Assembly: GCA_035653735.1 (NCBI GenBank) | Contig: DASRBG010000052.1 | Coordinates: 4,990 to 68,989 of the forward strand | Length of the DNA: 64,000 nt | Direction of reading: 5' to 3' | Source: Gemmataceae bacterium | Lineage (GTDB): Bacteria; Planctomycetota; Planctomycetia; Gemmatales; Gemmataceae | Position numbers and translations under genes: made by a program | Shown: positions 1 to 64,000 of the stretch, in pieces | Layout of the letters: each line of letters begins with the position of its first letter | Numbering within the stretch: position 1 is the first letter of the stretch | The notes under the pieces: generated by a model | What the model was told of the DNA's origin: nothing | The model's input: only the letters and a program-made list of their open reading frames with translations | The model's database searches: none

Positions 1-100
1 GCTTCTGGCTCATTCGGGTTTTTCCGAGGCCCCTTGAATCACCTCATCTCCATCGTTATCGTGACCACATCTCGCTTCGTCTCCCTCCTGAGGTTCCGCC

Positions 101-2407
101 ATGATCGCACACCGTCTATTGATCGCTCTCGCTGTTTCCGCCTTCGCATCCTCCGCCTTCGCGGACGAACTGCCGAAAGTGAAGGTCGAGCGGCAGCCGC
201 TCGCATCCCAGGCACGGCGGGTGAGCGACGCGCTGGCGCTCCTCGGCGAACCGCTGGCAGATAATGAGCGGAAGGTCATCCTCGATGCTACCACGGCCGC
301 GGAGGAAGCCAAGGCAGTCGATACAATCCAGACCATCCTCGACAAACGCTGTCTGGCCGGCGTCCACATCACGAGCGACAAGAAGCTGGAGACGCAAGCG
401 GGGCCAGCTAGACTACAGCTCGCCGAACAGGGGTGGCGCATCTTTCTCGTCAAGGTCCACAACGAGCCTGCGCTGTCCAATATCGAACTGACCGCGAGCA
501 GTCCCAACGCACTGCCGCTGACCAAACGCTCTACGAGCAAACCCGATCCGCAAGTCGTCTCCGTCGGCGAGGTCGGCAAGCGTTTTCTCGATGTGATGAT
601 GTTCAATGGCCAACCGCTCGTCCGCGAGCTGTCCGGCCTGGAGCTGGAGTATCGCATCGTGCAGATTTACTGCCGCGATTCTGGCCGCAAGGAAGCGACG
701 CTGCAATTCAATCTCAGCGAGGGCAAAAGGATGATCGCATCCGGGCAGCCGCTGCGGATCGACTTCGAGTCTGCTCCGGCCGTGCTGGTGCGGCTGCGCG
801 TGATCGATGACGACGGCCAATCGAAGCGCGATGGCCGGCCGATCGTTGCGGCGTTCACCTTCCGCGATCATCTCGGCCGCGTTTATCCATCACCGAGCCG
901 CCGCCTTGCTCCCGACTTCAATTTCCATTTCCAGGTTTATCGCGCCGACGGAGAGACCATCGCCTTGCAGCCGGGTAAATACACGGTCAGCTACTTGCGA
1001 GGTCCGGAATACCGGACATTGGAAAAGAAAATCACGGTACCGCCCGGCGCCACACATACCGAGGAGTTCCGCCTCCAGCGCTGGATTCATCCCGCGGCAA
1101 AGGGTTGGTACTCCGGCGATCACCACATCCATGCGGCCGGCTGCTCGCATTACGAAAGTCCGACCGAGGGCGTCACACCGGAGGACATGATGCGCCACGT
1201 TCTCGGCGAGGACCTCAACGTCGGTTGCTGTCTCAGTTGGGGACCGTGCTGGTATCACCAGAAACGCTATTTCGAGGGCAAAGTCAATCCGCTGTCCACC
1301 TCCGCCCATCTTCTCCGCTATGATGTGGAGGTATCCGGCTTTCCGTCGAGCCACTGCGGACACATCTGTTTGCTGCGGTTGCACGAGCAGGATTATCCGG
1401 GGACGAAGCTCATCGGCGATTGGCCGAGCTGGGATCTGCCGATCTTCCAGTGGGCCAAATCGCAAGGCGCCGTCGTCGGTTTCGCGCATAGCGGCTGGGG
1501 GCTTCAGCCGTCAAAACCACGCGATCCGTCCGCGGAGAAACTCCCGAATTATGTTCTCCCTCTCATGGATGGCATTGGCGCCAATGAATACATTGTGGAT
1601 GTCACACATGATATGTGCGATTTCATCTCCACGGTGGACACGCCGTCCGTGTATGAGCTGAATATCTGGTATCACACGCTGAATTGCGGCTATCGCACGC
1701 GGATTAGCGGTGAGACGGACTTTCCGTGCATCTACGGCGAGCGCGTCGGCCTGGGCCGCAGTTATGTCCATCTCGACGGCAAACTCGATTTCGACGCCTG
1801 GACCGAGGGCATCAAGCGCGGCCGTTCTTACGTCAGCGACGGCAAAAGCCACCTGATGGACTTCACGGTCAATGGTCTGGGTGTCGGCGAGAAGAACAGC
1901 GAAATCAAGCTGACAGAGCCGAGTGAGGTCGAGATCAAGGCGAAGGTCGCCGCGCTTCTGGAACCAAAGCCGACTCCGGGTACTGAGAAGATCCGTAAGA
2001 CGCCGCTGAATCAGCAACCCTATTGGGACATCGAACGCGCCCGCATCGGCGATACGCGTACGGTGCCGGTCGAAGTCGTGGTCAACGGCCAATCGGTCGC
2101 GCGCAAGGAGATCGTCGCCGACGGCTCGGAACAGGAAGTGACGTTCCGCGTGCCGATCCAGGCGAGTAGTTGGGTTGCTCTGCGCATCTTTCCATCGAGT
2201 CATACCAATCCGGTGTTCGTGCTGGTTGGTGACAAGCCAATCCATGCGAGCAAACGTTCGGCGGAGTGGTGCTTGAAGGCGGTGGATCAGTGTTGGACGA
2301 AGAAGAAGCCGCAGATCCGCAAGGAAGAGCAAGCCGCGGCCGAGAAGGCATACGATCACGCACGGGATGCGTACAAGAAGATCTTGGCCGAAACCACGCA
2401 GGATTGA
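101..2407 (+). CDS. secreted metallohydrolase, PHP / CehA-McbA-like
   Basis: 768-aa ORF with a signal-peptide-like N-terminus (MIAHRLLIALAVSAFASSAFA). The GDHHIHAAGCSHYESPTEG segment resembles the His-cluster metal site of CehA/McbA (PHP-fold) hydrolases. Third codon positions are G/C-rich. Overlapping antisense ORFs (10..657, 413..871, 1511..2359) look like Arg/Ala-rich shadows. Confidence 0.8.
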   Translation: MIAHRLLIALAVSAFASSAFADELPKVKVERQPLASQARRVSDALALLGEPLADNERKVILDATTAAEEAKAVDTIQTILDKRCLAGVHITSDKKLETQAGPARLQLAEQGWRIFLVKVHNEPALSNIELTASSPNALPLTKRSTSKPDPQVVSVGEVGKRFLDVMMFNGQPLVRELSGLELEYRIVQIYCRDSGRKEATLQFNLSEGKRMIASGQPLRIDFESAPAVLVRLRVIDDDGQSKRDGRPIVAAFTFRDHLGRVYPSPSRRLAPDFNFHFQVYRADGETIALQPGKYTVSYLRGPEYRTLEKKITVPPGATHTEEFRLQRWIHPAAKGWYSGDHHIHAAGCSHYESPTEGVTPEDMMRHVLGEDLNVGCCLSWGPCWYHQKRYFEGKVNPLSTSAHLLRYDVEVSGFPSSHCGHICLLRLHEQDYPGTKLIGDWPSWDLPIFQWAKSQGAVVGFAHSGWGLQPSKPRDPSAEKLPNYVLPLMDGIGANEYIVDVTHDMCDFISTVDTPSVYELNIWYHTLNCGYRTRISGETDFPCIYGERVGLGRSYVHLDGKLDFDAWTEGIKRGRSYVSDGKSHLMDFTVNGLGVGEKNSEIKLTEPSEVEIKAKVAALLEPKPTPGTEKIRKTPLNQQPYWDIERARIGDTRTVPVEVVVNGQSVARKEIVADGSEQEVTFRVPIQASSWVALRIFPSSHTNPVFVLVGDKPIHASKRSAEWCLKAVDQCWTKKKPQIRKEEQAAAEKAYDHARDAYKKILAETTQD

Positions 2408-2411
2408 TCCC

Positions 2412-2487
2412 GGCGAGCGGGGTCGCGTTAGCGCCCCGAGTATGTCTCTCGGGACGCTAACGCGACCCCGCTCGCCTACCGCTTTTT
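2412..2487 (+). terminator. palindromic element family A, copy 1; probable intrinsic terminator
   Basis: Arms 2412..2440 and 2448..2476 pair over 29 bp with one mismatch (core GGCGAGCGGGGTCGCGTTAGCG) around a 7-nt loop. TTTTT follows at 2483..2487. The element starts 5 nt after the stop codon of 101..2407. Confidence 0.6.
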
Positions 2488-2502
2488 CGGGGGACGCCCG
2501 CC

Positions 2503-3411
2503 ATGTTGATTCTGCGCGGTCATCAGGGGCCGGTGCGGTGTCTGGCGTATTCCCCGGATGGTGGGATTCTTGCTTCTGGTAGCGATGACAAGACAGTCAA
2601 GCTCTGGCGCTTAGACAGTGGATGCGAATATCGCACGCTTACCGGACATGAGGATTGGGTGCGAGCAGTGGCCTTCTCCGCCGATGGCAGGACACTGGCC
2701 TCGGGGAGTTGGGATGACACGGTTCGACTATGGGGCTTACGTAGAGAAAGCCAGCTCCTGCGCGATGCACGGTGCAAACGCATTAAGCGTCCTCACCGCT
2801 TTCAGGATCACGGAGGAATATGGGCCCTGGCATTCTCTCCCGATAAAACTTCGCTCGCGGTAGGCCATACCGATGGCCGGGTGTCGCTATACTGGATACG
2901 GGATCTCGACAACCCTCGCGACCTGGAAATGGTACACACGGGGCCGGTCAATGCGGTGGCCTTTTCGCCGAACGGCATGTTTCTGGCGACCGGCAGTCAC
3001 GATCGAACCGTGCGGCTTTGGAGCGGCGACTGGGGCAAGGGGTTCGGAAGGCTCATCACGCATAAGGATTGGGTCCGCTGTCTGGCGTTTTCTCCCAACA
3101 ACGAGCTAGCGGCTTCGGCCGGCGATGACACGATTATCAGAATCAATGAAGTCGGTAGCCGCAAGGAACGGATTAGGTTGGAAGGCCATGCCGCTTCCGT
3201 GCGACAGCTTGTCTTTTCCTCGGATGGTCGCACGCTTTTCTCTGCCGGCTGGGACGAGACAGTGCGCGTTTGGGATGTGACAACGAGCTGTCAGCGAGTC
3301 GCATTCAACTGGCAGATCGGCCGCGTTCACTGCATGGCGCTGGCGCCCGACGGCATGACTGCCGCAGCCGGCGGACATGATGGGTCCATTGTTATCTGGG
3401 ACGTGGAATGA
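2503..3411 (+). CDS. WD40 repeat protein (single seven-bladed propeller)
   Basis: 302-aa ORF made almost entirely of seven WD40 units, e.g. GHQGPVRCLAYSPDGGILASGSDDKTVKLW and GHEDWVRAVAFSADGRTLASGSWDDTVRLW. Confidence 0.85.
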   Translation: MLILRGHQGPVRCLAYSPDGGILASGSDDKTVKLWRLDSGCEYRTLTGHEDWVRAVAFSADGRTLASGSWDDTVRLWGLRRESQLLRDARCKRIKRPHRFQDHGGIWALAFSPDKTSLAVGHTDGRVSLYWIRDLDNPRDLEMVHTGPVNAVAFSPNGMFLATGSHDRTVRLWSGDWGKGFGRLITHKDWVRCLAFSPNNELAASAGDDTIIRINEVGSRKERIRLEGHAASVRQLVFSSDGRTLFSAGWDETVRVWDVTTSCQRVAFNWQIGRVHCMALAPDGMTAAAGGHDGSIVIWDVE

Positions 3412-3429
3412 CACCGCTCGCCTGCGTTC

Positions 3430-5010
3430 TCATTCCTGGAGTTCCAGGTTCCGCAGAATTTCAAGCGCGCGGGAAAGACTTTCCTGCGGACTTCCCTCCG
3501 TGGAGATGGTGTGACAAAATCGTTGGATGAGCTCGCCCGGTTCCTCCCAACTCGCGGCAAGATGCAAATAGATGGACCAGTCGGCATCGGAGGCGTCGCC
3601 CTTCCGCTGCTCCAATCGCCGGCGCACCGTGTCCGGCTCAGCATGGCACAGCAGGATGGCTCCCTGAACGCCGCGGCGGACGGCCGCATCCAAGAAAGTC
3701 CGGCGCTGCTCGTCCTCGCGGAATGTAGCATCCACGATGACCCGCTTTCCCTCAAATAGGAGCTGCTCGGCCCTATGGAGGCACTCGGCATAGGTGCGTG
3801 CGGTCCACTCCGAAGTATAGATCACTTGCTGACGCTGCGGGCTGGCCGAGTCTTGTGCGGCTAATTCCTTGCGAACAACATCGGAGCGAATCAGGTCAAA
3901 ACCGGCTTTTTCTGCCAACGCCTGGGCCAGCATCGACTTCCCCGTGCCGGGAAGGCCCGCCATCAACAACAGACACGGCTTCTTCCTCGGTTCCTCCAGT
4001 TCGCTCAGGGCCAGAAGCCAATGGGCTTGCGCTCGCTGTCCGGCGGCGGCGCGTTCGGCCTCGGGCACTTCCTTCTCCGCTGTCAACATTCCCTCTACTT
4101 CGCCGCGCACCGTCGCCCGGTATGCCGTGTACAACGGTAGAAGCTCCCACCCTTCCGCATCGCCGGCTGAATGGAAGTAGGCATCGGCGAAGGCGTGGGC
4201 CAAATCCCGCCGGCCGTAAAAACTCAGATCCATGACGGTAAATGCCATGTCGGCCACTGGGTCGATGAAGCGAAAGCGCTCGTTGAACTCGATGCAATCG
4301 ATGATGACGAGGTCGCCGGGCGGCCTTTCGTCGGGAAAGTAATAGATGTGGTCCAGGTGCAAATCGCCATGCGTGTCGCGCGGCACGCCTCGGCCGGCAC
4401 GCGCTTCGATCAAAGGGCGGAGCCGCGACAGGGTTTCTTCCGTCCGTTCTCGTATCCGCTCGAAGACGATCCGGCTGACCGTGTTCCCCACTTGAGGCGC
4501 CGAATGGGCCAGAACGTCTCGGATGATGCGAGCCACTCCATCAAATCGGCCAAAGGCGGCGATCCGTTCGTTCGTATCGGCCGTGCGGTGAAAGGACGCG
4601 ATCTCGCGCGCCAGCGATTCGATCAACTCGACGCCGACCTCGCCGCGGCGCAGACGCTCTTGGAGAGTGGCCTCTGCCGGAAGGCGCTGCATCTTTACCG
4701 CCCATTCGACGACCTCGCCCTCGCCTTCCCATCTCACGCCGATCTTCGTGCGGACGACCGGCACCACGCCCAAATACACATCCGGAGCCAGCCGGCGGTT
4801 CAGGCGCACCTCCTCCTGGCAAAAGTGGAGCCGCTTCTCCAAGGTGCTGAAATCGAGAAAGTCGGGTTTGACCGGCTTCTTGATCTTGTAAACATATGTT
4901 CCCGTCAGAAAAACCACCGAGATGTGGGTTTGACGGATTTCTACAGCCTCTACAGGCTCAGGATAAGCGGTGGGAGCGGAAAGCGCCTCGATGAGTTCAG
5001 CGAGATTCAT
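3430..5010 (-). CDS. bifunctional phosphotransferase-like / P-loop ATPase protein
   Basis: 526-aa ORF. The N-terminal part carries aminoglycoside/choline-kinase-type catalytic segments (HGDLHLDHIYY ... VIIDCIEF). The C-terminal part has a Walker A loop (GLPGTGKS). Confidence 0.8.
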   Translation of the reverse strand: MNLAELIEALSAPTAYPEPVEAVEIRQTHISVVFLTGTYVYKIKKPVKPDFLDFSTLEKRLHFCQEEVRLNRRLAPDVYLGVVPVVRTKIGVRWEGEGEVVEWAVKMQRLPAEATLQERLRRGEVGVELIESLAREIASFHRTADTNERIAAFGRFDGVARIIRDVLAHSAPQVGNTVSRIVFERIRERTEETLSRLRPLIEARAGRGVPRDTHGDLHLDHIYYFPDERPPGDLVIIDCIEFNERFRFIDPVADMAFTVMDLSFYGRRDLAHAFADAYFHSAGDAEGWELLPLYTAYRATVRGEVEGMLTAEKEVPEAERAAAGQRAQAHWLLALSELEEPRKKPCLLLMAGLPGTGKSMLAQALAEKAGFDLIRSDVVRKELAAQDSASPQRQQVIYTSEWTARTYAECLHRAEQLLFEGKRVIVDATFREDEQRRTFLDAAVRRGVQGAILLCHAEPDTVRRRLEQRKGDASDADWSIYLHLAASWEEPGELIQRFCHTISTEGSPQESLSRALEILRNLELQE

Positions 5011-5039
5011 GGCAGCTCCCTTCCGGACAGAAGAAGACC

Positions 5040-5170
5040 AACCACAGAGTCACAGAGAACGCAGAGAAAGACACAGAAATCGAACAAAAACAAGGCTCTC
5101 AGATTCTGACTAATTCCATTTTGATTTTCCTCTGTGTTTTTTCTCTGTGTTCTCTGTGACCCTGTGGTTA
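5040..5170. repeat. palindromic element family B, copy 1 (MITE-like, long A/T-rich loop)
   Basis: Left arm is AACCACAGAGTCACAGAGAACGCAGAGAAAGACACAGAAA (5040..5079). A near-complementary right arm ends in CTCTGTGACCCTGTGGTTA (to 5170). The loop is about 48 nt and A/T-rich. The terminal TTA of the right arm is the stop codon (reverse strand) of 5168..6787. Confidence 0.85.
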
Positions 5171-6787
5171 GTGCTTTTTATCCTCCAGTGGTGCGTATCT
5201 GGCGATGATGGCCTTTGCCGACCGTAGGCCATCGACGGCGGCACTGACAATGCCGCCCGCGTAGCCGGCGCCTTCGCCAACCGGATACAGTCCTTCCAAT
5301 CCCGGCGTCTCGCGCGTGATCTCATCGCGGAGGATGCGCACCGGGGCGCTACCGCGTGCCTCCGGGCCAACCAGCGTCGAGTCCGGGACGAACCGGCCAC
5401 GCCACTGATGGTCCATGATCGGCAGGCCGTGCCGCAGCGCCTCGACGATCAACGGCGGCACCAGTTCGGCGATGCGTCCCGGTACGGCGCCGCGCGGATA
5501 GCTATTGTCCGGAACATCGCTTGCATCGCGGCTATCCAGAAAATCGCGGACGCGCTGGATCGGGCAGAGATAATCGCGCCGGCCCATCTCGAAAGCGCGT
5601 TGTTCATAAATCTGTTGCAAACGCATGCCGGCGAGGACATCCGTGCCGCCGAAATGCTCGGGCGGCACCGTCACCACCAGGCCGCTGTTCGCAAACGGCG
5701 AATCGTGTTTCGACAGACTCATGCCGTTGGTGCAGAAGGAGCCCGGCTCTGACACACTCGGCATAATGTAACCGCCGGCGCACATGCAGAACGTGAAGAG
5801 ATCGTGCGGGCCGTTGGCGATCAACGTATAGTTTGCCGCCCCCAAGCGCTGCTCCAGCGGTGAGGGGCCATATTGGACGCGATTGACGATCTCTTGCGGA
5901 TGCTCGATCCGCACGCCCATCTGAAACGGCTTCTGCACCATCGGCACGCCGCGCTCCAGCAACATGCGATACGTATCGCGAGCGCTGTGGCCAATGGCCA
6001 GAACGGCCACCGTCGCTGGAATGTAACCCGACGAGGTAGCTAATCCGCGCAATTGGCCGCCGGAGAGATCGAGATCCTCAACGCGGCAGGAGAAGCGCAC
6101 TTCGCCGCCGAGACTTTCGATGCGACGGCGAAGTGCCTTGACGACGGCCGGCAAGCGATTGCTGCCCAGGTGCGGCCGGGCGTCGTAGAGGATCGAAGGT
6201 TTGCCCTTGCACTCGGCGAACAGTTGCAGCACCCGGCGAACGTCGGGGCCGGAATTGCGATAGGTCAATTTGCCGTCGCTGAACGTGCCGGCCCCGCCCT
6301 CGCCGAACAGGTAATTGCTTTCCGGATCGAGCGGGCCGCCGGCATCGAAAGTGCGAACATCGTGGATGCGCTGGCGCACGGGCCGGCCGCGCTCCAACAT
6401 GAGCGGGCGATAGCCCTGTTCGGCGAGAAAGTAAGCCGCCGCCAATCCGCCCGGACCCGAACCGACCACAACGGGCCGATTCGTCAACGGATACGTGCCG
6501 GGTTTGGGCGGGACGAACGGCTCCTCCGTATAGAGATCGATCCTTACCGGCGGGCGCACAGCCCTCCGGGCGTGGGCGATGATCCGTTGCTCATCACCGG
6601 GAAGGGTGACCTCGGCATTGTAGACGAAGCGAAGCGCGTCTTTGCTGCGTGCGTCGAGCGACTTGCGAAGAATGCGCCAATTCAAGGGCGCGGTCGGGCT
6701 TAGGCCAAGAATGCGGGCCAGATGCTCTGGCAGCATCGCTTCCGGCTCGTCGATGCCGAGACGCAGGTTGGCGATGCGGATGGACAT
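5168..6787 (-). CDS. FAD/NAD(P)-binding oxidoreductase (COG2509-like)
   Basis: 539-aa ORF with the Rossmann dinucleotide motif VVVGSGPGGLAAAYFLAEQG. The N-terminus MSIRIANLRLGIDEPE is typical of this uncharacterised FAD-dependent dehydrogenase family (recognised from memory). Confidence 0.85.
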   Translation of the reverse strand: MSIRIANLRLGIDEPEAMLPEHLARILGLSPTAPLNWRILRKSLDARSKDALRFVYNAEVTLPGDEQRIIAHARRAVRPPVRIDLYTEEPFVPPKPGTYPLTNRPVVVGSGPGGLAAAYFLAEQGYRPLMLERGRPVRQRIHDVRTFDAGGPLDPESNYLFGEGGAGTFSDGKLTYRNSGPDVRRVLQLFAECKGKPSILYDARPHLGSNRLPAVVKALRRRIESLGGEVRFSCRVEDLDLSGGQLRGLATSSGYIPATVAVLAIGHSARDTYRMLLERGVPMVQKPFQMGVRIEHPQEIVNRVQYGPSPLEQRLGAANYTLIANGPHDLFTFCMCAGGYIMPSVSEPGSFCTNGMSLSKHDSPFANSGLVVTVPPEHFGGTDVLAGMRLQQIYEQRAFEMGRRDYLCPIQRVRDFLDSRDASDVPDNSYPRGAVPGRIAELVPPLIVEALRHGLPIMDHQWRGRFVPDSTLVGPEARGSAPVRILRDEITRETPGLEGLYPVGEGAGYAGGIVSAAVDGLRSAKAIIARYAPLEDKKH

Positions 6788-6791
6788 GCAC

Positions 6792-6869
<78 letters not shown>

Positions 6870-7322
6870 TTACTTGCTGCGGTTGACTAAATCGGAAATC
6901 CTCACCTTTTCCAGAGCTTTGCGCATCTGCTCGGCGGTTTGGCCGCAGACTTGCTCCAGCTTGGGATGAAGGCTGTTCCAGGTCTGGTTGAATTTCTTGA
7001 TCTGCGAGGGCGAGAATTCATCATCCTTATCGGTCGGGCGATCCGGCGCATAACCACGGAGAGTGCCATCCACTGCTTCGATGATGTCGAGCATGGTGAT
7101 GTCCGACGGGGTACGAGCCAACCGGTAGCCGCCGTGAGGCCCCTTGACCGAAAGCAAAATGCGGTGGGTGACGAGCGGCTTGAGTACCTTGAGCAAGAAA
7201 CGCATGGGGATACCGCGTTCATTGGCGATGTCGTGCGACGCCACCGGAACGTTTGTCGCTTTCTGTTGGGCCATGTGGACGACAGCATGCAAGGCGTAAC
7301 TGGATGCGCGTGTCAGTTTCAT
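6870..7322 (-). CDS. Rrf2 family transcriptional regulator
   Basis: MKLTRASSYALHAVVHMAQQ... is the canonical Rrf2 winged-helix N-terminus. The ORF extends upstream to 7406, but the family-typical start is the ATG at 7322. There is only one Cys, so it is probably not an Fe-S cluster type. Confidence 0.8.
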   Translation of the reverse strand: MKLTRASSYALHAVVHMAQQKATNVPVASHDIANERGIPMRFLLKVLKPLVTHRILLSVKGPHGGYRLARTPSDITMLDIIEAVDGTLRGYAPDRPTDKDDEFSPSQIKKFNQTWNSLHPKLEQVCGQTAEQMRKALEKVRISDLVNRSK

Positions 7323-7693
7323 GGAATCATCACGGCCGTCCGTTTCCGGACAGCTCTCGCTCCTGTACGTGAATGGGACGAACGGGGAACGCGGATCGAT
7401 GTTCAATGCCTCTCGGCATTAAGGTATGGCTGCATGATGCCGCTCCCTCGGCGTTGAGAGGCGGGGTAGGCGAAGAAAACGCTCAGCAGGAAGAGGCCGA
7501 GTAATCATTGCTTAACATCGATCCGTAAAGTTTGAATATAGTCTTGGTCGAACGGCTTGGCAATCCCTCTTTCTACCCCTAATATCAGCCATCCTCTGCC
7601 AAGATAGGAGGCTTCTCCCTCCAAGGCCAGATCTACGAACGTATTTTCTATATTGGATACGAAAATGCAAGCGGACCGGAAGAAAAGGCGGAC

Positions 7694-9127
7694 TTATTGA
7701 GCTTGGGGAGCGGCTTGGAGAATGTCCTCGTCGGTGAAGCGGACGCCGATGACAGCCGTCGCGGGGTAATTTTTGTCCTGGAAGGACACCAGTCCGCGGC
7801 GAACGCGAACCCGCCAGAGAAGCCAGCCATGATACTCTTCGCCCGGCTTTGAACCGAACAAGAGGGAGGCGGCCTTGGCATCATCGCCATCGGTGCAGAC
7901 GAACGACTCCTTCTCCTCTCCCGGTTGGAGCAAATCGGCCTGATCGTGCCGTCCCTCGATCCACTGGCGCGAACTGTTGGAGCGGTCGCCGCGCGGAGAC
8001 CAATGGGCCGGCCCACCGTAGCAGCGATATCTGTCGCCGATTTCCAGCTGCGTCAGCGGCGGGACCATGTCCACGCCGGGACGCCAGTAGCGGTCGAAGT
8101 AATTATCCAGCGGAGCAAAGGCATACTCAGCGGAGAGGTTTTTCAATTCCATGTACAGCACAAGCGAATCGTTTGAGCAAGATTCGGGCCGCGATGTTCT
8201 TCCATTCGAGGTTCCTACGAGCACCGCGACGCGCTTGCGCTCAACGCGGTTGGGAGTGATTTGCAGGTCGCCGACGCGGATAGGATTGCCCAGTGTGGTA
8301 CAGAGGTGCTCCGGCAATGGCCAGGTGGCCAGCTCCGGTTTGTATCGGTCCGTCAGACTTACCTTCTTGACCTTATGCACTCCCGGATCATCGCCCACAT
8401 CCGGCATGGACTCGAAGGGATTGCGGCGCTGCTCTTGAAGAAGTTGATAATCCCGATAGAGAAAGAAGGCAAATATGCTGATGACGATGGCGTAGAGCAG
8501 CAGCGGGCAAAACACCAGAAGCAGAAACCAAGGCGCTTTCTGTTCCGTTCGCTTCCCCGTTCGCGTTCCGGCGAAATGCGGCTCGCTGTCCAGATCGTGT
8601 GCCGGTTCGCTAGGAAACGGCAATTCGCTAGGGGGCGGCGCCAGTGTCTCGGTAATGGGATCCGATGGCCAGGGCGGTGCGCCATCCGGAGGTGGTGCGG
8701 CCGTACTTTCGCTTGGCGCGAATGGGCCAACGGAGGTGGGCAGTGCCCCGGCGGATTCCGGAGGCGATGTCGAGAACGCAGCCGCCGGCATCTCCGGCGG
8801 AGAAATGACATCGCTGATGGGCATTATGGGGACGAGCGATTCGCCCGCTAACTCGACGCGCGGTGCTTCACCGCGGTCGAACAGATCATCCGTCGCGTCG
8901 GCCGGTGAGAAAATATCCTCGACATCCCCAACGGGCGCGCGGAATATCGTCCCGACCAAGGTCGATGGCGGCCCCTCCGCCGCGCCGGACGCTGGTGTAG
9001 CCGCGGCAGGGGGAGGAGCGATCACAACGTGCTGGCAATGCGGACAACGTACCTGTTGACCGAGATGCTCGCGGCTAACTCCCATGAGTTTGCCGCAATT
9101 CCCACACTGAAATTGAACTGGCTCCAT
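7694..9127 (-). CDS. zinc-ribbon / Pro-rich single-pass membrane protein, unknown function
   Basis: 477-aa ORF. The N-terminal CGNCG...CPHCQ zinc-ribbon pattern is followed by a long Pro/Ala/Ser-rich linker and a hydrophobic helix (WFLLLVFCPLLLYAIVISIFAFFLY). A roughly 230-aa C-terminal domain has no motif I recognise. Confidence 0.7.
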   Translation of the reverse strand: MEPVQFQCGNCGKLMGVSREHLGQQVRCPHCQHVVIAPPPAAATPASGAAEGPPSTLVGTIFRAPVGDVEDIFSPADATDDLFDRGEAPRVELAGESLVPIMPISDVISPPEMPAAAFSTSPPESAGALPTSVGPFAPSESTAAPPPDGAPPWPSDPITETLAPPPSELPFPSEPAHDLDSEPHFAGTRTGKRTEQKAPWFLLLVFCPLLLYAIVISIFAFFLYRDYQLLQEQRRNPFESMPDVGDDPGVHKVKKVSLTDRYKPELATWPLPEHLCTTLGNPIRVGDLQITPNRVERKRVAVLVGTSNGRTSRPESCSNDSLVLYMELKNLSAEYAFAPLDNYFDRYWRPGVDMVPPLTQLEIGDRYRCYGGPAHWSPRGDRSNSSRQWIEGRHDQADLLQPGEEKESFVCTDGDDAKAASLLFGSKPGEEYHGWLLWRVRVRRGLVSFQDKNYPATAVIGVRFTDEDILQAAPQAQ

Positions 9128-9405
9128 AAGGGTTCCCCGCGCGGCCGGGCGGCTAGTGGTCTCCGCCTCCTCTTTGATGTTAGTATATCATCCGCGATGC
9201 CCCGACCGTTGCAATGCCGCTTTGGTTTCTTGCGTCTGTCATTTCGATTTTTGACACTTATTGCCTCCGTAATATGGTTTTTCGAGAAAAGATTACGAAA
9301 AAGTAACCAAGCAGCGGCTTAACATGAGCGTCTCGATTTGATATTCTCATGTGAAGCGTTATTCCTACCTTCTTCTCACATCGAGTCCTCATCGGAGGCG
9401 GCCCA

Positions 9406-10008
9406 GTGAGCGCATGGAGTGAAGACGCTTCTCGAGATGCGGGCAATCAAGCGAGGATTGATCAACGAATAGCCGAGTTTGTTGCATTCTATCAGAATGC
9501 GGCCAAGGAGATCGTCGGCTACGCTCTGCGGATGGGATTGCGGCCAGGGCAGGCGGAGGAGGTCGCGCAGACCGTCTGGATGAAATTCTTCGAGATTGGG
9601 CCGGATCTTGCGGAAAAAACGGCGGCGCAGTGCCATGCCTGGCTGTTCCAGGTTGCGCGGAACGAGATGATGAACCTTTTCCGCGAATTACGCCGCCGGC
9701 CCAAACAATGGCCGGACTATCCAGATAGGGAGCCTCTCCCATACCGCCAAGCCGATCCCGCAAGTCGCGAACTCCTATTCCAGTGGAGCGAACTGTTCCG
9801 TCGCTGGCTGGAGGAGCTGCGCCACCGGCATCCGCTCCGCTACGAACTCGTCTTCGCCCGCCACATCGAGGGCGAGCGTCCAGCAGACTTGGCCAAGAAG
9901 CATGGGAAATCAACACATTGGATTTCCGTGCAAATCAACCGCGCCCTCACCGATTTCCGCGCCTGGTTGGCTAAACATCGCGTCGGAGACGAGGAAGATC
10001 ACGATTGA
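9406..10008 (+). CDS. ECF-type sigma-70 family RNA polymerase sigma factor
   Basis: 200-aa ORF with a GTG start 7 nt after GGAGG. Region 2-like segment: AEEVAQTVWMKFFE ... WLFQVARNEMMNLFRE. Region 4-like HTH: ADLAKKHGKSTHWISVQINRALTDFRAWL. Confidence 0.85.
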   Translation: MSAWSEDASRDAGNQARIDQRIAEFVAFYQNAAKEIVGYALRMGLRPGQAEEVAQTVWMKFFEIGPDLAEKTAAQCHAWLFQVARNEMMNLFRELRRRPKQWPDYPDREPLPYRQADPASRELLFQWSELFRRWLEELRHRHPLRYELVFARHIEGERPADLAKKHGKSTHWISVQINRALTDFRAWLAKHRVGDEEDHD

Positions 10009-10184
10009 TCCGCGTAGAGATCTCATTCTCATTTTTTGAGATTTTTTCACGCGATTTCGTTTATTCTAATAGAGGGCAAGGGCAATGTGAAAGAGAAACG
10101 CCCTTGTGCTCCAGGCTTCGTCCGCCCAGCGCAGCGGCGCTTGTGCGGACCTCTTTGGGGAAGAGGAGGAGGAGGCCATGAGCG

Positions 10185-10664
10185 ATGTTCAAGAACGCAG
10201 CGGGCAAGAAAACAGCAGGCCCCATTCTATTGGCCGTGCTGTTGGTTGGCGTATTGGCGGCAGCGCGATCCTACCTGACAGCCTCCATCAACCGTCGACG
10301 CCGCGATGAACCGGTGATTGAGGTGCCTTTGAGTTATGAGACGGCCCATGCCCGGCTACGGCGCTGCCCTCGCTGGCACGTCGTCGATTCCCGTCCCGGA
10401 GCGCCCTGCTTCTGGGTAACACGGGAGCAGCGGCAAGCCAAGGAGTTGGCACATACGCTCCTCTTCGAGGACCGCACCCGCTGTTCGTGGGCCGACCGCC
10501 GCGGTGTTGTCCGCATCGAGCCGGTGGAGGCTCCCACCGCATCGATTTGCGTGGATGAATACGACACGAGTTATTGGCGCGTGGTTGGCGACGTGTACCT
10601 GGCCGGCGACCCGAAATTTGTCCGCGAAGTCGCCGAGTATCTGCTGGACGATGCCGGCCGTTAA
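10185..10664 (+). CDS. membrane-anchored hypothetical protein
   Basis: 159-aa ORF directly downstream of the ECF sigma gene with G/C-rich third positions. It has an N-terminal anchor (GPILLAVLLVGVLAAA). No recognisable motif. Confidence 0.5.
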   Translation: MFKNAAGKKTAGPILLAVLLVGVLAAARSYLTASINRRRRDEPVIEVPLSYETAHARLRRCPRWHVVDSRPGAPCFWVTREQRQAKELAHTLLFEDRTRCSWADRRGVVRIEPVEAPTASICVDEYDTSYWRVVGDVYLAGDPKFVREVAEYLLDDAGR

Positions 10665-10744
10665 CAAGGCAAGCGCCGCTGCCCGATGCCGAGAATATCG
10701 TTCGGGCAGCGGCGACCGGAAAGTTCAAGCACGAGGATCTCTCC

Positions 10745-12274
10745 ATGATGGCAAGACACTCCGCTGGCCGCTGGCTCATCTGCTGGTTCCCCAGTTGCCT
10801 GCTTCTGCTAGCGTTCGTAGGCGCGGCCGCTGCCGATCCGAAACCGCTGTCGAAGGAAGAGCAGGCTAAAGTCGATAAGGCGATTGAGAAAGGCATTGCC
10901 TACCTCAAGCGCGAGCAGACGAAGGAGGGAAACTGGCCGACTCATTGGGGAAAGCGGTTCTTGGTTGGCGAGTGCGCCTTGCCAGCTTACGCGCTGCTAG
11001 AAGCTGGCGTGCCGGGCAACGATCCGGTCATCCAAAAAGCGGCTGCCTTCATCCGCCCGAAGGTTGCCAACACGGATGACACGTATCAGCTATCGCTGGC
11101 CGTGTTGTTCTTTGATCGCCTCGGTGATCCGAAGGACGAGAAACTGATCCAAACGTGCGCTTTGCGGTTGATCGCTGGACAATTTTACTCGGGCGGATGG
11201 AGCTATGTCTGCCCGCGTTTTAAGGTGGGCCAAGATCTGGCGTTGCTCAAGGTTCTGGAGGCATTGAGCGAGCAAAGACAAGAGAAGAAAAGCCTGAAAG
11301 CAGCGTTCAAAGCGCTGGCAAACCCTGCTAGTGTTCTCATTTGGCCGTTACAGGCTCCTTGCTCCGTTCCGTGGTCGGGTGAGGTTCTGGAAGATTACAA
11401 AGACTACCGGCGTGGTACGAGAGAGCACAAGTTGCCGCCCTCGCTAAAAGGCTTCAAAGGGCTGGCAGTCTTTCAGGATCCAGAAATGCTCACTTGGCGC
11501 GAGGTAGGGTTCGACGCGAAAAACATGAATAATCCGGACAGTGTACCCCTTGTGGGATTGACGGATAATTCCAATACACAGTTCGCCATGCTCGCGTTGT
11601 GGGTGGCCCAGCGCCACGGCATACCAACCAAAGCCACATTTCGCCTGTTAGCGGCACGCTTCGACAGGGCCGAAGTGGGGATGTACCGGCTATCCAAGAA
11701 AGATCTGGGTTGGAGCAATGGTTCCATGATTTGTGTGGACTTACTTGGATTAGCCATTGGCCAAGGTCTGAAGTTTTCAGGCTCTGGTTCTTCGATACCG
11801 AGGGGAGATCTTCGCGTTATCGCGCGATTGGCGGCATTGTATGCAACAATTGGTTCACCAAGAGGACAGATGGACAAACCCCTTCCGCCAGAGGATGTTT
11901 ACTTCCTCTGGTCCTTGGAGCGTGTGGGAATGCTCTTCAATTTGCCTACCCTCGGTGATAAGGAATGGTATCGCTGGGGAGCAGAAATTCTTGTGGCGAA
12001 TCAACTCGATAGCGGAGAGTTTAGCGCTGTTAATTGGTGGAAGAAACTTGGCTTTGCATTACCGCGCAAAGAGCAATTAACTTATGGGCCATGCGTCAGT
12101 TCAGCGTTCGCACTATTGTTCCTCAAACACTCTCATCCAATGAAGGAGTTAACGCCCAACTTACCTTTTACCGCAAGGGAACTAAACGAAGGGATCACTC
12201 GCTTGCGATCCGGTAGCAGTCAACTGCAGGGATCGACAACAATTCCAAGCCGTAGCACGAAGCCTGGTCCCTGA
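10745..12274 (+). CDS. secreted prenyltransferase / terpene-cyclase-repeat-like (alpha-alpha toroid) protein
   Basis: The ORF opens at 10574, but the signal peptide starts at MMARHSAGRWLICWFPSCLLLLAFVGAAAA (ATG 10745). Repeats of the type KGIAYLKREQTKEGNW, LIAGQFYSGGWSY and ANQLDSGEFS are typical of squalene-oxidase/prenyltransferase repeats. Confidence 0.7.
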   Translation: MMARHSAGRWLICWFPSCLLLLAFVGAAAADPKPLSKEEQAKVDKAIEKGIAYLKREQTKEGNWPTHWGKRFLVGECALPAYALLEAGVPGNDPVIQKAAAFIRPKVANTDDTYQLSLAVLFFDRLGDPKDEKLIQTCALRLIAGQFYSGGWSYVCPRFKVGQDLALLKVLEALSEQRQEKKSLKAAFKALANPASVLIWPLQAPCSVPWSGEVLEDYKDYRRGTREHKLPPSLKGFKGLAVFQDPEMLTWREVGFDAKNMNNPDSVPLVGLTDNSNTQFAMLALWVAQRHGIPTKATFRLLAARFDRAEVGMYRLSKKDLGWSNGSMICVDLLGLAIGQGLKFSGSGSSIPRGDLRVIARLAALYATIGSPRGQMDKPLPPEDVYFLWSLERVGMLFNLPTLGDKEWYRWGAEILVANQLDSGEFSAVNWWKKLGFALPRKEQLTYGPCVSSAFALLFLKHSHPMKELTPNLPFTARELNEGITRLRSGSSQLQGSTTIPSRSTKPGP

Positions 12275-12444
12275 AGCGTCCGACAGGTTTTCCGTCTTTA
12301 GCATTGTCATCGCAGTGCCGATCACCTCGCGGCAACGGAGATGCTCTGCGCTGATTACAGGCGTATGACGGGGATCGGTATATTATCGTAGCCATCCCCG
12401 TTCGTATAGGTCCGTCTCACTTTTTCCCCATAAGGAGGTCTGTT

Positions 12445-14703
12445 ATGTTCTCTTTACGGTCACGTTTGTTCGGAGGATTGTTCCCACTCCTCACGGAATG
12501 TATGGCGCGTCGACGAGCAGCAAGGGCGGTCTATCGACAAACTCGACATCGTCAAGTCCGCCATTTCCGCCCTCGCCTCGAAGGGCTGGAAGAGCGAATG
12601 CTTCTCGATGCCGATGTTTTTCAACACTTGGTAAACGGAGTACTCCAACCCAGCACCGGAAGTTGGTCGCAGACCAATCTATGGTGGGATTTGAATCTCA
12701 ATAATGGGAATGGTGGTCCGGCGCTCGCACCACCCGGCGCCGGGGACACTGCCACTATCCCGGTGGGGGGAAGCTGCACGGTGACGAGTGGCGCGTCAGC
12801 GGAGGCCGTGACCGTTCAAGGCTCGATGCTCGTGGAGTCGACGTTATCCATCGACGGCAACCCTAATATGGGTCTCGGCTTTTTTTCCGTCAACGGCGGC
12901 TCCGCAACCGTTGGTGGTCCCGGCGGTACCAGCGGCGGCACCATTGATACCATCAGCCTGGGTATTAGCACCAACCCACAAACTGGGAGTCTCGGCTCGC
13001 TTGCCATCGGCGACCCTCGGGACGGGATGAGCGGTGTCGTGGATGTTTCTCAAGGCATGACCAACGCCGGCACGCTCACCGTCGGCGGCGCCGGTGGAAG
13101 CAGCGGCGTTCTCGATGTGTATTCGCTAACCGCCGGCGGACCAACTATCAATGCCAACGGCACCATCGAGGTCAAACACGATGCGAACTTCATGGGCACC
13201 ACCACGATAGCCGGCGGCGTCATCAAGGCCGACAACATCGACGCCAATGACGGTGCCAGCGTCACCATAGGCGGTGGCGGCGCTACCGTCACCAGCGGGC
13301 CGTTGAGCGGCAACCTCACTGCTGAGATCAATGCCTCCTTCACCCTTACCGGTCCCGTTACCCTCGGGACGGGCGCTACACTGGGCGACGGCAAGTTCTT
13401 TATTGACGGCCCGCTGACCGTCGATGAACCGCTCACGGTCGAGAACGCGGAATTCGACCTCCAAGATGACGGCAGCACGACCTTCGGTTCCATCGGTGGC
13501 TCTGGCTCGATCGATTTTTCCAACCATGAGTTCGATTGGGAGGGCGGCACCATCGGCGGACTGACCGGCGGCGGCTTCACGATTGAAGGCCAAGCCGATT
13601 TCAGTACTTCCGGCAGCAACCCGAAGACCCTCGCCACGACCCTGACCAACATTGGCCCGAGCACGGTTGATTTCGAGGGGCCGGGGTCGCTGACGATCGC
13701 TGGACCCGGTTCACCCGCGGGCACCGGAGCGCTGATCAACGAGGCATCGGCAGTAATTCCGATGGAGCTATCGGAGGATCTCAGCGGCGGAGGGACGTTC
13801 ACCAACGCCGGCTACCTCAACATCGTCATGACCAGCGGCGGACCCAGCAGCGTAATCATCACCGCTCCCCTGGACAATACCCCTGCCGGCGTCATCGACG
13901 ACGAACTCGGGGCCGGGACGCTAACCCTTGACGATACTAGCGCCGGAAGCATTCTCGATGGCAGCATCGACCTTCACTCCAACGGTCTCGCTATCCTCGG
14001 CCTGTATACGACCGATTCCTCGCTCTCGGTGGATGACAGCGGCGCGACGACCGTGTCCGGCACGCTAACCATCGCTTCGGAGGCTAGTGCCGACATTGAT
14101 GCCCTGAGCTTATCAAGCGGCGGCACCATCACCGGAGCAGGTGATCTAACCATCGACGGCGACTGTTACTGGACGAGCGGCACCATCAGCGGCAGCGGCA
14201 GCTTCACGGTCGGCGGGGCAGGGACGTTGTATGTGACCGGGTCCGGTACGTTGAGCCGCAATCTTGACGTGGAAGGCACGGTGGAATGGGAATCCAGCGG
14301 CGTCAGTATCGCCTCCGGCGCAGTAATCGATATCGAGGAGAGCGGCTATTTCAATTACGAGATTAGCCATGATTCGATGCCAACGTTGAACAACGACGGC
14401 ACCCTGGAAATCGGCGCGGGCGACGTGCTGATGCCTACTACATTCACGCAGTCCAGCTCCGGGAAGTTACAAATCGATATTGCTAGCGATAACCCCTACG
14501 GCTATGGCTTCCTCGACGTGTCGGGTTCGGCGACCTTGGACGGCACGTTGGACGGAAACTTGGAGAACGGCTACCAGCCAACATCGGGTACGGCTTTCGA
14601 CGTCCTGAACTTCGGTTCGAGCAGCGGCCAGTTCGCCACGGTTGATCCGCAAGGCTGGACAGCGGATTATAACCCGACCAGCGTCGACTTGGTTGCCGGC
14701 TGA
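12445..14703 (+). CDS. secreted Gly/Thr/Ser-rich repeat protein (predicted beta-helix)
   Basis: 752-aa ORF with a strong RBS (AAGGAGG 6 nt upstream of the ATG). The N-terminus is Arg-rich and followed by LEGLEERMLLDA. Most of the protein is degenerate G/T/S/D-rich repeats such as GSGSIDF and GAGTLYVTGSGTLS. Confidence 0.75.
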   Translation: MFSLRSRLFGGLFPLLTECMARRRAARAVYRQTRHRQVRHFRPRLEGLEERMLLDADVFQHLVNGVLQPSTGSWSQTNLWWDLNLNNGNGGPALAPPGAGDTATIPVGGSCTVTSGASAEAVTVQGSMLVESTLSIDGNPNMGLGFFSVNGGSATVGGPGGTSGGTIDTISLGISTNPQTGSLGSLAIGDPRDGMSGVVDVSQGMTNAGTLTVGGAGGSSGVLDVYSLTAGGPTINANGTIEVKHDANFMGTTTIAGGVIKADNIDANDGASVTIGGGGATVTSGPLSGNLTAEINASFTLTGPVTLGTGATLGDGKFFIDGPLTVDEPLTVENAEFDLQDDGSTTFGSIGGSGSIDFSNHEFDWEGGTIGGLTGGGFTIEGQADFSTSGSNPKTLATTLTNIGPSTVDFEGPGSLTIAGPGSPAGTGALINEASAVIPMELSEDLSGGGTFTNAGYLNIVMTSGGPSSVIITAPLDNTPAGVIDDELGAGTLTLDDTSAGSILDGSIDLHSNGLAILGLYTTDSSLSVDDSGATTVSGTLTIASEASADIDALSLSSGGTITGAGDLTIDGDCYWTSGTISGSGSFTVGGAGTLYVTGSGTLSRNLDVEGTVEWESSGVSIASGAVIDIEESGYFNYEISHDSMPTLNNDGTLEIGAGDVLMPTTFTQSSSGKLQIDIASDNPYGYGFLDVSGSATLDGTLDGNLENGYQPTSGTAFDVLNFGSSSGQFATVDPQGWTADYNPTSVDLVAG

Positions 14704-14795
14704 TCGCAATACTCTCCGCCTGAGCGCGCACAGGCTGAGAGAATCACATTGGTGTTCCCTCGAAATTACTTCCGCTTCCCACTCGTTACCTGTCG

Positions 14796-15905
14796 TTAGC
14801 GCTGATAAATCGGCAGCGCGGCGTTATCCAATTGGAGAATGGTCAAATACGCTGGCGTGGTGAAATGGGCATCAACCATGATGCCGCCGGAGCCGGTCCA
14901 ACTGCCGTCGGCGGACTGCGAACGGATGATGCCGTCGAAATTCTCCTTTTTGTATCCACTCCAGGTTATTCGGTCACTGGGCTTGGAATCGGGGAATAGC
15001 CGGGCGTAGCCGTCGTCGCCCAGGACGTAGACGGCCTGGGCATAGTAGTAGTTGCTGTATTCCTCGAATCCCTGGCGCGTGCCGCCGCCCAGACCGTGCA
15101 GGTTTTGCTGGCAGAATTTGAACCATTTCTTGACCAAAGGCGAATTGTAATCGCCGAAGCCGAAACCGCAGGAGATGGCCGCCGCCGTGAGAGCGGGCCG
15201 GCCGCCGCCGCCGGCGTGGCCGGCGCCCAGGCTGTACACCACGCCACCCTGGCTGTTGGTCGAATCGGCCAGGTATTTCTGGGCCATTTTGATCGCTTGC
15301 TGCGGGACGGCGATGCCGGCGTTGCGGGCGGCGCGCAGGGCTTGCACTTGCGTGATCGTCACCGAGCCTTCGTCAAAGTTGTTGCCCTCCCGCGCGGAAA
15401 CGTAGCCCCAGCCGCCGCGGTCGGTTTGCGCCGAGGCCGAAAACTTGCAGGCGCGTTCGAGAATGTCCACTAATCGGCGGCGGCGGTCGCCCTCTTCTTC
15501 TTCGCCGACGACGCAGGACAAAAAGAGCGTGCCGAAACCGTGGCCGTACATGTAGCGGCCCGACTCGCCGGGCATGTTCGGATTGCCGATCATGCCGTTG
15601 GGGTGGGAATGGGACATCAGCCAATCCGCGGCTCGACGGATGTTATCCTTGTACTTGCCTTCGCGGATGGTGCTGCCTTCCATCAGCATGGCCATGCCGG
15701 AAATGCCCGTCATGGCCACGGGGAATTGACCGCCGAACGCCTCCCAATGGCCGTCCTTGTGCTGGTTTTTGGCCAGCCACTCCAGCCCTTTTTGGACGGC
15801 CTTGCGTTGCTCCGGCGACATGCCGTCAGCCCGCGCCGCCGGCGCAGATAATACGGCGAACAGGATCACACCGCAGGGGAGAGAACGTACGTACATGACG
15901 ATCAA
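14796..15905 (-). CDS. secreted prenyltransferase / terpene-cyclase-repeat-like protein
   Basis: 369-aa ORF with a signal peptide (LPCGVILFAVLSAPAARA). Repeats: GLEWLAKNQHKDGHW, SAQTDRGGWGY, RSQSADGSWTG. Confidence 0.75.
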   Translation of the reverse strand: MIVMYVRSLPCGVILFAVLSAPAARADGMSPEQRKAVQKGLEWLAKNQHKDGHWEAFGGQFPVAMTGISGMAMLMEGSTIREGKYKDNIRRAADWLMSHSHPNGMIGNPNMPGESGRYMYGHGFGTLFLSCVVGEEEEGDRRRRLVDILERACKFSASAQTDRGGWGYVSAREGNNFDEGSVTITQVQALRAARNAGIAVPQQAIKMAQKYLADSTNSQGGVVYSLGAGHAGGGGRPALTAAAISCGFGFGDYNSPLVKKWFKFCQQNLHGLGGGTRQGFEEYSNYYYAQAVYVLGDDGYARLFPDSKPSDRITWSGYKKENFDGIIRSQSADGSWTGSGGIMVDAHFTTPAYLTILQLDNAALPIYQR

Positions 15906-16063
15906 CTCCTACAAGCCCGAAGCGCCAGCGACGGGCGCCTTCTTTCATGACGATTGTAGCAACGAATTCTGACCGCCGCATCCTCCTTTGGACGGTGACG
16001 CGAGCCGGCTCGCCGGCTTGTCGCCTTGCGGCGTTGCCGCGGGGCGGGCTACAATACGCTCCC

Positions 16064-17266
16064 ATGAATGCCAGCCGCGCTAAATCTTCGCGCCGCCGTC
16101 TCGTCGTTCTCGGCTCCACCGGCTCGATCGGCACCAATTGCCTCGATGTCGTGGACCATCTGAGCGACCGTCTGGAGGTGCATGGACTCAGCGCCCATTC
16201 GAGCGGCGACACCCTTCTCCAGCAGGCGGAGCGCTATCGGCCGCGCTGGGTGGCGCTGACCGATGCCGAGGCGGCGAAACAATTCGATGCGTCGCGGCTG
16301 CCGCCCGGATGCCGGCTGCTTCACGGACCCGACGCCGTGGCCGAGATGGTGCAAGATCCCGAGGTGGACATTGTTGTCACCGCCATCGTGGGCGCCGCGG
16401 GTTTATTGGGCACCTGGGCCGCCCTGGAAGCCGGCAAAACCGTTGCGGTTGCCAACAAGGAAACGCTGGTCCTTGCCGGGGCGCTCGTCACCGATCTGGC
16501 CGCTCGCCGCGGCGGGCGGCTCTTGCCGGTCGATAGCGAGCATAGCGCCATTTTCCAGGCCATGCAAGGCAGTCCGCCCGGCGCGGTCGAACGCATCGTA
16601 CTAACCGGCAGTGGCGGGCCGTTTCGCGGCCGAACACGGGTCGAATTGGCGGAGGTCACGGTCGAGGAAGCCCTCAATCATCCGACCTGGCGCATGGGTC
16701 CGAAAATCACCATCGACTCGGCCACGCTTATGAACAAGGCGCTGGAGGTCATTGAGGCCCGCTGGTTGTTTGGCCTGTCCCCCGAGCGCATCGATGTCAT
16801 TATCCACCCGGAATCAGTCATTCATTCATTCGTCGAATTCAAGGACGGTTCGGTCCTGGCCCAGCTATCCCCGCCGGACATGCGCTTGCCGATCCAGTAC
16901 GCGCTGATGTATCCGGAACGGGTGGCGGGTCCGGCTCGACGGCTGAACTGGCGCGAATTGTCGGCGTGGCATTTTGAGCAACCCGATCACGAGACATTTC
17001 CCGCCCTACAATTAGGGTATGAGGTCGCGCGTCGCGGCGGAACTTGTGGCGCGGTGCTCAATGCCGCCAACGAAGCGGCCGTCGAGCGCTTCTTGCGGGG
17101 CGATCTGGATTTTCTCGATATTTCCCGCGCGTGCCGTGCGGCTTTAGATCATCATCATTACAGCCCAACGCCGACGCTCGCCGAATTGAGCGCCTGCGAT
17201 CGTTGGGCGCGACAGGAGGTAGGCCGTTGGACCAGTCCCCGAACCCGAACCGCCCCGATCCCATAA
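16064..17266 (+). CDS. dxr: 1-deoxy-D-xylulose 5-phosphate reductoisomerase
   Basis: RRLVVLGSTGSIGTNCLDV is the NADPH-binding N-terminus. Family-typical segments follow: LPVDSEHSAIFQ, ITLTGSGGPFR, HPTWRMGPKITIDSATLMNKALEVIEA. The ORF opens at 15947, but the family start is the ATG at 16064. Confidence 0.93.
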   Translation: MNASRAKSSRRRLVVLGSTGSIGTNCLDVVDHLSDRLEVHGLSAHSSGDTLLQQAERYRPRWVALTDAEAAKQFDASRLPPGCRLLHGPDAVAEMVQDPEVDIVVTAIVGAAGLLGTWAALEAGKTVAVANKETLVLAGALVTDLAARRGGRLLPVDSEHSAIFQAMQGSPPGAVERIVLTGSGGPFRGRTRVELAEVTVEEALNHPTWRMGPKITIDSATLMNKALEVIEARWLFGLSPERIDVIIHPESVIHSFVEFKDGSVLAQLSPPDMRLPIQYALMYPERVAGPARRLNWRELSAWHFEQPDHETFPALQLGYEVARRGGTCGAVLNAANEAAVERFLRGDLDFLDISRACRAALDHHHYSPTPTLAELSACDRWARQEVGRWTSPRTRTAPIP

Positions 17267-19800
17267 AACCCAATGCTGATGTTCCTGCCGCACCGCCGGT
17301 CGAGGCTGCGCCGCCTCTGACGCCGGCGGCTTGGTTGGCCAACAATGCCATTTATCTTGTCATTGTGGGCGTCGCCGTCGGCCTGCTGTGGTACAAACTC
17401 GGCCTGGAAGGTGTTTGGGCCGCGGCCAAGGTAGTTATCGGCGTCGGCTTCGTCATTTTCATCCACGAGTTGGGACATTTCCTGGCCGCCAAGTGGTGCG
17501 ATGTTCACGTCCAGACCTTCAGCATCGGCTTCGGTCCCGCTCTGCCCGGTTGCAGCTTCCAGCGCGGCGAGACCACCTACAAGCTCGCCGTGCTGCCGTT
17601 GGGCGGTTACGTCAACATGGTCGGCGAAGGGTTGGAAACCGACGAGGACGAGAATTATCCGCGCTCGTTCAAGAACAAGACGGTCGGCCAACGCATGCTC
17701 ATCATTTCGGCCGGCGTCATCATGAACGTGCTTCTTAGCTGCGTCCTGTTCATCGTGGTGTATTACCATGGCGTCCCCAAGCGGCCGGCCGTCGTCGGCC
17801 GCGTCGATGCCGGTGGGGCGATGTGGCAAAAGGGCATCCCGAGCGGCTCCCTCATTACCAACCTGGACGGCATCTCGGACCCCACGTTCGAGAACTTGCG
17901 GCGCAAAGTCATCCTCTCGGCCAAGGGCGAAGAGCTGCCCTTCACCATCCAGGAGTTCGGTCCCAACGGCGAGCCAAAGGACAATCCAAAAACGGTGAAT
18001 CTGTTGCCCCGGCTGGAGTCAAGCGATCAGAACCCGGTGGTCGGTGTGGCGCCGCCCGAACAGCTGCGGCTGCCGCCTAAACCCGAGAAAGATCTCGGTT
18101 TTCTCCCTGTCCTTAAGGGCAGTCCCGCTGCCGCGGCGCGTCCTATCCCAGTGAAAGTGGATGAAGTCATCGTCGCCGCCACTGATCCAGACAAACCCGA
18201 CACCCTGAAGCGGATCGATCATGATCTCAAAGCCGGCACATTCGATTATCAAGAGTTGGCCCGACGCGTTCTCGCGCTCCGCGACAAAAAAATGCTCGTT
18301 CGCGTTTTGCCCAAGGGAGCCGATGAAAAAGAGAAACCCGACGAGCGCGAGGTGAAGGTAGAGGGCTTCCAGTGGAACGATGCCATTATCGGCTGCACCG
18401 AGGTGCAACACGCCGGCTCCTACAATCCCTTCCGCGTCAGCGATTTGCCTCGTGATCCACGCCATCAGCAGGACGCCGACACTACCGACCAGCCCACCGA
18501 TGACCGGCGCGATCCGTTCGTCTTCCACAAGCATCTCGGACGGCTCGCGGGACTGCCAATCGTCATCCAGGTGCGCCGCGGCGATCCGAACAACACGTCC
18601 ATGCGCGAGAACACGGCTTCAGGCCCTCCCGTCAATCTGTTCGTACCGCCTGCTTATCATTACACCTTTGGCATGCGCATGAAGATGGGAAAGGTGGCCG
18701 CCGTCCGCGAGGATTCGTCCGCGGCCCAAGCCGGCGTCAAGAAGGGCGATGAGCTTACCAAGGTCGTCCTGATCGATGAACACGGCAAGGAATTGTTCTC
18801 ACGAGAGGATCTCGATCCCGAACGCTTGCCCTTCGAGCTGGCGCAGGCGGCGGCCAAAGCTCCGGGAAAGAAGAAAGTGATCCTCACGCTGCGCCGCGAA
18901 GCGGAGCATGCTCCCAAGGACATCACCTGCGATCCGGTCGTTTGGGACGATTCGTGGGACAACGACGAGGAATCGCCGATGAGTATTGCCTCTCCCTTGC
19001 CCATTGCTCAGCTCGGCGTCGCCTACTGGGTGCTGAGCCAAATCGTCGAGGTCAAACCGGATTCGCCGGCCGCCCGAGCGGGGCTGAAAAAAGACGATAC
19101 GCTCAAGGAATATCGCATGCGGGAGCAATCGCGGCTGACGCGGCAGCTTGGCTGGTCGGAATGGGGCGAGCTGAAGACCGAGCGGAACGGCAATTCCATC
19201 TACGATCGCTGGGCGGCTCCGTTCTGGTACCTGCAGTTAGGCGAAAATAAGGAAATGCAGGTCAAGGTGGAACGTCCCGGCGGGAGTGTGGAGGAGCCTC
19301 TCACCTTGACCGCCGAGGAGGACCGGACCTGGCCGTTGGTTTCACGCGGCCTTAACCTGCAAGACGATTACAAGATCCAGAAGGCCGACAGCCTCGGCGA
19401 CGCCCTCGTTCTCGGCGGCCGAGAGACGGGCGACATGATCATCCTCATGTATTTACAGCTGCGCAGCTTGGCCACGGGGCGCGTGTCCATCAAGCAGGCG
19501 GGTGGGCCGATCGCCATCGGCGTGCAGGGGTTCTTCGTCGCTCAGGCCGGCAATTTCGAGCTGTTGTTGTTTTTGGGCATCATCAGCATCAATTTGGCGG
19601 TGGTCAACTTCCTGCCCATCCCCATTCTCGATGGCGGACACATGGTTTTCTTGATTTATGAAAAGCTGCGAGGCCGGCCGCCTACGGAAAAAGCCCGCGT
19701 CGTGGCCACCTATATTGGCCTGGCCATGATTGGTTTTCTCATGCTGTTCGTATTTTATCAGGACATCCAGAAATATGTAATCAAGATGTTCGGCAGCTGA
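17227..19800 (+). CDS. rseP: site-2 (M50 family) membrane metalloprotease, RseP-like, with extended PDZ region
   Basis: Has HELGHFLAAK (HExxH) in the first membrane helix and the C-terminal NLAVVNFLPIPILDGGH motif. The ORF opens at a TTG at 17044, deep inside dxr, and has no internal ATG before the HExxH. The in-frame TTG at 17227 sits 6 nt after AGGAGG (17215..17220). Confidence 0.85.
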   Translation: MDQSPNPNRPDPIKPNADVPAAPPVEAAPPLTPAAWLANNAIYLVIVGVAVGLLWYKLGLEGVWAAAKVVIGVGFVIFIHELGHFLAAKWCDVHVQTFSIGFGPALPGCSFQRGETTYKLAVLPLGGYVNMVGEGLETDEDENYPRSFKNKTVGQRMLIISAGVIMNVLLSCVLFIVVYYHGVPKRPAVVGRVDAGGAMWQKGIPSGSLITNLDGISDPTFENLRRKVILSAKGEELPFTIQEFGPNGEPKDNPKTVNLLPRLESSDQNPVVGVAPPEQLRLPPKPEKDLGFLPVLKGSPAAAARPIPVKVDEVIVAATDPDKPDTLKRIDHDLKAGTFDYQELARRVLALRDKKMLVRVLPKGADEKEKPDEREVKVEGFQWNDAIIGCTEVQHAGSYNPFRVSDLPRDPRHQQDADTTDQPTDDRRDPFVFHKHLGRLAGLPIVIQVRRGDPNNTSMRENTASGPPVNLFVPPAYHYTFGMRMKMGKVAAVREDSSAAQAGVKKGDELTKVVLIDEHGKELFSREDLDPERLPFELAQAAAKAPGKKKVILTLRREAEHAPKDITCDPVVWDDSWDNDEESPMSIASPLPIAQLGVAYWVLSQIVEVKPDSPAARAGLKKDDTLKEYRMREQSRLTRQLGWSEWGELKTERNGNSIYDRWAAPFWYLQLGENKEMQVKVERPGGSVEEPLTLTAEEDRTWPLVSRGLNLQDDYKIQKADSLGDALVLGGRETGDMIILMYLQLRSLATGRVSIKQAGGPIAIGVQGFFVAQAGNFELLLFLGIISINLAVVNFLPIPILDGGHMVFLIYEKLRGRPPTEKARVVATYIGLAMIGFLMLFVFYQDIQKYVIKMFGS

Positions 19801-19814
19801 GAAGGAGATGCCTC

Positions 19815-20027
19815 ATGACACGATCTTCTGCTCATCGCCCCAGCGCCGTTCAGGTGGAAAAATCGCCACTGCCGATGCCATCCAACGGCGGCTCCAGCGG
19901 TGCTCCGGCCGCGCCGCCGGCATCGAGTGTGGCGTGGTACTGGCGTCTGGCCCTGTTTTTGTGGGCCACATCGTTCGCATTTCTGCTGCTGTATGAATGG
20001 CTGGCAGGCATCATCAAGGCATGGTAA
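19815..20027 (+). CDS. small hypothetical membrane protein
   Basis: 70-aa ORF whose ATG lies 7 nt after GAAGGAG (19801..19807). It has a C-terminal hydrophobic helix (WYWRLALFLWATSFAFLLLYEWLAGII). No homology recognised. Confidence 0.4.
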   Translation: MTRSSAHRPSAVQVEKSPLPMPSNGGSSGAPAAPPASSVAWYWRLALFLWATSFAFLLLYEWLAGIIKAW

Positions 20028-20030
20028 ACG

Positions 20031-20097
20031 AGGCGAGCGGGGCGTGTTCACGCCTCGTGAGTATCCGCTCGGGGCGCTTACGCGACCCCGCTCGCCT
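20031..20097. repeat. palindromic element family A, copy 2 (degenerate)
   Basis: A 12-bp perfect outer stem (AGGCGAGCGGGG / CCCCGCTCGCCT) encloses a degenerate interior. The right arm GGCGCTTACGCGACCCCGCTCGCC carries the last codons and the stop codon of 20078..20908. Confidence 0.8.
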
Positions 20098-20908
20098 TTG
20101 CTTCGCACTCGCGCATATAACGCAGGCTCTCTCGCGCGATTGTCTCCGGATCGGGAGAGTAATCGAACACTTCGACCGAGACCCAGCCCGCATAGCCGCT
20201 TTCGCGCAGAGCGCGGAAGATAGGCACGAAATCGACTGGCCCAAAGCCGGGTCCGCGGCGATTGGCGTCATTGGCGTGAAAATGGCCGGTGCGGGCAGCG
20301 TGTCGGCGGATCAAATCCGGGACCGGCGTATCTTCCGATGACATCGCCTTGACATCGAGATGCAGCAGGAAGTTCGGATCGGCGAGGCGATCAAGGATCT
20401 TAACGGCCTCGGCGCAGGTGTTGATGAAATCGGCCTCGGCCGGCGCTAATGGCTCCAGGCATAGCTTGACGCCGCTGTCGGTGATGCCCTTCTGAGCACG
20501 GCGAAAAGTATCGACAGCGTAATCGACAGCCTGCGCGCGGCTGGCGCCGGCGGGAATGCGCCTCTGCGCCGGCGAGCCGAAGACGAGGATGTCGCCGCCG
20601 AGATCGGCACAGCAGCGCGCTAGCGCGGCCAGGTAGTCAGCGGTCCTTTGCCGCACGTCTGCATCGGCTGCTGTCAGCTGCAATCCCTCTGTTTTTGCCA
20701 AAAGCCAATGTAATCCCAGCAGCGTCAGACCGTGATCCTCCGCCTGGCGGCGCAGCTCTAGGCGTCGTTCGGCGGACACTTCTTCGATGGAGCGTGCCAG
20801 CGTGAAAGGAGCGATCTCCAACCCCTGATAACCAAGCCCGGCCACGAAGCGACAAACACGCTCGTGTTCCCAACCCTCGAACGTCTCATTGCAAATGGCG
20901 TAACGCAT
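20078..20908 (-). CDS. sugar phosphate isomerase/epimerase (xylose-isomerase-like TIM barrel)
   Basis: 276-aa ORF. MRYAICNETFEGW...GYQGLEIAPF is the typical N-terminus of this family. HLDVKAM and HFHANDANRRGPGFGPVDF are metal-site-like segments. Confidence 0.85.
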   Translation of the reverse strand: MRYAICNETFEGWEHERVCRFVAGLGYQGLEIAPFTLARSIEEVSAERRLELRRQAEDHGLTLLGLHWLLAKTEGLQLTAADADVRQRTADYLAALARCCADLGGDILVFGSPAQRRIPAGASRAQAVDYAVDTFRRAQKGITDSGVKLCLEPLAPAEADFINTCAEAVKILDRLADPNFLLHLDVKAMSSEDTPVPDLIRRHAARTGHFHANDANRRGPGFGPVDFVPIFRALRESGYAGWVSVEVFDYSPDPETIARESLRYMRECEAKASGVA

Positions 20909-20921
20909 AGGATAGAAGAGC

Positions 20922-21070
20922 TAACCACAGAGTCACAGAGAGCACAGAGAAAAACACAGAAAAATCAAAAGAACAATAAAGCAGTTCCCCTTTTAACCTT
21001 TTCCCTCTATTCTTCTCTTCTTTGTTTCTTTTCTGTGTTTCTCTCTGTGTTCTCTGTGACTCTGTGGTTA
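20922..21070. repeat. palindromic element family B, copy 2
   Basis: Left arm is TAACCACAGAGTCACAGAGAGCACAGAGAAAAACACAGAAAA (20922..20963). Right arm is 21029..21070, with two mismatches. The loop is about 65 nt and A/T-rich. It lies between the start of 20078..20908 and the stop of 21083..22690. Confidence 0.85.
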
Positions 21071-21082
21071 GTTTGTTTCTCC

Positions 21083-22690
21083 TCAATTGACCTTGATGGT
21101 GACGCGACTTTCGTTGCCGCCCCGCAAGGTATCGTAGGTGATCTCGACGAGTCCGTTGGCCTTTTCCATCTCACGGTAGAACTCCGCTGGGGTGGAGATC
21201 TCCTGGCCATTGACTTTTTTGATGATCAGATCCGGTCGGAGTCGAGCCTTCTCGGCGGCGCTTCCGGGCAGGACTTCACGGATGACGACGCCTTCGGGGA
21301 TGAATTGCTCCAAGGGCAACACAACGCTGGACCAATCGACGCGCAGTCCGCCGCGCGCCCTCGGCCGATTCGAGGCGATAAGGGGACCGAGGGAAGGAGA
21401 AGGGACGGAGGGAAACTTGGTCAACTTCACCTGGTGGATTTGCCCCTGTCCCGGCCGGACAGGGCTTTGGGATACTTCGACGCGGATGGTGGTGCCAGCC
21501 TGCTGGAGCCCGACGGCGAGAAACAGATCGTCATTGTTGTGGATCGGCGTACCGTTGATGGAAAGAATGTAATCCCCAGGCTCACTGCGAAACCGATTTC
21601 GCATAGGGAAACCACCACGGTAAATCGGCCCGCGGATTCCTCCCTGAACAGCGGGGCCTTTGTCCACCAAGCTGCTGATGCGGACGTAGCCCTCTAGGAT
21701 TTGGTCCGCTCTCTCCAAGTAAACGCCCAGGAAACCGTATTCGACCTCCTCGCCGCGGAGCAGCACGTTGATGATGCGTCGCATGCCGTCGTCGAGCGGC
21801 ACGCCGAAGCCGCCGGGCGTTTCGCCGCCGGCAATGCCGGCCAATGACGAGGTCAAACCAACCAGTTCGCCTTCCAGATTGAGCAAGGCGCCGCCGCTGC
21901 AGCCGAGGTTCATGCGCGTGTCGGTCTGGATCAAGGTATTGAAGCAATAGAGCGGCAGCTTCGCGTTGCGTTCGGTGGTCGAAACGTCGTCGGTCAGCAC
22001 CCCCGTGGCCCGACGGCGCAGATTGCTGACGATGCCCCACGATGAGCTGGGACTGCCGTCGCGAAAGCCGGCCGCGAACGGATTTGACAACGACAGGATG
22101 AAATCACCCTTGCGCAGTTTACTGCCGTCACCGAGTTTGAGCGTCTTGAGATTCGGCTTTCGCTCGATCAAGCGCAGCACGGCGAGGTCACTACGGGGGT
22201 CGGAAGCGTGGATGTCGGCCCAGCTGCCGATTCCGCCCGGCAGACGGACGTAAATCTTCGTGGCGTTGCGAATGACGTGAGCCAGCGTCAGGATCAACCC
22301 TTTTTCGCTGTCGAGAACAATGCCGCTGCCGTAAGCCTCCGGCACGTTATCGGGGTTGCTGAGATCGAGCCGCTGAATCGCCTGGCTTTCGGGACTGTCC
22401 TTGTCCACGGATCGGAGAGCGCTTCGCGCATCGAATCGGCCGAGCTGACCGGGCTGGCGGGGCAGGATCGTATCATACGCGCGGTATTTGTCGCTGCGTG
22501 AGACGAGGATGCAGGCGATGCTCGGCTCGGCCCGCTCGATCGCTTGATGAACCGCCTCTTGCAACGCGAGCACATCGGCAAAGCGATTGCGTTCATCGCC
22601 CAGGGCCGAGGCTGACCCCAGCAAAAGAAGGGTCAGCGGAGTTAGCAAAGCATTACGGCGCATGAGTTGGTTCCTCGTAGCGTCCACCAC
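21083..22690 (-). CDS. HtrA/DegP-family serine protease with two PDZ domains
   Basis: Trypsin-fold triad context: LTLAHVI (His), DLAVLRL (Asp), NLGCSGGALLN (Ser). Two PDZ-like segments follow: GDYILSINGTPI and GVVIREVLPGSAAEKARLRPDLIIKKVNGQEI. Confidence 0.9.
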   Translation of the reverse strand: MVDATRNQLMRRNALLTPLTLLLLGSASALGDERNRFADVLALQEAVHQAIERAEPSIACILVSRSDKYRAYDTILPRQPGQLGRFDARSALRSVDKDSPESQAIQRLDLSNPDNVPEAYGSGIVLDSEKGLILTLAHVIRNATKIYVRLPGGIGSWADIHASDPRSDLAVLRLIERKPNLKTLKLGDGSKLRKGDFILSLSNPFAAGFRDGSPSSSWGIVSNLRRRATGVLTDDVSTTERNAKLPLYCFNTLIQTDTRMNLGCSGGALLNLEGELVGLTSSLAGIAGGETPGGFGVPLDDGMRRIINVLLRGEEVEYGFLGVYLERADQILEGYVRISSLVDKGPAVQGGIRGPIYRGGFPMRNRFRSEPGDYILSINGTPIHNNDDLFLAVGLQQAGTTIRVEVSQSPVRPGQGQIHQVKLTKFPSVPSPSLGPLIASNRPRARGGLRVDWSSVVLPLEQFIPEGVVIREVLPGSAAEKARLRPDLIIKKVNGQEISTPAEFYREMEKANGLVEITYDTLRGGNESRVTIKVN

Positions 22691-22925
22691 CGCGACAGGA
22701 GGAGAAACGAGCCATTCCTGTTTTGTATCGCGTTTCCGGAAGGTTTTCCAGTTTTTCCTGGCACCCCCTTCTCATTCGCAGACGCCTCACGAGAGCGAGG
22801 AGATGAATAGATCATTAAAAGGTCCATTTTCTTCTTGCGGCGCGCGATGCGGCGCGGGATCATCGAACCGCCGGGTTCGCGTTGCGGCCAGATGTCCCGC
22901 AAGCGTCCGGACGCCCGAGGCTCGC

Positions 22926-23510
22926 ATGAACACCACTTCGCTTAGCTTGCTCGATCGACTCAAGCGCGCCAAGCCGGATGCGGCCGAATGGCGCAGGCTC
23001 CAGGACATCTACTCACCGCTGATCCGCTATTGGCTGTCGCGTCTGACCGGCTTGCACGATGAGATCGAGGATCTGACGCAGGAAGTCCTCGTCGTGCTTT
23101 TCCGTGAGTTGCCCGGATTCGAGCGGCAGCGCCACGGAGCGTTCCGCGCCTGGCTTCGGCAAATCGCGGTCAATCGCATGTGGGCATTTTGCAAGGCGCG
23201 GCGCAGGCAGCCGGTCGCGGAGGTCGGCTCCAACATCGAAGAGCTTCTCACGCAGCTTGAAGACCCCAAGAGCGAGTTGGCCCGGCAATGGGACCGGGAC
23301 CACGACAAACACGTTTTCCAGAAACTCCTCGCCCTCGTCCAGCCGGATTTCGCGCCAGCCACCTGGCAGGCGTTTAACCGCTTCGCACTCGACGGCCGGT
23401 CGGCGGCGCGGGTGGCCAAGGAATTGGGCATGTCCGAAAGCGCCGTCGTGCAAGCGAAATCGCGCGTCCTCAAACGTTTGCGCGAGGAAGCCGGCGATTT
23501 GATGGGGTGA
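22926..23510 (+). CDS. ECF-type sigma-70 family sigma factor
   Basis: The ORF opens at 22587, but the family-typical start is MNTTSLSLLDRLK (ATG 22926). Region 2: EDLTQEVLVVLFRELPGF...FRAWLRQIAVNRMWAF. Region 4: ARVAKELGMSESAVVQAKSRVLKRLRE. Confidence 0.85.
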   Translation: MNTTSLSLLDRLKRAKPDAAEWRRLQDIYSPLIRYWLSRLTGLHDEIEDLTQEVLVVLFRELPGFERQRHGAFRAWLRQIAVNRMWAFCKARRRQPVAEVGSNIEELLTQLEDPKSELARQWDRDHDKHVFQKLLALVQPDFAPATWQAFNRFALDGRSAARVAKELGMSESAVVQAKSRVLKRLREEAGDLMG

Positions 23511-23668
23511 GTCGTTCGTGGCGTTAACCTCATTCGTACTCTCTTATGGGGGAATGAGAGAATTTTCGTGAGATGTTTGTTCCGAAAATGGACTTTCTCT
23601 ATCAGAGCGGCTTCCGCAACAGGGTGGTGGCCGGCCGTACCAGGATCCTAAAATAGGAGTTCCTTCCC

Positions 23669-25102
23669 GTGGCAGCTCAACGTGGAGTGCAACCGTCGGC
23701 GGACGTTTTGAAGACGTTCAGCCCAGGCAAAATGCCGGAGGAATTGAGGCTTTGCAAACGATCCGGTCTCGCGCGGCAGCTTGCGGCGCTGATTGCCGTG
23801 GCCGCCGTCATCATCTCGACATGCAGCATTGATCCTTCGCCTCTGGCGGCCAATCCGCCCCACCGACCTCCCGCGGGGCCTTCTCCACAGCAAATACAGC
23901 ACATGCTCCAGGAGCAACAGCGCAAGGAGCAACAGATGCTGCAAGAGTTGCTGAAGCAGCAACAGCGCTGGCGTGAGCAGATGAAGAAACGGCTTGAGGA
24001 ACATCAGAAGCACTTGCAGCAAATGAAGGCGCTGGGCGGGAATCAGAACGCACTGAAACACACCGCGAAACCGAACGCGTCGAAACACAGGGCGAAACCG
24101 ACCCACTCCATCGCACTTGGGCCGAAGCACTTTCCCAACCGAAAGCAAGCCTGCAAGGAGCTGATCCAGGCGTCTCGCCACATTCAAGCAGCGGACGGTT
24201 TTCCCATCGAGCCGAAAGGAGTGGCGCTTGGCAGCATCGGCCAAGCACTGGTCGATTTGGGCGAGGGCCCCCCATCGCCGGCGCCTCCCCTTCAAAGGGG
24301 AAACCACATTCATTGGGCGGAAGAGCACCTTCAAAGCGCTCGCAACGATGTAATGAACGCGAGGCACCTTCCGCATGAGGTAAAAGTGCCCGTACTTGCC
24401 GAGATCCACAGGGCCATGTTCGTTCTTCGCCATCCAGGCATGCCGCATCCCAGGATGGAGCAGGCACGTCGCGAGTTGGTCCTCGCCTTGCACCAAGTCC
24501 ATGCGGCGGATGGATTGCCTCACCGGTCGAAGGAGGAGGCGCTGACGAAGATCGGCGAGGCACTGCTCGTGTTGGGGGAGGCGCCTCCAACTCCGGTCGT
24601 GCCCGACCAGAAAGAAGGCCATGTTCGACGGGCCGAAGCGCACCTTCACCGGGCTTACAGGGACGTATTCGAGGCGAGGCATCTTCCGCACTATCAGCGG
24701 GCGCCCGTGCTCTGGGACATCCATCGAGCTTTGTTTGCCCTCACGCATCCAGACACTCCGCATCCAAACATGAAGCCGGCCATCGATGAATTGGTGCGTG
24801 CGTGGCATCAGGTAGATGCGGCACACGGAATGAGCCACGATCGGAAGGAGTTGGCGCGCGACATCATCGGCGAGGCAATCATCGTGTTGGGAGAGCCCTT
24901 GCCCAGGCCGAGGACGCCCAGCTCGAACGACGATCATATCAAGCGGGCCGAAGAGCATCTCCACAAGGCTCACTCGGACGTAGTTTCCCAGAAACACCTC
25001 CCGCACGAGCTAAAAGAGTCGGTGCTAGGCGAAATCCACCGCGCAACCGTTGTGCTCAAGCACCCGAAGGACGCCGATAAGGGGGAGGCCGCATCGAAGT
25101 AA
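23669..25102 (+). CDS. single-pass His-rich protein with three 105-aa tandem repeats; candidate anti-sigma/sensor
   Basis: 477-aa ORF with a GTG start 9 nt after AGGAG. It has a short N-terminal stub, one hydrophobic helix (LAALIAVAAVIISTCSI), a Gln-rich coiled-coil-like stretch, then three repeats. The equally long antisense ORF 23648..25006 is Arg/Leu-rich and looks like a shadow. Confidence 0.7.
   Translation: MAAQRGVQPSADVLKTFSPGKMPEELRLCKRSGLARQLAALIAVAAVIISTCSIDPSPLAANPPHRPPAGPSPQQIQHMLQEQQRKEQQMLQELLKQQQRWREQMKKRLEEHQKHLQQMKALGGNQNALKHTAKPNASKHRAKPTHSIALGPKHFPNRKQACKELIQASRHIQAADGFPIEPKGVALGSIGQALVDLGEGPPSPAPPLQRGNHIHWAEEHLQSARNDVMNARHLPHEVKVPVLAEIHRAMFVLRHPGMPHPRMEQARRELVLALHQVHAADGLPHRSKEEALTKIGEALLVLGEAPPTPVVPDQKEGHVRRAEAHLHRAYRDVFEARHLPHYQRAPVLWDIHRALFALTHPDTPHPNMKPAIDELVRAWHQVDAAHGMSHDRKELARDIIGEAIIVLGEPLPRPRTPSSNDDHIKRAEEHLHKAHSDVVSQKHLPHELKESVLGEIHRATVVLKHPKDADKGEAASK
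24143..25087 (+). repeat. three tandem 315-nt coding repeats inside 23669..25102
   Basis: Period of 105 aa (ACKEL at aa 161, ARREL at 266, AIDEL at 371). Conserved skeleton: A..EL...H...A.G...K...IG.A..LGE..P.P...H...AE.HL..A..DV....HLPH....VL..IHRA..L.HP. Confidence 0.8.
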
Positions 25103-25132
25103 GGTTATGACTCCCACTTGCGAAGGGATCTC

Positions 25133-25191
25133 GATTCGCGACGCTTCGCAGAAGCGTGCCAGGGCAACGCTTCTGCGAAGCATCGCGAATC
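25133..25191. repeat. palindromic element family G, copy 1
   Basis: Arms GATTCGCGACGCTTCGCAGAAGCGT (25133..25157) and 25167..25191 pair over 25 bp with one mismatch around a 9-nt loop. The element lies 31 nt after the stop of 23669..25102. Confidence 0.85.
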
Positions 25192-25238
25192 TACGATCTT
25201 CCCTCTACGTCTCGTATGTTCCACCGAAGGAGCTTGCG

Positions 25239-25511
25239 ATGGCCGCAAATTCCATCACCCATCCATCCGCCGAGGTTCTCCAGGCATTCGCCCTGGGCAA
25301 GTTGAACGATACATCGGCTTCGGTTGTGCTGAACCATTTGGACAGCTGTCCCGACTGCTGCCAGCAAGTAGCCGCGCTGTCCGGCGGTGAAGTTGCTGGA
25401 CTTCGTGGCTCACGAGGCCATGCTGGAGGCGAGCACCAACCCGTTCGCGCAGGTGGTGTTGGCTCATCTGAAAGCACGGGAAACCCATGGCGATCCAGCG
25501 AATCGGCATAA
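25239..25511 (+). pseudogene. remnant: N-terminal about 49 aa of a planctomycete-type Ser/Thr kinase or anti-sigma-like protein
   Basis: ATG follows GAAGGAG. MAANSITHPSAEVLQAFALGKLNDTSASVVLNHLDSCPDCCQQVAALSG matches the N-terminal Cys-motif module that precedes kinase domains in planctomycete STKs (from memory). After about 25386 the frame encodes Gly/Ser/Arg-rich junk and stops. No kinase domain follows. Confidence 0.4.
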
Positions 25512-25773
25512 TTGGAAAGTTCGGTTGGTCCGCAACATCTGTGATCGCGGCTTCAGCCCCAAGGACGTGCGTGAGTTGTTCCGGCTCATCGATTGGTTGA
25601 TGATATTGCCGCCAGCTTTGGCCGGTGTATTCCGACAAGAACTGGACAAAATACAATCTACTGTTTCACTTGAATGTGTCATGTTTCTGGTTTGGCTGCA
25701 ACAGCGCGGCCAAGGAGACAGCGCCACTGGTTCCGCGAGGCTCCCCTTGTCGCTTCCTGGGCGTGATTTATAA
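25387..25773 (+). pseudogene. remnant: C-terminal part of a putative transposase / Rpn (YhgA)-like protein
   Basis: KLLDFVAHEAMLEASTNPFAQVVLAHLKARETHGDPANRHNWKVRLVRNICDRGFSPKDVRELFRLIDWLMILPPALAGVFRQELDKIQ resembles, from memory, the C-terminal region of proteins annotated as Rpn-family recombination-promoting nuclease/putative transposase. The N-terminal nuclease part is absent. Confidence 0.45.
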
Positions 25774-25825
25774 TGTCCATTTATCCGAAGCAAGGGGTTC
25801 AAGCGACTGTTGAGGGAGAGGATCG

Positions 25826-26110
25826 ATGCCGCACACGCGTAGCGCCAAGAAAAACCTGCGCAAGAGCGAGAAACGACGACTGCACAACCGGTCGGTCAAG
25901 AAGGACATCAAAACGCAGATCAAGAGTTTCCTGGAGGCGCTGAACGGTCCGGCCGATCAGCTCCAGAAGGAATACAATCTGGCCGCGAAGAAGCTGGACA
26001 AGGCAGCGGCCAAACGAATTGTCCATCCCAACTTGGCTGCACGCAAGAAATCGCAACTGGCTCGCCAGCTCCAGAAAAAGACCGCCGCATCAGCAAGCAA
26101 ACCGGCGTAA
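25826..26110 (+). CDS. rpsT: 30S ribosomal protein S20
   Basis: 94 aa. MPHTRSAKKNLRKSEKRRLHNRSVKKDIKTQIK is the canonical S20 N-terminus. The protein is basic throughout. Confidence 0.93.
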   Translation: MPHTRSAKKNLRKSEKRRLHNRSVKKDIKTQIKSFLEALNGPADQLQKEYNLAAKKLDKAAAKRIVHPNLAARKKSQLARQLQKKTAASASKPA

Positions 26111-26190
26111 TTACCACAGCAAGGGCAAGGGCGAGCGGGGTCGCGTTAGCGCCCCCGCTCGCCCTTGCCCTTGCTGTGGTAATTACGCCG
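26103..26190. repeat. 38-bp perfect palindrome (hybrid containing the family A core)
   Basis: 26103..26140 pairs perfectly with 26153..26190 around a 12-nt loop. It contains GGCGAGCGGGGTCGCGTTAGCGCC, identical to the left arm of copy A1. The stop codons of rpsT (26108..26110) and of the MMPL gene (26183..26185, reverse strand) lie in opposite arms. Confidence 0.9.
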
Positions 26191-28708
26191 CGAGATTGCG
26201 GCGCGTCGGCAACCGGCGCGATCCCTGTTTTTTCTTCGGGGCCATCTCTGCACGCCACATCCACAGCGCGAAGGGCGGCACCAAAAACGGCCGAACCACG
26301 AACGTATCGATCAACACGCCAAATGCCAAGGCGAAGCCGATCTGCACCAGCGTGCTCAATCCACCCAGCATCAAGGTAGCAAAGGTGCCGGCCATGATGA
26401 GACCGCACGAGGTGATCGTGCCGCCGGTGCGCGACAGAGCGCGGCGAATACCCTCGACAGGTCCATGGCGCAGGCGCTCCTCCAGGGCGCGTGTGATGAG
26501 CAGGATGTTATAATCCTCACCCACCGCGACGAGGATGGTGAACAAGAAGAAGGGCACGCGCCAATCGACCAGGCCCAGAGGCCGGCCATTCCACCAGTGT
26601 GCCAGCAGCGTCGTCGCCCCCAGGCTGGCGTAGTAACTGAACAATACCGATGCCAGAAGATAGAGGGCAAACCACGGCCGGCGCACCAGAGCAAGCAGGA
26701 TCAGGAAGATGCCGGCCAAGACCAAGGTGTTGATGCGGAGACGATCGCTCTCCGTGACCTGAGCCAAGTCGCGGGCATTCACGGTGATGCCGTGACATTC
26801 GGCCCGTACTTGCTCCGCTCCCGGATACTTTGGCAACTCCTCGCGCAGCCATAACTGAATCAATTCGAGCGTTCGGACGCTTTCCACATCGAAGGGATCG
26901 GAACGCGGCACCACATCCAGGCGCGTGACGAAGCGCGTCGGCCCTTCGGTTTTCGTGGCGGGCAAGCGGGCGACATAAAAATCACCGGCGGCGCGGTTGA
27001 TCTGATCGGTCAAGCCCTGGACGACGCTGCGCCACATGCTTTTGAGCAGAACATTCTCGTTCCCAGGCTCCGCCTGGGAAGCCACGGCACGTGAGGCTCC
27101 GCCTCGCGTCTTCTGCCCGATGGCTGTAAGCCGATCGCTAAACTCCGATACGGGACTGCCCAAGGGCTGAGTCAGGCTGCGCACCTCCGCGACGTTGTCG
27201 AGGTAGCAGAAACCCTGGCTCAAATGGGAGATGATGGCCCGACCTTGCGGCCCTTCCCAGTCGGTGTTCGATTCAAGCAACACGGTAATGGGGCCGACTT
27301 CGCCGGCGGTGAAGTGGCGCTGGATCGCTGCCAGACCGCGAATACTGTCGCTACTGGGTGACAACTCGCTAGTGGCCCGATAGTTTGGCCGCACCCCGAA
27401 CCCGATAAGGGCCAGCGGCATCAACGTGAGTAGGGCGGCCACACCAATGAGCAGAGGATGGGCAACGACATAACGGCTGATCCGTCCCCAGACTCCCTCA
27501 AGCCGCCATTCCCTGCCGGTGTTCAGTGAACTGCGGAGCGCGGGCGTCTCGCCCGCATAGTGTGAGTGAGAAAGTGGAGCGCGATCGGCGGTTGGCGGAC
27601 GGCGCGGCCAAAAGGCGATGGGACCGAGGATGCGGAGCAGCGCCGGGGTCAAAGTCAGTGAGGCGGCGAGAGCAACCGCGAGGCTGATAGCGATGGCAGG
27701 CCCGCCGCAGCGCACCTTGGCGAACTCAGCCAGTCCCATCAGTCCCAGACCGCAGATGACGGTTCCGGCACTGGCGGCCAAGGCGCCGCCGACACCGCCG
27801 ACGCTGCGTGCCAACGCCGCCGGCCAGTCTCGGCCGCGCGTCAGCTCCTCGCGATAACGGCTGATGAGGAACAAGCAATAATCGGTGCCGGCTCCGTAGA
27901 GCATGACCACGGCGAAAACCTGGCTGATGTTGACCATACAGAAACCGGGGATCAGCGTGCAGAGGGCCAACATCTTGAGGGCGACCCAAACGGAGACGGC
28001 GATGGTACACAGCGGAATGAGGGCCATCACCGGAGCGCGGTGGACCAAAAGGAGAATGACAATGACGAGAATAACGGTCGCCAATGTGGTGCTTTCCAGG
28101 CTGTTGGCACTGGCGGCGATGAGGTCGCGGCCGATGCCTGCTGGCCCGGTCAGATGAACACGAAGTTCTGAGTTCTGAGTTCTGGGTTCTGAGTTTTGGT
28201 TGGACTTGCTCGGAAGTCGGAACTCAGAACTCAGAACTCGACTAACGGCGTCCACTGTCGTTCGCGTCTGGACGGCCATGTAAGGCGTATTGAGCGAAAC
28301 CTGAATCAAGGTACATCGGCCGTCGCCGCTGACCAGTCGTTTGCCGAGGACCGGATCGCGATAGGTGCAAATGCGGGAGATTTGCAGGCTCGGATCTTCT
28401 TGGCGTAGTCGTTGCAAATCGGCGGCGAGGCCATCGACCCTGGCGAAGTCGGCCGGCGTCAAGGACGCATCGGCCCGCTCGACGGTCACGATGAGACGGC
28501 TGGCAAATACGTCTTGCGGAAAGGCCTGTTCGAGCAGTTGATGGCCCTTGACGCTGTCGCAGCGGGCGGGCAGGAAGCGAATGTCGTCATCGGCGGCGCG
28601 CTCGTCCCACTTGGGCGCCACGATGCTAACGACCCCGGCGACGATCACCCAGGCAAGACAGACCAACCACGGATGCGTCGCCGTTGCTCGTCCCAGGTAC
28701 TTAAACAT
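26183..28708 (-). CDS. MMPL family (RND superfamily) transporter
   Basis: 841-aa ORF. N-terminus MFKYLGRATATHPWLVCLAWVIVAGVV. It has two blocks of about six hydrophobic helices separated by large loops, with GTDYCLFLISRYREEL and GEDYNILLITRALEE segments typical of MMPL proteins. Confidence 0.9.
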   Translation of the reverse strand: MFKYLGRATATHPWLVCLAWVIVAGVVSIVAPKWDERAADDDIRFLPARCDSVKGHQLLEQAFPQDVFASRLIVTVERADASLTPADFARVDGLAADLQRLRQEDPSLQISRICTYRDPVLGKRLVSGDGRCTLIQVSLNTPYMAVQTRTTVDAVSRVLSSEFRLPSKSNQNSEPRTQNSELRVHLTGPAGIGRDLIAASANSLESTTLATVILVIVILLLVHRAPVMALIPLCTIAVSVWVALKMLALCTLIPGFCMVNISQVFAVVMLYGAGTDYCLFLISRYREELTRGRDWPAALARSVGGVGGALAASAGTVICGLGLMGLAEFAKVRCGGPAIAISLAVALAASLTLTPALLRILGPIAFWPRRPPTADRAPLSHSHYAGETPALRSSLNTGREWRLEGVWGRISRYVVAHPLLIGVAALLTLMPLALIGFGVRPNYRATSELSPSSDSIRGLAAIQRHFTAGEVGPITVLLESNTDWEGPQGRAIISHLSQGFCYLDNVAEVRSLTQPLGSPVSEFSDRLTAIGQKTRGGASRAVASQAEPGNENVLLKSMWRSVVQGLTDQINRAAGDFYVARLPATKTEGPTRFVTRLDVVPRSDPFDVESVRTLELIQLWLREELPKYPGAEQVRAECHGITVNARDLAQVTESDRLRINTLVLAGIFLILLALVRRPWFALYLLASVLFSYYASLGATTLLAHWWNGRPLGLVDWRVPFFLFTILVAVGEDYNILLITRALEERLRHGPVEGIRRALSRTGGTITSCGLIMAGTFATLMLGGLSTLVQIGFALAFGVLIDTFVVRPFLVPPFALWMWRAEMAPKKKQGSRRLPTRRNLAA
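27534..27556. repeat. solo unit of family I inside the MMPL CDS
   Basis: CGGAGCGCGGGCGTCTCGCCCGC is the exact reverse complement of 48166..48188 (an arm of the intergenic hairpin I1). It contains the mini-hairpin GCGGGCG-TCT-CGCCCGC and encodes ...AGETPALRS... in the inter-domain linker. Confidence 0.8.
28161..28240. repeat. palindromic element family D (GTTCTGA heptamer arrays) inside the MMPL CDS
   Basis: Five tandem GTTCTGA-like heptamers lie at 28165..28199. An 18-bp perfect stem joins 28164..28181 and 28221..28238. It is translated in frame as ...SEFRLPSKSNQNSEPRTQNSELR... in the first large loop of the transporter. Confidence 0.85.
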
Positions 28709-28726
28709 GGTCCGTGTTTCTCCGGC

Positions 28727-28749
28727 GGCTCTCGGCTCTCGGTTCTCGG
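28727..28749. repeat. one-armed heptamer array (GGCTCTC x3) in the MMPL 5' leader
   Basis: GGCTCTC GGCTCTC GGTTCTC GG lies 18 nt upstream of the MMPL start codon (28708) and just upstream of its GGAG. I found no complementary arm nearby. Confidence 0.7.
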
Positions 28750-28865
28750 ACGATGTAATCTTCGGCGGAGCAAGGACACGGCCTGTAGGGAAAATGCAGG
28801 GACGACTTGAGAGACGGAGGATGTCCCGACTTCAGCAAGAGGGGAAAGGTGCGGTTGGCAAAGCA

Positions 28866-28952
28866 TATCCGAGCCGCGCACGCAGCGCAGCGGAGTAAGC
28901 GGTTTCTTGGGGCGACCGCTTACTCCGCTGCGCTGCGTGCGCGGCTCGGATA
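28866..28952. repeat. palindromic element family E, copy 1
   Basis: 37-bp perfect stem (28866..28902 / 28916..28952) with core CGAGCCGCGCACGCAGCGCAGCGGAGTAAGCGG and a 13-nt loop. It lies between the MMPL start and the tRNA, and is not downstream of any gene. Confidence 0.9.
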
Positions 28953-28999
28953 AGGCCGTTGCTGTCCATGACGCCGTTTGCTCTAATGGTTGAGAACAC

Positions 29000-29072
29000 G
29001 CCCCCGTAGCATAATGGACAATGCACTCGCCTTCTAAGCGAGCTTATGCAGGTTCGAGTCCTGCCGGGGGTA
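29000..29072 (+). tRNA. tRNA-Arg (anticodon TCT)
   Basis: Manual cloverleaf:
- Acceptor stem GCCCCCG/CGGGGGT (G1-U72 wobble).
- D arm GCAT-AATGGACA-ATGC.
- Anticodon arm CTCGC-CTTCTAA-GCGAG (anticodon TCT).
- Variable loop CTTAT.
- T arm GCAGG-TTCGAGT-CCTGC.
- Discriminator A. CCA is not encoded. Confidence 0.92.
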
Positions 29073-29326
29073 TTTCCTCGCCTGATAAATCGTGGCGAAC
29101 TTGCCGAATTCTCCGACTTGGCCCTCTCTTCACAAAACACCGCGCTTCGCCTTCCTACGATCCCGTCATCCGGCAGATGCGAAACGACCGAAAGAAGGGG
29201 CGATACTTCGGAAAGGAGCGGTAGGTTGAGTATCACCCCCGACGCTTCCCTTCATTGGCGAAGGAGGAAGTAGCGGGACGGCCCGTGATGGGTCCGTTGC
29301 CGTCTCTGGATAACAGATAGGAATGG

Positions 29327-30475
29327 ATGCCTATGAGCGCTTTGTGGAAATGGCTGCCATCGCTGGGCGGTCCCCTGCTGATCGCAGCCAACGCCTTCGC
29401 CTACTCTCCCGTCGCTGACCCCGGCGAGGACGCCCCGCCCGTCCCCGCCGCGGCGGTCGCCGACGAGCAGCAATTGCGTCCTCTGCTGGACAAACTGACC
29501 CAACTGAGCCAGCTTATCGAAAAAAATGCCGAATCGCCCCAAGCCTGGCAATATCATTCCGAGCAAGCCGAAGTGCTGCTGCGGCTGGCCGCCCAGTCTC
29601 AGGAGAAGGAACGCGAGGGTCTTCTGCGCATGGCGGTCGATGCTTCGTACAGCGCGGCCCTGCTCTGCCCCCGCGAGCAACCCACCGCCTTCCAAAGTCT
29701 GCGGCAGCTGCCCCAATTCCTCGCCAAACAATTTCCGGGCAGCCCGGCTATCCTTTACGCGGTCCTGCAAGAGATCCAGGCGGATTGCATCCTCGTGATG
29801 GAGCAGGGGGGCGACCAAGTCAAGAGCGAGAAGCACCGTTGCGCACGCTTGCTGCAATTTGCCCGCGAGCATCCTGAAATGCCGGAAGCTGCGAAAGCTG
29901 TCCTGCAAGCGGCGCAGACCGCCGAGTCGCTTGGCGCAAACGAGGAGTCGGGCCGGTGTTACCGTTACGTGGTCGAGCACTTCCCCAATAGCGCCACGGC
30001 CCGCAAGGCCGCAGGGGCGCTGTGGCGATTGGGACAGGACCATCAGCCGATGTCCCTGGAGCTGCCTCTCCTCTATTCGTCCGGCAATTCCAGCACTTCC
30101 GCCTTCAACCTGGAGGAGCTGCGCGGCCGTCTGGTGATCGTCTATTTCTGGACGAGCACCAGCGAGCATGCGGCGGATGATTTCGATGTGTTGAAAAAGC
30201 TGACGGATCGCTACGCGAGTCGTGGACTGGAGATTGTTTACGTGAACATGGACGCCGATCCGGCCCAGGGACGGGCGTTTCTATCCGGCCGGCTTACCGC
30301 CGGCGTTCATCTGCACCAGCCGGGCGGTCTCGACGGTCCTATTGCCGAGCGCTACGGGCTCCAACATGTGCCGCAAGCGTTTCTTGTCGGCCGGGATGGG
30401 ACGCTGCTCAAGCACTCGCTGCCGGCCTCTCGCCTGGAAGCCGAACTTGGCGGCGACCTGGCGCATGGCCATTAA
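29327..30475 (+). CDS. secreted helical-repeat + thioredoxin-fold (TlpA/redoxin-like) protein lacking CxxC
   Basis: 382-aa ORF with a signal-like N-terminus. The C-terminal 130 aa aligns by eye to TlpA/ResA-type redoxins (LVIVYFWTSTSEHAADDFDVLKKL ... YGLQHVPQAFLVGRDGTL), but WCxxC is replaced by WTSTSEH. The antisense ORF 29252..30169 looks like a shadow. Confidence 0.7.
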   Translation: MPMSALWKWLPSLGGPLLIAANAFAYSPVADPGEDAPPVPAAAVADEQQLRPLLDKLTQLSQLIEKNAESPQAWQYHSEQAEVLLRLAAQSQEKEREGLLRMAVDASYSAALLCPREQPTAFQSLRQLPQFLAKQFPGSPAILYAVLQEIQADCILVMEQGGDQVKSEKHRCARLLQFAREHPEMPEAAKAVLQAAQTAESLGANEESGRCYRYVVEHFPNSATARKAAGALWRLGQDHQPMSLELPLLYSSGNSSTSAFNLEELRGRLVIVYFWTSTSEHAADDFDVLKKLTDRYASRGLEIVYVNMDADPAQGRAFLSGRLTAGVHLHQPGGLDGPIAERYGLQHVPQAFLVGRDGTLLKHSLPASRLEAELGGDLAHGH

Positions 30476-30494
30476 GCGTCTGCTTGCTTGGATC

Positions 30495-30569
30495 CGAGCC
30501 GCGCACGGAGCGTAGCGGAGTAAGCGGAAGCAGTGTCCGCTTACTCCGCTACGCTCCGTGCGCGGCTCG
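30495..30569. repeat. palindromic element family E, copy 2
   Basis: 34-bp perfect stem (30495..30528 / 30536..30569) with a 7-nt loop, between the convergent stops at 30475 and 30604. It differs from E1 at two arm positions, and both differences are mirrored in the other arm. Confidence 0.9.
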
Positions 30570-30603
30570 TACGAAAATGCCACTTCGTGGTGTGGAAAAT
30601 CGA

Positions 30604-31077
30604 TCACGCGCTGATGCGATGACGGCACATGGTCACGCGGTTGCCGGCGTCGTTGAAACGCACCCAGGTCATGTAGCGCTGCATGAGCAGCAGACCGCGG
30701 CCGCAGGGACGTTCGAGGTTTTCCGGAGTAAAGGGGTCGGGGACTCCTTCGGGTTTGAACCCCGGTCCCTGATCCTCGATTTCGATGAGCAAACACTCCG
30801 GCGTGTGGTGATAACGGAGTTGTACTTCCTTGCTGGGGTCGCTCTGGTGGCCGTGCTTGATGGCATTAACCAACGCCTCTTCCAACGCCAATCGAACGGC
30901 GAATGTTTCCTTTTCGCAATAACCGGCGGATTGGAGGTTGCCGAGGAGCCCCTCGATAACGGGGACAATTTCCTCGGCAGTGCGTAACGTTCGCGTCCGC
31001 CAAGGGATGGCTTGATCGTGGCAGTGGGCTACTGCCCACGGGCAAGCATCCTTTTTATGAGAAGGAACCATTAACAA
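30604..31077 (-). CDS. anti-sigma regulatory factor / Ser-protein kinase of the RsbW-SpoIIAB (HATPase_c) type
   Basis: 157 aa. LALEEALVNAIKHG (N-box), IEIEDQGPGF (G1 box) and GRGLLLMQRYM (G2 box). Confidence 0.8.
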   Translation of the reverse strand: MLMVPSHKKDACPWAVAHCHDQAIPWRTRTLRTAEEIVPVIEGLLGNLQSAGYCEKETFAVRLALEEALVNAIKHGHQSDPSKEVQLRYHHTPECLLIEIEDQGPGFKPEGVPDPFTPENLERPCGRGLLLMQRYMTWVRFNDAGNRVTMCRHRISA

Positions 31078-31229
31078 TCTCCTTCGTCCGCGAGCGAACC
31101 AATCTCGGACTCATCCGAACCACACACGGGGAAAACGAGCATTTTCCGTGCCGGATTCCCGCAGCGGCGCTGACAACGGGGCCTTAGGGTGCTAGACTCC
31201 AATAATCGCGGTATGAAACCGCTCCGCCC

Positions 31230-32465
31230 ATGAAGCCGGAACCCGAAGCGACCATGCAAAACGAACCGAACACCTCGCAAACCCCTTTCCAAATCGATGT
31301 CGCCGACCGCGTCAAGCGTCTGCCGCCGTATCTTTTCGGCAAAATCAATGAATTAAAATACCGCAAGCGCCGCGCGGGGGTGGACATCATCGACCTGGGC
31401 ATGGGCAATCCCAGCGATGTGCCCGATCCGCAGGTGATCGACAAGCTGTGCGAAGCGGCCCACGATGAGCGGAACCACCGCTATTCCGTAAGCAACGGTC
31501 TGCACAACCTGCGACGCGAGGCGGCCCTTCGCTATGCCCGGCGCCATGGGGTGCAACTGGATCCGGACAGCGAAGTCCTGGCGGGGTTGGGGTCGAAGGA
31601 AGTGTTCAGCCATATGTGTCTCGCCCTACTCGGTCCCGGCGACACCGCCATTGTACCCGCACCGTCGTTTCCGATCCACGTTTATGCTGTCGCTCTCGCT
31701 TCGGGCAATGTCATCAGCCTCGACTGCACGCATCCCGACCGATTTCTCGCCAACGTCGCCATCGTCGCCGAGCACCTATATCCCCGGCCCAAGGTACTCA
31801 TCCTCAATTACCCACACAATCCGAGTACAACCGTCGTCGAACGCGATTTCTTTGTCGAGGTGGTGGCCCTGGCGCGGCGTTTCGGGTTCATGGTCATCCA
31901 CGATTTCGCGTATGGCGATGTGTGTTTCGATGGCTATCGGGCGCCGAGTTTTTTGAGTGTGCCGGGCGCCAAGGAAGTCGGCGTCGAGACGATTACCATG
32001 AGCAAGGGCTACAACATGGCCGGCTGGCGTCTCGGTTTCTGCGCCGGCAACGCCGAGATGGTGCGCGCCTTGGCGACGATCAAGGGCTATTACGATTACG
32101 GCATCTTTCAGCCCATCCAAATCGCCGGCATTGTCGCTTTGCGCCACGGCGAGGATCTCGTCGAGCGCCAGGCGCTGGAATACCAGAAACGCCGCGATGT
32201 GTTGGTCGAGGGCCTGCGTCGCATCGGCTGGGACGTGGAATCGCCCAAGGCGACGATGTTCGTGTGGGCGCGGTATCCGCAGGCGTGGCGCGAGCGTATG
32301 GGATCGATCGACTTCGCCATGAAGTTGATCGAGGAGGCAGGAGTGGCCGTCAGTCCCGGCCGCGGCTTCGGCGAAGCCGGCGAGGGCTATCTCCGCCTGG
32401 CCTTGGTCGAGAACGAGCATCGGCTCCGCCAGGCTGTGCGCCAGATCGGCCGCTGCGTGCGTTAG
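31230..32465 (+). CDS. class I/II PLP-dependent aminotransferase (alanine/aspartate aminotransferase-like)
   Basis: 411 aa. [14 protein letters not shown]...[10 protein letters not shown]-like N-terminus, YPHNPST, and [13 protein letters not shown] (PLP lysine context). The start could also be the ATG at 31254. Confidence 0.9.
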
Positions 32466-32548
32466 CCGGTTTTCAGTTTTCGGTTTTCGGTTTTCGGAAC
32501 AGCAGCGTGGATCAGTTTTTGTTCCGAAAACCGAAAACTGAAAACCGG
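32466..32548. repeat. palindromic element family C, copy 2 (GGTTTTC heptamer arrays)
   Basis: It starts immediately after the aminotransferase stop codon (32463..32465). Inner stem 32481..32500 / 32521..32540; outer stem 32466..32476 / 32538..32548. The left arm carries one more heptamer than the right, and the loop is 20 nt. The RBS (AAGGAG) of the next gene follows the right arm directly. Confidence 0.9.
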
Positions 32549-32560
32549 AAGGAGTTCGCC

Positions 32561-33121
32561 TTGTTCGACTGGCTTTTTGAAGGCCGCACTGGCGTTTATG
32601 CCGTGCTCGCGGCACTGGTCGTGTTCTTGCTCGTGATCTGGTGGCAGACCCGCAAGCGTTGGCTTCTTCTAGGCGTTGCGGTCGCGGTGGCGCTGATTGG
32701 GTTGTATGCTCTGCTCGATAAAGTGGTCGAAACCGATCGCGAGCAGATTGTCCGGAAGGTCAATGAAATGGCCGCCGCCGTGAATTCGCGCAATCTTGAT
32801 GCACTCTTCGAGAACATCTCCGAGAACTTTCGTTCGCCTTTAGGCAAAGATAAGCAGCAATTCCGCGACTTCGTCGGGCACTATGTCAACGGAGGCATCG
32901 TCCAGAACGTCCGCGTTTGGGACATCGAATTTGACGATAGCCCATCGCGAGAAAATCCACCCGCACGGGTTTTCTTCCGAGCCAGGGCGGAGGAGAATGG
33001 ACGCGGCCTGTTCGCGGATTGCGAGACCATGTGGGGATTTGATTCTCAACACGGCTGGCGTCTGCGAAGCATTCGTCTTTTCAAGCCGCAGACGACCGAA
33101 GAGTGGCCGATTCAGTTGTAA
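32561..33121 (+). CDS. membrane-anchored hypothetical protein (possibly NTF2/SnoaL-like fold)
   Basis: TTG start at 32561, 6 nt after GGAAGGAG. It is in frame with the artefactual ORF 31616..33121, but coding-like codon usage starts only here. Two N-terminal hydrophobic helices are followed by a roughly 120-aa soluble domain. Confidence 0.55.
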   Translation: MFDWLFEGRTGVYAVLAALVVFLLVIWWQTRKRWLLLGVAVAVALIGLYALLDKVVETDREQIVRKVNEMAAAVNSRNLDALFENISENFRSPLGKDKQQFRDFVGHYVNGGIVQNVRVWDIEFDDSPSRENPPARVFFRARAEENGRGLFADCETMWGFDSQHGWRLRSIRLFKPQTTEEWPIQL

Positions 33122-33146
33122 TGACCGGGCCCGTATCTCCTTTCGT

Positions 33147-33169
33147 TTAGCGACGCTTCGCAGAAGCGT
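33147..33169. repeat. solo unit of family G
   Basis: TTAGCGACGCTTCGCAGAAGCGT matches the arms of G1/G2. The unit is itself a small hairpin (ACGCTTC-GCA-GAAGCGT). There is no inverted partner. Confidence 0.75.
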
Positions 33170-33195
33170 TGGGAGCGCGGGATCCGCAGGGCTGT

Positions 33196-33284
33196 GGTCT
33201 CCGGACCGTACCACCCGCGTTGACCGGAGGTCTCCAGAAGTCCGGGAGACCTGCGGTCGGCCGAAGCGGCACGGTCAGGAGACC
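33196..33284. repeat. long imperfect palindrome (family J) with nested GGTCTCC/GGAGACC blocks
   Basis: All pairings share one axis near 33240: outer block 33196..33209 / 33271..33284 and inner block 33222..33235 / 33245..33258. It lies between the convergent stops at 33121 and 33344. Confidence 0.7.
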
Positions 33285-33343
33285 GTGCCATAACACGCGG
33301 AGAGAGCGTGCATGACTTTTGTGACACTCTATAACCGGACGCC

Positions 33344-34609
33344 TTAAGCCGCGCGTTCGACGGCGTGTCGCAAACTAGCGGCCATATCCGTCTTCTCCCA
33401 GCTGAAGCCAGGAAGTTCGCGGCCAAAATGACCATGACGCGCCGTCTCGCGGTAGATCGGCCGGCGCAGGTTGAGCGTTTCGATGATGCCGCGCGGAGTC
33501 AGTTGGAATTGTTTGCGGATGAGTTCGGCAATGTCGGTATCGCGCAGGCCGCGCGCCGCCGTCCCGAACGTGCTGACCCAAATGTTCAGCGGCTCCGGAT
33601 AACCGATGGCGTAGGACAACTGCACTTCGCACTGCGTCGCCAGTCCGGCGGCAACCACGTTCTTGGCGATATAGCGGCCCATGTAGGCGGCCGAGCGATC
33701 GACCTTGGTCGGATCCTTGCCGCTGAAAGCGCCGCCGCCGTGCCGGCCCCGGCCGCCGTATGTGTCCACGATGATCTTGCGTCCTGTCAGCCCGCAATCG
33801 CCGTGCGGGCCGCCTTCCAGGAAGATGCCCGTTGGATTGATGTGGCAATAAATCACTTCGTCATCATGGCGACGCGGCGAACCGCCCGGCGGAATCAGCT
33901 CGATCTGGCTGCGGTCCTTCACGAGTTTCTTGTTCTCCGCTTGCAGGGTCGGAATGATTAGCTTGTTGATGATCTCCTCGCGGGCTTCATCCGAGAACGA
34001 CGAATGGCCGTTGCGATGCACAACCACGCTGTCGTCGTGCTGAGTGGATAGCACCAGCGTATGAATGCGGCGGAATGTGCCGTCCTCGTTGTATTCGACG
34101 GTCACTTGGCTCTTGGCGTCCGGACGGATGAAAGGGAGTTCGCCGCTTTTGCGAAGGCGAGCGTGATTTTCGACCAGGCGATGCGCCAGGTAAATGGGAA
34201 GAGGCATGAAGGTGTGCGTTTCATTGCAAGCGAACCCGAACATCATGCCCTGATCGCCGGCCCCGCCGACATCGACGCCGCAGGCGATGTCGCGCGATTG
34301 GCTGTGCAAATGGCACTGCACCTGGCACGTGTCCGCCGCGAAGCCGATCTTGGGATCGGTATAGCCGATCTCGCGGATGGTGTCGCGCACCAAACGATCA
34401 ACGACAGCCCGGCTCAGATTGGCCTGCGTGGTGATTTCACCGGAGACGATGGCCAAATCGGTCGTCACCATCGTTTCGCAGGCGACGCGGGAAGCTGGAT
34501 CGGCGGCCAAGCAATGATCGAGAATGGCATCGCTAATCTGATCGGCCACTTTATCGGGATGGCCCATGGACACGGATTCACTGGTGAATAAATAATGGTT
34601 CGCACTCAC
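33344..34609 (-). CDS. metK: S-adenosylmethionine synthase
   Basis: Hallmark motifs are [36 protein letters not shown] and [19 protein letters not shown]. The ORF opens at 34831, but the family N-terminus begins at the GTG at 34609 ([13 protein letters not shown]), 9 nt after GAGGA. Confidence 0.93.
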
Positions 34610-34660
34610 GATAGAGATCCTCAAAAAAATAATAAGCCGGCAACATCGGACACTGGGCCG

Positions 34661-34690
34661 ATTATAGTCAACGGGACGGAAGGGAGGCAA
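34661..34690 (-). promoter_or_regulatory. candidate sigma-70-type promoter of metK
   Basis: On the reverse strand: TTGCCT (34690..34685), an 18-nt spacer, then a perfect TATAAT (34666..34661), about 50 nt upstream of the metK start. This is motif evidence only, and the planctomycete promoter consensus is not well established. Confidence 0.35.
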
Positions 34691-34785
34691 TTTCAACTTA
34701 GGTAATTTGGTGGATTGATAAGGGTATCGCCGCTGGCATCTTTGCGAAAAGCCGCAAAACAGAAACGCGGACCCATCGGTGGAGT

Positions 34786-35913
34786 TCACAGCGGAGGAGC
34801 GATCAATTTGCCGGCGACGGGATGTTCCCATAGTTTCTTGCCGGTGGACAAGTCGATCGCCTTGAGGATCTGCGGTTGCTCGTTCGGCTGATCGAGCGGA
34901 CCGCGGAGTGTCCCAGGCACCAGGTAGAAAACGCGCTTACCCAAAACGACGATGGCGTGCATGCCGGCCTCATCCGGGATGCGGCCAAGAGGCTCGCCCG
35001 TCTGCACCGAGTACAAATGCCAAAAGCTCGGCTTTTTCTTGGGCATCAAAGAGCCATGCTCGTCGGGACCGGGGGTAGACTCGTGAAGACAAAGGACGCG
35101 CTCATCCAGGGTTGTCCGGACCTGCAAGCGTTTGCCCCTCAGCAGTTCCTTGGGCTGCTGCTCCTTCTCGCTTTGCCGGTCCCACGTGTGAAGGACGAAG
35201 CGCTGCTGTCCGTTCTCTTCCTCCAGAGCGAGCACTTTCGAGTATTGCCCAACCAGTCCTTGCCAGCGCAAGGCCTTTTTTTCCAAATGCTCCGGAAGCA
35301 TCGGCGGGGGCGGCAGCTGCTTCTTCTGGGCGGGAAGGATCTCGATCTGCCCGGTGCGAAGCTCGATATGGGCTGTGCCGCTGGCGTGCTTGCGCGCGGC
35401 TAATTCCTCTTCCGGCGTGGCTTGAGACCCACCGGCGTACCAGGCGCTCGCCTCCCATTCCAGCACGAGGTGATGCTTGGCCAGATGCCAGTTTGCCACG
35501 AACGAATGGCCGTGCGCCTCACCTGTCACGACCCAAGCCGGGAAGACAATCGGATCGGATTCGAAATCGCATTCGCCGTTGCGTTTCACATCAAGACGAA
35601 GAATGCGCAGACGATTGCGTTTGGTTCCCGCCTGGGCGATCAAGTGATGACCATCCAGAAGCAGCGGCCGTTGCGCCTCGTGCGTTTGCCACAGCACTTT
35701 GCCGTGCGCCAGATCGATGCACTCGATACCGCCCGTCGCGCTGGCGAAAAAGCCGGTACGCCCCTTTTCATCCGCGATCCCCTCGGGCAGGCGAATGGAA
35801 GCCGCGGCCGCATCCGAAATGAGCCAAAGATGAATACAGATAAACACGGAGGAGCGCGAAAAAAAAGGAAGTTTTCGCAATGGCAACGTGAGTTTGGTCT
35901 TAGTCGTTCTCAT
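34786..35913 (-). CDS. secreted hypothetical protein (possible beta-propeller)
   Basis: 375-aa ORF with coding-like codon usage. GKVLWQT and GKKLWEHPV segments recall PQQ/BamB-like blades. The N-terminal hydrophobic stretch [12 protein letters not shown] is encoded by a repeat element (see 35824..35939). Confidence 0.6.
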
Positions 35914-35939
35914 TTGTGTTCATCTGTGTTTATCTGTGG
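35824..35939. repeat. palindromic element, CACAGAT(A/G)AA variant related to family B
   Basis: Arms 35824..35847 and 35916..35939 pair over 24 positions (2 mismatches, 2 G-T). The 68-nt loop contains the start codon (35913..35911) and about 21 codons of 34786..35913. Confidence 0.7.
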
Positions 35940-36021
35940 CTAATTTATTGGAGGCTTATCGCTTTTATCGACCGGCGGATCGAAATTGTGAGCGAAAAAT
36001 CCGGCACGGTGCTAGCGCTCC

Positions 36022-36096
36022 GAGCCGCGCACGCAGCGCAGCGGAGTAAGCGGCACAGGTAGCCCCGCTTACTCCGCATCGCTGCGTGCGCGGCTC
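36022..36096. repeat. palindromic element family E, copy 3
   Basis: 32-bp stem (36022..36053 / 36065..36096) with two adjacent uncompensated mismatches and an 11-nt loop. The right arm overlaps the stop codon (36095..36097) of the Omp85-like gene. Confidence 0.85.
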
Positions 36097-39000
36097 AGAA
36101 AGGATGCTCGATGCCGGCCCAGATTTGCATGGGTGCGGCGCTGTTGACGGTTTTGGCCGCGTCGAGACGGAAGATGGTGCGTTCCACGAAGGTGAACCAA
36201 GCCACGTCCAGGCGCAGACCCGCGCCGACGGCCTCCGTGATGCCGCCGACCGATTGGCCGCTCAGATACACGTCGCCCACATCGCAAAAGGTCGCCGCAT
36301 AAATGCCACGCACATTCAAGGCGTGGTCGAAGCAGCTCCAGTTCAGGTTGCGAATCACGGGGAAACGCCATTCTAAGCTGCCGACCCAGAGCGCGCTTCC
36401 CTGCCGTTGCGCCAGACTGAAGCCGCGGAACAGCTCGCTGCCGCCCAGGGCGAAATACTGAACATAGTTGGGCAAACCAAATGCCCCATAGGCGCGGAAC
36501 GCCAAAACGGTATCCGACAACCAGCCAAGACCGTCGGGCATGGCTTGCACGTAGGTCGCCTGTCCCAGCAATTGATGAGAGCCGCTGAGTCCGAATGTCT
36601 GATTTGGAGGCGTATTCGGCGTCTGCTCCCCCGGCAAAACGAGGCCGGCGGCATAACTGATGTCGGCCGAAAAACCGCCTTCGGGGTTCCAGTAGGGCGT
36701 CAGGTAATTGATGTGGTAGTGGGCGCCGCCGATACCTTGATGGCTAAAGCGCTCCGCCCCCGGCACGCTTTCGATCGCCGTCGGCAGCAGGTTGTCCTGG
36801 ATGGTGACAAAGCTCTCCACGTACTGAAACGGCGGCAGATACAGGCTATCGCCGTAATCGATGACGTAGCGCCCATAGGCGACCCAGCGGTTGGCCGGAG
36901 TCTCTCCGGCGTACGTTCCCGCGATGCGGCGCTCGTAGACGAAGCCGGCCTCCGTGTGCGGCCAGGGGAAATGATCGAAGGTAGCATCGACGCCTTCGAC
37001 GAAATCGCGGTAGTCGGTACGGTAGGCGGAATAAACGCCGCCCTCGAAAGCGGCCGTGCGGTAAGCGCCTGCCCGGACACCAAAGCGGGTCGAGCGCGTG
37101 AACCACGGATTGTCGTAGGTCGGCGCGAAGATCCACGGTCCGAGGATGAAATTCCAGCGGTCGTAAGCGTTGGTCAGGTCCGTCTCATCGAGAAACGTGT
37201 ACAGCGGCGTGGCGCGGAGGCGGAAGCGCGGTTTCCAGTAATTGTTCACCGGATTGCGATCGACCAGGACTTCATCGGGATCGACCGCGATTTGCGTCGG
37301 CCAGCATGGCAGCTCCACTTCGATTTTAACGCGATTTTTTTCCAGCGTCTCGACGCGGCCGGGTGGATCAGTGGTCTCGACCAGGCCGGCCTCCGGTGCG
37401 ACTGGGATGCGCACTTGAAAGCCCTCGCCACCGTCGAGGCAGAAGCCAACGACGGTGGGATCGTTGTAGTCTGCCTTTTGCTTCACGATGACCGTGACCT
37501 TGCAAGGAGTCTTGGGCCGGAACCAGCTGCGAATGGCCGCGCTGTAGCAGTGATAGGTCAATGGGAGCCGGCGCGAGCGACCGCTCGGCAGCGCCTGGAT
37601 GCTGACCTTCTCGATGCACCAGTCCGTCAGGCCCGCGCCATAAACCCAGTGATCGAAAAAGGTCTTCCACGATTTGTGCGTATATTCTTCGAGATCCCGT
37701 TGGAAATCGGCGACGCGCAGGATGCCGAAGGCGTGCCGTCGATAGACGAGGTACATGAAATCGAAGAATGCTTTCTCGCCCAACTCGTGCTCGATCATGC
37801 CGACGATTTTGCTGCCGCGTTCGTAGCACATGCTGTACAGATCGACGATATGTCCAAATTTTGGAATGTCTTGCACGGTCGGCGCCGCCTCCGCGCGAGC
37901 AAGGGTGCCGTATAAGTTGAAATAGCGGTAATCGTTGCGATGTACGTTGGGCAGCCATTTGAGACCTGTCGGGTAGCTTACAAGTGGGTCGTTGGCCCCG
38001 TACTTGGTTTTCATGAGGCGGTAGGCGAAATAGGTGGCCAGCCCCTCGTCCATCCAGGTTTCGCTGTAGCCGTGCGTGCCGACGACGTTGTACCACCATT
38101 GATGGCACGTGGCCTGAGAGACCAGGTAATCGACGAACGCCTTGGCCAGGTGCGGCATGTCGAAGATGCGCGAGTCGATCATGATCAGGCCGGCGCACTC
38201 GTTACTGTTCCAGCCGAAATGCGATTCGACGATGGTAAATTGCTTATACGGATAAGGACCGAACCACTGGCTATAAGCGGTCAGGGCGGCGCGTGCGCTT
38301 TCCACCATGAAACGAGCGTAATGTTCGTTCTTCGGCGCGGCCAGGCAGCGGATTTTGATGTGCCCGCACTGTCCCGTGAACTCTTGAAAGCGATCACTGC
38401 ACACGATGGCGAAGTCGCGAGCGAAACAGGGCGCGAACTCTAACTGCCGCCGTCCGTCAATAAGCGGATCGTCCCGCGCCACCTCGGCAGTGCAGGCGAC
38501 GTGTTGCCCGCGCGGCAAGGTAAGGCGCACCGTGAACAAACCCGCCTCGTTGAAGAATGGCTGATGCCAGCAGACATAGGGCGTCGGCTGCCAGCCCTTG
38601 TCGTCGTAAAATGCCAGTACCGGGAGCCAGTTTGTCAGGAAGGTGATCCCCTGCCAATGGCCCCAACGTCCACATTTCTCCGGTAGTTTCAAAACGAATT
38701 CCAGATCGAGCGTGATCGTCTCGCCTTGACGAACCGGCCGCGGCAGGGGAACGACCAGAGCGGAATCGTTTTTTTCGTCATAGTGGAAAGGCAAGCCCTC
38801 CTCGGCACCCCCAGCCGGCTGACGCCGGCCGTTCGTCGGAGCATCCAATAGCCGAGGCGGAGGCAGCTGCGAATCGATGGATTGATACGCCACTTTTCGC
38901 GGTCGTCCTAACTCTTCCGCATCCTCGACCCGCTCCAGCCTCACCAGACGCACCGTGCGGACATCGAGAGCGTGTCCCTCGAAATCGAGCGATTCGCTGG

Positions 39001-39298
39001 GCATCATGCGCAAGATCTCGAAAATCTTGGCCGTCATGCCCACGTCCTTATCCGGCAGCCGGTAGTGGCTGTGCGCGTTGAAAATCAGCTCGGCTGCCGG
39101 CCGGGCGCAGTTATTCGTCCAGACGATGCGCTGGCGGACCACGGCGGTATGTTCGTCGGTGTCGAGTTGGATGTCCAGGTAATAGCGCGGCAGATTGGGA
39201 GGCACGGCAGCCCATGCCGAGTTGGCGAACAGGGCAAGGGCCGACAGGCTGAGCACAAGGCACAGGCAGGTGCGCAGGTAGAACGTGGATCCAAACAT
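36095..39298 (-). CDS. outer-membrane protein: M1-peptidase-like domain (degenerate zinc site) fused to an Omp85/BamA-TamA-type beta-barrel
   Basis: The signal peptide starts at MFGSTFYLRTCLCLVLSLSALALFANSAWA (ATG 39298; the ORF opens at 39391). The M1 layout is present with QATCH-X18-E in place of HExxH-X18-E (nt 38045..38116). The C-terminal third has Omp85 hallmarks (LGGSELFRGFS ... GSLEWRFPV ... FCDVGDVY ... GAGLRLD ... IWAGIEHPF, with a terminal Phe). Confidence 0.85.
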   Translation of the reverse strand: MFGSTFYLRTCLCLVLSLSALALFANSAWAAVPPNLPRYYLDIQLDTDEHTAVVRQRIVWTNNCARPAAELIFNAHSHYRLPDKDVGMTAKIFEILRMMPSESLDFEGHALDVRTVRLVRLERVEDAEELGRPRKVAYQSIDSQLPPPRLLDAPTNGRRQPAGGAEEGLPFHYDEKNDSALVVPLPRPVRQGETITLDLEFVLKLPEKCGRWGHWQGITFLTNWLPVLAFYDDKGWQPTPYVCWHQPFFNEAGLFTVRLTLPRGQHVACTAEVARDDPLIDGRRQLEFAPCFARDFAIVCSDRFQEFTGQCGHIKIRCLAAPKNEHYARFMVESARAALTAYSQWFGPYPYKQFTIVESHFGWNSNECAGLIMIDSRIFDMPHLAKAFVDYLVSQATCHQWWYNVVGTHGYSETWMDEGLATYFAYRLMKTKYGANDPLVSYPTGLKWLPNVHRNDYRYFNLYGTLARAEAAPTVQDIPKFGHIVDLYSMCYERGSKIVGMIEHELGEKAFFDFMYLVYRRHAFGILRVADFQRDLEEYTHKSWKTFFDHWVYGAGLTDWCIEKVSIQALPSGRSRRLPLTYHCYSAAIRSWFRPKTPCKVTVIVKQKADYNDPTVVGFCLDGGEGFQVRIPVAPEAGLVETTDPPGRVETLEKNRVKIEVELPCWPTQIAVDPDEVLVDRNPVNNYWKPRFRLRATPLYTFLDETDLTNAYDRWNFILGPWIFAPTYDNPWFTRSTRFGVRAGAYRTAAFEGGVYSAYRTDYRDFVEGVDATFDHFPWPHTEAGFVYERRIAGTYAGETPANRWVAYGRYVIDYGDSLYLPPFQYVESFVTIQDNLLPTAIESVPGAERFSHQGIGGAHYHINYLTPYWNPEGGFSADISYAAGLVLPGEQTPNTPPNQTFGLSGSHQLLGQATYVQAMPDGLGWLSDTVLAFRAYGAFGLPNYVQYFALGGSELFRGFSLAQRQGSALWVGSLEWRFPVIRNLNWSCFDHALNVRGIYAATFCDVGDVYLSGQSVGGITEAVGAGLRLDVAWFTFVERTIFRLDAAKTVNSAAPMQIWAGIEHPF

Positions 39299-39398
39299 TG
39301 CCGTCCTGAGATACCGTCCGCAGGACCGAATCACGATAGGGCTAAGCGTGGTGGTCGCATACCATGCCAGCGGAGGATTTGTCCAGGGCAATCTCGGA

Positions 39399-39493
39399 AG
39401 AAAGTGAGGAGTGAGGAGTGAGGAATGAGGGGAAGAAGAGATGCCGGTATTTGTTTTTTCTCCTCACTCCTCACTCCTTACTCCTCACTTTCT
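39399..39493. repeat. palindromic element family F (GTGAGGA heptamer arrays)
   Basis: Stem 39399..39438 / 39454..39493 is 40 positions with one mismatch and a few G-T pairs. The left arm has three GTGAGGA units. It lies in the divergent region between 36095..39298 and 39608..42853. Confidence 0.85.
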
Positions 39494-39577
39494 ACTCCGC
39501 GTTGACGCGACAACGGCCAAACCGTACTATCCGCTCGCTTTTTCTCGTTGTCGCGCGCGGCGCGGCAAGGAGGGCAA

Positions 39578-39607
39578 ACTCAGGATTCAGGACTCAGAAC
39601 TCCGAAC
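39578..39607. repeat. one-armed heptamer array abutting a start codon
   Basis: ACTCAGG ATTCAGG ACTCAGA ACTCCGA AC ends at the nucleotide before the ATG at 39608. The unit is the complement of the family D heptamer. Confidence 0.7.
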
Positions 39608-42600
39608 ATGACCTGGCGGAAATGGCTTGTCCGAAGTCTGGTCTTCTCCGTTTTGGGTCTGGCGATCCTCGTCGCACTGCTCTACGAGGCGTGGACCAAT
39701 CCCGCCGCCGTTCGCCGTCAGGTGCTTGCCAAGCTCCACAAGATCTTCATCGGCGCAACGGTCAATATCGATACCGCCCGGCTGCGCCTGCTCGGCGGCA
39801 TTGGCGTCCGCGATCTACGCATGGCGCGGCGCGACGAACTTGACCGCGGCGATTTCCTCTACGTTCCTTCCGCCGTCATCTATCACGACAAGGAGCACCT
39901 GCTCGATGGCACGCTCGGCGTTCGCAAGATCGAGCTGGATCGGCCGCGCGTCCGCGTCGTGTGCGAACGGGATGGGCGGATCAACCTCTCCGGCCTGCTT
40001 GCCCCCCCCGATCTCAACGAACGAGTGCCAACCCTAATTGTCCGCCGAGGCGTTCTTGTCATTGAGGACCGGCGAGGCCCCTCTCCCACGGTGCTGTTGG
40101 AAATCAAGGATCTCAACCTGACCGTCGTCAACGATCCGCTGTCCACCCTTGTCATCAAAGGGAACGGCCAGAGCGATGCCCTCGGCGCGGTGCGGATTGA
40201 TGCTCGCTTTTATCGTCCTAGCGATGCGGCCAGCGCGGTCGTGGAATTGCCCGAAGTGCCGGTTGGTCCGCCGTTGGTGCAGCGGTTCGTCGGTTTGTGT
40301 CCCGATTGCGCCCGCCACATCCGGGAACTGAGCGGTACCGCTCGCGTTCAGGCGACGTTGGTCTACCGGCCCGGGGCCGGCGCCGCCGAGCCGTTCACCT
40401 ACGATGTCAACTTCGAGTTGAACAAAGGGGAATGGCGACACGAATGTTTGCCCTCGCCGCTTGAGAACATTCACGCCAAGCTGCGCTGCATCAATGGCCG
40501 AATCCCTCACGCCGAGTTGCAGTCGCGGCTCGATGGGGCGAACGTCAAGTTGGATCTGTGGGACGTGGTGTTGCGAGAGCAGGCTCCCAACTGCATCCAG
40601 GACATGGTCGCCAAACTGGAGGCGAAGGTTGAGCATCTCACGGTGACGCCGAGGGTTTTCGAGCACTTGCCGCCGGTGTGCCAGAAGATTCAAAAGACCT
40701 ATAATCCGGCCGGCCCCGTTAGCTTGACCTATCAATTCTATCGCCCTGATGCGGAACGCTGGGAAAAACACTGGACCATAGAACCCGAAGGCATGACGGC
40801 AGAGTTCGAGGACTTTCGCTATCCCATTGAAGGCGTGACCGGCCGCGTCACTCTGGATCAGTCCAGCGGCTGCGACGACTTGATCCAGGTCGATCTGTCC
40901 GGCCGAGGTGCCGATCGTCCCGTCAAGGTAAACGGCTTCATCAAGGGAGACAAGACCAGCGAGGTCGATCTGGTCATCGCCGCGGACGATGTGCCGATCG
41001 ATCACCAGCTGATGAAAGCTTTGCCGGAAAAGAGCCGCGAATTGGCGCGCACGTTCCTACCCTCGGACAGCCGGGAGCTAGGCTTGTCGGAGCAACCCCT
41101 AGGACAGGTGCAGCCGGCGGGACTGGCGAACATCAAGGTGTTCGTTCGCCGCACACGTGGCCAGGAGGCTTTCGCCAACCGTTATCTCATCGCTTTTCAC
41201 GATTCCTCCCTGAAATACGACCTCTTCCCGTATCCGCTGGAGAAGGTGACGGGCGTTCTGGACATTCAACCGGATCACTGGGAATGCCGCGATTTCCATG
41301 GCAGCCATAAGGGGGGCGAAATTTGGGTGGAGGGATCGAACGACGGCCGGAGCGCGGGCGTCCCGCCCGCATCGAGCAGGAGCGCGGCCGAAACGCCCGC
41401 ACCGAGCGGTCGAGACGCCCGCGCTCCGAAGCATGAATGCGTGCAGGTCGCTATCCGCGGCAAGGACATTCTCCTCGATCCGGAGTTCGAGCAAGCATTG
41501 TCGCCGGAGAAGGTGCCGGGGCGGGCCGCGCTGCGCAACGCCTGGGCGATGCTGGCCCTGCGAGGCCGGCTCAGCTTCGAGTCGATCGTCCTCGATCGAC
41601 CGGATCAGCCGCAGGACATTGATGTCGCCGTGGACATCAAAGGCTGCTCCATGCAGCCGGACTTCTTTCGCTACGCCATGACCGACGTCAGCGCGGGCAT
41701 CCGCTATAAGCAGGGGCGCGTCTACGTCAAGGATGTCAGCGCCAAGCACGGCTCCGGCAAGCTGGGATTGAAGGAAGCCACGATCGTCCTCAAACCGTCT
41801 AGTGGTTTCACGGCCTGGTTCACGGACATCACCGGCGAAGATCTGTTGCCCGATGAGGAATTTCTACGAGCCTTGCACCCGGCCTTGAGGCACGGATTGG
41901 AGCCTTTGCAGATCCGCAAACCGCTCCAAGTCAAAACGAAGCTGGTCCTGGATGCGCCGACGGTCCCGGGCGAACCGATGAAAATCTGGTGGGACGGCGG
42001 CGCCGCCTTGCACAAGCAGCTCTTTCAGACAGGCGTGGAAGTGAGCGACGTGGACGGCATCATCTGGTGCGACGGCCATCACAATGGCCGGCAATTCGAT
42101 TACATCAAGGGACATATCGTTCTCGATCGCGCCACGATCCTCGGCCAACCGTTCACCAAATTGCAGGGCCGCATCAAGGTCGCCCCCGAAACGCCGGACA
42201 TTTTGTCGCTATACGATCTCTCGGCCAACGTATTCGGCGGCTTTGTCGGCGGCGAAGCGCGCTTCTTGTTCAGCTCGCCGTTGCGTTACGAGGTAAATCT
42301 CCATGCCCTGAACGTGCAGCTGGAACAGTTCGGCAAACACAATCAGCTCGGCGCCGACGCTCAGCTTCAGGGACCGGCTAGCGCCGGTCTCTACCTGACC
42401 GGCGAAGGCACCGACCTAAGCGGACTCAAGGGCAACGGCCGAGTCGATGTGGCTCGCGGCAAGATGTATCGGCTGCCGTTGCTGCTCGATCTGCTCAAGG
42501 CGTTCGGTCTGCGCATGCCGGACCGAACGGCCTTCGAGCAGGCCCACATGGTTTTCGGCATAGAGGGTCCGCAAATGCGCATTCACAGCCTGGACCTGTA

Positions 42601-42853
42601 CGGCAATGCCATCAGTCTGCGTGGCCAGGGCACCCTCAATATCGTTGATGGCAGCAATCTCAATCTCGATTTCAGTGCCGACCCGGGCCGCATGCCGCAG
42701 TTGCTGCCGCCGGTCATCAGCGATCTCTCACAAGCGGTGAGCGATCAGCTCTTCAAAATCAAGCTGCGCGGCAAACTCAGTTCGCCGCACTTCGAGAAGG
42801 AGTTTGTGCCCGGCGTGGTCGATCCGATTAAGCGGGTGTTTGGGAAATCGTAA
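39608..42853 (+). CDS. AsmA-family / TamB-like large envelope protein
   Basis: MTWRKWLVRSLVFSVLGLAILVALLY is an N-terminal anchor, followed by about 1000 aa of beta-rich sequence. The C-terminus (LDLYGNAISLRGQGTLNI...LNLDFSADP...LFKIKLRGKLSSPHF) is like AsmA/TamB C-terminal regions. The ORF opens at 39548, but the anchor-proximal ATG is at 39608. Confidence 0.75.
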   Translation: MTWRKWLVRSLVFSVLGLAILVALLYEAWTNPAAVRRQVLAKLHKIFIGATVNIDTARLRLLGGIGVRDLRMARRDELDRGDFLYVPSAVIYHDKEHLLDGTLGVRKIELDRPRVRVVCERDGRINLSGLLAPPDLNERVPTLIVRRGVLVIEDRRGPSPTVLLEIKDLNLTVVNDPLSTLVIKGNGQSDALGAVRIDARFYRPSDAASAVVELPEVPVGPPLVQRFVGLCPDCARHIRELSGTARVQATLVYRPGAGAAEPFTYDVNFELNKGEWRHECLPSPLENIHAKLRCINGRIPHAELQSRLDGANVKLDLWDVVLREQAPNCIQDMVAKLEAKVEHLTVTPRVFEHLPPVCQKIQKTYNPAGPVSLTYQFYRPDAERWEKHWTIEPEGMTAEFEDFRYPIEGVTGRVTLDQSSGCDDLIQVDLSGRGADRPVKVNGFIKGDKTSEVDLVIAADDVPIDHQLMKALPEKSRELARTFLPSDSRELGLSEQPLGQVQPAGLANIKVFVRRTRGQEAFANRYLIAFHDSSLKYDLFPYPLEKVTGVLDIQPDHWECRDFHGSHKGGEIWVEGSNDGRSAGVPPASSRSAAETPAPSGRDARAPKHECVQVAIRGKDILLDPEFEQALSPEKVPGRAALRNAWAMLALRGRLSFESIVLDRPDQPQDIDVAVDIKGCSMQPDFFRYAMTDVSAGIRYKQGRVYVKDVSAKHGSGKLGLKEATIVLKPSSGFTAWFTDITGEDLLPDEEFLRALHPALRHGLEPLQIRKPLQVKTKLVLDAPTVPGEPMKIWWDGGAALHKQLFQTGVEVSDVDGIIWCDGHHNGRQFDYIKGHIVLDRATILGQPFTKLQGRIKVAPETPDILSLYDLSANVFGGFVGGEARFLFSSPLRYEVNLHALNVQLEQFGKHNQLGADAQLQGPASAGLYLTGEGTDLSGLKGNGRVDVARGKMYRLPLLLDLLKAFGLRMPDRTAFEQAHMVFGIEGPQMRIHSLDLYGNAISLRGQGTLNIVDGSNLNLDFSADPGRMPQLLPPVISDLSQAVSDQLFKIKLRGKLSSPHFEKEFVPGVVDPIKRVFGKS
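41348..41428. repeat. family I palindromic element inside the TamB-like CDS (exactly 27 codons)
   Basis: 15-bp perfect stem CGGAGCGCGGGCGTC (41348..41362) / GACGCCCGCGCTCCG (41414..41428). Both boundaries fall on codon boundaries of the CDS that starts at 39608. It is translated as RSAGVPPASSRSAAETPAPSGRDARAP. Confidence 0.8.
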
Positions 42854-42936
42854 ATCTCAAAATGGGTCTCAAGTTCTCCTCCTTGACGGGCCGATGATAC
42901 GAAGACGCGCGCTTGCCGCGCGGAACGGAGGTTGGC

Positions 42937-44130
42937 GTGTTTGGCTCGATCCTGCAACGGATGATCCTATGGGAACTCACCAAAGTGTTCCTCATGTCAC
43001 TGGTAGGGATCACCGGCATCCTGCTCATGGCCGGCATCATCGCCGAGGCGTCGCAGCAAGGTCTCGGCCCGGCGCAGATTCTGGCCGCCATCCCCCTTCT
43101 TGTGCCCAGCACGTTGCCTTACACCATCCCAGCTACTACGCTGTTCGCTACCTGCGTCGTCTACGGACGATTGGCCGCCGACAATGAAATCCTTGCGATC
43201 AAATCCGCCGGCATCAACGCCATCCGCGTGGTCCGTCCCGGCATTTTTCTCGGCCTGGCCATGAGCACCGCCACCATGGGTTTGTACTACCGCATCATCC
43301 CCTACACGCACCACCTGCTCCGCGCCATGGTCTTCAATGACGCTCAGGAACTCTTGTATTCCCTGCTGAAAAAACACCATGAAATCAAACAGAACTCTTT
43401 TCCCTACCAGATCTTCGTTAAGGGAGTAAGAGACAGGAAGTTGATCGAACCGATCTTCAAGCGCAAGGACGCGCATGGGGCGATTGACTGGGTGGCTCAT
43501 GCCCGCGAGGCCGAGCTACAAGTGAGGCCCTCCCAGGGCCAGGTGGATGTGCTGGTGAAGCATTGCGTTGTATGGGGCGAAAACGACTCCAGCGGCATCT
43601 TGGAGGACAAACCGCTTACCGTCGAGCTGCCCAAAGATTTTGGCAAATTGAACGAACGCCGGCCGCGCGATCTGACCTGGCAAGAGATTCTCGATCGCCG
43701 CGTCGAGTTAGAAAAGAAGATCGAGGAAATACAAGCAAAGACTTCCGTGGATACGGCACGCTTGCTGCTTATCCAAGCGCCGGAGAACCTTCCTCTCTTT
43801 TTGAAATCCTGCAAGGATCAGATGGACAAAGCTCAACAAGAAATCGTCGCACTGAATGTCGAATTGCAGATGCGCCCGGCGCTTAGCTTGGGCTGTCTGT
43901 TCTTCATTCTGGTTGGCTGTCCGGTCGGCATTTGGTTTAGCCGCAGCGATTACCTCAGCGCCTTCATCACGTGTTTCTTGCCGATCGTGTTCATTTACTA
44001 TCCGTTGATGCTTTGCGGCACCGGCATGGCCAAGGAAGGACGCTACAACATGATCCCGCTCGTCTGGGGCGCGGACGCGGTCGTCGGCGTGATGGGCGTG
44101 GTGTTGTTCTGGCGATTACTGAGGAATTAA
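42937..44130 (+). CDS. LptF/LptG family permease (YjgP/YjgQ)
   Basis: ILQRMILWELTKVFLMSLVGITGILLMAGIIAE... is the typical LptF/G N-terminus. Three N-terminal and three C-terminal helices flank a periplasmic domain. The GTG at 42937 lies 5 nt after GGAGG; the ORF opens at 42913. Confidence 0.85.
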   Translation: MFGSILQRMILWELTKVFLMSLVGITGILLMAGIIAEASQQGLGPAQILAAIPLLVPSTLPYTIPATTLFATCVVYGRLAADNEILAIKSAGINAIRVVRPGIFLGLAMSTATMGLYYRIIPYTHHLLRAMVFNDAQELLYSLLKKHHEIKQNSFPYQIFVKGVRDRKLIEPIFKRKDAHGAIDWVAHAREAELQVRPSQGQVDVLVKHCVVWGENDSSGILEDKPLTVELPKDFGKLNERRPRDLTWQEILDRRVELEKKIEEIQAKTSVDTARLLLIQAPENLPLFLKSCKDQMDKAQQEIVALNVELQMRPALSLGCLFFILVGCPVGIWFSRSDYLSAFITCFLPIVFIYYPLMLCGTGMAKEGRYNMIPLVWGADAVVGVMGVVLFWRLLRN

Positions 44131-44132
44131 CC

Positions 44133-44215
44133 ACGAAAAAGGACAAAAGGGACTAAAAGGACCAAAAAGAATGGTCTTCTTTTTGGTCCTTTTAGTCCCT
44201 TTTGTCCTTTTTCGT
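44133..44215. repeat. 39-bp perfect palindrome (family H)
   Basis: 44133..44171 (ACGAAAAAGGACAAAAGGGACTAAAAGGACCAAAAAGAA) pairs perfectly with 44177..44215 around a 5-nt loop. It lies between the convergent stops of lptF/G (44130) and the sigma factor gene (44224). Confidence 0.9.
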
Positions 44216-44223
44216 CGTTTCTT

Positions 44224-45828
44224 CTATTCCGTCTCGGCGAATTCGGCGAGGCGTTGACTGCGGAGCGGCTGACGCAGCTTGAGCAAACCGCGCGCTTCGA
44301 TCTGGCGGATGCGTTCGCGCGTGATTCCGTATGCTCGTGCCACTTCCTCTAGCGTTCGCGGCTGGCCGTCGCGCAAACCGAAGCGCAACTCGATCACTTC
44401 GCGTTCCCGCGGCGTCAGCGAACGCAATACCTCGGCGATACGCTCGCGCAGCAAATGCTGATCGACCTGCTGGCCGGGATTGGCAGCGTCGGGGTCATCG
44501 AGGAAATCTTCCAAAGCGCGTTCGCCATCGCCGCCGAGCGGTTCGTGCAAGCTAACCGGATGCCGCGATACGACGCGGAGCGATTGCGTCTCTTCGGGCG
44601 TCACGCCGAGGACGGCGGCGATCTCTTCCACGGTCGGCTCGCGGCCCTGCTGGATGGATAGTTCGCCGCGCACCCGCTCGACCGCCGCCAGCGTGCCGAC
44701 TTGATGGCAAGGCACACGGATCGTGCGAGCGTGGTCGGCCAGGGCGCGAGTGATGCCCTGACGAATCCACCAGGTCGCGTAGGTGCCGAACTTGTATCCC
44801 AGTCGATGCTCGTACTTATCCACCGCCCGCATGAGGCCGCGATTGCCTTCCTGAATGAGATCCGAGAACGGCAGGCCGCGGCTGCGATAGCGTTTGGCGA
44901 TCGACACGACCAGACGCAAGTTACCTTCAGCCAATTCGCGTCGCGCTTTTTGATATTCAATCCGGCGATGTTCCAGCACCCGCACCAGCTTGGCGAGATC
45001 CTCGGAGGAGGAACGCACTTCGTGAGTGAGGTCGCGCAGCTGCTTGGCCGCCTTGGTACGGCGTTCGCGGTCGGCGGACGAGCGATGGCCGGCGTCCTTC
45101 TCCCGTTCCAGCTGAGCCATCTGCCGGGAAAAAGCTCGCAGCTCATCGACCCAGCGATCAAGGAGATCGATGCGCGGCGACAATTCCTCCGCCAGACGCA
45201 CGGACTTGCGGAGTCGCCGCCAGAGATCGCGTCGCGTTCGCTGGTGGCTGACCGAAGAGCCCGCCCGTAGATGGCGGAAGTCGGTGTCGGCAGCGTCGAT
45301 GAGTTTTCGCAGCGTTCGCAGGTTGTGGGGCATGCGCTGCAAGATGCGTTCACGGCTTAGCCCCAGGGTCGTCACCACGTCGATGGTGGGATCGAGGGCC
45401 AGCTGGCCGGCGCGAACGCGCTCGAAGGTGTCCACGATGCAGCCCAAGGTGCGCCAGTTCATCATGGCAGCGTGGCGATAACGGCGGCGTTTTAGCTCCA
45501 GCCGTTCGGCCAAGGCCAATTCCTGATCGCGACTCAAGAGTGGGATTGCGCCCATCTGCCGGAGATAGAGTCCGAGGGCGTCATCCGGCGCGTGCGCATC
45601 TTCTTCCTCTAGTTCGTTAGCGGCCGCCGTTTCTTCAGCGGCCGCCTCCTCTAACTCCTCGGCATCTTCCGCGGGGAAGGAATCGTCCGGAAGTTCGCTC
45701 CACGGCGTCTCGCGCCGCGCGGGGATCTCCTCCGCCTCGGCTTCGTGCACAAGGGGTTCGGGTACGGCCAACGCCGGCTCGGAAGCCGCGTTTTTACCTG
45801 TCCGCTTGGTTGTCCGTCTCATGACCAT
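44224..45828 (-). CDS. rpoD: primary-type sigma-70 factor (RpoD/SigA-like)
   Basis: 534 aa with an acidic N-terminal region. [21 protein letters not shown] (region 1.2), [60 protein letters not shown] (region 2), [28 protein letters not shown] (region 4.2). Confidence 0.9.
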
Positions 45829-46765
45829 GACTCTGTCCTGTAGAGGCCATCCCGTTCCTTCCTAGCTCGGGGGATGTTTAAATACGATTGCCGCCGGATC
45901 GACCGCAATCCGGCCCCCGACGGCAGAAGAGAGCATATAGTGTTCCACTCCCGACAATAAGCATGAAGCCGCTGGCGGCTTCGGAGACGCCCCATAGCTG
46001 GGAAAGCGATCCTGCTATGTTATAGATCTACGCCGTCCCACCAAGAGGGCAGTTCGCCACTTTCTCCGCCTCGTCGAGGACCGAACAAATGGATACTCGG
46101 AATAGCGCCGGGAGGGTTGCGACCTGATTGCGGCCAATGCTCCTACAAACCATTCTACGCAAAACAAGTCCGGCGAGTTTCGTTATCAACGAAAAAAAAT
46201 TCACAAAATCCTCAAGAAGACGCCCTGCTCCGTCGTCAAGGTCCGCAACGCCCGCCTGTTTGACGCCCCTCGTGCCTATCCTGTTCCCAGTTCTCGGATT
46301 GAGCGACTCCCCGGAACCCGAACGCCTGTTGATACGTTTATTCTAGCTCAGTTCCAGCCGCTAGTTGCTGTTTTCGTTCCATTATTGTCCGGCATGAACT
46401 TCCCCCTGCCTGAGGGAGGAAGAAGTGGGCGATAATGCACAGGCTGTAGCGGGAAGACCCATAGAGAACAAATTATCACTATTGGAAGATCGCTGATCGT
46501 ATGTACCGCTCGCTGAAGGACCGCGGCACAACATTTGCTCCCCCTCCTTTCGTTCTTTCGCCCTATGGAGCGACGTTCGATTGTTGCGCCAAAGTGTCGG
46601 TATGAATTGCGGATTCGCTCGATTTCACTTGCTCGGTGGGAAGTGAAATGCGATGATACCTTAGGCAAAACACACTACGATATACGTTTGGGTTGAACTC
46701 GTAGAATGGGCGAAGGAAGGGGCCGCACCGATCGACATTCACTCTGACAGCTTGGGGAGGTTGCC

Positions 46766-48109
46766 ATGTACATCCCGCTGCGAAGGTTTCTCGGAATCGT
46801 TTTAGCCGTCGTGGGCCTCTTTGGCCCGCTGACCGCGGAGGGTCAGGCTCAGATTCGGCCTCCCGGCTTGGGCTTGAGCCTTAATCCCTACGTCAACCCG
46901 TTTATGGCCAGCGCGCTGGTTGGACCGCAGAACGTTCTTGCCGCGTCCGGCATGACACATCCTCTCGCTGCTCTGGCGGGGGCTGGTTGGGGATGGAATT
47001 CCGGATTGCGCTTCGGCGGCCTCGCCGGTATGAATAATGGGATCATGGCCGCGAACAATGCGCTGGGTTATGGCAACCTCTGGAATGGAGGCTTTGGACC
47101 CGGGATGGGCGCCTTCGGCGGCGGGCTTGCGAATAACCTGTTGGCCGGCGCCGCTATGGGTGCCGGTTATGGCTACGGCTTTGGTTTGGGAAACACGCAA
47201 TGGATGATGAACCCCTATCAAGGATATCTCCAAGGTGCGGCTGACATCACCCGATCCCAGGCCGAGTATTATCAGACCATCCAACAGGCGAAGCTGACCC
47301 GTCAGGAAGCAATCCGTTCCTCCCTGGAGACGCGGCGGGCCATGATCGAGGAGGCCGAATGGGAACGGGCCCACATGCCTGACCCGGAGAAGATTCGCCA
47401 GGAAGCCATCCAACGCGAACTTACCCGCGCCCGCGTCAGCCCGCCGCTCAACGATGTTTGGTCCGCCCGCGCCCTGAACGCGCTGCTCCGCCATCTCATT
47501 ACGCTGCAAGGTGATGGCGTGCGCGGCCCCCGGATTCCGCTCAACGAGGACATCGTCAATCACGTCAACGTCAAGCCCGGTGATTCCGCCGGCAATGTTG
47601 GCATGCTCAAGAAAGAGGGCGATCTGGAGTGGCCGGAGCCGCTTCTCGGCGGGGCCTTTAAGGAAGGCCGCGAACGCATCAATTCTTTGATGCACACGGC
47701 CCACCGGAGCGTGGCTGCCGGCAAAAATCCTGACGCCGCCACACTGAACGACTTGCAGAGCAAATTCCGCGAACTGCGCGATACGCTCGACAACAACGTG
47801 TCCGAGCTGAAGCCCGATGAATACATCGAGGCGAAGAACTTTTTGCGTCAAATTGGAAACACCATCACGGCGTTGAAGGATCCAAGCATCGGCAAACAAT
47901 TCAACGACGATTTGAAGCCGAAGGCCACGAGCGTCCACGATTTGGTGAAGCACATGCGCGAGAAGGGGCTGATTTTCGCGCCGGCCGTGACGGACCAGGA
48001 TCAGGCGGCGTATGTCTCGCTCTATCACGCCCTCGCCGCTTTCGATGCCGGCATGGAACGGAACGCCAGCGGCAGCCGAGGGAACCTGGAAAACGCCGAC
48101 AACAAGTAA
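46766..48109 (+). CDS. secreted hypothetical protein with Gly/aromatic-rich N-terminal region
   Basis: 447-aa ORF with a signal peptide (FLGIVLAVVGLFGPLTAEGQA). A low-complexity GxGxG/GYGYGFGLG region is followed by a helical, charged C-terminal domain. The antisense ORF 46802..48028 looks like a shadow. Confidence 0.65.
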   Translation: MYIPLRRFLGIVLAVVGLFGPLTAEGQAQIRPPGLGLSLNPYVNPFMASALVGPQNVLAASGMTHPLAALAGAGWGWNSGLRFGGLAGMNNGIMAANNALGYGNLWNGGFGPGMGAFGGGLANNLLAGAAMGAGYGYGFGLGNTQWMMNPYQGYLQGAADITRSQAEYYQTIQQAKLTRQEAIRSSLETRRAMIEEAEWERAHMPDPEKIRQEAIQRELTRARVSPPLNDVWSARALNALLRHLITLQGDGVRGPRIPLNEDIVNHVNVKPGDSAGNVGMLKKEGDLEWPEPLLGGAFKEGRERINSLMHTAHRSVAAGKNPDAATLNDLQSKFRELRDTLDNNVSELKPDEYIEAKNFLRQIGNTITALKDPSIGKQFNDDLKPKATSVHDLVKHMREKGLIFAPAVTDQDQAAYVSLYHALAAFDAGMERNASGSRGNLENADNK

Positions 48110-48126
48110 AAAAGAAGCGAGCTATA

Positions 48127-48197
48127 CCGAAGTGCCGGAGCGCGGGCATCTCGCTCGCAGACCAGGCGGGCGAGACGCCCGCGCTCCGGCACTTCGG
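48127..48197. repeat. palindromic element family I, copy 1
   Basis: 21-bp perfect stem (48127..48147 / 48177..48197) with a 29-nt loop. Each arm carries the 23-24-nt unit CGGAGCGCGGGC(G/A)TCTCGC(C/T)CGC, which is itself a mini-hairpin. It lies between the convergent stops at 48109 and 48218. Confidence 0.9.
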
Positions 48198-48217
48198 GCT
48201 AATCTTGACCTATTGGT

Positions 48218-48991
48218 TCAGCGTTGTCGGTAGCGATCCAACGCGCTCTTGCAGTAAGACAGCAACAAGCCCAGATCGATCAATTCCTCTTCAACGCGGT
48301 CGGCGCTTTCCGGATCGCCAAGATCGATTTGCAAGGACCGCGCTGCCTCAAGCACCAACATCTCACCGAATAGTTCCCGTCCGCGATGGGCCAGCTGGCG
48401 AACGCCGTCTGCCGTGAACGGACGGCCCAATTGTGCGGACAGTAATTCCGCCATTTGTGCCGAGCGCAGGTCTGGATGCTGCTCCTGCAAACGCAGCAAA
48501 CAGGTATAGGGCCGGCCGCTCTTTTTCTCGTTTTCCTCCAACCGCTGCCAGGCCCAGTTAATCAGCTCCTGCCGCCAACACTGCAAAAATCGCGCGTCCT
48601 CCTCGGTCTCTGCCGGATCGATTTTCGCCGCTTCACTGCGCGAGGCCAGAGCTTCGCGTTGCTTGTTTTCGCGCTGTTGCGCACGGTGGTGGTCGGCAAC
48701 CATGTGCCGCAAAACCGTCTTGAGATAATCACGAAACCGGCCGCGCCGCGGGTCGGCCCGTTGGAGAAAGCGATCGACTTCCAGAACGCGCACGGCGAAG
48801 TTGCTGTAGACCTGCCCGGCGGCGTGTTCATCGCGTAGCTCGGCCCGCAGATAGCGCAGCACCGCCTCATGATAGCGCAACAATAGAGCGCTTCGCGCCG
48901 CCGCGGCCACATCGCCCTCCTGCTGCGCGGCGCGAAAAATCACCGACCATTGCGTCGCCATATTAGCCAGATCGATCTCTTCCATACTCAA
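48218..48991 (-). CDS. sigma-70 family (ECF-like) sigma factor
   Basis: 257 aa. MATQWSVIFRAAQQ...LLLRYHEAVLRYLRA...FRDYLKTVLRHMVADHHR resembles the N-terminal/region 2 organisation of ECF sigma factors that are often paired with Ser/Thr kinases in planctomycetes (from memory). The C-terminal region is less clear. Confidence 0.65.
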   Translation of the reverse strand: MSMEEIDLANMATQWSVIFRAAQQEGDVAAAARSALLLRYHEAVLRYLRAELRDEHAAGQVYSNFAVRVLEVDRFLQRADPRRGRFRDYLKTVLRHMVADHHRAQQRENKQREALASRSEAAKIDPAETEEDARFLQCWRQELINWAWQRLEENEKKSGRPYTCLLRLQEQHPDLRSAQMAELLSAQLGRPFTADGVRQLAHRGRELFGEMLVLEAARSLQIDLGDPESADRVEEELIDLGLLLSYCKSALDRYRQR

Positions 48992-49143
48992 CCTTCCCCA
49001 AGATTTTCCAACAATTATACCTACCCCTGTGGAACTCCTGCCTGGGATTTATCTCAAAATTACTCCATGAAATTATTTGACCCCGTCCCCACGAGCCAGG
49101 ATGATGAAGAATCACAACGGTAAAAGCATCGGGAGGGCATGTC

Positions 49144-50274
49144 ATGGCGAAGCAAAAAAGGTGTTGGATGGTGGGGGTCGCGGTCGTCGCAGCCGTCTTG
49201 ATCGCAGGCGTGGGAGCAGCTGCCGATAAAGCACCGCCCGCCAAATCCAAGGCGAAATCTGCTCCAGTGCTCAAGCCCGGCGATCCGACCGCACATGGCC
49301 TCCGCGAAGCCGACCTCGATGCACTGCGAAACATCCTCCAGAAAGCCGTGGACGACAAAACCGTCCCTGGTGTCGCCTTGCTGCTGGCTCACAAGAGCGA
49401 AATCATCTTTAAGGAAGCATTTGGCGACCTCAAGGTCGATCAGCCGGTCAAGTTGGCCTCCGACAGCAAACCCATCTCGGCAACCGTCGTAATGGTGGTC
49501 GTGGACCAGGGGAAGATGCGCCTCGATGATCCGCTGACGAAATTCGTGCCGGAGTTTAAGGGGACGAAAGTCGAAAAGGCGACCGTTCGCCAGTTGCTCT
49601 GTCACGGCGCCGGCATCGGCGACGAATTCTCCGGTGGTTGGCCGCGCGCCAACACGCTGGCCGAGTTCGCCGCCGCCGTGGCCACCCAGGGTTCGCTGCA
49701 AACGCCGGGCAAATACCGCTACAGCACCGTGGGAATCGACCTCGCCTGCCGCTGCGCTGAGAAGGCGGCAGGTCGGCCCTTTGAAGAGTTATTGCATGAA
49801 CGTCTGTGCGATCCTTTGGACATGAAACACACACGCTTCGAGTGGGGCGGCGATGCCAGGGCCGTACCGAAAGAAGCGCGCGACCGCGGCGAGGGCCGCT
49901 ACGTTAGCGGCGGAGGCGGTTTATCGGCCACGCTCGACGATATGGCCGTGTTTTATCAGATGCACCTCAACGGCGGCAGCTATGGCGACAAACAGATCCT
50001 CAGTCGCAAGTCGGCCACCGAAATGCACCGAATTCAATCGGCCGTCTCGCGCGGAGCCAGCTACGGACTGGGCTTCGTCCTGTTCGCCGAACCCACGCGG
50101 AGCGGTGTATCGTGGATTATCCGGCACGGCGGCGCGGCCGGCACATTTTGCTGGGCGGACCCGAACCGTCAACTGGTGGGCATTTTCTTCAGCCAAGCGG
50201 GGATGCCGAAGGCGGGTGCAACGCTGAAGGCGGTGCAGAAGAAGCTGTACGAAATCGTTCCGGCACAGCGTTAA
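49144..50274 (+). CDS. serine hydrolase, beta-lactamase/transpeptidase-like (class C-like)
   Basis: 376 aa with a signal-like N-terminus. The KLASDSKPISA segment carries SxxK. Overall beta-lactamase-family architecture (YSTVGIDL, HGGAAGTFCWADP). Confidence 0.85.
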   Translation: MAKQKRCWMVGVAVVAAVLIAGVGAAADKAPPAKSKAKSAPVLKPGDPTAHGLREADLDALRNILQKAVDDKTVPGVALLLAHKSEIIFKEAFGDLKVDQPVKLASDSKPISATVVMVVVDQGKMRLDDPLTKFVPEFKGTKVEKATVRQLLCHGAGIGDEFSGGWPRANTLAEFAAAVATQGSLQTPGKYRYSTVGIDLACRCAEKAAGRPFEELLHERLCDPLDMKHTRFEWGGDARAVPKEARDRGEGRYVSGGGGLSATLDDMAVFYQMHLNGGSYGDKQILSRKSATEMHRIQSAVSRGASYGLGFVLFAEPTRSGVSWIIRHGGAAGTFCWADPNRQLVGIFFSQAGMPKAGATLKAVQKKLYEIVPAQR

Positions 50275-50334
50275 TCCGACGATACTCCTTCGTGGAATCA
50301 AAGCTTTTCAGAATCAGTCAAGAGAGGCGCGGTC

Positions 50335-50937
50335 ATGCTCACCTGGCGTGTTTTCTTGACGGTCGTCGGAATGGCCTTCGGCGCGATCCTTGGTGTGTTC
50401 ATCGCTGAGCTCACGCAGTGGCTTGACGGCCTGCTTCTCCTCACTCTTGGCGGGGCGCTAGTGGGGGCCGCTTGCAGTTGGTCTATTTCAGCCATCATCT
50501 TGAAGGCAGTCGAAAGCTTCCGAGAAAAGTACCCGCCGGACGTTCCCTTTACCCCTCCACCGCGAAATGTGCTTCGGCTCGGATTGATGTTGGGTGTTGC
50601 GGAAGGAGTCGTCGTCGGCGCCACTTATGGTGGAATCCTAGCGGCTGTCTGCGGCGGGTTCTTGGGTATGAGCTTGGGTATGACGGCCGCGATGCTTTCC
50701 TGGAGACTTCGGCGTAATATGTCCTTGGTTCTGCTCGCACTCTTTTTGGGCTTTCTCATTGAGGTTGCCGCTTGTCTCTTCCTCGTATTTTTCATTAACA
50801 TATTAGCGAATATCCCCTTTTTGATGTACTTTTTCTGCGCAGAAGTCGTCTTTATTTTCTTGCTGCAGCTAGTGCATCGATATCGTCGATTCAGATCCAC
50901 TCGGCAGGACGAGGACTTCCGCACCGACGAAACGTAA
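50335..50937 (+). CDS. polytopic membrane protein, unknown function
   Basis: 200-aa ORF with about five hydrophobic helices and a charged C-terminal tail. Third codon positions are visibly more A/T-ending than in neighbouring genes. Confidence 0.6.
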   Translation: MLTWRVFLTVVGMAFGAILGVFIAELTQWLDGLLLLTLGGALVGAACSWSISAIILKAVESFREKYPPDVPFTPPPRNVLRLGLMLGVAEGVVVGATYGGILAAVCGGFLGMSLGMTAAMLSWRLRRNMSLVLLALFLGFLIEVAACLFLVFFINILANIPFLMYFFCAEVVFIFLLQLVHRYRRFRSTRQDEDFRTDET

Positions 50938-51077
50938 ATCCTTACTTTCGTTACAACTGCCATTGAAGAAAGGACTTAATTCCGTTATTCCTACTCAGAG
51001 GCTACAGGTCTCGTTAAGACTTTTTCGACGCCTTGAACCGTGCCCGTTGCGATGTGTCTTGATGGACGAGATGCGCA

Positions 51078-51431
51078 ATGGCCTCCTCCTCCCAACAACC
51101 CCCGCCGACACCTCAGACGACGATACATCGGGCGGAGAGGGCTTCCGGGCCTGACGGAGCGGTAGAGTGGGGAGACGAATTGACCATTGATGAGGCTATT
51201 CAAGAGCGAAAAAAAGGTTTGGACATCGTCGTGCGCGGGCCTGATCCGAAAAACAACCGCAGGAGAGCGAGGGAAATCGAATCCGGGGTCGGGACGCCGA
51301 TCACAGAAGATGCGCCTCACCCCAAAGCGGGACGAATGGCATTACCTCATTTTCATCAAGTCTCTCGTTCTCCCGACGGCCATTCCTTTTACGAAGGTTG
51401 CGGCCGTTGGGCGAGGAAGAAAAAGTCATGA
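51078..51431 (+). CDS. small hypothetical protein (possible orphan toxin-like module)
   Basis: 117-aa ORF. Its stop overlaps the next gene's start in ATGA (51428..51431). The C-terminal half carries LPHFHQ and GHSFYE segments. Codon usage is atypical and A/T-ending, and the N-terminal 30 aa are low complexity, so the start is uncertain. Confidence 0.4.
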   Translation: MASSSQQPPPTPQTTIHRAERASGPDGAVEWGDELTIDEAIQERKKGLDIVVRGPDPKNNRRRAREIESGVGTPITEDAPHPKAGRMALPHFHQVSRSPDGHSFYEGCGRWARKKKS

Positions 51432-51982
51432 AATACTTTACCCCCGATCTGCTCGCCCGTTTTCGATCGCTCGACGACGCGGTAGCTGAGGCCGCGAGCG
51501 TGGAATGGCAACATCAGTGCGAGGCGTACACCAAGCACTTGAAAGAAATCCGCCTGGATCTTTCTTCGGGAGCGCGGCGAGTGTTGCGGCGGTATCAATT
51601 TCATGACGCGAAAGTGCTAACGATAGCTTCGGATGATGTCCCGCACTTCTCCTTTTTCCTTGAAATCGATGCCCCAACAGCACAAGAGGGTAAGAATCGC
51701 CTTGAATTGAGGTATCGGCTAGTCGGCGGAGTTGGCAAAGGTTATGAGATGATAGAACACAATGAGTTAGCTGCTGACGGAAAGCCCTATGGATGGTGGC
51801 TATACGACGAGTTTGATGTCAGCAAAGGCGACGTTCCAGCGATGACGCATTCCATCCTTTTCACTGGCGGCAGGGAAATTCGACTGACGTTCTTTAGCGT
51901 CAGTTGCAGGCGATTAGACTTTTTCTCTCTCCCCGCCGATCGGCCCCCTTTGCTGGAATTGAATCCTAGCGCGGCAGGTTAA
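51428..51982 (+). CDS. MKYFT-start hypothetical protein (DUF4085-like, from memory)
   Basis: The ATG at 51428 gives MKYFTPDLLARFRSLDDAVAEAASVEWQHQCEAYTKHLKEI... This N-terminus resembles a widespread uncharacterised family I recall as DUF4085. The ORF opens 30 nt upstream at 51398. Confidence 0.6.
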   Translation: MKYFTPDLLARFRSLDDAVAEAASVEWQHQCEAYTKHLKEIRLDLSSGARRVLRRYQFHDAKVLTIASDDVPHFSFFLEIDAPTAQEGKNRLELRYRLVGGVGKGYEMIEHNELAADGKPYGWWLYDEFDVSKGDVPAMTHSILFTGGREIRLTFFSVSCRRLDFFSLPADRPPLLELNPSAAG

Positions 51983-52081
51983 TGCTTGCTTTTGCCTGCC
52001 GACGCCGCGATTCCGCCATTGATAGCTGCCAAAGCTTGGCGGCAGGGGGTTCGACGGGGTAGCGCAATCGATGAACTCCCG

Positions 52082-55000
52082 TCAGAGCAAATTCTTCTGC
52101 TTCCTCAGCAGCCATTCCGTCGTCAGCAACCCCAGCGCGAGAGCGAACAATGCGAAGTGGTTCCACACCACATACGGCGGACCCGGCGCGTTGACCGTTA
52201 CGCGCGTGCCCGTGGGGAGATCGTCGAGGAGGCGGTCGGCGTCGGCGATGGTGTAGAAGCGGCCGTGGGATTCCTCGGCGGCGCGTTCCATGTCGGCCTG
52301 GTTCATGCGCAGGCGCTCCATCTCGCCGGGCGGACGCACTACCTTGCACTCAGCTCGCGGCTTGGGCGTTGCAGACGGCGACGCCAGCCAGAATTTGTAT
52401 TCACCTTCCGGCGTCTGGGTTAGAAGCGTTTCGTAAGTGGCTCGGCTGCCTTCCATCTTCGATAATTGCACCGTCCGCACCTCGGAATCGCCGGGCTTGG
52501 CGGAGTTGCGACGCTCCACTGTAACTTTGACTTGGACATCCGGCGAGGGCGGCGGCGCATCGTCGGGGAAACGCACTGTCATCTTGATTGGCTCGCCGCG
52601 CTTGTAAGCGGTCTGCCGATCCAGGCGCAGATCGATGCGGCCCAGGCGTGTGCGCGCCAGGTAGCGCACCGTCTCGATCCAGAAGCGATTGTAATACGCC
52701 TGGTCCTCACGGTAGTTCCAGCGCCACGTCTCGCAAAAGCCCAGGAACATGCTCCGGCCGGCGCCGGCGAATTGCTGCACGACCAGCGGAAAACCGTCCG
52801 CGCCGCCGGCGTTCTTGTTGTCGGCGCCCTTCTTCGGCAACACGGCCAACACTTCCGCGGCGCGTTTGATCTGGTAGCCGCCGGCATGCCAGTACATCTC
52901 GCGCAGGCGGTTCCATATTGTCTCATTCTCGCGGTCATCGCCGGGGTTGAATTGGAATATCTGATGCGTCCGTCCCATCGGCGTCAAAAGCGGACGATAC
53001 GGTTCGTCTGTTGTTTCATCGTCGGGCGCCTTGTCTGTGGTCACATCGATGGGCAGCACATCCTTAAGCGGCGAATCTTTGTAAGCACTCGGCGCGAAGC
53101 GTTCGCCGGCGATCATGAGCAACCCGCCGCCGCGCTCGCGAACGAAATCGGCCAGATCCTTCAAATGCTCCGCCATCTTCGGATCGTGCTGCGATTGCGG
53201 ATCGACATCGCCGAGGATGACCACGTCGAAATTGTTCAATTCCACCTTGGTGGGGAACGCCGAGATAGCGCTGCGATCCTCCGAAGCGAAGTCCGAATCC
53301 GAATCGAGCAACAGGATCTTCAAATCGATGCTTTTGTTGCCCTTGATGCGGTTGCTCTCGCGCTCCAGAAGCGTCTTGAGGTAGTGATACTCCCAGCGGC
53401 GATAGCCCTCGACATAGAGGACTTTGATCTGCCGCGATTCGTGAACGAAGACGGCGCGTTGCAGGCGATTATTATCTGTCGCCGACTCGTCTTCCTGACC
53501 GGGCACATCGATAACGTAGAGCTTCTCTCCCGGTTCGGTCGGCTGGTGCGTGAGGATCACCTTGACGGTCTTGTTCGTGCCGTCGAACTGAACGGTTTTC
53601 TTGTCGAGCACTTTGTCCTTGCCCTTCTCACGCAGCGTGACGGGCACCGAGAGACGGTTAAACCCCTGAGCGGTAACGTTGACCGTGAAGACGAGACGAT
53701 CGTTGACATAGGCACTATCCGGGCCAGTCATATCGTGCAGGTAGAGATCCTGAACTTCCTGCGCATCGCCGATACCGACGAAAAACAGTGGGACGCCCAT
53801 TTGCTGTGCATATTTCGAAACCTTGACGAGATCCTCGCCCTCAGTCGTGACACCGTCGGTGAGCATGATGACGGCAGCCAGCGAGGAGCCGCGGAAATCG
53901 TTGAGCGCCTGGCGCACGGCCGTGCCAAGCTGGCTGGAATCATTCTTCGGCTCGGCCCGTAAGTCGTTGATGGCTTTCAGAGCCGGGGAAACTTCGTCGA
54001 GAGCAGTCACGTCCACGAGGCGGTGAGCGCGGCTGGAGCAGTGGTAGACGTGGACGCGCACGCGGCGGCGCGTCAGCATGTCCGTGAGCCAATCGGTGTC
54101 GCCGCGCGTGATGAGCGCCTGGGCCAGCGACAAACGCTGGGCGTCCGTCATCCCGTCATGCTTGGCCAGCCGGTCGGCGACTTGCTTGATGCGCGTGTCC
54201 TTGTATTGATCGACGCTCGACATGCTTTGCGAATCATCGAGAATAATCACCATGTCGGGCCAACTTTGCCGCTCGAACCAAACGCGATCGCGCGGCAGCA
54301 ACACGGCGAGCATGAGAAACAGCAAACCCATGCGCAGACCGATGCGGAGCAAGCGCCCAGCAGCATCTTGACGGCGCAGGGTTTGGCTACCCTCGCGGGA
54401 GTAAATGCCATAGGCCAGGACAGCGGCGCCGAGAGCGAGCGTGACGGCCAGCCAGGGATCGGCCCGGTTGTCCCAGAGATACGGCAGATATTCCAAGTGC
54501 CAATGACTGCTTTCGCCGGGGGCCGGGGCCTCAATGCCCGTGACACCTTCTAAGAAGCGCCTCCCGGAATCGGGGAGGAACGCGAGGAAATCACCGGTGA
54601 CGGCGTCATGCACGAGAACCCCAGCAATGCCGAGGACGCAGGCGAGCATCAGCCACGGCAAAACGACGAGCACCCATCGCACCTTGGTCCGTGACTGTGG
54701 CTGACCAGCCTCTTCCAGAGGCGTAACGGCGGCGCTGTAATGACCGAAATGCCAGGCGAGAACAATCTCGGCCACCAGCAGCGCGAACACGACCAAGAGC
54801 AGCCAACGGGCCACGATATCGCCCAAGGGCATCAGCACTCGTTCCGGCTCGCCCTCGGCGGGCGGCGCGTGCTTCACCTGGCCGAGGTCGGTGACAACCT
54901 GTATTTCCCATTCGGGATAGGTTTTCTGTAAATCTTCGCGCGTCGTTCGAGCCAAATCACTCTCGCTGATCTGCTGCGCTTCGTTGAGGGCCGGCACGTT

Positions 55001-57121
55001 GACAGCGAACAGATGTTGCTGTGGATGGCTGCCGATCGTGGCTCTGTAGAAGCCGCTGATGTCGGTGTCGGTCCAGCGCAGCACCGCGGCCTCATCCTGG
55101 GCCTGCAAGCGCGTCGTCTCCGTGCGGCCATCGGGCGTATCGATGGTTGCCTCGGCACCGCTGACGGCGTTGGGCAAATAAAGTTCGATTGGATCCCCGA
55201 CCTGGAAAATCTGCTCGCGCAATCGTGCTGCCGAGGCATAATACAGCAATTCCTGCATCAACGGGGCGAAACTCGGCGATGTTGGCCAGTTGTTCCAGTC
55301 GGCGTTGACAGTCGTGGTGATAAGCACGACTCGGCCGCGCAAACGGCCGCTTCCTGCCTGATTGCCACGTTCGGCGTTCGGACTGGCTGGCGGCCGCCAA
55401 TCGAGGATCGCGGGACCGCCCGACAGCGGAGACGCCTTCGGTTTGCCCGGTATGGGGACGGGCGCGAACGATAGAATGCGACGAGGTCCGGCGCGAGGGG
55501 CCGGCTCAGTCTGGATGAACTGCCGAAAACGCGAAGCGAGCAGATACTCGCGCGCCGATTCGCTGCGAAACGGCTTGAGCGGATCGTCGCGGTCGGCATC
55601 CGGGTCGATCGACAACTGGAAGTCGTAACCACTATTGGCCTTGGCGTAGTCGATCAGCCGGGCCGGCAGCAATCCTTTGCCGTCGCGGTAGAGCATGTCG
55701 TTATAGGCGGAAAAGTCCACGTTCGGTCCGAGACAGAAGACGGCACTGCCTCCGCGGCGGACATGGTTCTCCAGACGGCGCACCTCAGCCAAACTGAGGC
55801 GCGGCACATCGCACAAGAAGACGCAATCGTAGGGCGTCAGGTCGCCCAGTCCCTCATCGGAGAATTGGGACAGCGACAGCACTTTCGGCCGGGCCGCCAC
55901 GGTGGACGGCGCGGTCCGCTCATCATAAGGGTTAAGGGCCAGGCGCAGCCATTCACTGGCGCGGTCGAACGCCTCCACCGCCGGCTTGCCGTTGACGAGC
56001 ATGACCGGAACGGTGTTCTTGACCGTGACCACGGCGCTGCGAAGGTCGTCGAGTTCCAGGTCATCGTTAGCCGTCCGCACGACCAGCACGTAATCGCCGG
56101 GTGCGGGGAACTTATAGGTGAAGGTGACGGGCGCGGCCTCGCCGCGCTTGATCTGCTTGACGGTGGTTTCCTTGACTTCGTGGAGATCAAACCCTTTGTC
56201 CGCTCCGGCGCCGCGGGCCTTGCCGACCGACAGGCTCACGCGGACATCGGTGCGTGTCTCGCCGTAATTGGTAAGCGTGGCAACGATGGGCGTCAAATGG
56301 CCGGTGGAGGCCATCAAATCGTCGAGAGCAAGGTTCGTGACGGCCAGGTTGCCCGCGCCCTCGCGGCCGACATCGACGAAAATGGTTTGTGCTCGTTCCT
56401 TGATTTTTTGCAACGTGGCCGACAACGCCCCCGGCTGGCGCGCGATCCAGGTGGATTGTTGCAAATCGGTTAGGAAATACACTTCGCGCGCCGGATACTT
56501 GCCGGGCGAGGCCCGCACCAGGCTGTCGACGGTATTGAGCGTGGCGGCAAGGTCGGCGTTTCCGTGTGTCAGGCGCAGGTTATCAATTTCGGTGATGACT
56601 TTGCGGGCGTCCTCCGACGGTTCCGGCACGATGCGCCGCGGCGGCGAAGCCATGAGGACGACGCTAAAACCGTCACCGCCGCTCGATGCGCGGACAATTT
56701 GAGCGGCCAAGGCGCGAGCGCGGTCGAAGCAGGTTCCCCCTTCAATCTTCAATCCCATGCTGAACGAGCTATCGACCACAAGAATCTTGTGGGTGCGTTG
56801 ACTGCCGGCGGCCAGGCCGTTGGCCCCGTTGGGTGCGAACCAGCGCCACATAGCCTCGGCCCAGGGCGTGACGCTGGCCATCGCCAAGACGAGCAAAAGA
56901 ACGACCAGGCAGCGGAGGGCCAGTAGTACGATCTGCTCCAACCGCATGCGCCGCGAGTTCTTTTTCTGGGCCGCCAGCAGAAAGCGCATAGCAGCCCAGG
57001 TGACGACCTTGAAACGGCGGCGGTTGAGCAAGTGGATGATGATGGGAATGGAAACCGCGCCACCGGCCACGGCGGCGACTGCCAAGGGCGCTTCCACGAA
57101 AGCAAGCGGGAGCCAGTTCAC
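52082..57121 (-). CDS. giant BatA-N-terminal / double-VWA membrane protein
   Basis: 1679 aa. The N-terminus PLAVAAVAGGAVSIPIIIHLLNRRRFKVVTWAAMRFL is an aerotolerance BatA-type membrane anchor. There are two VWA-like MIDAS contexts (KILVVDSSFSMG and MVIILDDSQSMS), internal helices, and a C-terminal region typical of planctomycete BatA-like giants. Confidence 0.9.
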   Translation of the reverse strand: MNWLPLAFVEAPLAVAAVAGGAVSIPIIIHLLNRRRFKVVTWAAMRFLLAAQKKNSRRMRLEQIVLLALRCLVVLLLVLAMASVTPWAEAMWRWFAPNGANGLAAGSQRTHKILVVDSSFSMGLKIEGGTCFDRARALAAQIVRASSGGDGFSVVLMASPPRRIVPEPSEDARKVITEIDNLRLTHGNADLAATLNTVDSLVRASPGKYPAREVYFLTDLQQSTWIARQPGALSATLQKIKERAQTIFVDVGREGAGNLAVTNLALDDLMASTGHLTPIVATLTNYGETRTDVRVSLSVGKARGAGADKGFDLHEVKETTVKQIKRGEAAPVTFTYKFPAPGDYVLVVRTANDDLELDDLRSAVVTVKNTVPVMLVNGKPAVEAFDRASEWLRLALNPYDERTAPSTVAARPKVLSLSQFSDEGLGDLTPYDCVFLCDVPRLSLAEVRRLENHVRRGGSAVFCLGPNVDFSAYNDMLYRDGKGLLPARLIDYAKANSGYDFQLSIDPDADRDDPLKPFRSESAREYLLASRFRQFIQTEPAPRAGPRRILSFAPVPIPGKPKASPLSGGPAILDWRPPASPNAERGNQAGSGRLRGRVVLITTTVNADWNNWPTSPSFAPLMQELLYYASAARLREQIFQVGDPIELYLPNAVSGAEATIDTPDGRTETTRLQAQDEAAVLRWTDTDISGFYRATIGSHPQQHLFAVNVPALNEAQQISESDLARTTREDLQKTYPEWEIQVVTDLGQVKHAPPAEGEPERVLMPLGDIVARWLLLVVFALLVAEIVLAWHFGHYSAAVTPLEEAGQPQSRTKVRWVLVVLPWLMLACVLGIAGVLVHDAVTGDFLAFLPDSGRRFLEGVTGIEAPAPGESSHWHLEYLPYLWDNRADPWLAVTLALGAAVLAYGIYSREGSQTLRRQDAAGRLLRIGLRMGLLFLMLAVLLPRDRVWFERQSWPDMVIILDDSQSMSSVDQYKDTRIKQVADRLAKHDGMTDAQRLSLAQALITRGDTDWLTDMLTRRRVRVHVYHCSSRAHRLVDVTALDEVSPALKAINDLRAEPKNDSSQLGTAVRQALNDFRGSSLAAVIMLTDGVTTEGEDLVKVSKYAQQMGVPLFFVGIGDAQEVQDLYLHDMTGPDSAYVNDRLVFTVNVTAQGFNRLSVPVTLREKGKDKVLDKKTVQFDGTNKTVKVILTHQPTEPGEKLYVIDVPGQEDESATDNNRLQRAVFVHESRQIKVLYVEGYRRWEYHYLKTLLERESNRIKGNKSIDLKILLLDSDSDFASEDRSAISAFPTKVELNNFDVVILGDVDPQSQHDPKMAEHLKDLADFVRERGGGLLMIAGERFAPSAYKDSPLKDVLPIDVTTDKAPDDETTDEPYRPLLTPMGRTHQIFQFNPGDDRENETIWNRLREMYWHAGGYQIKRAAEVLAVLPKKGADNKNAGGADGFPLVVQQFAGAGRSMFLGFCETWRWNYREDQAYYNRFWIETVRYLARTRLGRIDLRLDRQTAYKRGEPIKMTVRFPDDAPPPSPDVQVKVTVERRNSAKPGDSEVRTVQLSKMEGSRATYETLLTQTPEGEYKFWLASPSATPKPRAECKVVRPPGEMERLRMNQADMERAAEESHGRFYTIADADRLLDDLPTGTRVTVNAPGPPYVVWNHFALFALALGLLTTEWLLRKQKNLL

Positions 57122-57146
57122 GAGCGCGATCTCCTCTATCGGCAGC

Positions 57147-57196
57147 GTTTTCGTTTTAGCCGAAGCGCGGGCGTCCCGCCCGCTAAAACGAAAGCG
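57147..57196. repeat. family I unit embedded in a short hairpin
   Basis: AGCGCGGGCGTCCCGCCCGC (57164..57183) is flanked by TTCGTTTTAGC / GCTAAAACGAA. It lies in the 77-nt gap between the DUF58 stop (57199) and the BatA-like start (57121). Confidence 0.75.
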
Positions 57197-57198
57197 AC

Positions 57199-58128
57199 TT
57201 ATGAATGATGGCTGCTGCGCGCCAGTCGGTGCGCCAAATAACTCGACAGCACAATGCCCAGCTGCATATCGGTACGCATCGTCACGTAATCGATGTTCTG
57301 CGCCAGGCAGCCGCGCTGCAATTCCAACAGAAAACCCTCAATCTGCTCCAGATAGCCATCGCGCAGCGAACGCGGATCGGTCAGCATCTCCGGATATTGT
57401 TCCAGGCCGCGAAACAAGGTCGCCTCCTGAAACGGAAACTCCAGTTCGGCGCGATCGAGAACGTGCATGACGATGACTTCGTGCCGCTTGTGCCGCAAAT
57501 GCTTCAACCCATTGAGAACGTCCGGCAAATCGTCGAAGAAATCGCTGAACACGACGATAATGCCGCGGCGCGGGATGCGCTCGGCCAGGTCATGGAAGAT
57601 GGGCGCCAGACTAGTGCGCTCGCGGCCTGCCCCCTTGTTCAGACAAGAAATCATCTGCTTGAGGTGCGACGGCTGACTGACCGGTTTGAGCAACTGGCGC
57701 ACCTGATTGTCATAGGTGACGAGTCCGGCGGCGTCCTGCTGATGCAAGATCAAGTAGGCCAGCGCCGCCGCACCCATGCAGGCATAATCATATTTGCTGA
57801 CAAGAGGTTTACCGTCGTCGCCGAAAGGTCCGGAGCCATACTGCATCGATTCGCTGGCATCCACGAGCAGCCAGCAGGCCAGGTTTGTTTCTTCTTCGTA
57901 TTGCTTGAGATAAAAGCGCCCGGTACGGCTGTAGACCTTCCAATCGAGGTGTTTCAAATCGTCTCCGGGGACGTATTCGCGGTGCTGGGCGAACTCGACG
58001 GAGAAGCCGTGATAGGGACTTTTGTGCATGCCGGACAGATAACCCTCGACGATGAGCCGCGCTTGCATTTCCAGATTGCGAACTTTGGCCAGCGCGATGG
58101 GGTCGAGATATTGGTGGGTGTCTTGCAT
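57199..58128 (-). CDS. DUF58 domain protein
   Basis: 309 aa. GMHKSPYHGFSVEFAQHREYVPGDDLKHLDWKVYSRTGRFYLKQYEEETNL is the DUF58 signature region, followed by a VWA-like segment (LLVDASESM). Confidence 0.9.
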   Translation of the reverse strand: MQDTHQYLDPIALAKVRNLEMQARLIVEGYLSGMHKSPYHGFSVEFAQHREYVPGDDLKHLDWKVYSRTGRFYLKQYEEETNLACWLLVDASESMQYGSGPFGDDGKPLVSKYDYACMGAAALAYLILHQQDAAGLVTYDNQVRQLLKPVSQPSHLKQMISCLNKGAGRERTSLAPIFHDLAERIPRRGIIVVFSDFFDDLPDVLNGLKHLRHKRHEVIVMHVLDRAELEFPFQEATLFRGLEQYPEMLTDPRSLRDGYLEQIEGFLLELQRGCLAQNIDYVTMRTDMQLGIVLSSYLAHRLARSSHHS

Positions 58129-58257
58129 GAGTTTTCCTGATCGCCGCGTCCGCGGAAATTCTCCTCCTCCGGTTTCAATGTATCATACCAATCCAGCGTC
58201 CCGAACTCGAGTCGGGCCGACCGGAATTACGGGAACGTTACTGGCGAAAACAATTGG

Positions 58258-58315
58258 TTAGCGACGCTTCGTAGAAGCGTCGAGCGGCGACGACGCTTCT
58301 ACGAAGCGTCGCTAA
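58258..58315. repeat. palindromic element family G, copy 2
   Basis: 25-bp perfect stem TTAGCGACGCTTCGTAGAAGCGTCG (58258..58282) / 58291..58315 with an 8-nt loop. It lies between the stop of 58335..59927 and the start of 57199..58128. Confidence 0.9.
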
Positions 58316-58334
58316 TCGAAACTAGCGGCCTTCC

Positions 58335-59927
58335 TTAATGATTAAGGCTGAATTCCGCGCTGTTTAAGAGCGCCCAGAACACGTCGGCCAGGGCTAACTT
58401 CGCGTCCTTGTTCGGGCTGCCTTCGTTCACGTATTTCACGAACACTCTCGCTTCCCGCGGCGTGGGCTTGCGCGACAGCGTGGCCAGGTACAGCGCCTCG
58501 ACTTTGCCGGTCGTGTCCAGTGAACGATCATTCACGATGCTCGCGAGTACGGTGCCACTGGTGACGCGAGTGGCATCCGCGATGAATCGGCCATTCATCA
58601 GCATTAGCGCTTGCGGAATCGAACGCTGCATTTCCGTGCGCGGCTGGCCGCCCGCGAAGCGAGCCAGGAATTCCGCGCGGGCGTCAATGGGAGGCGTGGG
58701 CGACTGTTTCGGACTCGCCGGTTGCCGATAGCCGGTCGCGACAACCAAGCTATCGAATAGTTGCTCGGGAGTAAGGCCCTTGATGGCCATATGCGTGAAC
58801 TGACGCGGGGATGTGGAAGTCAAGGCGGGCGCGGAGCTCGTGAGCTGGTAGCCGCGGCTGGCCGTGATGCTCCGCATGAGATAGCGCAAGTCAAATCGAT
58901 GGGCGACGAATTGGCGAGCTAGCTCGTCGAGCAATTCGGGATGGCTCGGCGGATTATCGGGGCGAAAATCATCTTCCGGTTCGACCAACCCCACACCGAA
59001 GAAGTGTGCCCACAGCCGGTTCACTGTGGCGCGGGCGAAGTATGGATTCTCGGCGGCCGTCAGCCACTCGGCAAGTGTGGTTCGAGCGCCGACATTGTAC
59101 TTCCAGCGTGGCTGGGTCGCATCGAGGAAGCGGGCCTCGGCGCTGACGAGGCTGCCGGGAATCTTGATGTCGCGGCGATCGAACACTTCGCGGATAGCGC
59201 CGGCGTTATCGGATTCGCGTTGCAGTCCGGCGAAGAAAGCAGCGAAGCTCCAGAATTGCTCCCGCGTCCAAGAGGCAAATGGGTGGTTATGACATTGGGC
59301 GCACTCGATCCGCACCCCCAGGAACAAGCGGGCCGTGCTGGCGGCCAGTTCCTCCGGTTTTGCGCCCTTGGCCAGGTAAAATGCCCGCGGCGACGGTCCA
59401 GTTGTATCGTTTGGCTCTTTCCGAGTCATCTTGCGCTGCCGAACGCGTTCGCCACCGAAAGAAACGGTAAGCAGCTCGCTAACCATGCGGTCATAGCGAA
59501 CGTTCTCCAAAAACTGTCTGCGCAGCCAATCGTTGAAGCTGTTAAGCTGTCCCTGCACATCGCCGTTGTTGGTCTCCGGGATCAACAGATCGCGCCAGAC
59601 ATGGACGAAGTGATCGACGTGCGCGCCTTTGTCCAGCAAGCGCCGCACGAGCAGAACTCGCTTGTCCGGAATCCGGTCGTCTAGAAATGTCTGCGCTTCC
59701 GCCCGCGATGGAATGCGGCCAACCAAGTCGAGATAGAGGCGGCGCAAATACTCGGCATCATCGGCCAAGGAAGCCGGCTCGACTTTCTCCGCCTTCCAAC
59801 GCGCGGCGAGGTATTCATCGATCTTCCTCGCCAAATCCTGCTCGCTCAGCGGCTCGGCCGCAGTTAGCGGCAGCTTTGCGAGTACAAACACGATTGGAAT
59901 CAAGATACCCATCGCCTCGCTACGCAT
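58335..59927 (-). CDS. DUF1549 + DUF1553 domain protein (planctomycete PSCyt2/PSD1 type)
   Basis: 530 aa with a signal peptide. RRLYLDLVGRIPSRAEAQTFLDD is DUF1549-like and RIECAQCHNHPFASWTREQFWSFAAFFAG is DUF1553-like. No cytochrome c CxxCH module is seen. Confidence 0.9.
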   Translation of the reverse strand: MRSEAMGILIPIVFVLAKLPLTAAEPLSEQDLARKIDEYLAARWKAEKVEPASLADDAEYLRRLYLDLVGRIPSRAEAQTFLDDRIPDKRVLLVRRLLDKGAHVDHFVHVWRDLLIPETNNGDVQGQLNSFNDWLRRQFLENVRYDRMVSELLTVSFGGERVRQRKMTRKEPNDTTGPSPRAFYLAKGAKPEELAASTARLFLGVRIECAQCHNHPFASWTREQFWSFAAFFAGLQRESDNAGAIREVFDRRDIKIPGSLVSAEARFLDATQPRWKYNVGARTTLAEWLTAAENPYFARATVNRLWAHFFGVGLVEPEDDFRPDNPPSHPELLDELARQFVAHRFDLRYLMRSITASRGYQLTSSAPALTSTSPRQFTHMAIKGLTPEQLFDSLVVATGYRQPASPKQSPTPPIDARAEFLARFAGGQPRTEMQRSIPQALMLMNGRFIADATRVTSGTVLASIVNDRSLDTTGKVEALYLATLSRKPTPREARVFVKYVNEGSPNKDAKLALADVFWALLNSAEFSLNH

Positions 59928-59992
59928 GGTCGATTCCTCTCCTCGGTTAATCCTCTATACCACGTAGTGCATGGGAACGAGAGGGATGATCC

Positions 59993-62842
59993 CTATTGAG
60001 TCAGATCCCACCGGCAAACGATACCATCCGCGCCGCCGGAGATGGCCCGCTTGCCGTCGAGCGATAGTCCCACACTCAACACCGGCTTGTCGTGCAGCTC
60101 GAAACTGTCTCGGCATTCTCCTGTTTTTACGTCCCACCAACGAACCGTATGATCGTAGCTTCCGGTCAGAATATGCCGGCCATCGGCGGCGAACTGCACC
60201 GAGCGAACATAGCCGGCGTGTCCTTCCAATCGGCAGACCTCTTTCTTCGTCGCCACATCCCACAGTCGTACCGTGCGGTCGGTGTCGCCGGTGAGCAGCT
60301 GGCGACCATCGGGTGAGAAGGCGATCGCCAGAATCGGACCGCTATGCCCTTCGAGAAAACCGTGCTTCTTGTTGGCGAACGGATCCCACAAGACGCAGGC
60401 AAAGTCCTCAGTTCCTCCGGCGGCTACCATCTTGCCATCCGGCGAGAAGGCGACGGCGTACAGAGCATCGGTTAGCCCTTTGAGCTTCCGCAGTTCGTGG
60501 CCGGTTTGCACGTCCCATAAACGAACTGTGCCGTCGCGACTGCCGGTGACGGCATGCTGGCCGTCGGGACTGAAGGCAACACACGTCACCTCTCTCTTAT
60601 GTCCCTTGAATTGCCGAATCTCCTTGCCATCGGCAACGTCCCACAACCGCACAGTGCGATCGCTGCCGGCCGACAGGGCGAACCGTCCGTCCGTGCTGAG
60701 GGCCACGGCTTGCACTTTATCGGTGTGGCCCTCCCAGACGGCGATCTCTTTGCCATTGCTGGCCTCCCAGAGACGAAGCGTCCCGTCCCAGCTGCCGGAG
60801 AGTATACGCCGTCCATCCGGCAGCCAGACGGCAGCCGTCACCCAACCGTCATGGCCGTTGCAGTGCACCACCGGCAGCCGCCGCGGTTCCAAGCTCCACT
60901 GTTTGAGCATCTCATCCTGGCCGATGCTGACAAGGAAGCGACCGCCGGGAGCGAAGGCAAGAGAACCGATGGAACCATGATGTCCGGCCAACAGCGCTTT
61001 TTCTCGCCAGTCCTCGGTGTCCCAAAGCACCAGGCCGGAACCCGCATGTCCGCTTACGAATTGTTTGCTGTCGGGAGCGAAAGCCAGCGAGCGAACGGCG
61101 CTGCGCTGTTTGCGGGTAAGCACCAATTTCACGTCGATTATTCCCGCTCTCCGCGCCGGAATTTGCCAGAGCTTCAAGGCTGAGTCGCTGCCGCCCGTCA
61201 TCAACATCGGAGCGTGCGGGGCGAAGGTCAGTGCGGTTACATCCCCGGTATGAGCAGACCAACGTGCCGTCTCCTTGCCGCTGGGCACGTCCCATAATTT
61301 GACGATGCCGGTTCCTTTGCCGTCCTTGTCGCATCCACTGGCCAGCAGTTGCCCATCAAGCGAGAATGCCAGACACGCTATGCTAGAATCGCTCGGGGTC
61401 AATACGGCTCGTTCGCGCAGCGGATCGGGCACGGCCGAAGGATCAGGCACATCCCACAGCAAAATGGCGCGATCGGATCCGGCCGTGGCCAGCGTCTTGC
61501 CGTCGGGCGAAAAAGCGATGGCACGGACGGCACCGCGATGCCCACCGAGCGAAGCGATCGACCGGCCACCGCCTACCGACCACAATCGCGCCGTGCGATC
61601 GCGGCTGGCACTGGCCAGCAATTTGCCGTCCGGCGAAAACGCCAGGCCGACCACCGCAGCCCGATGTCCGCGCAGAGTCGCCTTGATTTGCCAGGTTTTC
61701 ACGTCGTACAGCCGGATCGTTCGATCATCGCCAGCCGTGGCCACCGTGCTGCCATCGGGCGAGAGGACGGCGACGGCGTGCGGCCCGTGGCTGCACTGCT
61801 GCGTATGTCGCGCTTGCAAACGCGGCAAGCTGGCATCCCATAAATAGACGGTGCGGTCGGCGGCAGCGCTGGCGAGTTGCCGGCCGCTCGGCGCGAAGGC
61901 CAGACACGTCACGCCCTCCGTGTGTCCTTCGAGGGTCGCCAACTCGGCACCGTTGTTCGCGTCCCACAGTTTGATAGTGCGGTCAAAACTACCCGTGGCC
62001 AACAGCTGGCCGCGCGGCGAGAACGCTACAGAGAAAATACCATCGCTGTGCCCCTCCAGTGAAAGCGTTTCCGCGCCCTTGGCGATGTCCCATAGCTTGA
62101 TGGCCCGGTCTTCGCCGACGCTGGCCAACCGTTTGCCGTCCGGCGAAAACGCCAGGCCGCGGACGGTCCCGTCGTGCCCCAATAGGGCCGCCTTCTCCTC
62201 GAACGTGCCTGTGTCCCATAAGCGGATGCGCCGATCGGCGCCGCCGGAAGCTAGTAATCTGCCATCCGGCGAGAAGGCCACGGCGCGAACGGTCCCCTTG
62301 TGGCGTTTCAGAGTCGCCCGCTCCGCGCCGCTGGCCACGTCCCAGACTTTGACCGTGCGATCGTAGCTCGCCGAGGCCAAGGTTTTGCCATCCGGAGAGA
62401 AAGCTATTCCGTAAATCCAGTTCTTGTGGCCCGTCAGAGTGCGCAACTCCTTGCGGGCAGCGACGTCCCACAGTCTGATCGTCTGATCGTAGGAGGCTGA
62501 GGCCAGGATCTTGCCTTCCGGCGAAAACACCAGTGCGGCGACCGCGTCGCCGTGCCCCGAAAGCGATGCAAGGCGTTTGCCGCTGGCGGCGTCCCAAAGC
62601 TTGACCAGTTTGTCGGCGCCGCCGGTCGCCAGGATCTCGCGGTCGGGCGAATAGACCACGGCGAGCATTTCCGCGGAGTCGTCGCCCAGCGCCGTCGGCT
62701 TCGGATCGAACTTTGTCGGCTCAGGGAACGCCCGTGGCGCGGCCGGCTTGGCTGCGGGTCGTTGCGCGCGAGCGCTTCCGCTGAGGCCCACCGCAACCGC
62801 GATGGTCAGGACCGCTCCGCCGATATGGGAATATCGCTGCAT
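59993..62842 (-). CDS. secreted WD40 protein with 21 repeats (three propellers)
   Basis: 949 aa with a signal peptide (GGAVLTIAVAVGLSGSARA). I count 21 consecutive WD40 units by their terminal (L/V/W)W(D/E/Q/S) dipeptides. Confidence 0.9.
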   Translation of the reverse strand: MQRYSHIGGAVLTIAVAVGLSGSARAQRPAAKPAAPRAFPEPTKFDPKPTALGDDSAEMLAVVYSPDREILATGGADKLVKLWDAASGKRLASLSGHGDAVAALVFSPEGKILASASYDQTIRLWDVAARKELRTLTGHKNWIYGIAFSPDGKTLASASYDRTVKVWDVASGAERATLKRHKGTVRAVAFSPDGRLLASGGADRRIRLWDTGTFEEKAALLGHDGTVRGLAFSPDGKRLASVGEDRAIKLWDIAKGAETLSLEGHSDGIFSVAFSPRGQLLATGSFDRTIKLWDANNGAELATLEGHTEGVTCLAFAPSGRQLASAAADRTVYLWDASLPRLQARHTQQCSHGPHAVAVLSPDGSTVATAGDDRTIRLYDVKTWQIKATLRGHRAAVVGLAFSPDGKLLASASRDRTARLWSVGGGRSIASLGGHRGAVRAIAFSPDGKTLATAGSDRAILLWDVPDPSAVPDPLRERAVLTPSDSSIACLAFSLDGQLLASGCDKDGKGTGIVKLWDVPSGKETARWSAHTGDVTALTFAPHAPMLMTGGSDSALKLWQIPARRAGIIDVKLVLTRKQRSAVRSLAFAPDSKQFVSGHAGSGLVLWDTEDWREKALLAGHHGSIGSLAFAPGGRFLVSIGQDEMLKQWSLEPRRLPVVHCNGHDGWVTAAVWLPDGRRILSGSWDGTLRLWEASNGKEIAVWEGHTDKVQAVALSTDGRFALSAGSDRTVRLWDVADGKEIRQFKGHKREVTCVAFSPDGQHAVTGSRDGTVRLWDVQTGHELRKLKGLTDALYAVAFSPDGKMVAAGGTEDFACVLWDPFANKKHGFLEGHSGPILAIAFSPDGRQLLTGDTDRTVRLWDVATKKEVCRLEGHAGYVRSVQFAADGRHILTGSYDHTVRWWDVKTGECRDSFELHDKPVLSVGLSLDGKRAISGGADGIVCRWDLTQ

Positions 62843-62860
62843 GGCTTCTCCCCTATCGCC

Positions 62861-64000
62861 TTATTTGCTCGTCTTTCTGGCCGCCCATACTTCGTCCGTA
62901 TCCGGCAACCGGCGCGGCCACTGCCCGCGATACGTTACGTTTCGGACGCGAACTGAGGTGTCGTCGGCGTAGTGAAAAAGGCCGAACGTCCGCTGGTTTG
63001 TCGATTCCAATGGGCACTGGTAGATGGACGTGCCGTTTAATTCCAGCTTAACTGTGTCGCCAGATAGAGATAATTTCACGTGATTCCATTTTTTCGGTTT
63101 CAAAGGCAGCACGGCCGGCCCACGGCGATTCTTCGGCTCTGTGACGGCGTTATCCGGTGTTATGCCGGTGCGGTCGTGAATGCCGTCGGTCAGCCAGTGG
63201 ATACGCACGCCCTCCGGATCGAGAAGCAAGACGAGACGATCCAGGGCCGGATGAGCGAGGACTTTTCCCGGCTCGTAGTAAAAGTCGTATTCGATCTCGC
63301 CGTCTTCCAAGAGCGGACGATGATAGTGCAGGGCTTTTTCCTGCCAGCTTCGCGGCTGAGGGGGTTGATCCGGATCTTGAACGGGCCGAGCGCCATGGTC
63401 GGTGATTTCCTCTCCGCGCTTCTGCCAATCGCTCTCATCGTAGGACAGCCAACCGGCCAGATCGGGAGAAGCCGACAACGATAAGGATTCCGGCACTTGC
63501 GGCGTTCCCGCGATCCTCAGATTGCGAATGCCCGCCGTATTGGAATGATTGGCGTGCAACATCAGCCACGGGTCCGTCTGGAAGGGCAGCGGTTCCTCTA
63601 ACGTTTTGCGATCGTTAATGTAGACTGTATAGGTATCGCCGTGAACGCTAAGCCGGAACTTGTACCAAGGCCCCACGTTAGTCAGCGGCGGATCGATGTC
63701 CATGGACCGGATGGAGTGAGCAAAGCTGAACAAGTTGTAGCGCTTGAGCGATTGCGACAGTTCAAAACGCAGCCCGCCGTAGGCCAGCCGAGCTTCGCGA
63801 TAACCCGAGGAAGTCAGCTCGCAGGAAACCTCGAAATCGCCTCGCAGCGGAGTACGAAGATACAAATAGTCCTGAGAACGTCCGGGGTAGTGCTGGACAT
63901 TGCCGTCCCGGATCGTCCAATGCGCTCGCGGTGCACCAATCCCGCGTACCTGGGCCTGTATGTGCGAAACCACATCCCAGAATTGCAGACCAGGCTCATC
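62861..64000 (-). CDS. DUF1583 domain protein, 5'-truncated by the window edge
   Basis: The reading frame stays open from 63973 to the window end (no stop in ...DEPGLQFWDV-VSHIQ...). The sequence resembles the C-terminal laminin-G/jelly-roll-like part of planctomycete DUF1583 proteins (from memory). There is an 18-nt gap to the WD40 gene. Confidence 0.8.
   Translation of the reverse strand, partial: DEPGLQFWDVVSHIQAQVRGIGAPRAHWTIRDGNVQHYPGRSQDYLYLRTPLRGDFEVSCELTSSGYREARLAYGGLRFELSQSLKRYNLFSFAHSIRSMDIDPPLTNVGPWYKFRLSVHGDTYTVYINDRKTLEEPLPFQTDPWLMLHANHSNTAGIRNLRIAGTPQVPESLSLSASPDLAGWLSYDESDWQKRGEEITDHGARPVQDPDQPPQPRSWQEKALHYHRPLLEDGEIEYDFYYEPGKVLAHPALDRLVLLLDPEGVRIHWLTDGIHDRTGITPDNAVTEPKNRRGPAVLPLKPKKWNHVKLSLSGDTVKLELNGTSIYQCPLESTNQRTFGLFHYADDTSVRVRNVTYRGQWPRRLPDTDEVWAARKTSK

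Follow-up and report, generated by a model that had tools for sequence, protein, structure and literature searches.

How did a palindrome of a repeat family found mostly outside genes come to occupy exactly 27 codons of a conserved envelope-protein gene, and does its length, a multiple of three, say anything about how it got there? The question was raised by an earlier note on 64,000 nucleotides of DNA from a Gemmataceae bacterium (the window), which described a clean, phase-preserving insertion and offered two explanations, selection for in-frame survivors and a length-constrained insertion mechanism. On re-check, the stem coordinates, the 81-nt length and the peptide reading RSAGVPPASSRSAAETPAPSGRDARAP given there were exact. 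The codon assignment, from position 1 of codon 581 to position 3 of codon 607, holds as well: the open reading frame spans 39548..42853, and the ATG at 39608 agrees with the orthologue N-terminus MxWRKWLVRS. Gene and element are as follows:

39608..42853, plus strand: intact gene of 1081 aa for an AsmA-like/repeating-β-groove envelope protein, host of the 81-nt element
41348..41428, plus strand: 81-nt REP cluster (REPIN/BIME-like), a palindrome that encodes a predicted disordered loop

Gemmataceae orthologues at 40-80% identity span the host protein end to end. Some are named 'AsmA-like C-terminal region-containing protein' by NCBI, precomputed PF05359/PF05170 matches exist on orthologues, and the neighbouring gene matches LptF_LptG in Pfam with 157 bits; against the host protein, Pfam DUF748 reaches 33 bits, below its cutoff of 50. 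The AF2 model opens with an N-terminal helix (residues 2-46) and is almost entirely β thereafter; a Foldseek search with it against the PDB returned weak matches only, to the ApoB100 β-belt and the bridge-like lipid-transfer protein LPD-3, with TM scores below 0.15 that are too low for a firm placing. The sole internal segment of the model with pLDDT below 50, residues 582-607, is the turn that joins the confident β-strands 570-581 and 609-622. The repeat-coded residues 581-607 nearly coincide with this single disordered turn of an otherwise confident model, and are predicted to form a loop rich in Ala, Pro, Ser, Arg and Gly, which makes the locus a clear, structurally mapped instance of repeat DNA turned protein sequence.

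The arms of the palindrome, CGGAGCGCGGGCGTC at 41348..41362 and its reverse complement at 41414..41428, are perfect over 15 nt and 91% complementary over 23 nt, with no pairing beyond 41347/41429. They belong to a cluster of three REP units, in the order direct, degenerate direct and inverted:

41348..41370, plus strand: REP unit 1, CGGAGC-GCGGGCG-TCC-CGCCCGC (tag, stem, loop, stem)
41378..41400, plus strand: degenerate REP unit 2, direct orientation, AGGAGCGCGGCCGAAACGCCCGC, identical to the unit at 18/23 positions
41406..41428, minus strand: REP unit 3, inverted, its minus strand reading CGGAGCGCGGGCGTCTCGACCGC

The match of the degenerate unit, which lies in the spacer, was equalled by 2 of 20,000 spacer shuffles. 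The element folds to -57.8 kcal/mol as RNA (z = -5.0) and to -35.9 kcal/mol as DNA (z = -4.7), values equalled in 0/200 shuffles in either case. Its GC content is 80% against 61% in the host gene, or 0.74/0.89/0.78 against 0.66/0.42/0.76 by codon position; the difference at position 2 (0.89 against 0.42) was counted as support for a foreign origin of the segment. None of its six frames contains a stop codon. The flanks (GGC/CGG…CCG/AAG) showed no direct repeat or target-site duplication, and, as GGA CCG AAG stands at the same junction in short-allele orthologues, the final CCG codon may belong to the native gene; the inserted DNA could then be 78 nt rather than 81 nt. Host-gene DNA, found through the cluster mate P0121, is identical across three independent public assemblies, and the element is therefore not an assembly artefact; no polymorphic or empty allele was seen among the three.

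The arm recurs in the window more often than chance allows, with six matches of the 15-mer at up to two mismatches against 1.04 expected, a count reached in 0/100 shuffles. In the 64 kb the family, which carries a GGAG tag, occupies four sites, two intergenic and two intragenic. Those other than the element are:

48127..48197, no strand assigned: intergenic REP doublet of the GGAG-tagged family, between convergent genes at 46766-48109 (plus strand) and 48218-48991 (minus strand)
48136-48158 (plus strand) and 48166-48188 (minus strand): units of this doublet, carrying the 15-mer at 48136-48150 with one mismatch and at 48174-48188 exactly
27534..27556, plus strand: single REP unit in frame in an MMPL transporter gene on the minus strand, reading AGETPAL
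57161..57183, plus strand: single REP unit, CGAAGC variant, inside the intergenic hairpin 57146-57196

The unit shared with the hairpin at 48127..48197, as reported earlier, is thus borne out, and so is the derivation from a dispersed repeat; the family appears to be mostly extragenic. Of 16 strong palindromes counted across the window, 14 fall in the non-coding ~17% of the sequence, which speaks for selection, and the two intragenic ones measure 81 and 75 nt. The single unit at 27534 falls within the linker that joins the two MMPL halves (Pfam MMPL 5.7e-97, two stretches), and the linker segment that carries it is absent in 35 orthologues. Elsewhere the family is in frame in genes for an autotransporter (L137), a CHAD protein (L098), a PMT_2/TPR protein (L062) and an NHL protein (L095). 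A kinase gene (L068) is, as assembled, split into two overlapping frames at its third repeat, a caveat on that example. For annotation, when RSAGVPPA, AGETPAL, GRDARAP and similar peptides turn up in GC-rich genomes, they represent REP read-through and not domains.

The family shows REP architecture. In every unit a 3-nt TCY loop closes a 7-bp stem, GCGGGCG/CGCCCGC, and the tag GGAG precedes the stem at a distance of one base on its 5' side; the unit falls within the short GC-rich hairpins (stem 7-20 bp, loop 2-5 nt) that define REPs. The tag emerged from the base 5' of the searched pattern, which is G in 96% of 152 copies, and a search for GGAGC followed by a perfect 7-bp stem and a 3-4-nt loop gave 180 occurrences, among which the stem takes 15 different forms with compensating changes and the loop is TCC or TCT, against 1-5 matches for control heads. 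Inverted doublets, as expected of REPs and REPINs, number two in the window (41348-41428 and 48127-48197) and 53 in the loci examined. In place of the REP tetranucleotide GT[AG]G, 0-2 nt from the hairpin foot, stands the conserved GGAG, 1 nt from the stem.

Many phyla represented in GTDB share the exact 21-mer, among them Planctomycetota, Verrucomicrobiota, Acidobacteriota, Chloroflexota, several classes of Proteobacteria and others; at least 120 genome stretches carry it, mostly as inverted pairs with variable spacers that are unrelated in sequence. At four loci from four phyla (L091, L136, L150 and L154), the unit flanks a gene of ~200 aa; all four genes match PF01797 (Y1_Tnp), and the two scanned against NCBIfam, those of L150 and L154, match REP_Tyr_transpos with 82 bits at a cutoff of 80. 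Quentin 2018 (Table S1, PMC6006769) places REP bodies almost identical to this one next to RAYT genes, GCGGGCA-TCT-TGCCCGC for subclass 2.7 and CGCGGGCG-TCC-CGCCCG for subclass 2.6, and reports non-GTAG feet for RAYT subclasses 2.6 and 3. Neither the 64-kb window nor the Gemmataceae orthologue loci yielded a RAYT gene by tblastn, and the Gemmataceae label is absent among the named matches in the 120 best RAYT relatives, most of which are unnamed. On sequence evidence, the identical 21-mer may reflect one ancient or horizontally spreading REP-RAYT system. If so, DNA recognition by REP-RAYT pairs would be frozen across phyla, against the textbook view of species-specific REPs. One REP sequence common to many phyla beside RAYT genes may merit more attention than the intragenic copy itself.

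Other repeat and signal classes were tried and dropped: a CRISPR repeat, given inverted pairs with variable spacers; an integron attC site, for want of R'/R'' boxes; and a sigma-54 promoter, for want of TGGCAC-N5-TTGC. Rfam at gathering thresholds returned only tRNA across the whole window, and when both hairpins were scanned permissively, nothing appeared but sub-threshold resemblances to miRNA precursors, which are generic hairpin noise. A literature search by unit sequence strings retrieved no relevant paper, and the unit was not found in the text or supplements of Di Nocera 2013 (PMC3733652).

The earlier note had proposed alignment with orthologues as a test for a 27-residue indel; an alignment of 66 orthologues shows instead a hypervariable β-hairpin turn of about 8 to about 75 residues. 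Against the short allele (…NGCSFRVDxGxG-PKRECV) the window protein has a net gain of 20 residues, with ~6 adjacent residues missing, and against the common +22 allele it is two residues shorter. The phase is therefore kept in an intact, conserved gene, but the indel is not clean. Since the flanks differ too and no empty site at an identity close enough to fix the insertion junctions was found among the orthologues, the 'insertion' could, as far as the alignment goes, equally be a replacement by recombination. Of 65 orthologues, 64 lack anything that corresponds to the 27 residues, and in nearly all orthologues, many at 70-76% identity, the segment is absent or swapped for unrelated sequence. 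An equivalent segment in repeat-free orthologues had been named as evidence against insertion: segments of similar length do occur at the same place, but they are unrelated in sequence and several are another palindromic repeat. Other Gemmataceae carry different repeats in frame in this turn: in L004 a palindrome with a 17-bp stem, in L053 two tandem units of approximately 57 nt each, both with extragenic copies elsewhere, and in L052 a 65-aa hairpin built of (GGAGACA)n/(TGTCTCC)n. At the junction in question P0002, at 79% identity the nearest orthologue, has …DGRSAGAPAA…; its peptide RSAGAPA looks like one decayed unit, which would imply an old event. Sister lineages with other repeats in the same turn amount to a natural experiment on the positions at which a bridge-like lipid-transport protein tolerates insertions.

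Lengths across the family bear on the mechanism. The 53 doublets of the GGAG-tagged family range from 46 to 268 nt, and their lengths modulo three (21/22/10) show no preference for multiples of three. From tag to tag, the intergenic doublet measures 51 nt, a multiple of three, and the intragenic one 79 nt, which is not. With this lack of preference, and with no stop in any of the six frames of the unit cluster, the data support survival in frame within a permissive loop and give no support to a mechanism constrained in length, so that the first of the two explanations offered earlier fits and the second does not.

We therefore consider it probable that the 81 nt are a REPIN/BIME-like REP cluster that survives in frame in a permissive turn of an AsmA-like protein. 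The unit would be of the single-strand hairpin type that is bound and cleaved by RAYT proteins, HUH-Y1 enzymes related to the IS200 TnpA, and either RAYT-type single-strand cut-and-paste or recombination between REP copies would have put the element or a precursor into DNA coding for the turn between two β-strands of a putatively periplasm-spanning AsmA-like protein. The exact multiple of three would then stem from purifying selection on insertions in an essential-looking gene and not from the insertion mechanism. The copy that persists has kept the frame, at a position that is free in both length and sequence, and the explanation would need no function for hairpin or peptide. Several observations fit it less well: the searches of the window and the Gemmataceae loci gave no RAYT gene, no closely related empty site was found, the 15-bp arms are perfect, set against the decayed-looking unit in P0002, which plain neutral decay does not predict, and the tag is GGAG rather than the canonical GT[AG]G.

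The alternative that survives best, although we regard it as unlikely, is that the turn is a targeted landing pad, with something at the DNA site drawing palindromic repeats of several families, so that their recurrence reflects insertion bias rather than tolerance alone. The attractor might be a native small hairpin that the conserved R-E-C-V codons immediately downstream form, a palindrome already present, or the native CCGAAGCGCGAAT, which resembles the CCGGAGCGCGGGC of the repeat. At least four repeat families occupy the same turn in different lineages, 4 of the 11 orthologous genes with DNA (the window, L004, L052 and L006) have there a palindrome whose arms measure 14 nt or more, besides the tandem units of L053, the native GCACGCGATTGCGTGC beside the site is itself palindromic in L006, and REPs are known targets of other mobile DNA (PMC3733652). 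Palindromes also gather, however, in a second turn of the protein (residues ~305-311) and in MMPL linkers, so that a general tolerance in disordered turns accounts for the pattern and targeting is not required. That no insertion junctions emerge from the sequences also counts against it.

An element of this bias enters a broader pair of linked proposals, to which we give only tentative credence: a GGAG REP-RAYT system frozen across phyla, together with Gemmataceae repeats as a routine source of loops at insertion-biased turns. In Gemmataceae, such repeats and heptamer-built hairpins may routinely supply new loop sequence to envelope proteins; linked to this, specific β-hairpin turns may act as recurrent landing pads through insertion bias, beyond tolerance alone.

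The still-perfect arms would also be explained if the hairpin had been retained for a role in the gene, for example as an mRNA structure of -58 kcal/mol that pauses ribosomes or RNA polymerase between the protein halves, or if the loop peptide itself had a role. Effects of REPs elsewhere on mRNA stability and termination, for which PMC6006769 and PMC3733652 cite earlier work, lend this some plausibility. We nevertheless think it improbable, as nearly all orthologues do without the segment, the peptide is predicted to be disordered, and a recent event or gene conversion with other copies can yield perfect arms just as well. A mechanism that delivers units of 3n bases, to which the 81 and 75 nt of the two strong intragenic palindromes might point, is highly improbable and already contradicted by the doublet lengths: neither the 79 nt between the tags of the intragenic doublet nor the 71 nt of the full intergenic hairpin (48127-48197) is a multiple of three, the spacers share no sequence, and a length of 3n in an intact reading frame is guaranteed by ascertainment. 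Almost certainly wrong is the idea of a native low-complexity linker, palindromic by chance or by local inverted duplication and unrelated to mobile repeats, for although the loop is Ala/Pro/Gly/Arg-rich in many orthologues and hairpins form easily in GC-rich DNA, it is contradicted by the dispersed copies, with units of 15 to 23 nt recurring exactly at three further sites of the window and beside RAYT genes in many phyla, and runs against fold z-scores of about -5 and a codon-position composition foreign to the gene.

Among known systems, the REP cluster can be set first beside bacterial MITEs, small non-autonomous repeats that now and then survive in frame in genes and that carry the terminal inverted repeats of a DDE transposon and target-site duplications. 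The element has neither, and its inverted parts are whole REP hairpins that are also found singly, so a DDE-MITE was dropped as a candidate.

A second comparison is with the Rickettsia palindromic elements (Ogata et al. 2000, as cited in PMC3733652). In the account given there, these too are palindromic repeats in frame in genes that still function, their peptides placed without disturbing the fold; RPE-1 is described as AT-rich, 106-150 bp long and confined to Rickettsia, and is not known to have a dedicated transposase. The element at 41348..41428 differs in being GC-rich and built of 23-nt REP units, and its family adjoins RAYT genes. Given the taxon, Gemmataceae, and the 80% GC, homology to RPE-1 to RPE-10 is unlikely, and the resemblance is one of behaviour only.

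The REPIN/RAYT and BIME systems (Bertels and Rainey 2011, PMC3116915; Nunvar 2010, PMC2817692; Quentin 2018, PMC6006769) share with the GGAG family a tetranucleotide tag and GC hairpin in each unit, inverted doublets that fold as a long hairpin and, in four other genomes, a single-copy HUH-Y1 gene flanked by units (a REPtron). REPs of those systems are described as species-specific, whereas the 21-mer of the GGAG family is identical in many phyla; the tag differs, the copy is intragenic, and the RAYT is known from other genomes, with none in the window.

The closest parallel is provided by the intragenic REPs and 'REP-decorated proteins' of Di Nocera, De Gregorio and Rocco (2013, PMC3733652), with Opitutus terrae and Rhodopirellula baltica as PVC examples. 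These are likewise tagged short stem-loops, mostly extragenic and often inverted dimers, which occur in frame in unrelated genes, where dimers or groups code for 20-30 residues. Their tags are GTAG or CGTC, in contrast to the GGAG of the present cluster; its host is a member of the Gemmataceae, and the same turn is filled by several unrelated repeat families in sister lineages. Intragenic repeats of this sort have already been described, among them the Rickettsia elements and those of Di Nocera 2013, and 41348..41428 is a further example of repeat-decorated proteins.

The palindrome at 41348..41428, 81 nt within the gene for an AsmA-like envelope protein (39608..42853, plus strand, 1081 aa), has the stem that the earlier note described, in which CGGAGCGCGGGCGTC (41348..41362) faces its reverse complement (41414..41428). 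The host open reading frame spans 39548..42853, and the ATG at 39608 agrees with the conserved orthologue start MxWRKWLVRS, so that the claimed in-frame placement holds, with the element occupying codons 581-607 and encoding RSAGVPPASSRSAAETPAPSGRDARAP. Its arms reach 23 nt at 91% complementarity, with pairing ending at 41347/41429, and it folds as RNA at -57.8 kcal/mol (z = -5.0; as DNA, z = -4.7), while the 15-mer CGGAGCGCGGGCGTC has six window matches at up to two mismatches against 1.04 expected. The DNA of the gene is the same, base for base, in three independent public assemblies. The element is richer in GC than its host (80% versus 61%; 89% versus 42% at second codon positions) and lacks stop codons in all six frames. 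It is not a simple stem but three units, each with its own 7-bp hairpin:

41348-41370: REP unit 1, CGGAGC-GCGGGCG-TCC-CGCCCGC
41378-41400: unit 2, in direct orientation and decayed (18 of 23 positions match; 2 of 20,000 shuffles as good)
41406-41428: unit 3, an inverted copy

The family I unit is classed as a REP, and the element as a REPIN/BIME-like cluster, on the basis of a tag, compensating stems, adjacency to REP-associated tyrosine transposase (RAYT) genes and the similarity of published REP bodies. Scanning one genome per GTDB species for the core GAGCGCGGGCGTCYCGNCCGC returned at least 120 stretches, among which the 21 nt show no base changed between genomes of many phyla. The hosts listed include Planctomycetota, Verrucomicrobiota, Acidobacteriota, Chloroflexota, Alpha-, Beta- and Gammaproteobacteria, Desulfobacterota, Sumerlaeota and Armatimonadota, and the matches listed are mostly inverted pairs (doublets) with unrelated spacers. 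At the unconstrained base just 5' of the searched pattern, 96% of 152 copies at the loci listed have G, so that a GGAG tag stands one base away from the stem. The loci listed contain 180 instances of GGAGC leading into a perfect 7-bp stem with a 3-4-nt loop; the loops are TCC or TCT and there are 15 different compensating stems, the count of the main stem being inflated by the way the loci were found; five control heads in place of GGAGC gave 1-5 matches.

When all open reading frames of these loci were clustered, one family proved to lie between or beside units in four listed loci from four phyla (L091, L136, L150 and L154). All four proteins match Pfam Y1_Tnp, both of those scanned with NCBIfam REP_Tyr_transpos (L150, L154) score above its cutoff, and this very large family bears the JGI name 'REP element-mobilizing transposase RayT'; mutual identity across the four phyla is just 41-52%. 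The REP bodies neighbouring RAYT subclasses 2.6 (GCTGG-CGCGGGCG-TCC-CGCCCGTG) and 2.7 (GTAGT-GCGGGCA-TCT-TGCCCGC) are very similar to the family I unit (Quentin et al. 2018, PMC6006769, Table S1). Rfam holds no family for the unit or element, and a literature search by sequence returned no paper text with the unit sequence. In nine Acidobacteriota / 'Versatilivorator' loci (L057, L084, L085, L114, L125, L138, L156, L160, L166), units form the inner ends of ~250-nt elements that have a conserved interior, …cgctcagtttccctgcgatg…, and extended inverted repeats, tcatgggaggaagcccacccGG-GAGCGC…, suggesting a composite mobile element based on the family I REP.

As the earlier note proposed, the repeat is shared with an intergenic hairpin. 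Of the 16 strong palindromes in the window, 14 fall in its non-coding part (~17% of the sequence); the other two are the element and a hairpin in an MMPL gene (26186-28708, minus strand). Long hairpins with arms of tandem 7-nt repeats occur in many intergenic regions, with a heptamer that varies between loci (CACAGAG, TCGGTTT, GAGGAGT, AAAGGAC…), and hairpin repeats of at least five different families are present in the window. Repeats and associated features in the window:

48127-48197: family I doublet between convergent genes
57161: single family I unit within a small intergenic hairpin
27534: single family I unit in the MMPL gene
28164-28238: 75-nt hairpin of tandem heptamers (GAGTTCT)n and complement, in frame in the MMPL gene
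5037-5172, 6788-6873, 20919-21073, 32471-32550, 39397-39495, 44124-44224: intergenic tandem-heptamer hairpins
28864-28954, 30488-30576, 36019-36099: second palindrome family, arms …CGAGCCGCGCACGCAGCGCAGCGGAGTAAGCGG, all intergenic
29000-29072: tRNA gene (Rfam RF00005, 67.7 bits), flanked on both sides by palindromes of the second family
25131-25193, 58254-58319, 33058-33167; also 2412-2476, 26103-26190, 20031-20097: two further palindrome families, cores CGACGCTTCGYAGAAGCGTCG and GGCGAGCGGGGTCGCG

The GTAAGCG within the second family's arm presumably resembles IS66-type ends.

In an alignment of 66 AsmA-like orthologues, the conserved blocks GGEIWVNGCSF and ECVQVAIRGKDILLD flank the element, which sits at a turn that is short (…SFRVDxGxG-PKRECV) in about twenty orthologues (70-76% identity) and carries about 22 additional, unrelated residues in many others, and 42-65 in some. 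In the AlphaFold model of the host protein (mean pLDDT 84), confidence falls below 50 in a single internal stretch, residues 582-607, with strands 570-581 and 609-622 on either side. Relative to the short allele, the window protein has a net gain of 20 residues and lacks about six adjacent ones; the right junction, GCT CCG AAG, matches the native GGA CCG AAG, so the inserted DNA may be 78 rather than 81 nt. Thus, with turn lengths this variable, the suggested clean 27-residue indel was not borne out. The nearest orthologue, P0002 (79% identity), reads …DGRSAGAPAA… at the junction, which is what one loopless unit would encode and hints that the two share an old event. Just 3' of the insertion site, the conserved codons R-E-C-V (41441-41456) form a small native palindrome, as do the homologous positions in L006 (1311-1342, GCACGCGATTGCGTGC), and an insertion process that seeks hairpins might be targeted by it.

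Less expectedly, the same turn has been colonised by several unrelated repeat families, every one in frame, in other Gemmataceae. In L004 the turn holds a different palindrome, whose 17-bp stem is perfect and which also has an extragenic copy (L004:4739-4795); L052 has a 65-residue (GGAGACA)n/(TGTCTCC)n loop that is a translated hairpin of the tandem-heptamer type, and L053 two tandem ~57-nt units with relatives that lie 5' of the L004 gene. A second turn (window residues ~305-311, strands 298-308 / 311-321) is also permissive: REP-like palindromes occupy it in L002 (gene nt 922-982, locus about 3922-3982) and in orthologues P0021, P0023 (about 60 residues), P0024 and P0025, with the peptide …GETPVPP….

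Other genes carry such segments. The 27534 unit reads AGETPAL in an MMPL inter-domain linker, the 75-nt hairpin reads NQNSEPRTQNSELR and recurs only in orthologue P0255, and these repeat segments are lineage-specific among 36 aligned MMPL orthologues. Family I REPs are also in frame in an autotransporter, a CHAD protein, a PMT_2/TPR protein and an NHL protein. In a Terriglobia MAG (L068, DATJYK010000447.1, 5920-7999), a winged-helix and Ser/Thr-kinase gene has two family I doublets in local frames, one in an inter-domain linker and one in the activation loop, directly following the DFG motif. The assembled gene comprises two overlapping frames split at a third repeat (…SFEFRVSNF…), a break that marks either a pseudogene or a misassembly.

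A length-constrained insertion mechanism, one of two explanations offered in the earlier note, does not survive: the 53 family I doublets at the loci listed span 46-268 nt, with lengths modulo three of 21/22/10, so the process does not deliver multiples of three, and within an intact frame a 3n length follows inevitably from ascertainment. The other explanation, selection for in-frame survivors, agrees with the data. The element would have entered the host gene by insertion, or by recombination between copies, presumably mobilised by a RAYT in the source genome, followed by loss of all alleles that shift the frame or upset the fold; a stop-free repeat in a disordered turn would survive easily.

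In-frame intragenic REPs are already known, and the element is a further case. Those described by Di Nocera et al. 2013 (PMC3733652) likewise lie in frame within genes; their dimers encode 20-30 residues, and Opitutus terrae and Rickettsia conorii have numerous examples. REP insertions in flexible linkers or loops may leave protein activity unaffected (Quentin 2018, PMC6006769). Family I differs from canonical REP/REPIN systems in its tag, GGAG instead of GT[AG]G, and, although the literature describes REPs as species-specific, this one is identical over many phyla.
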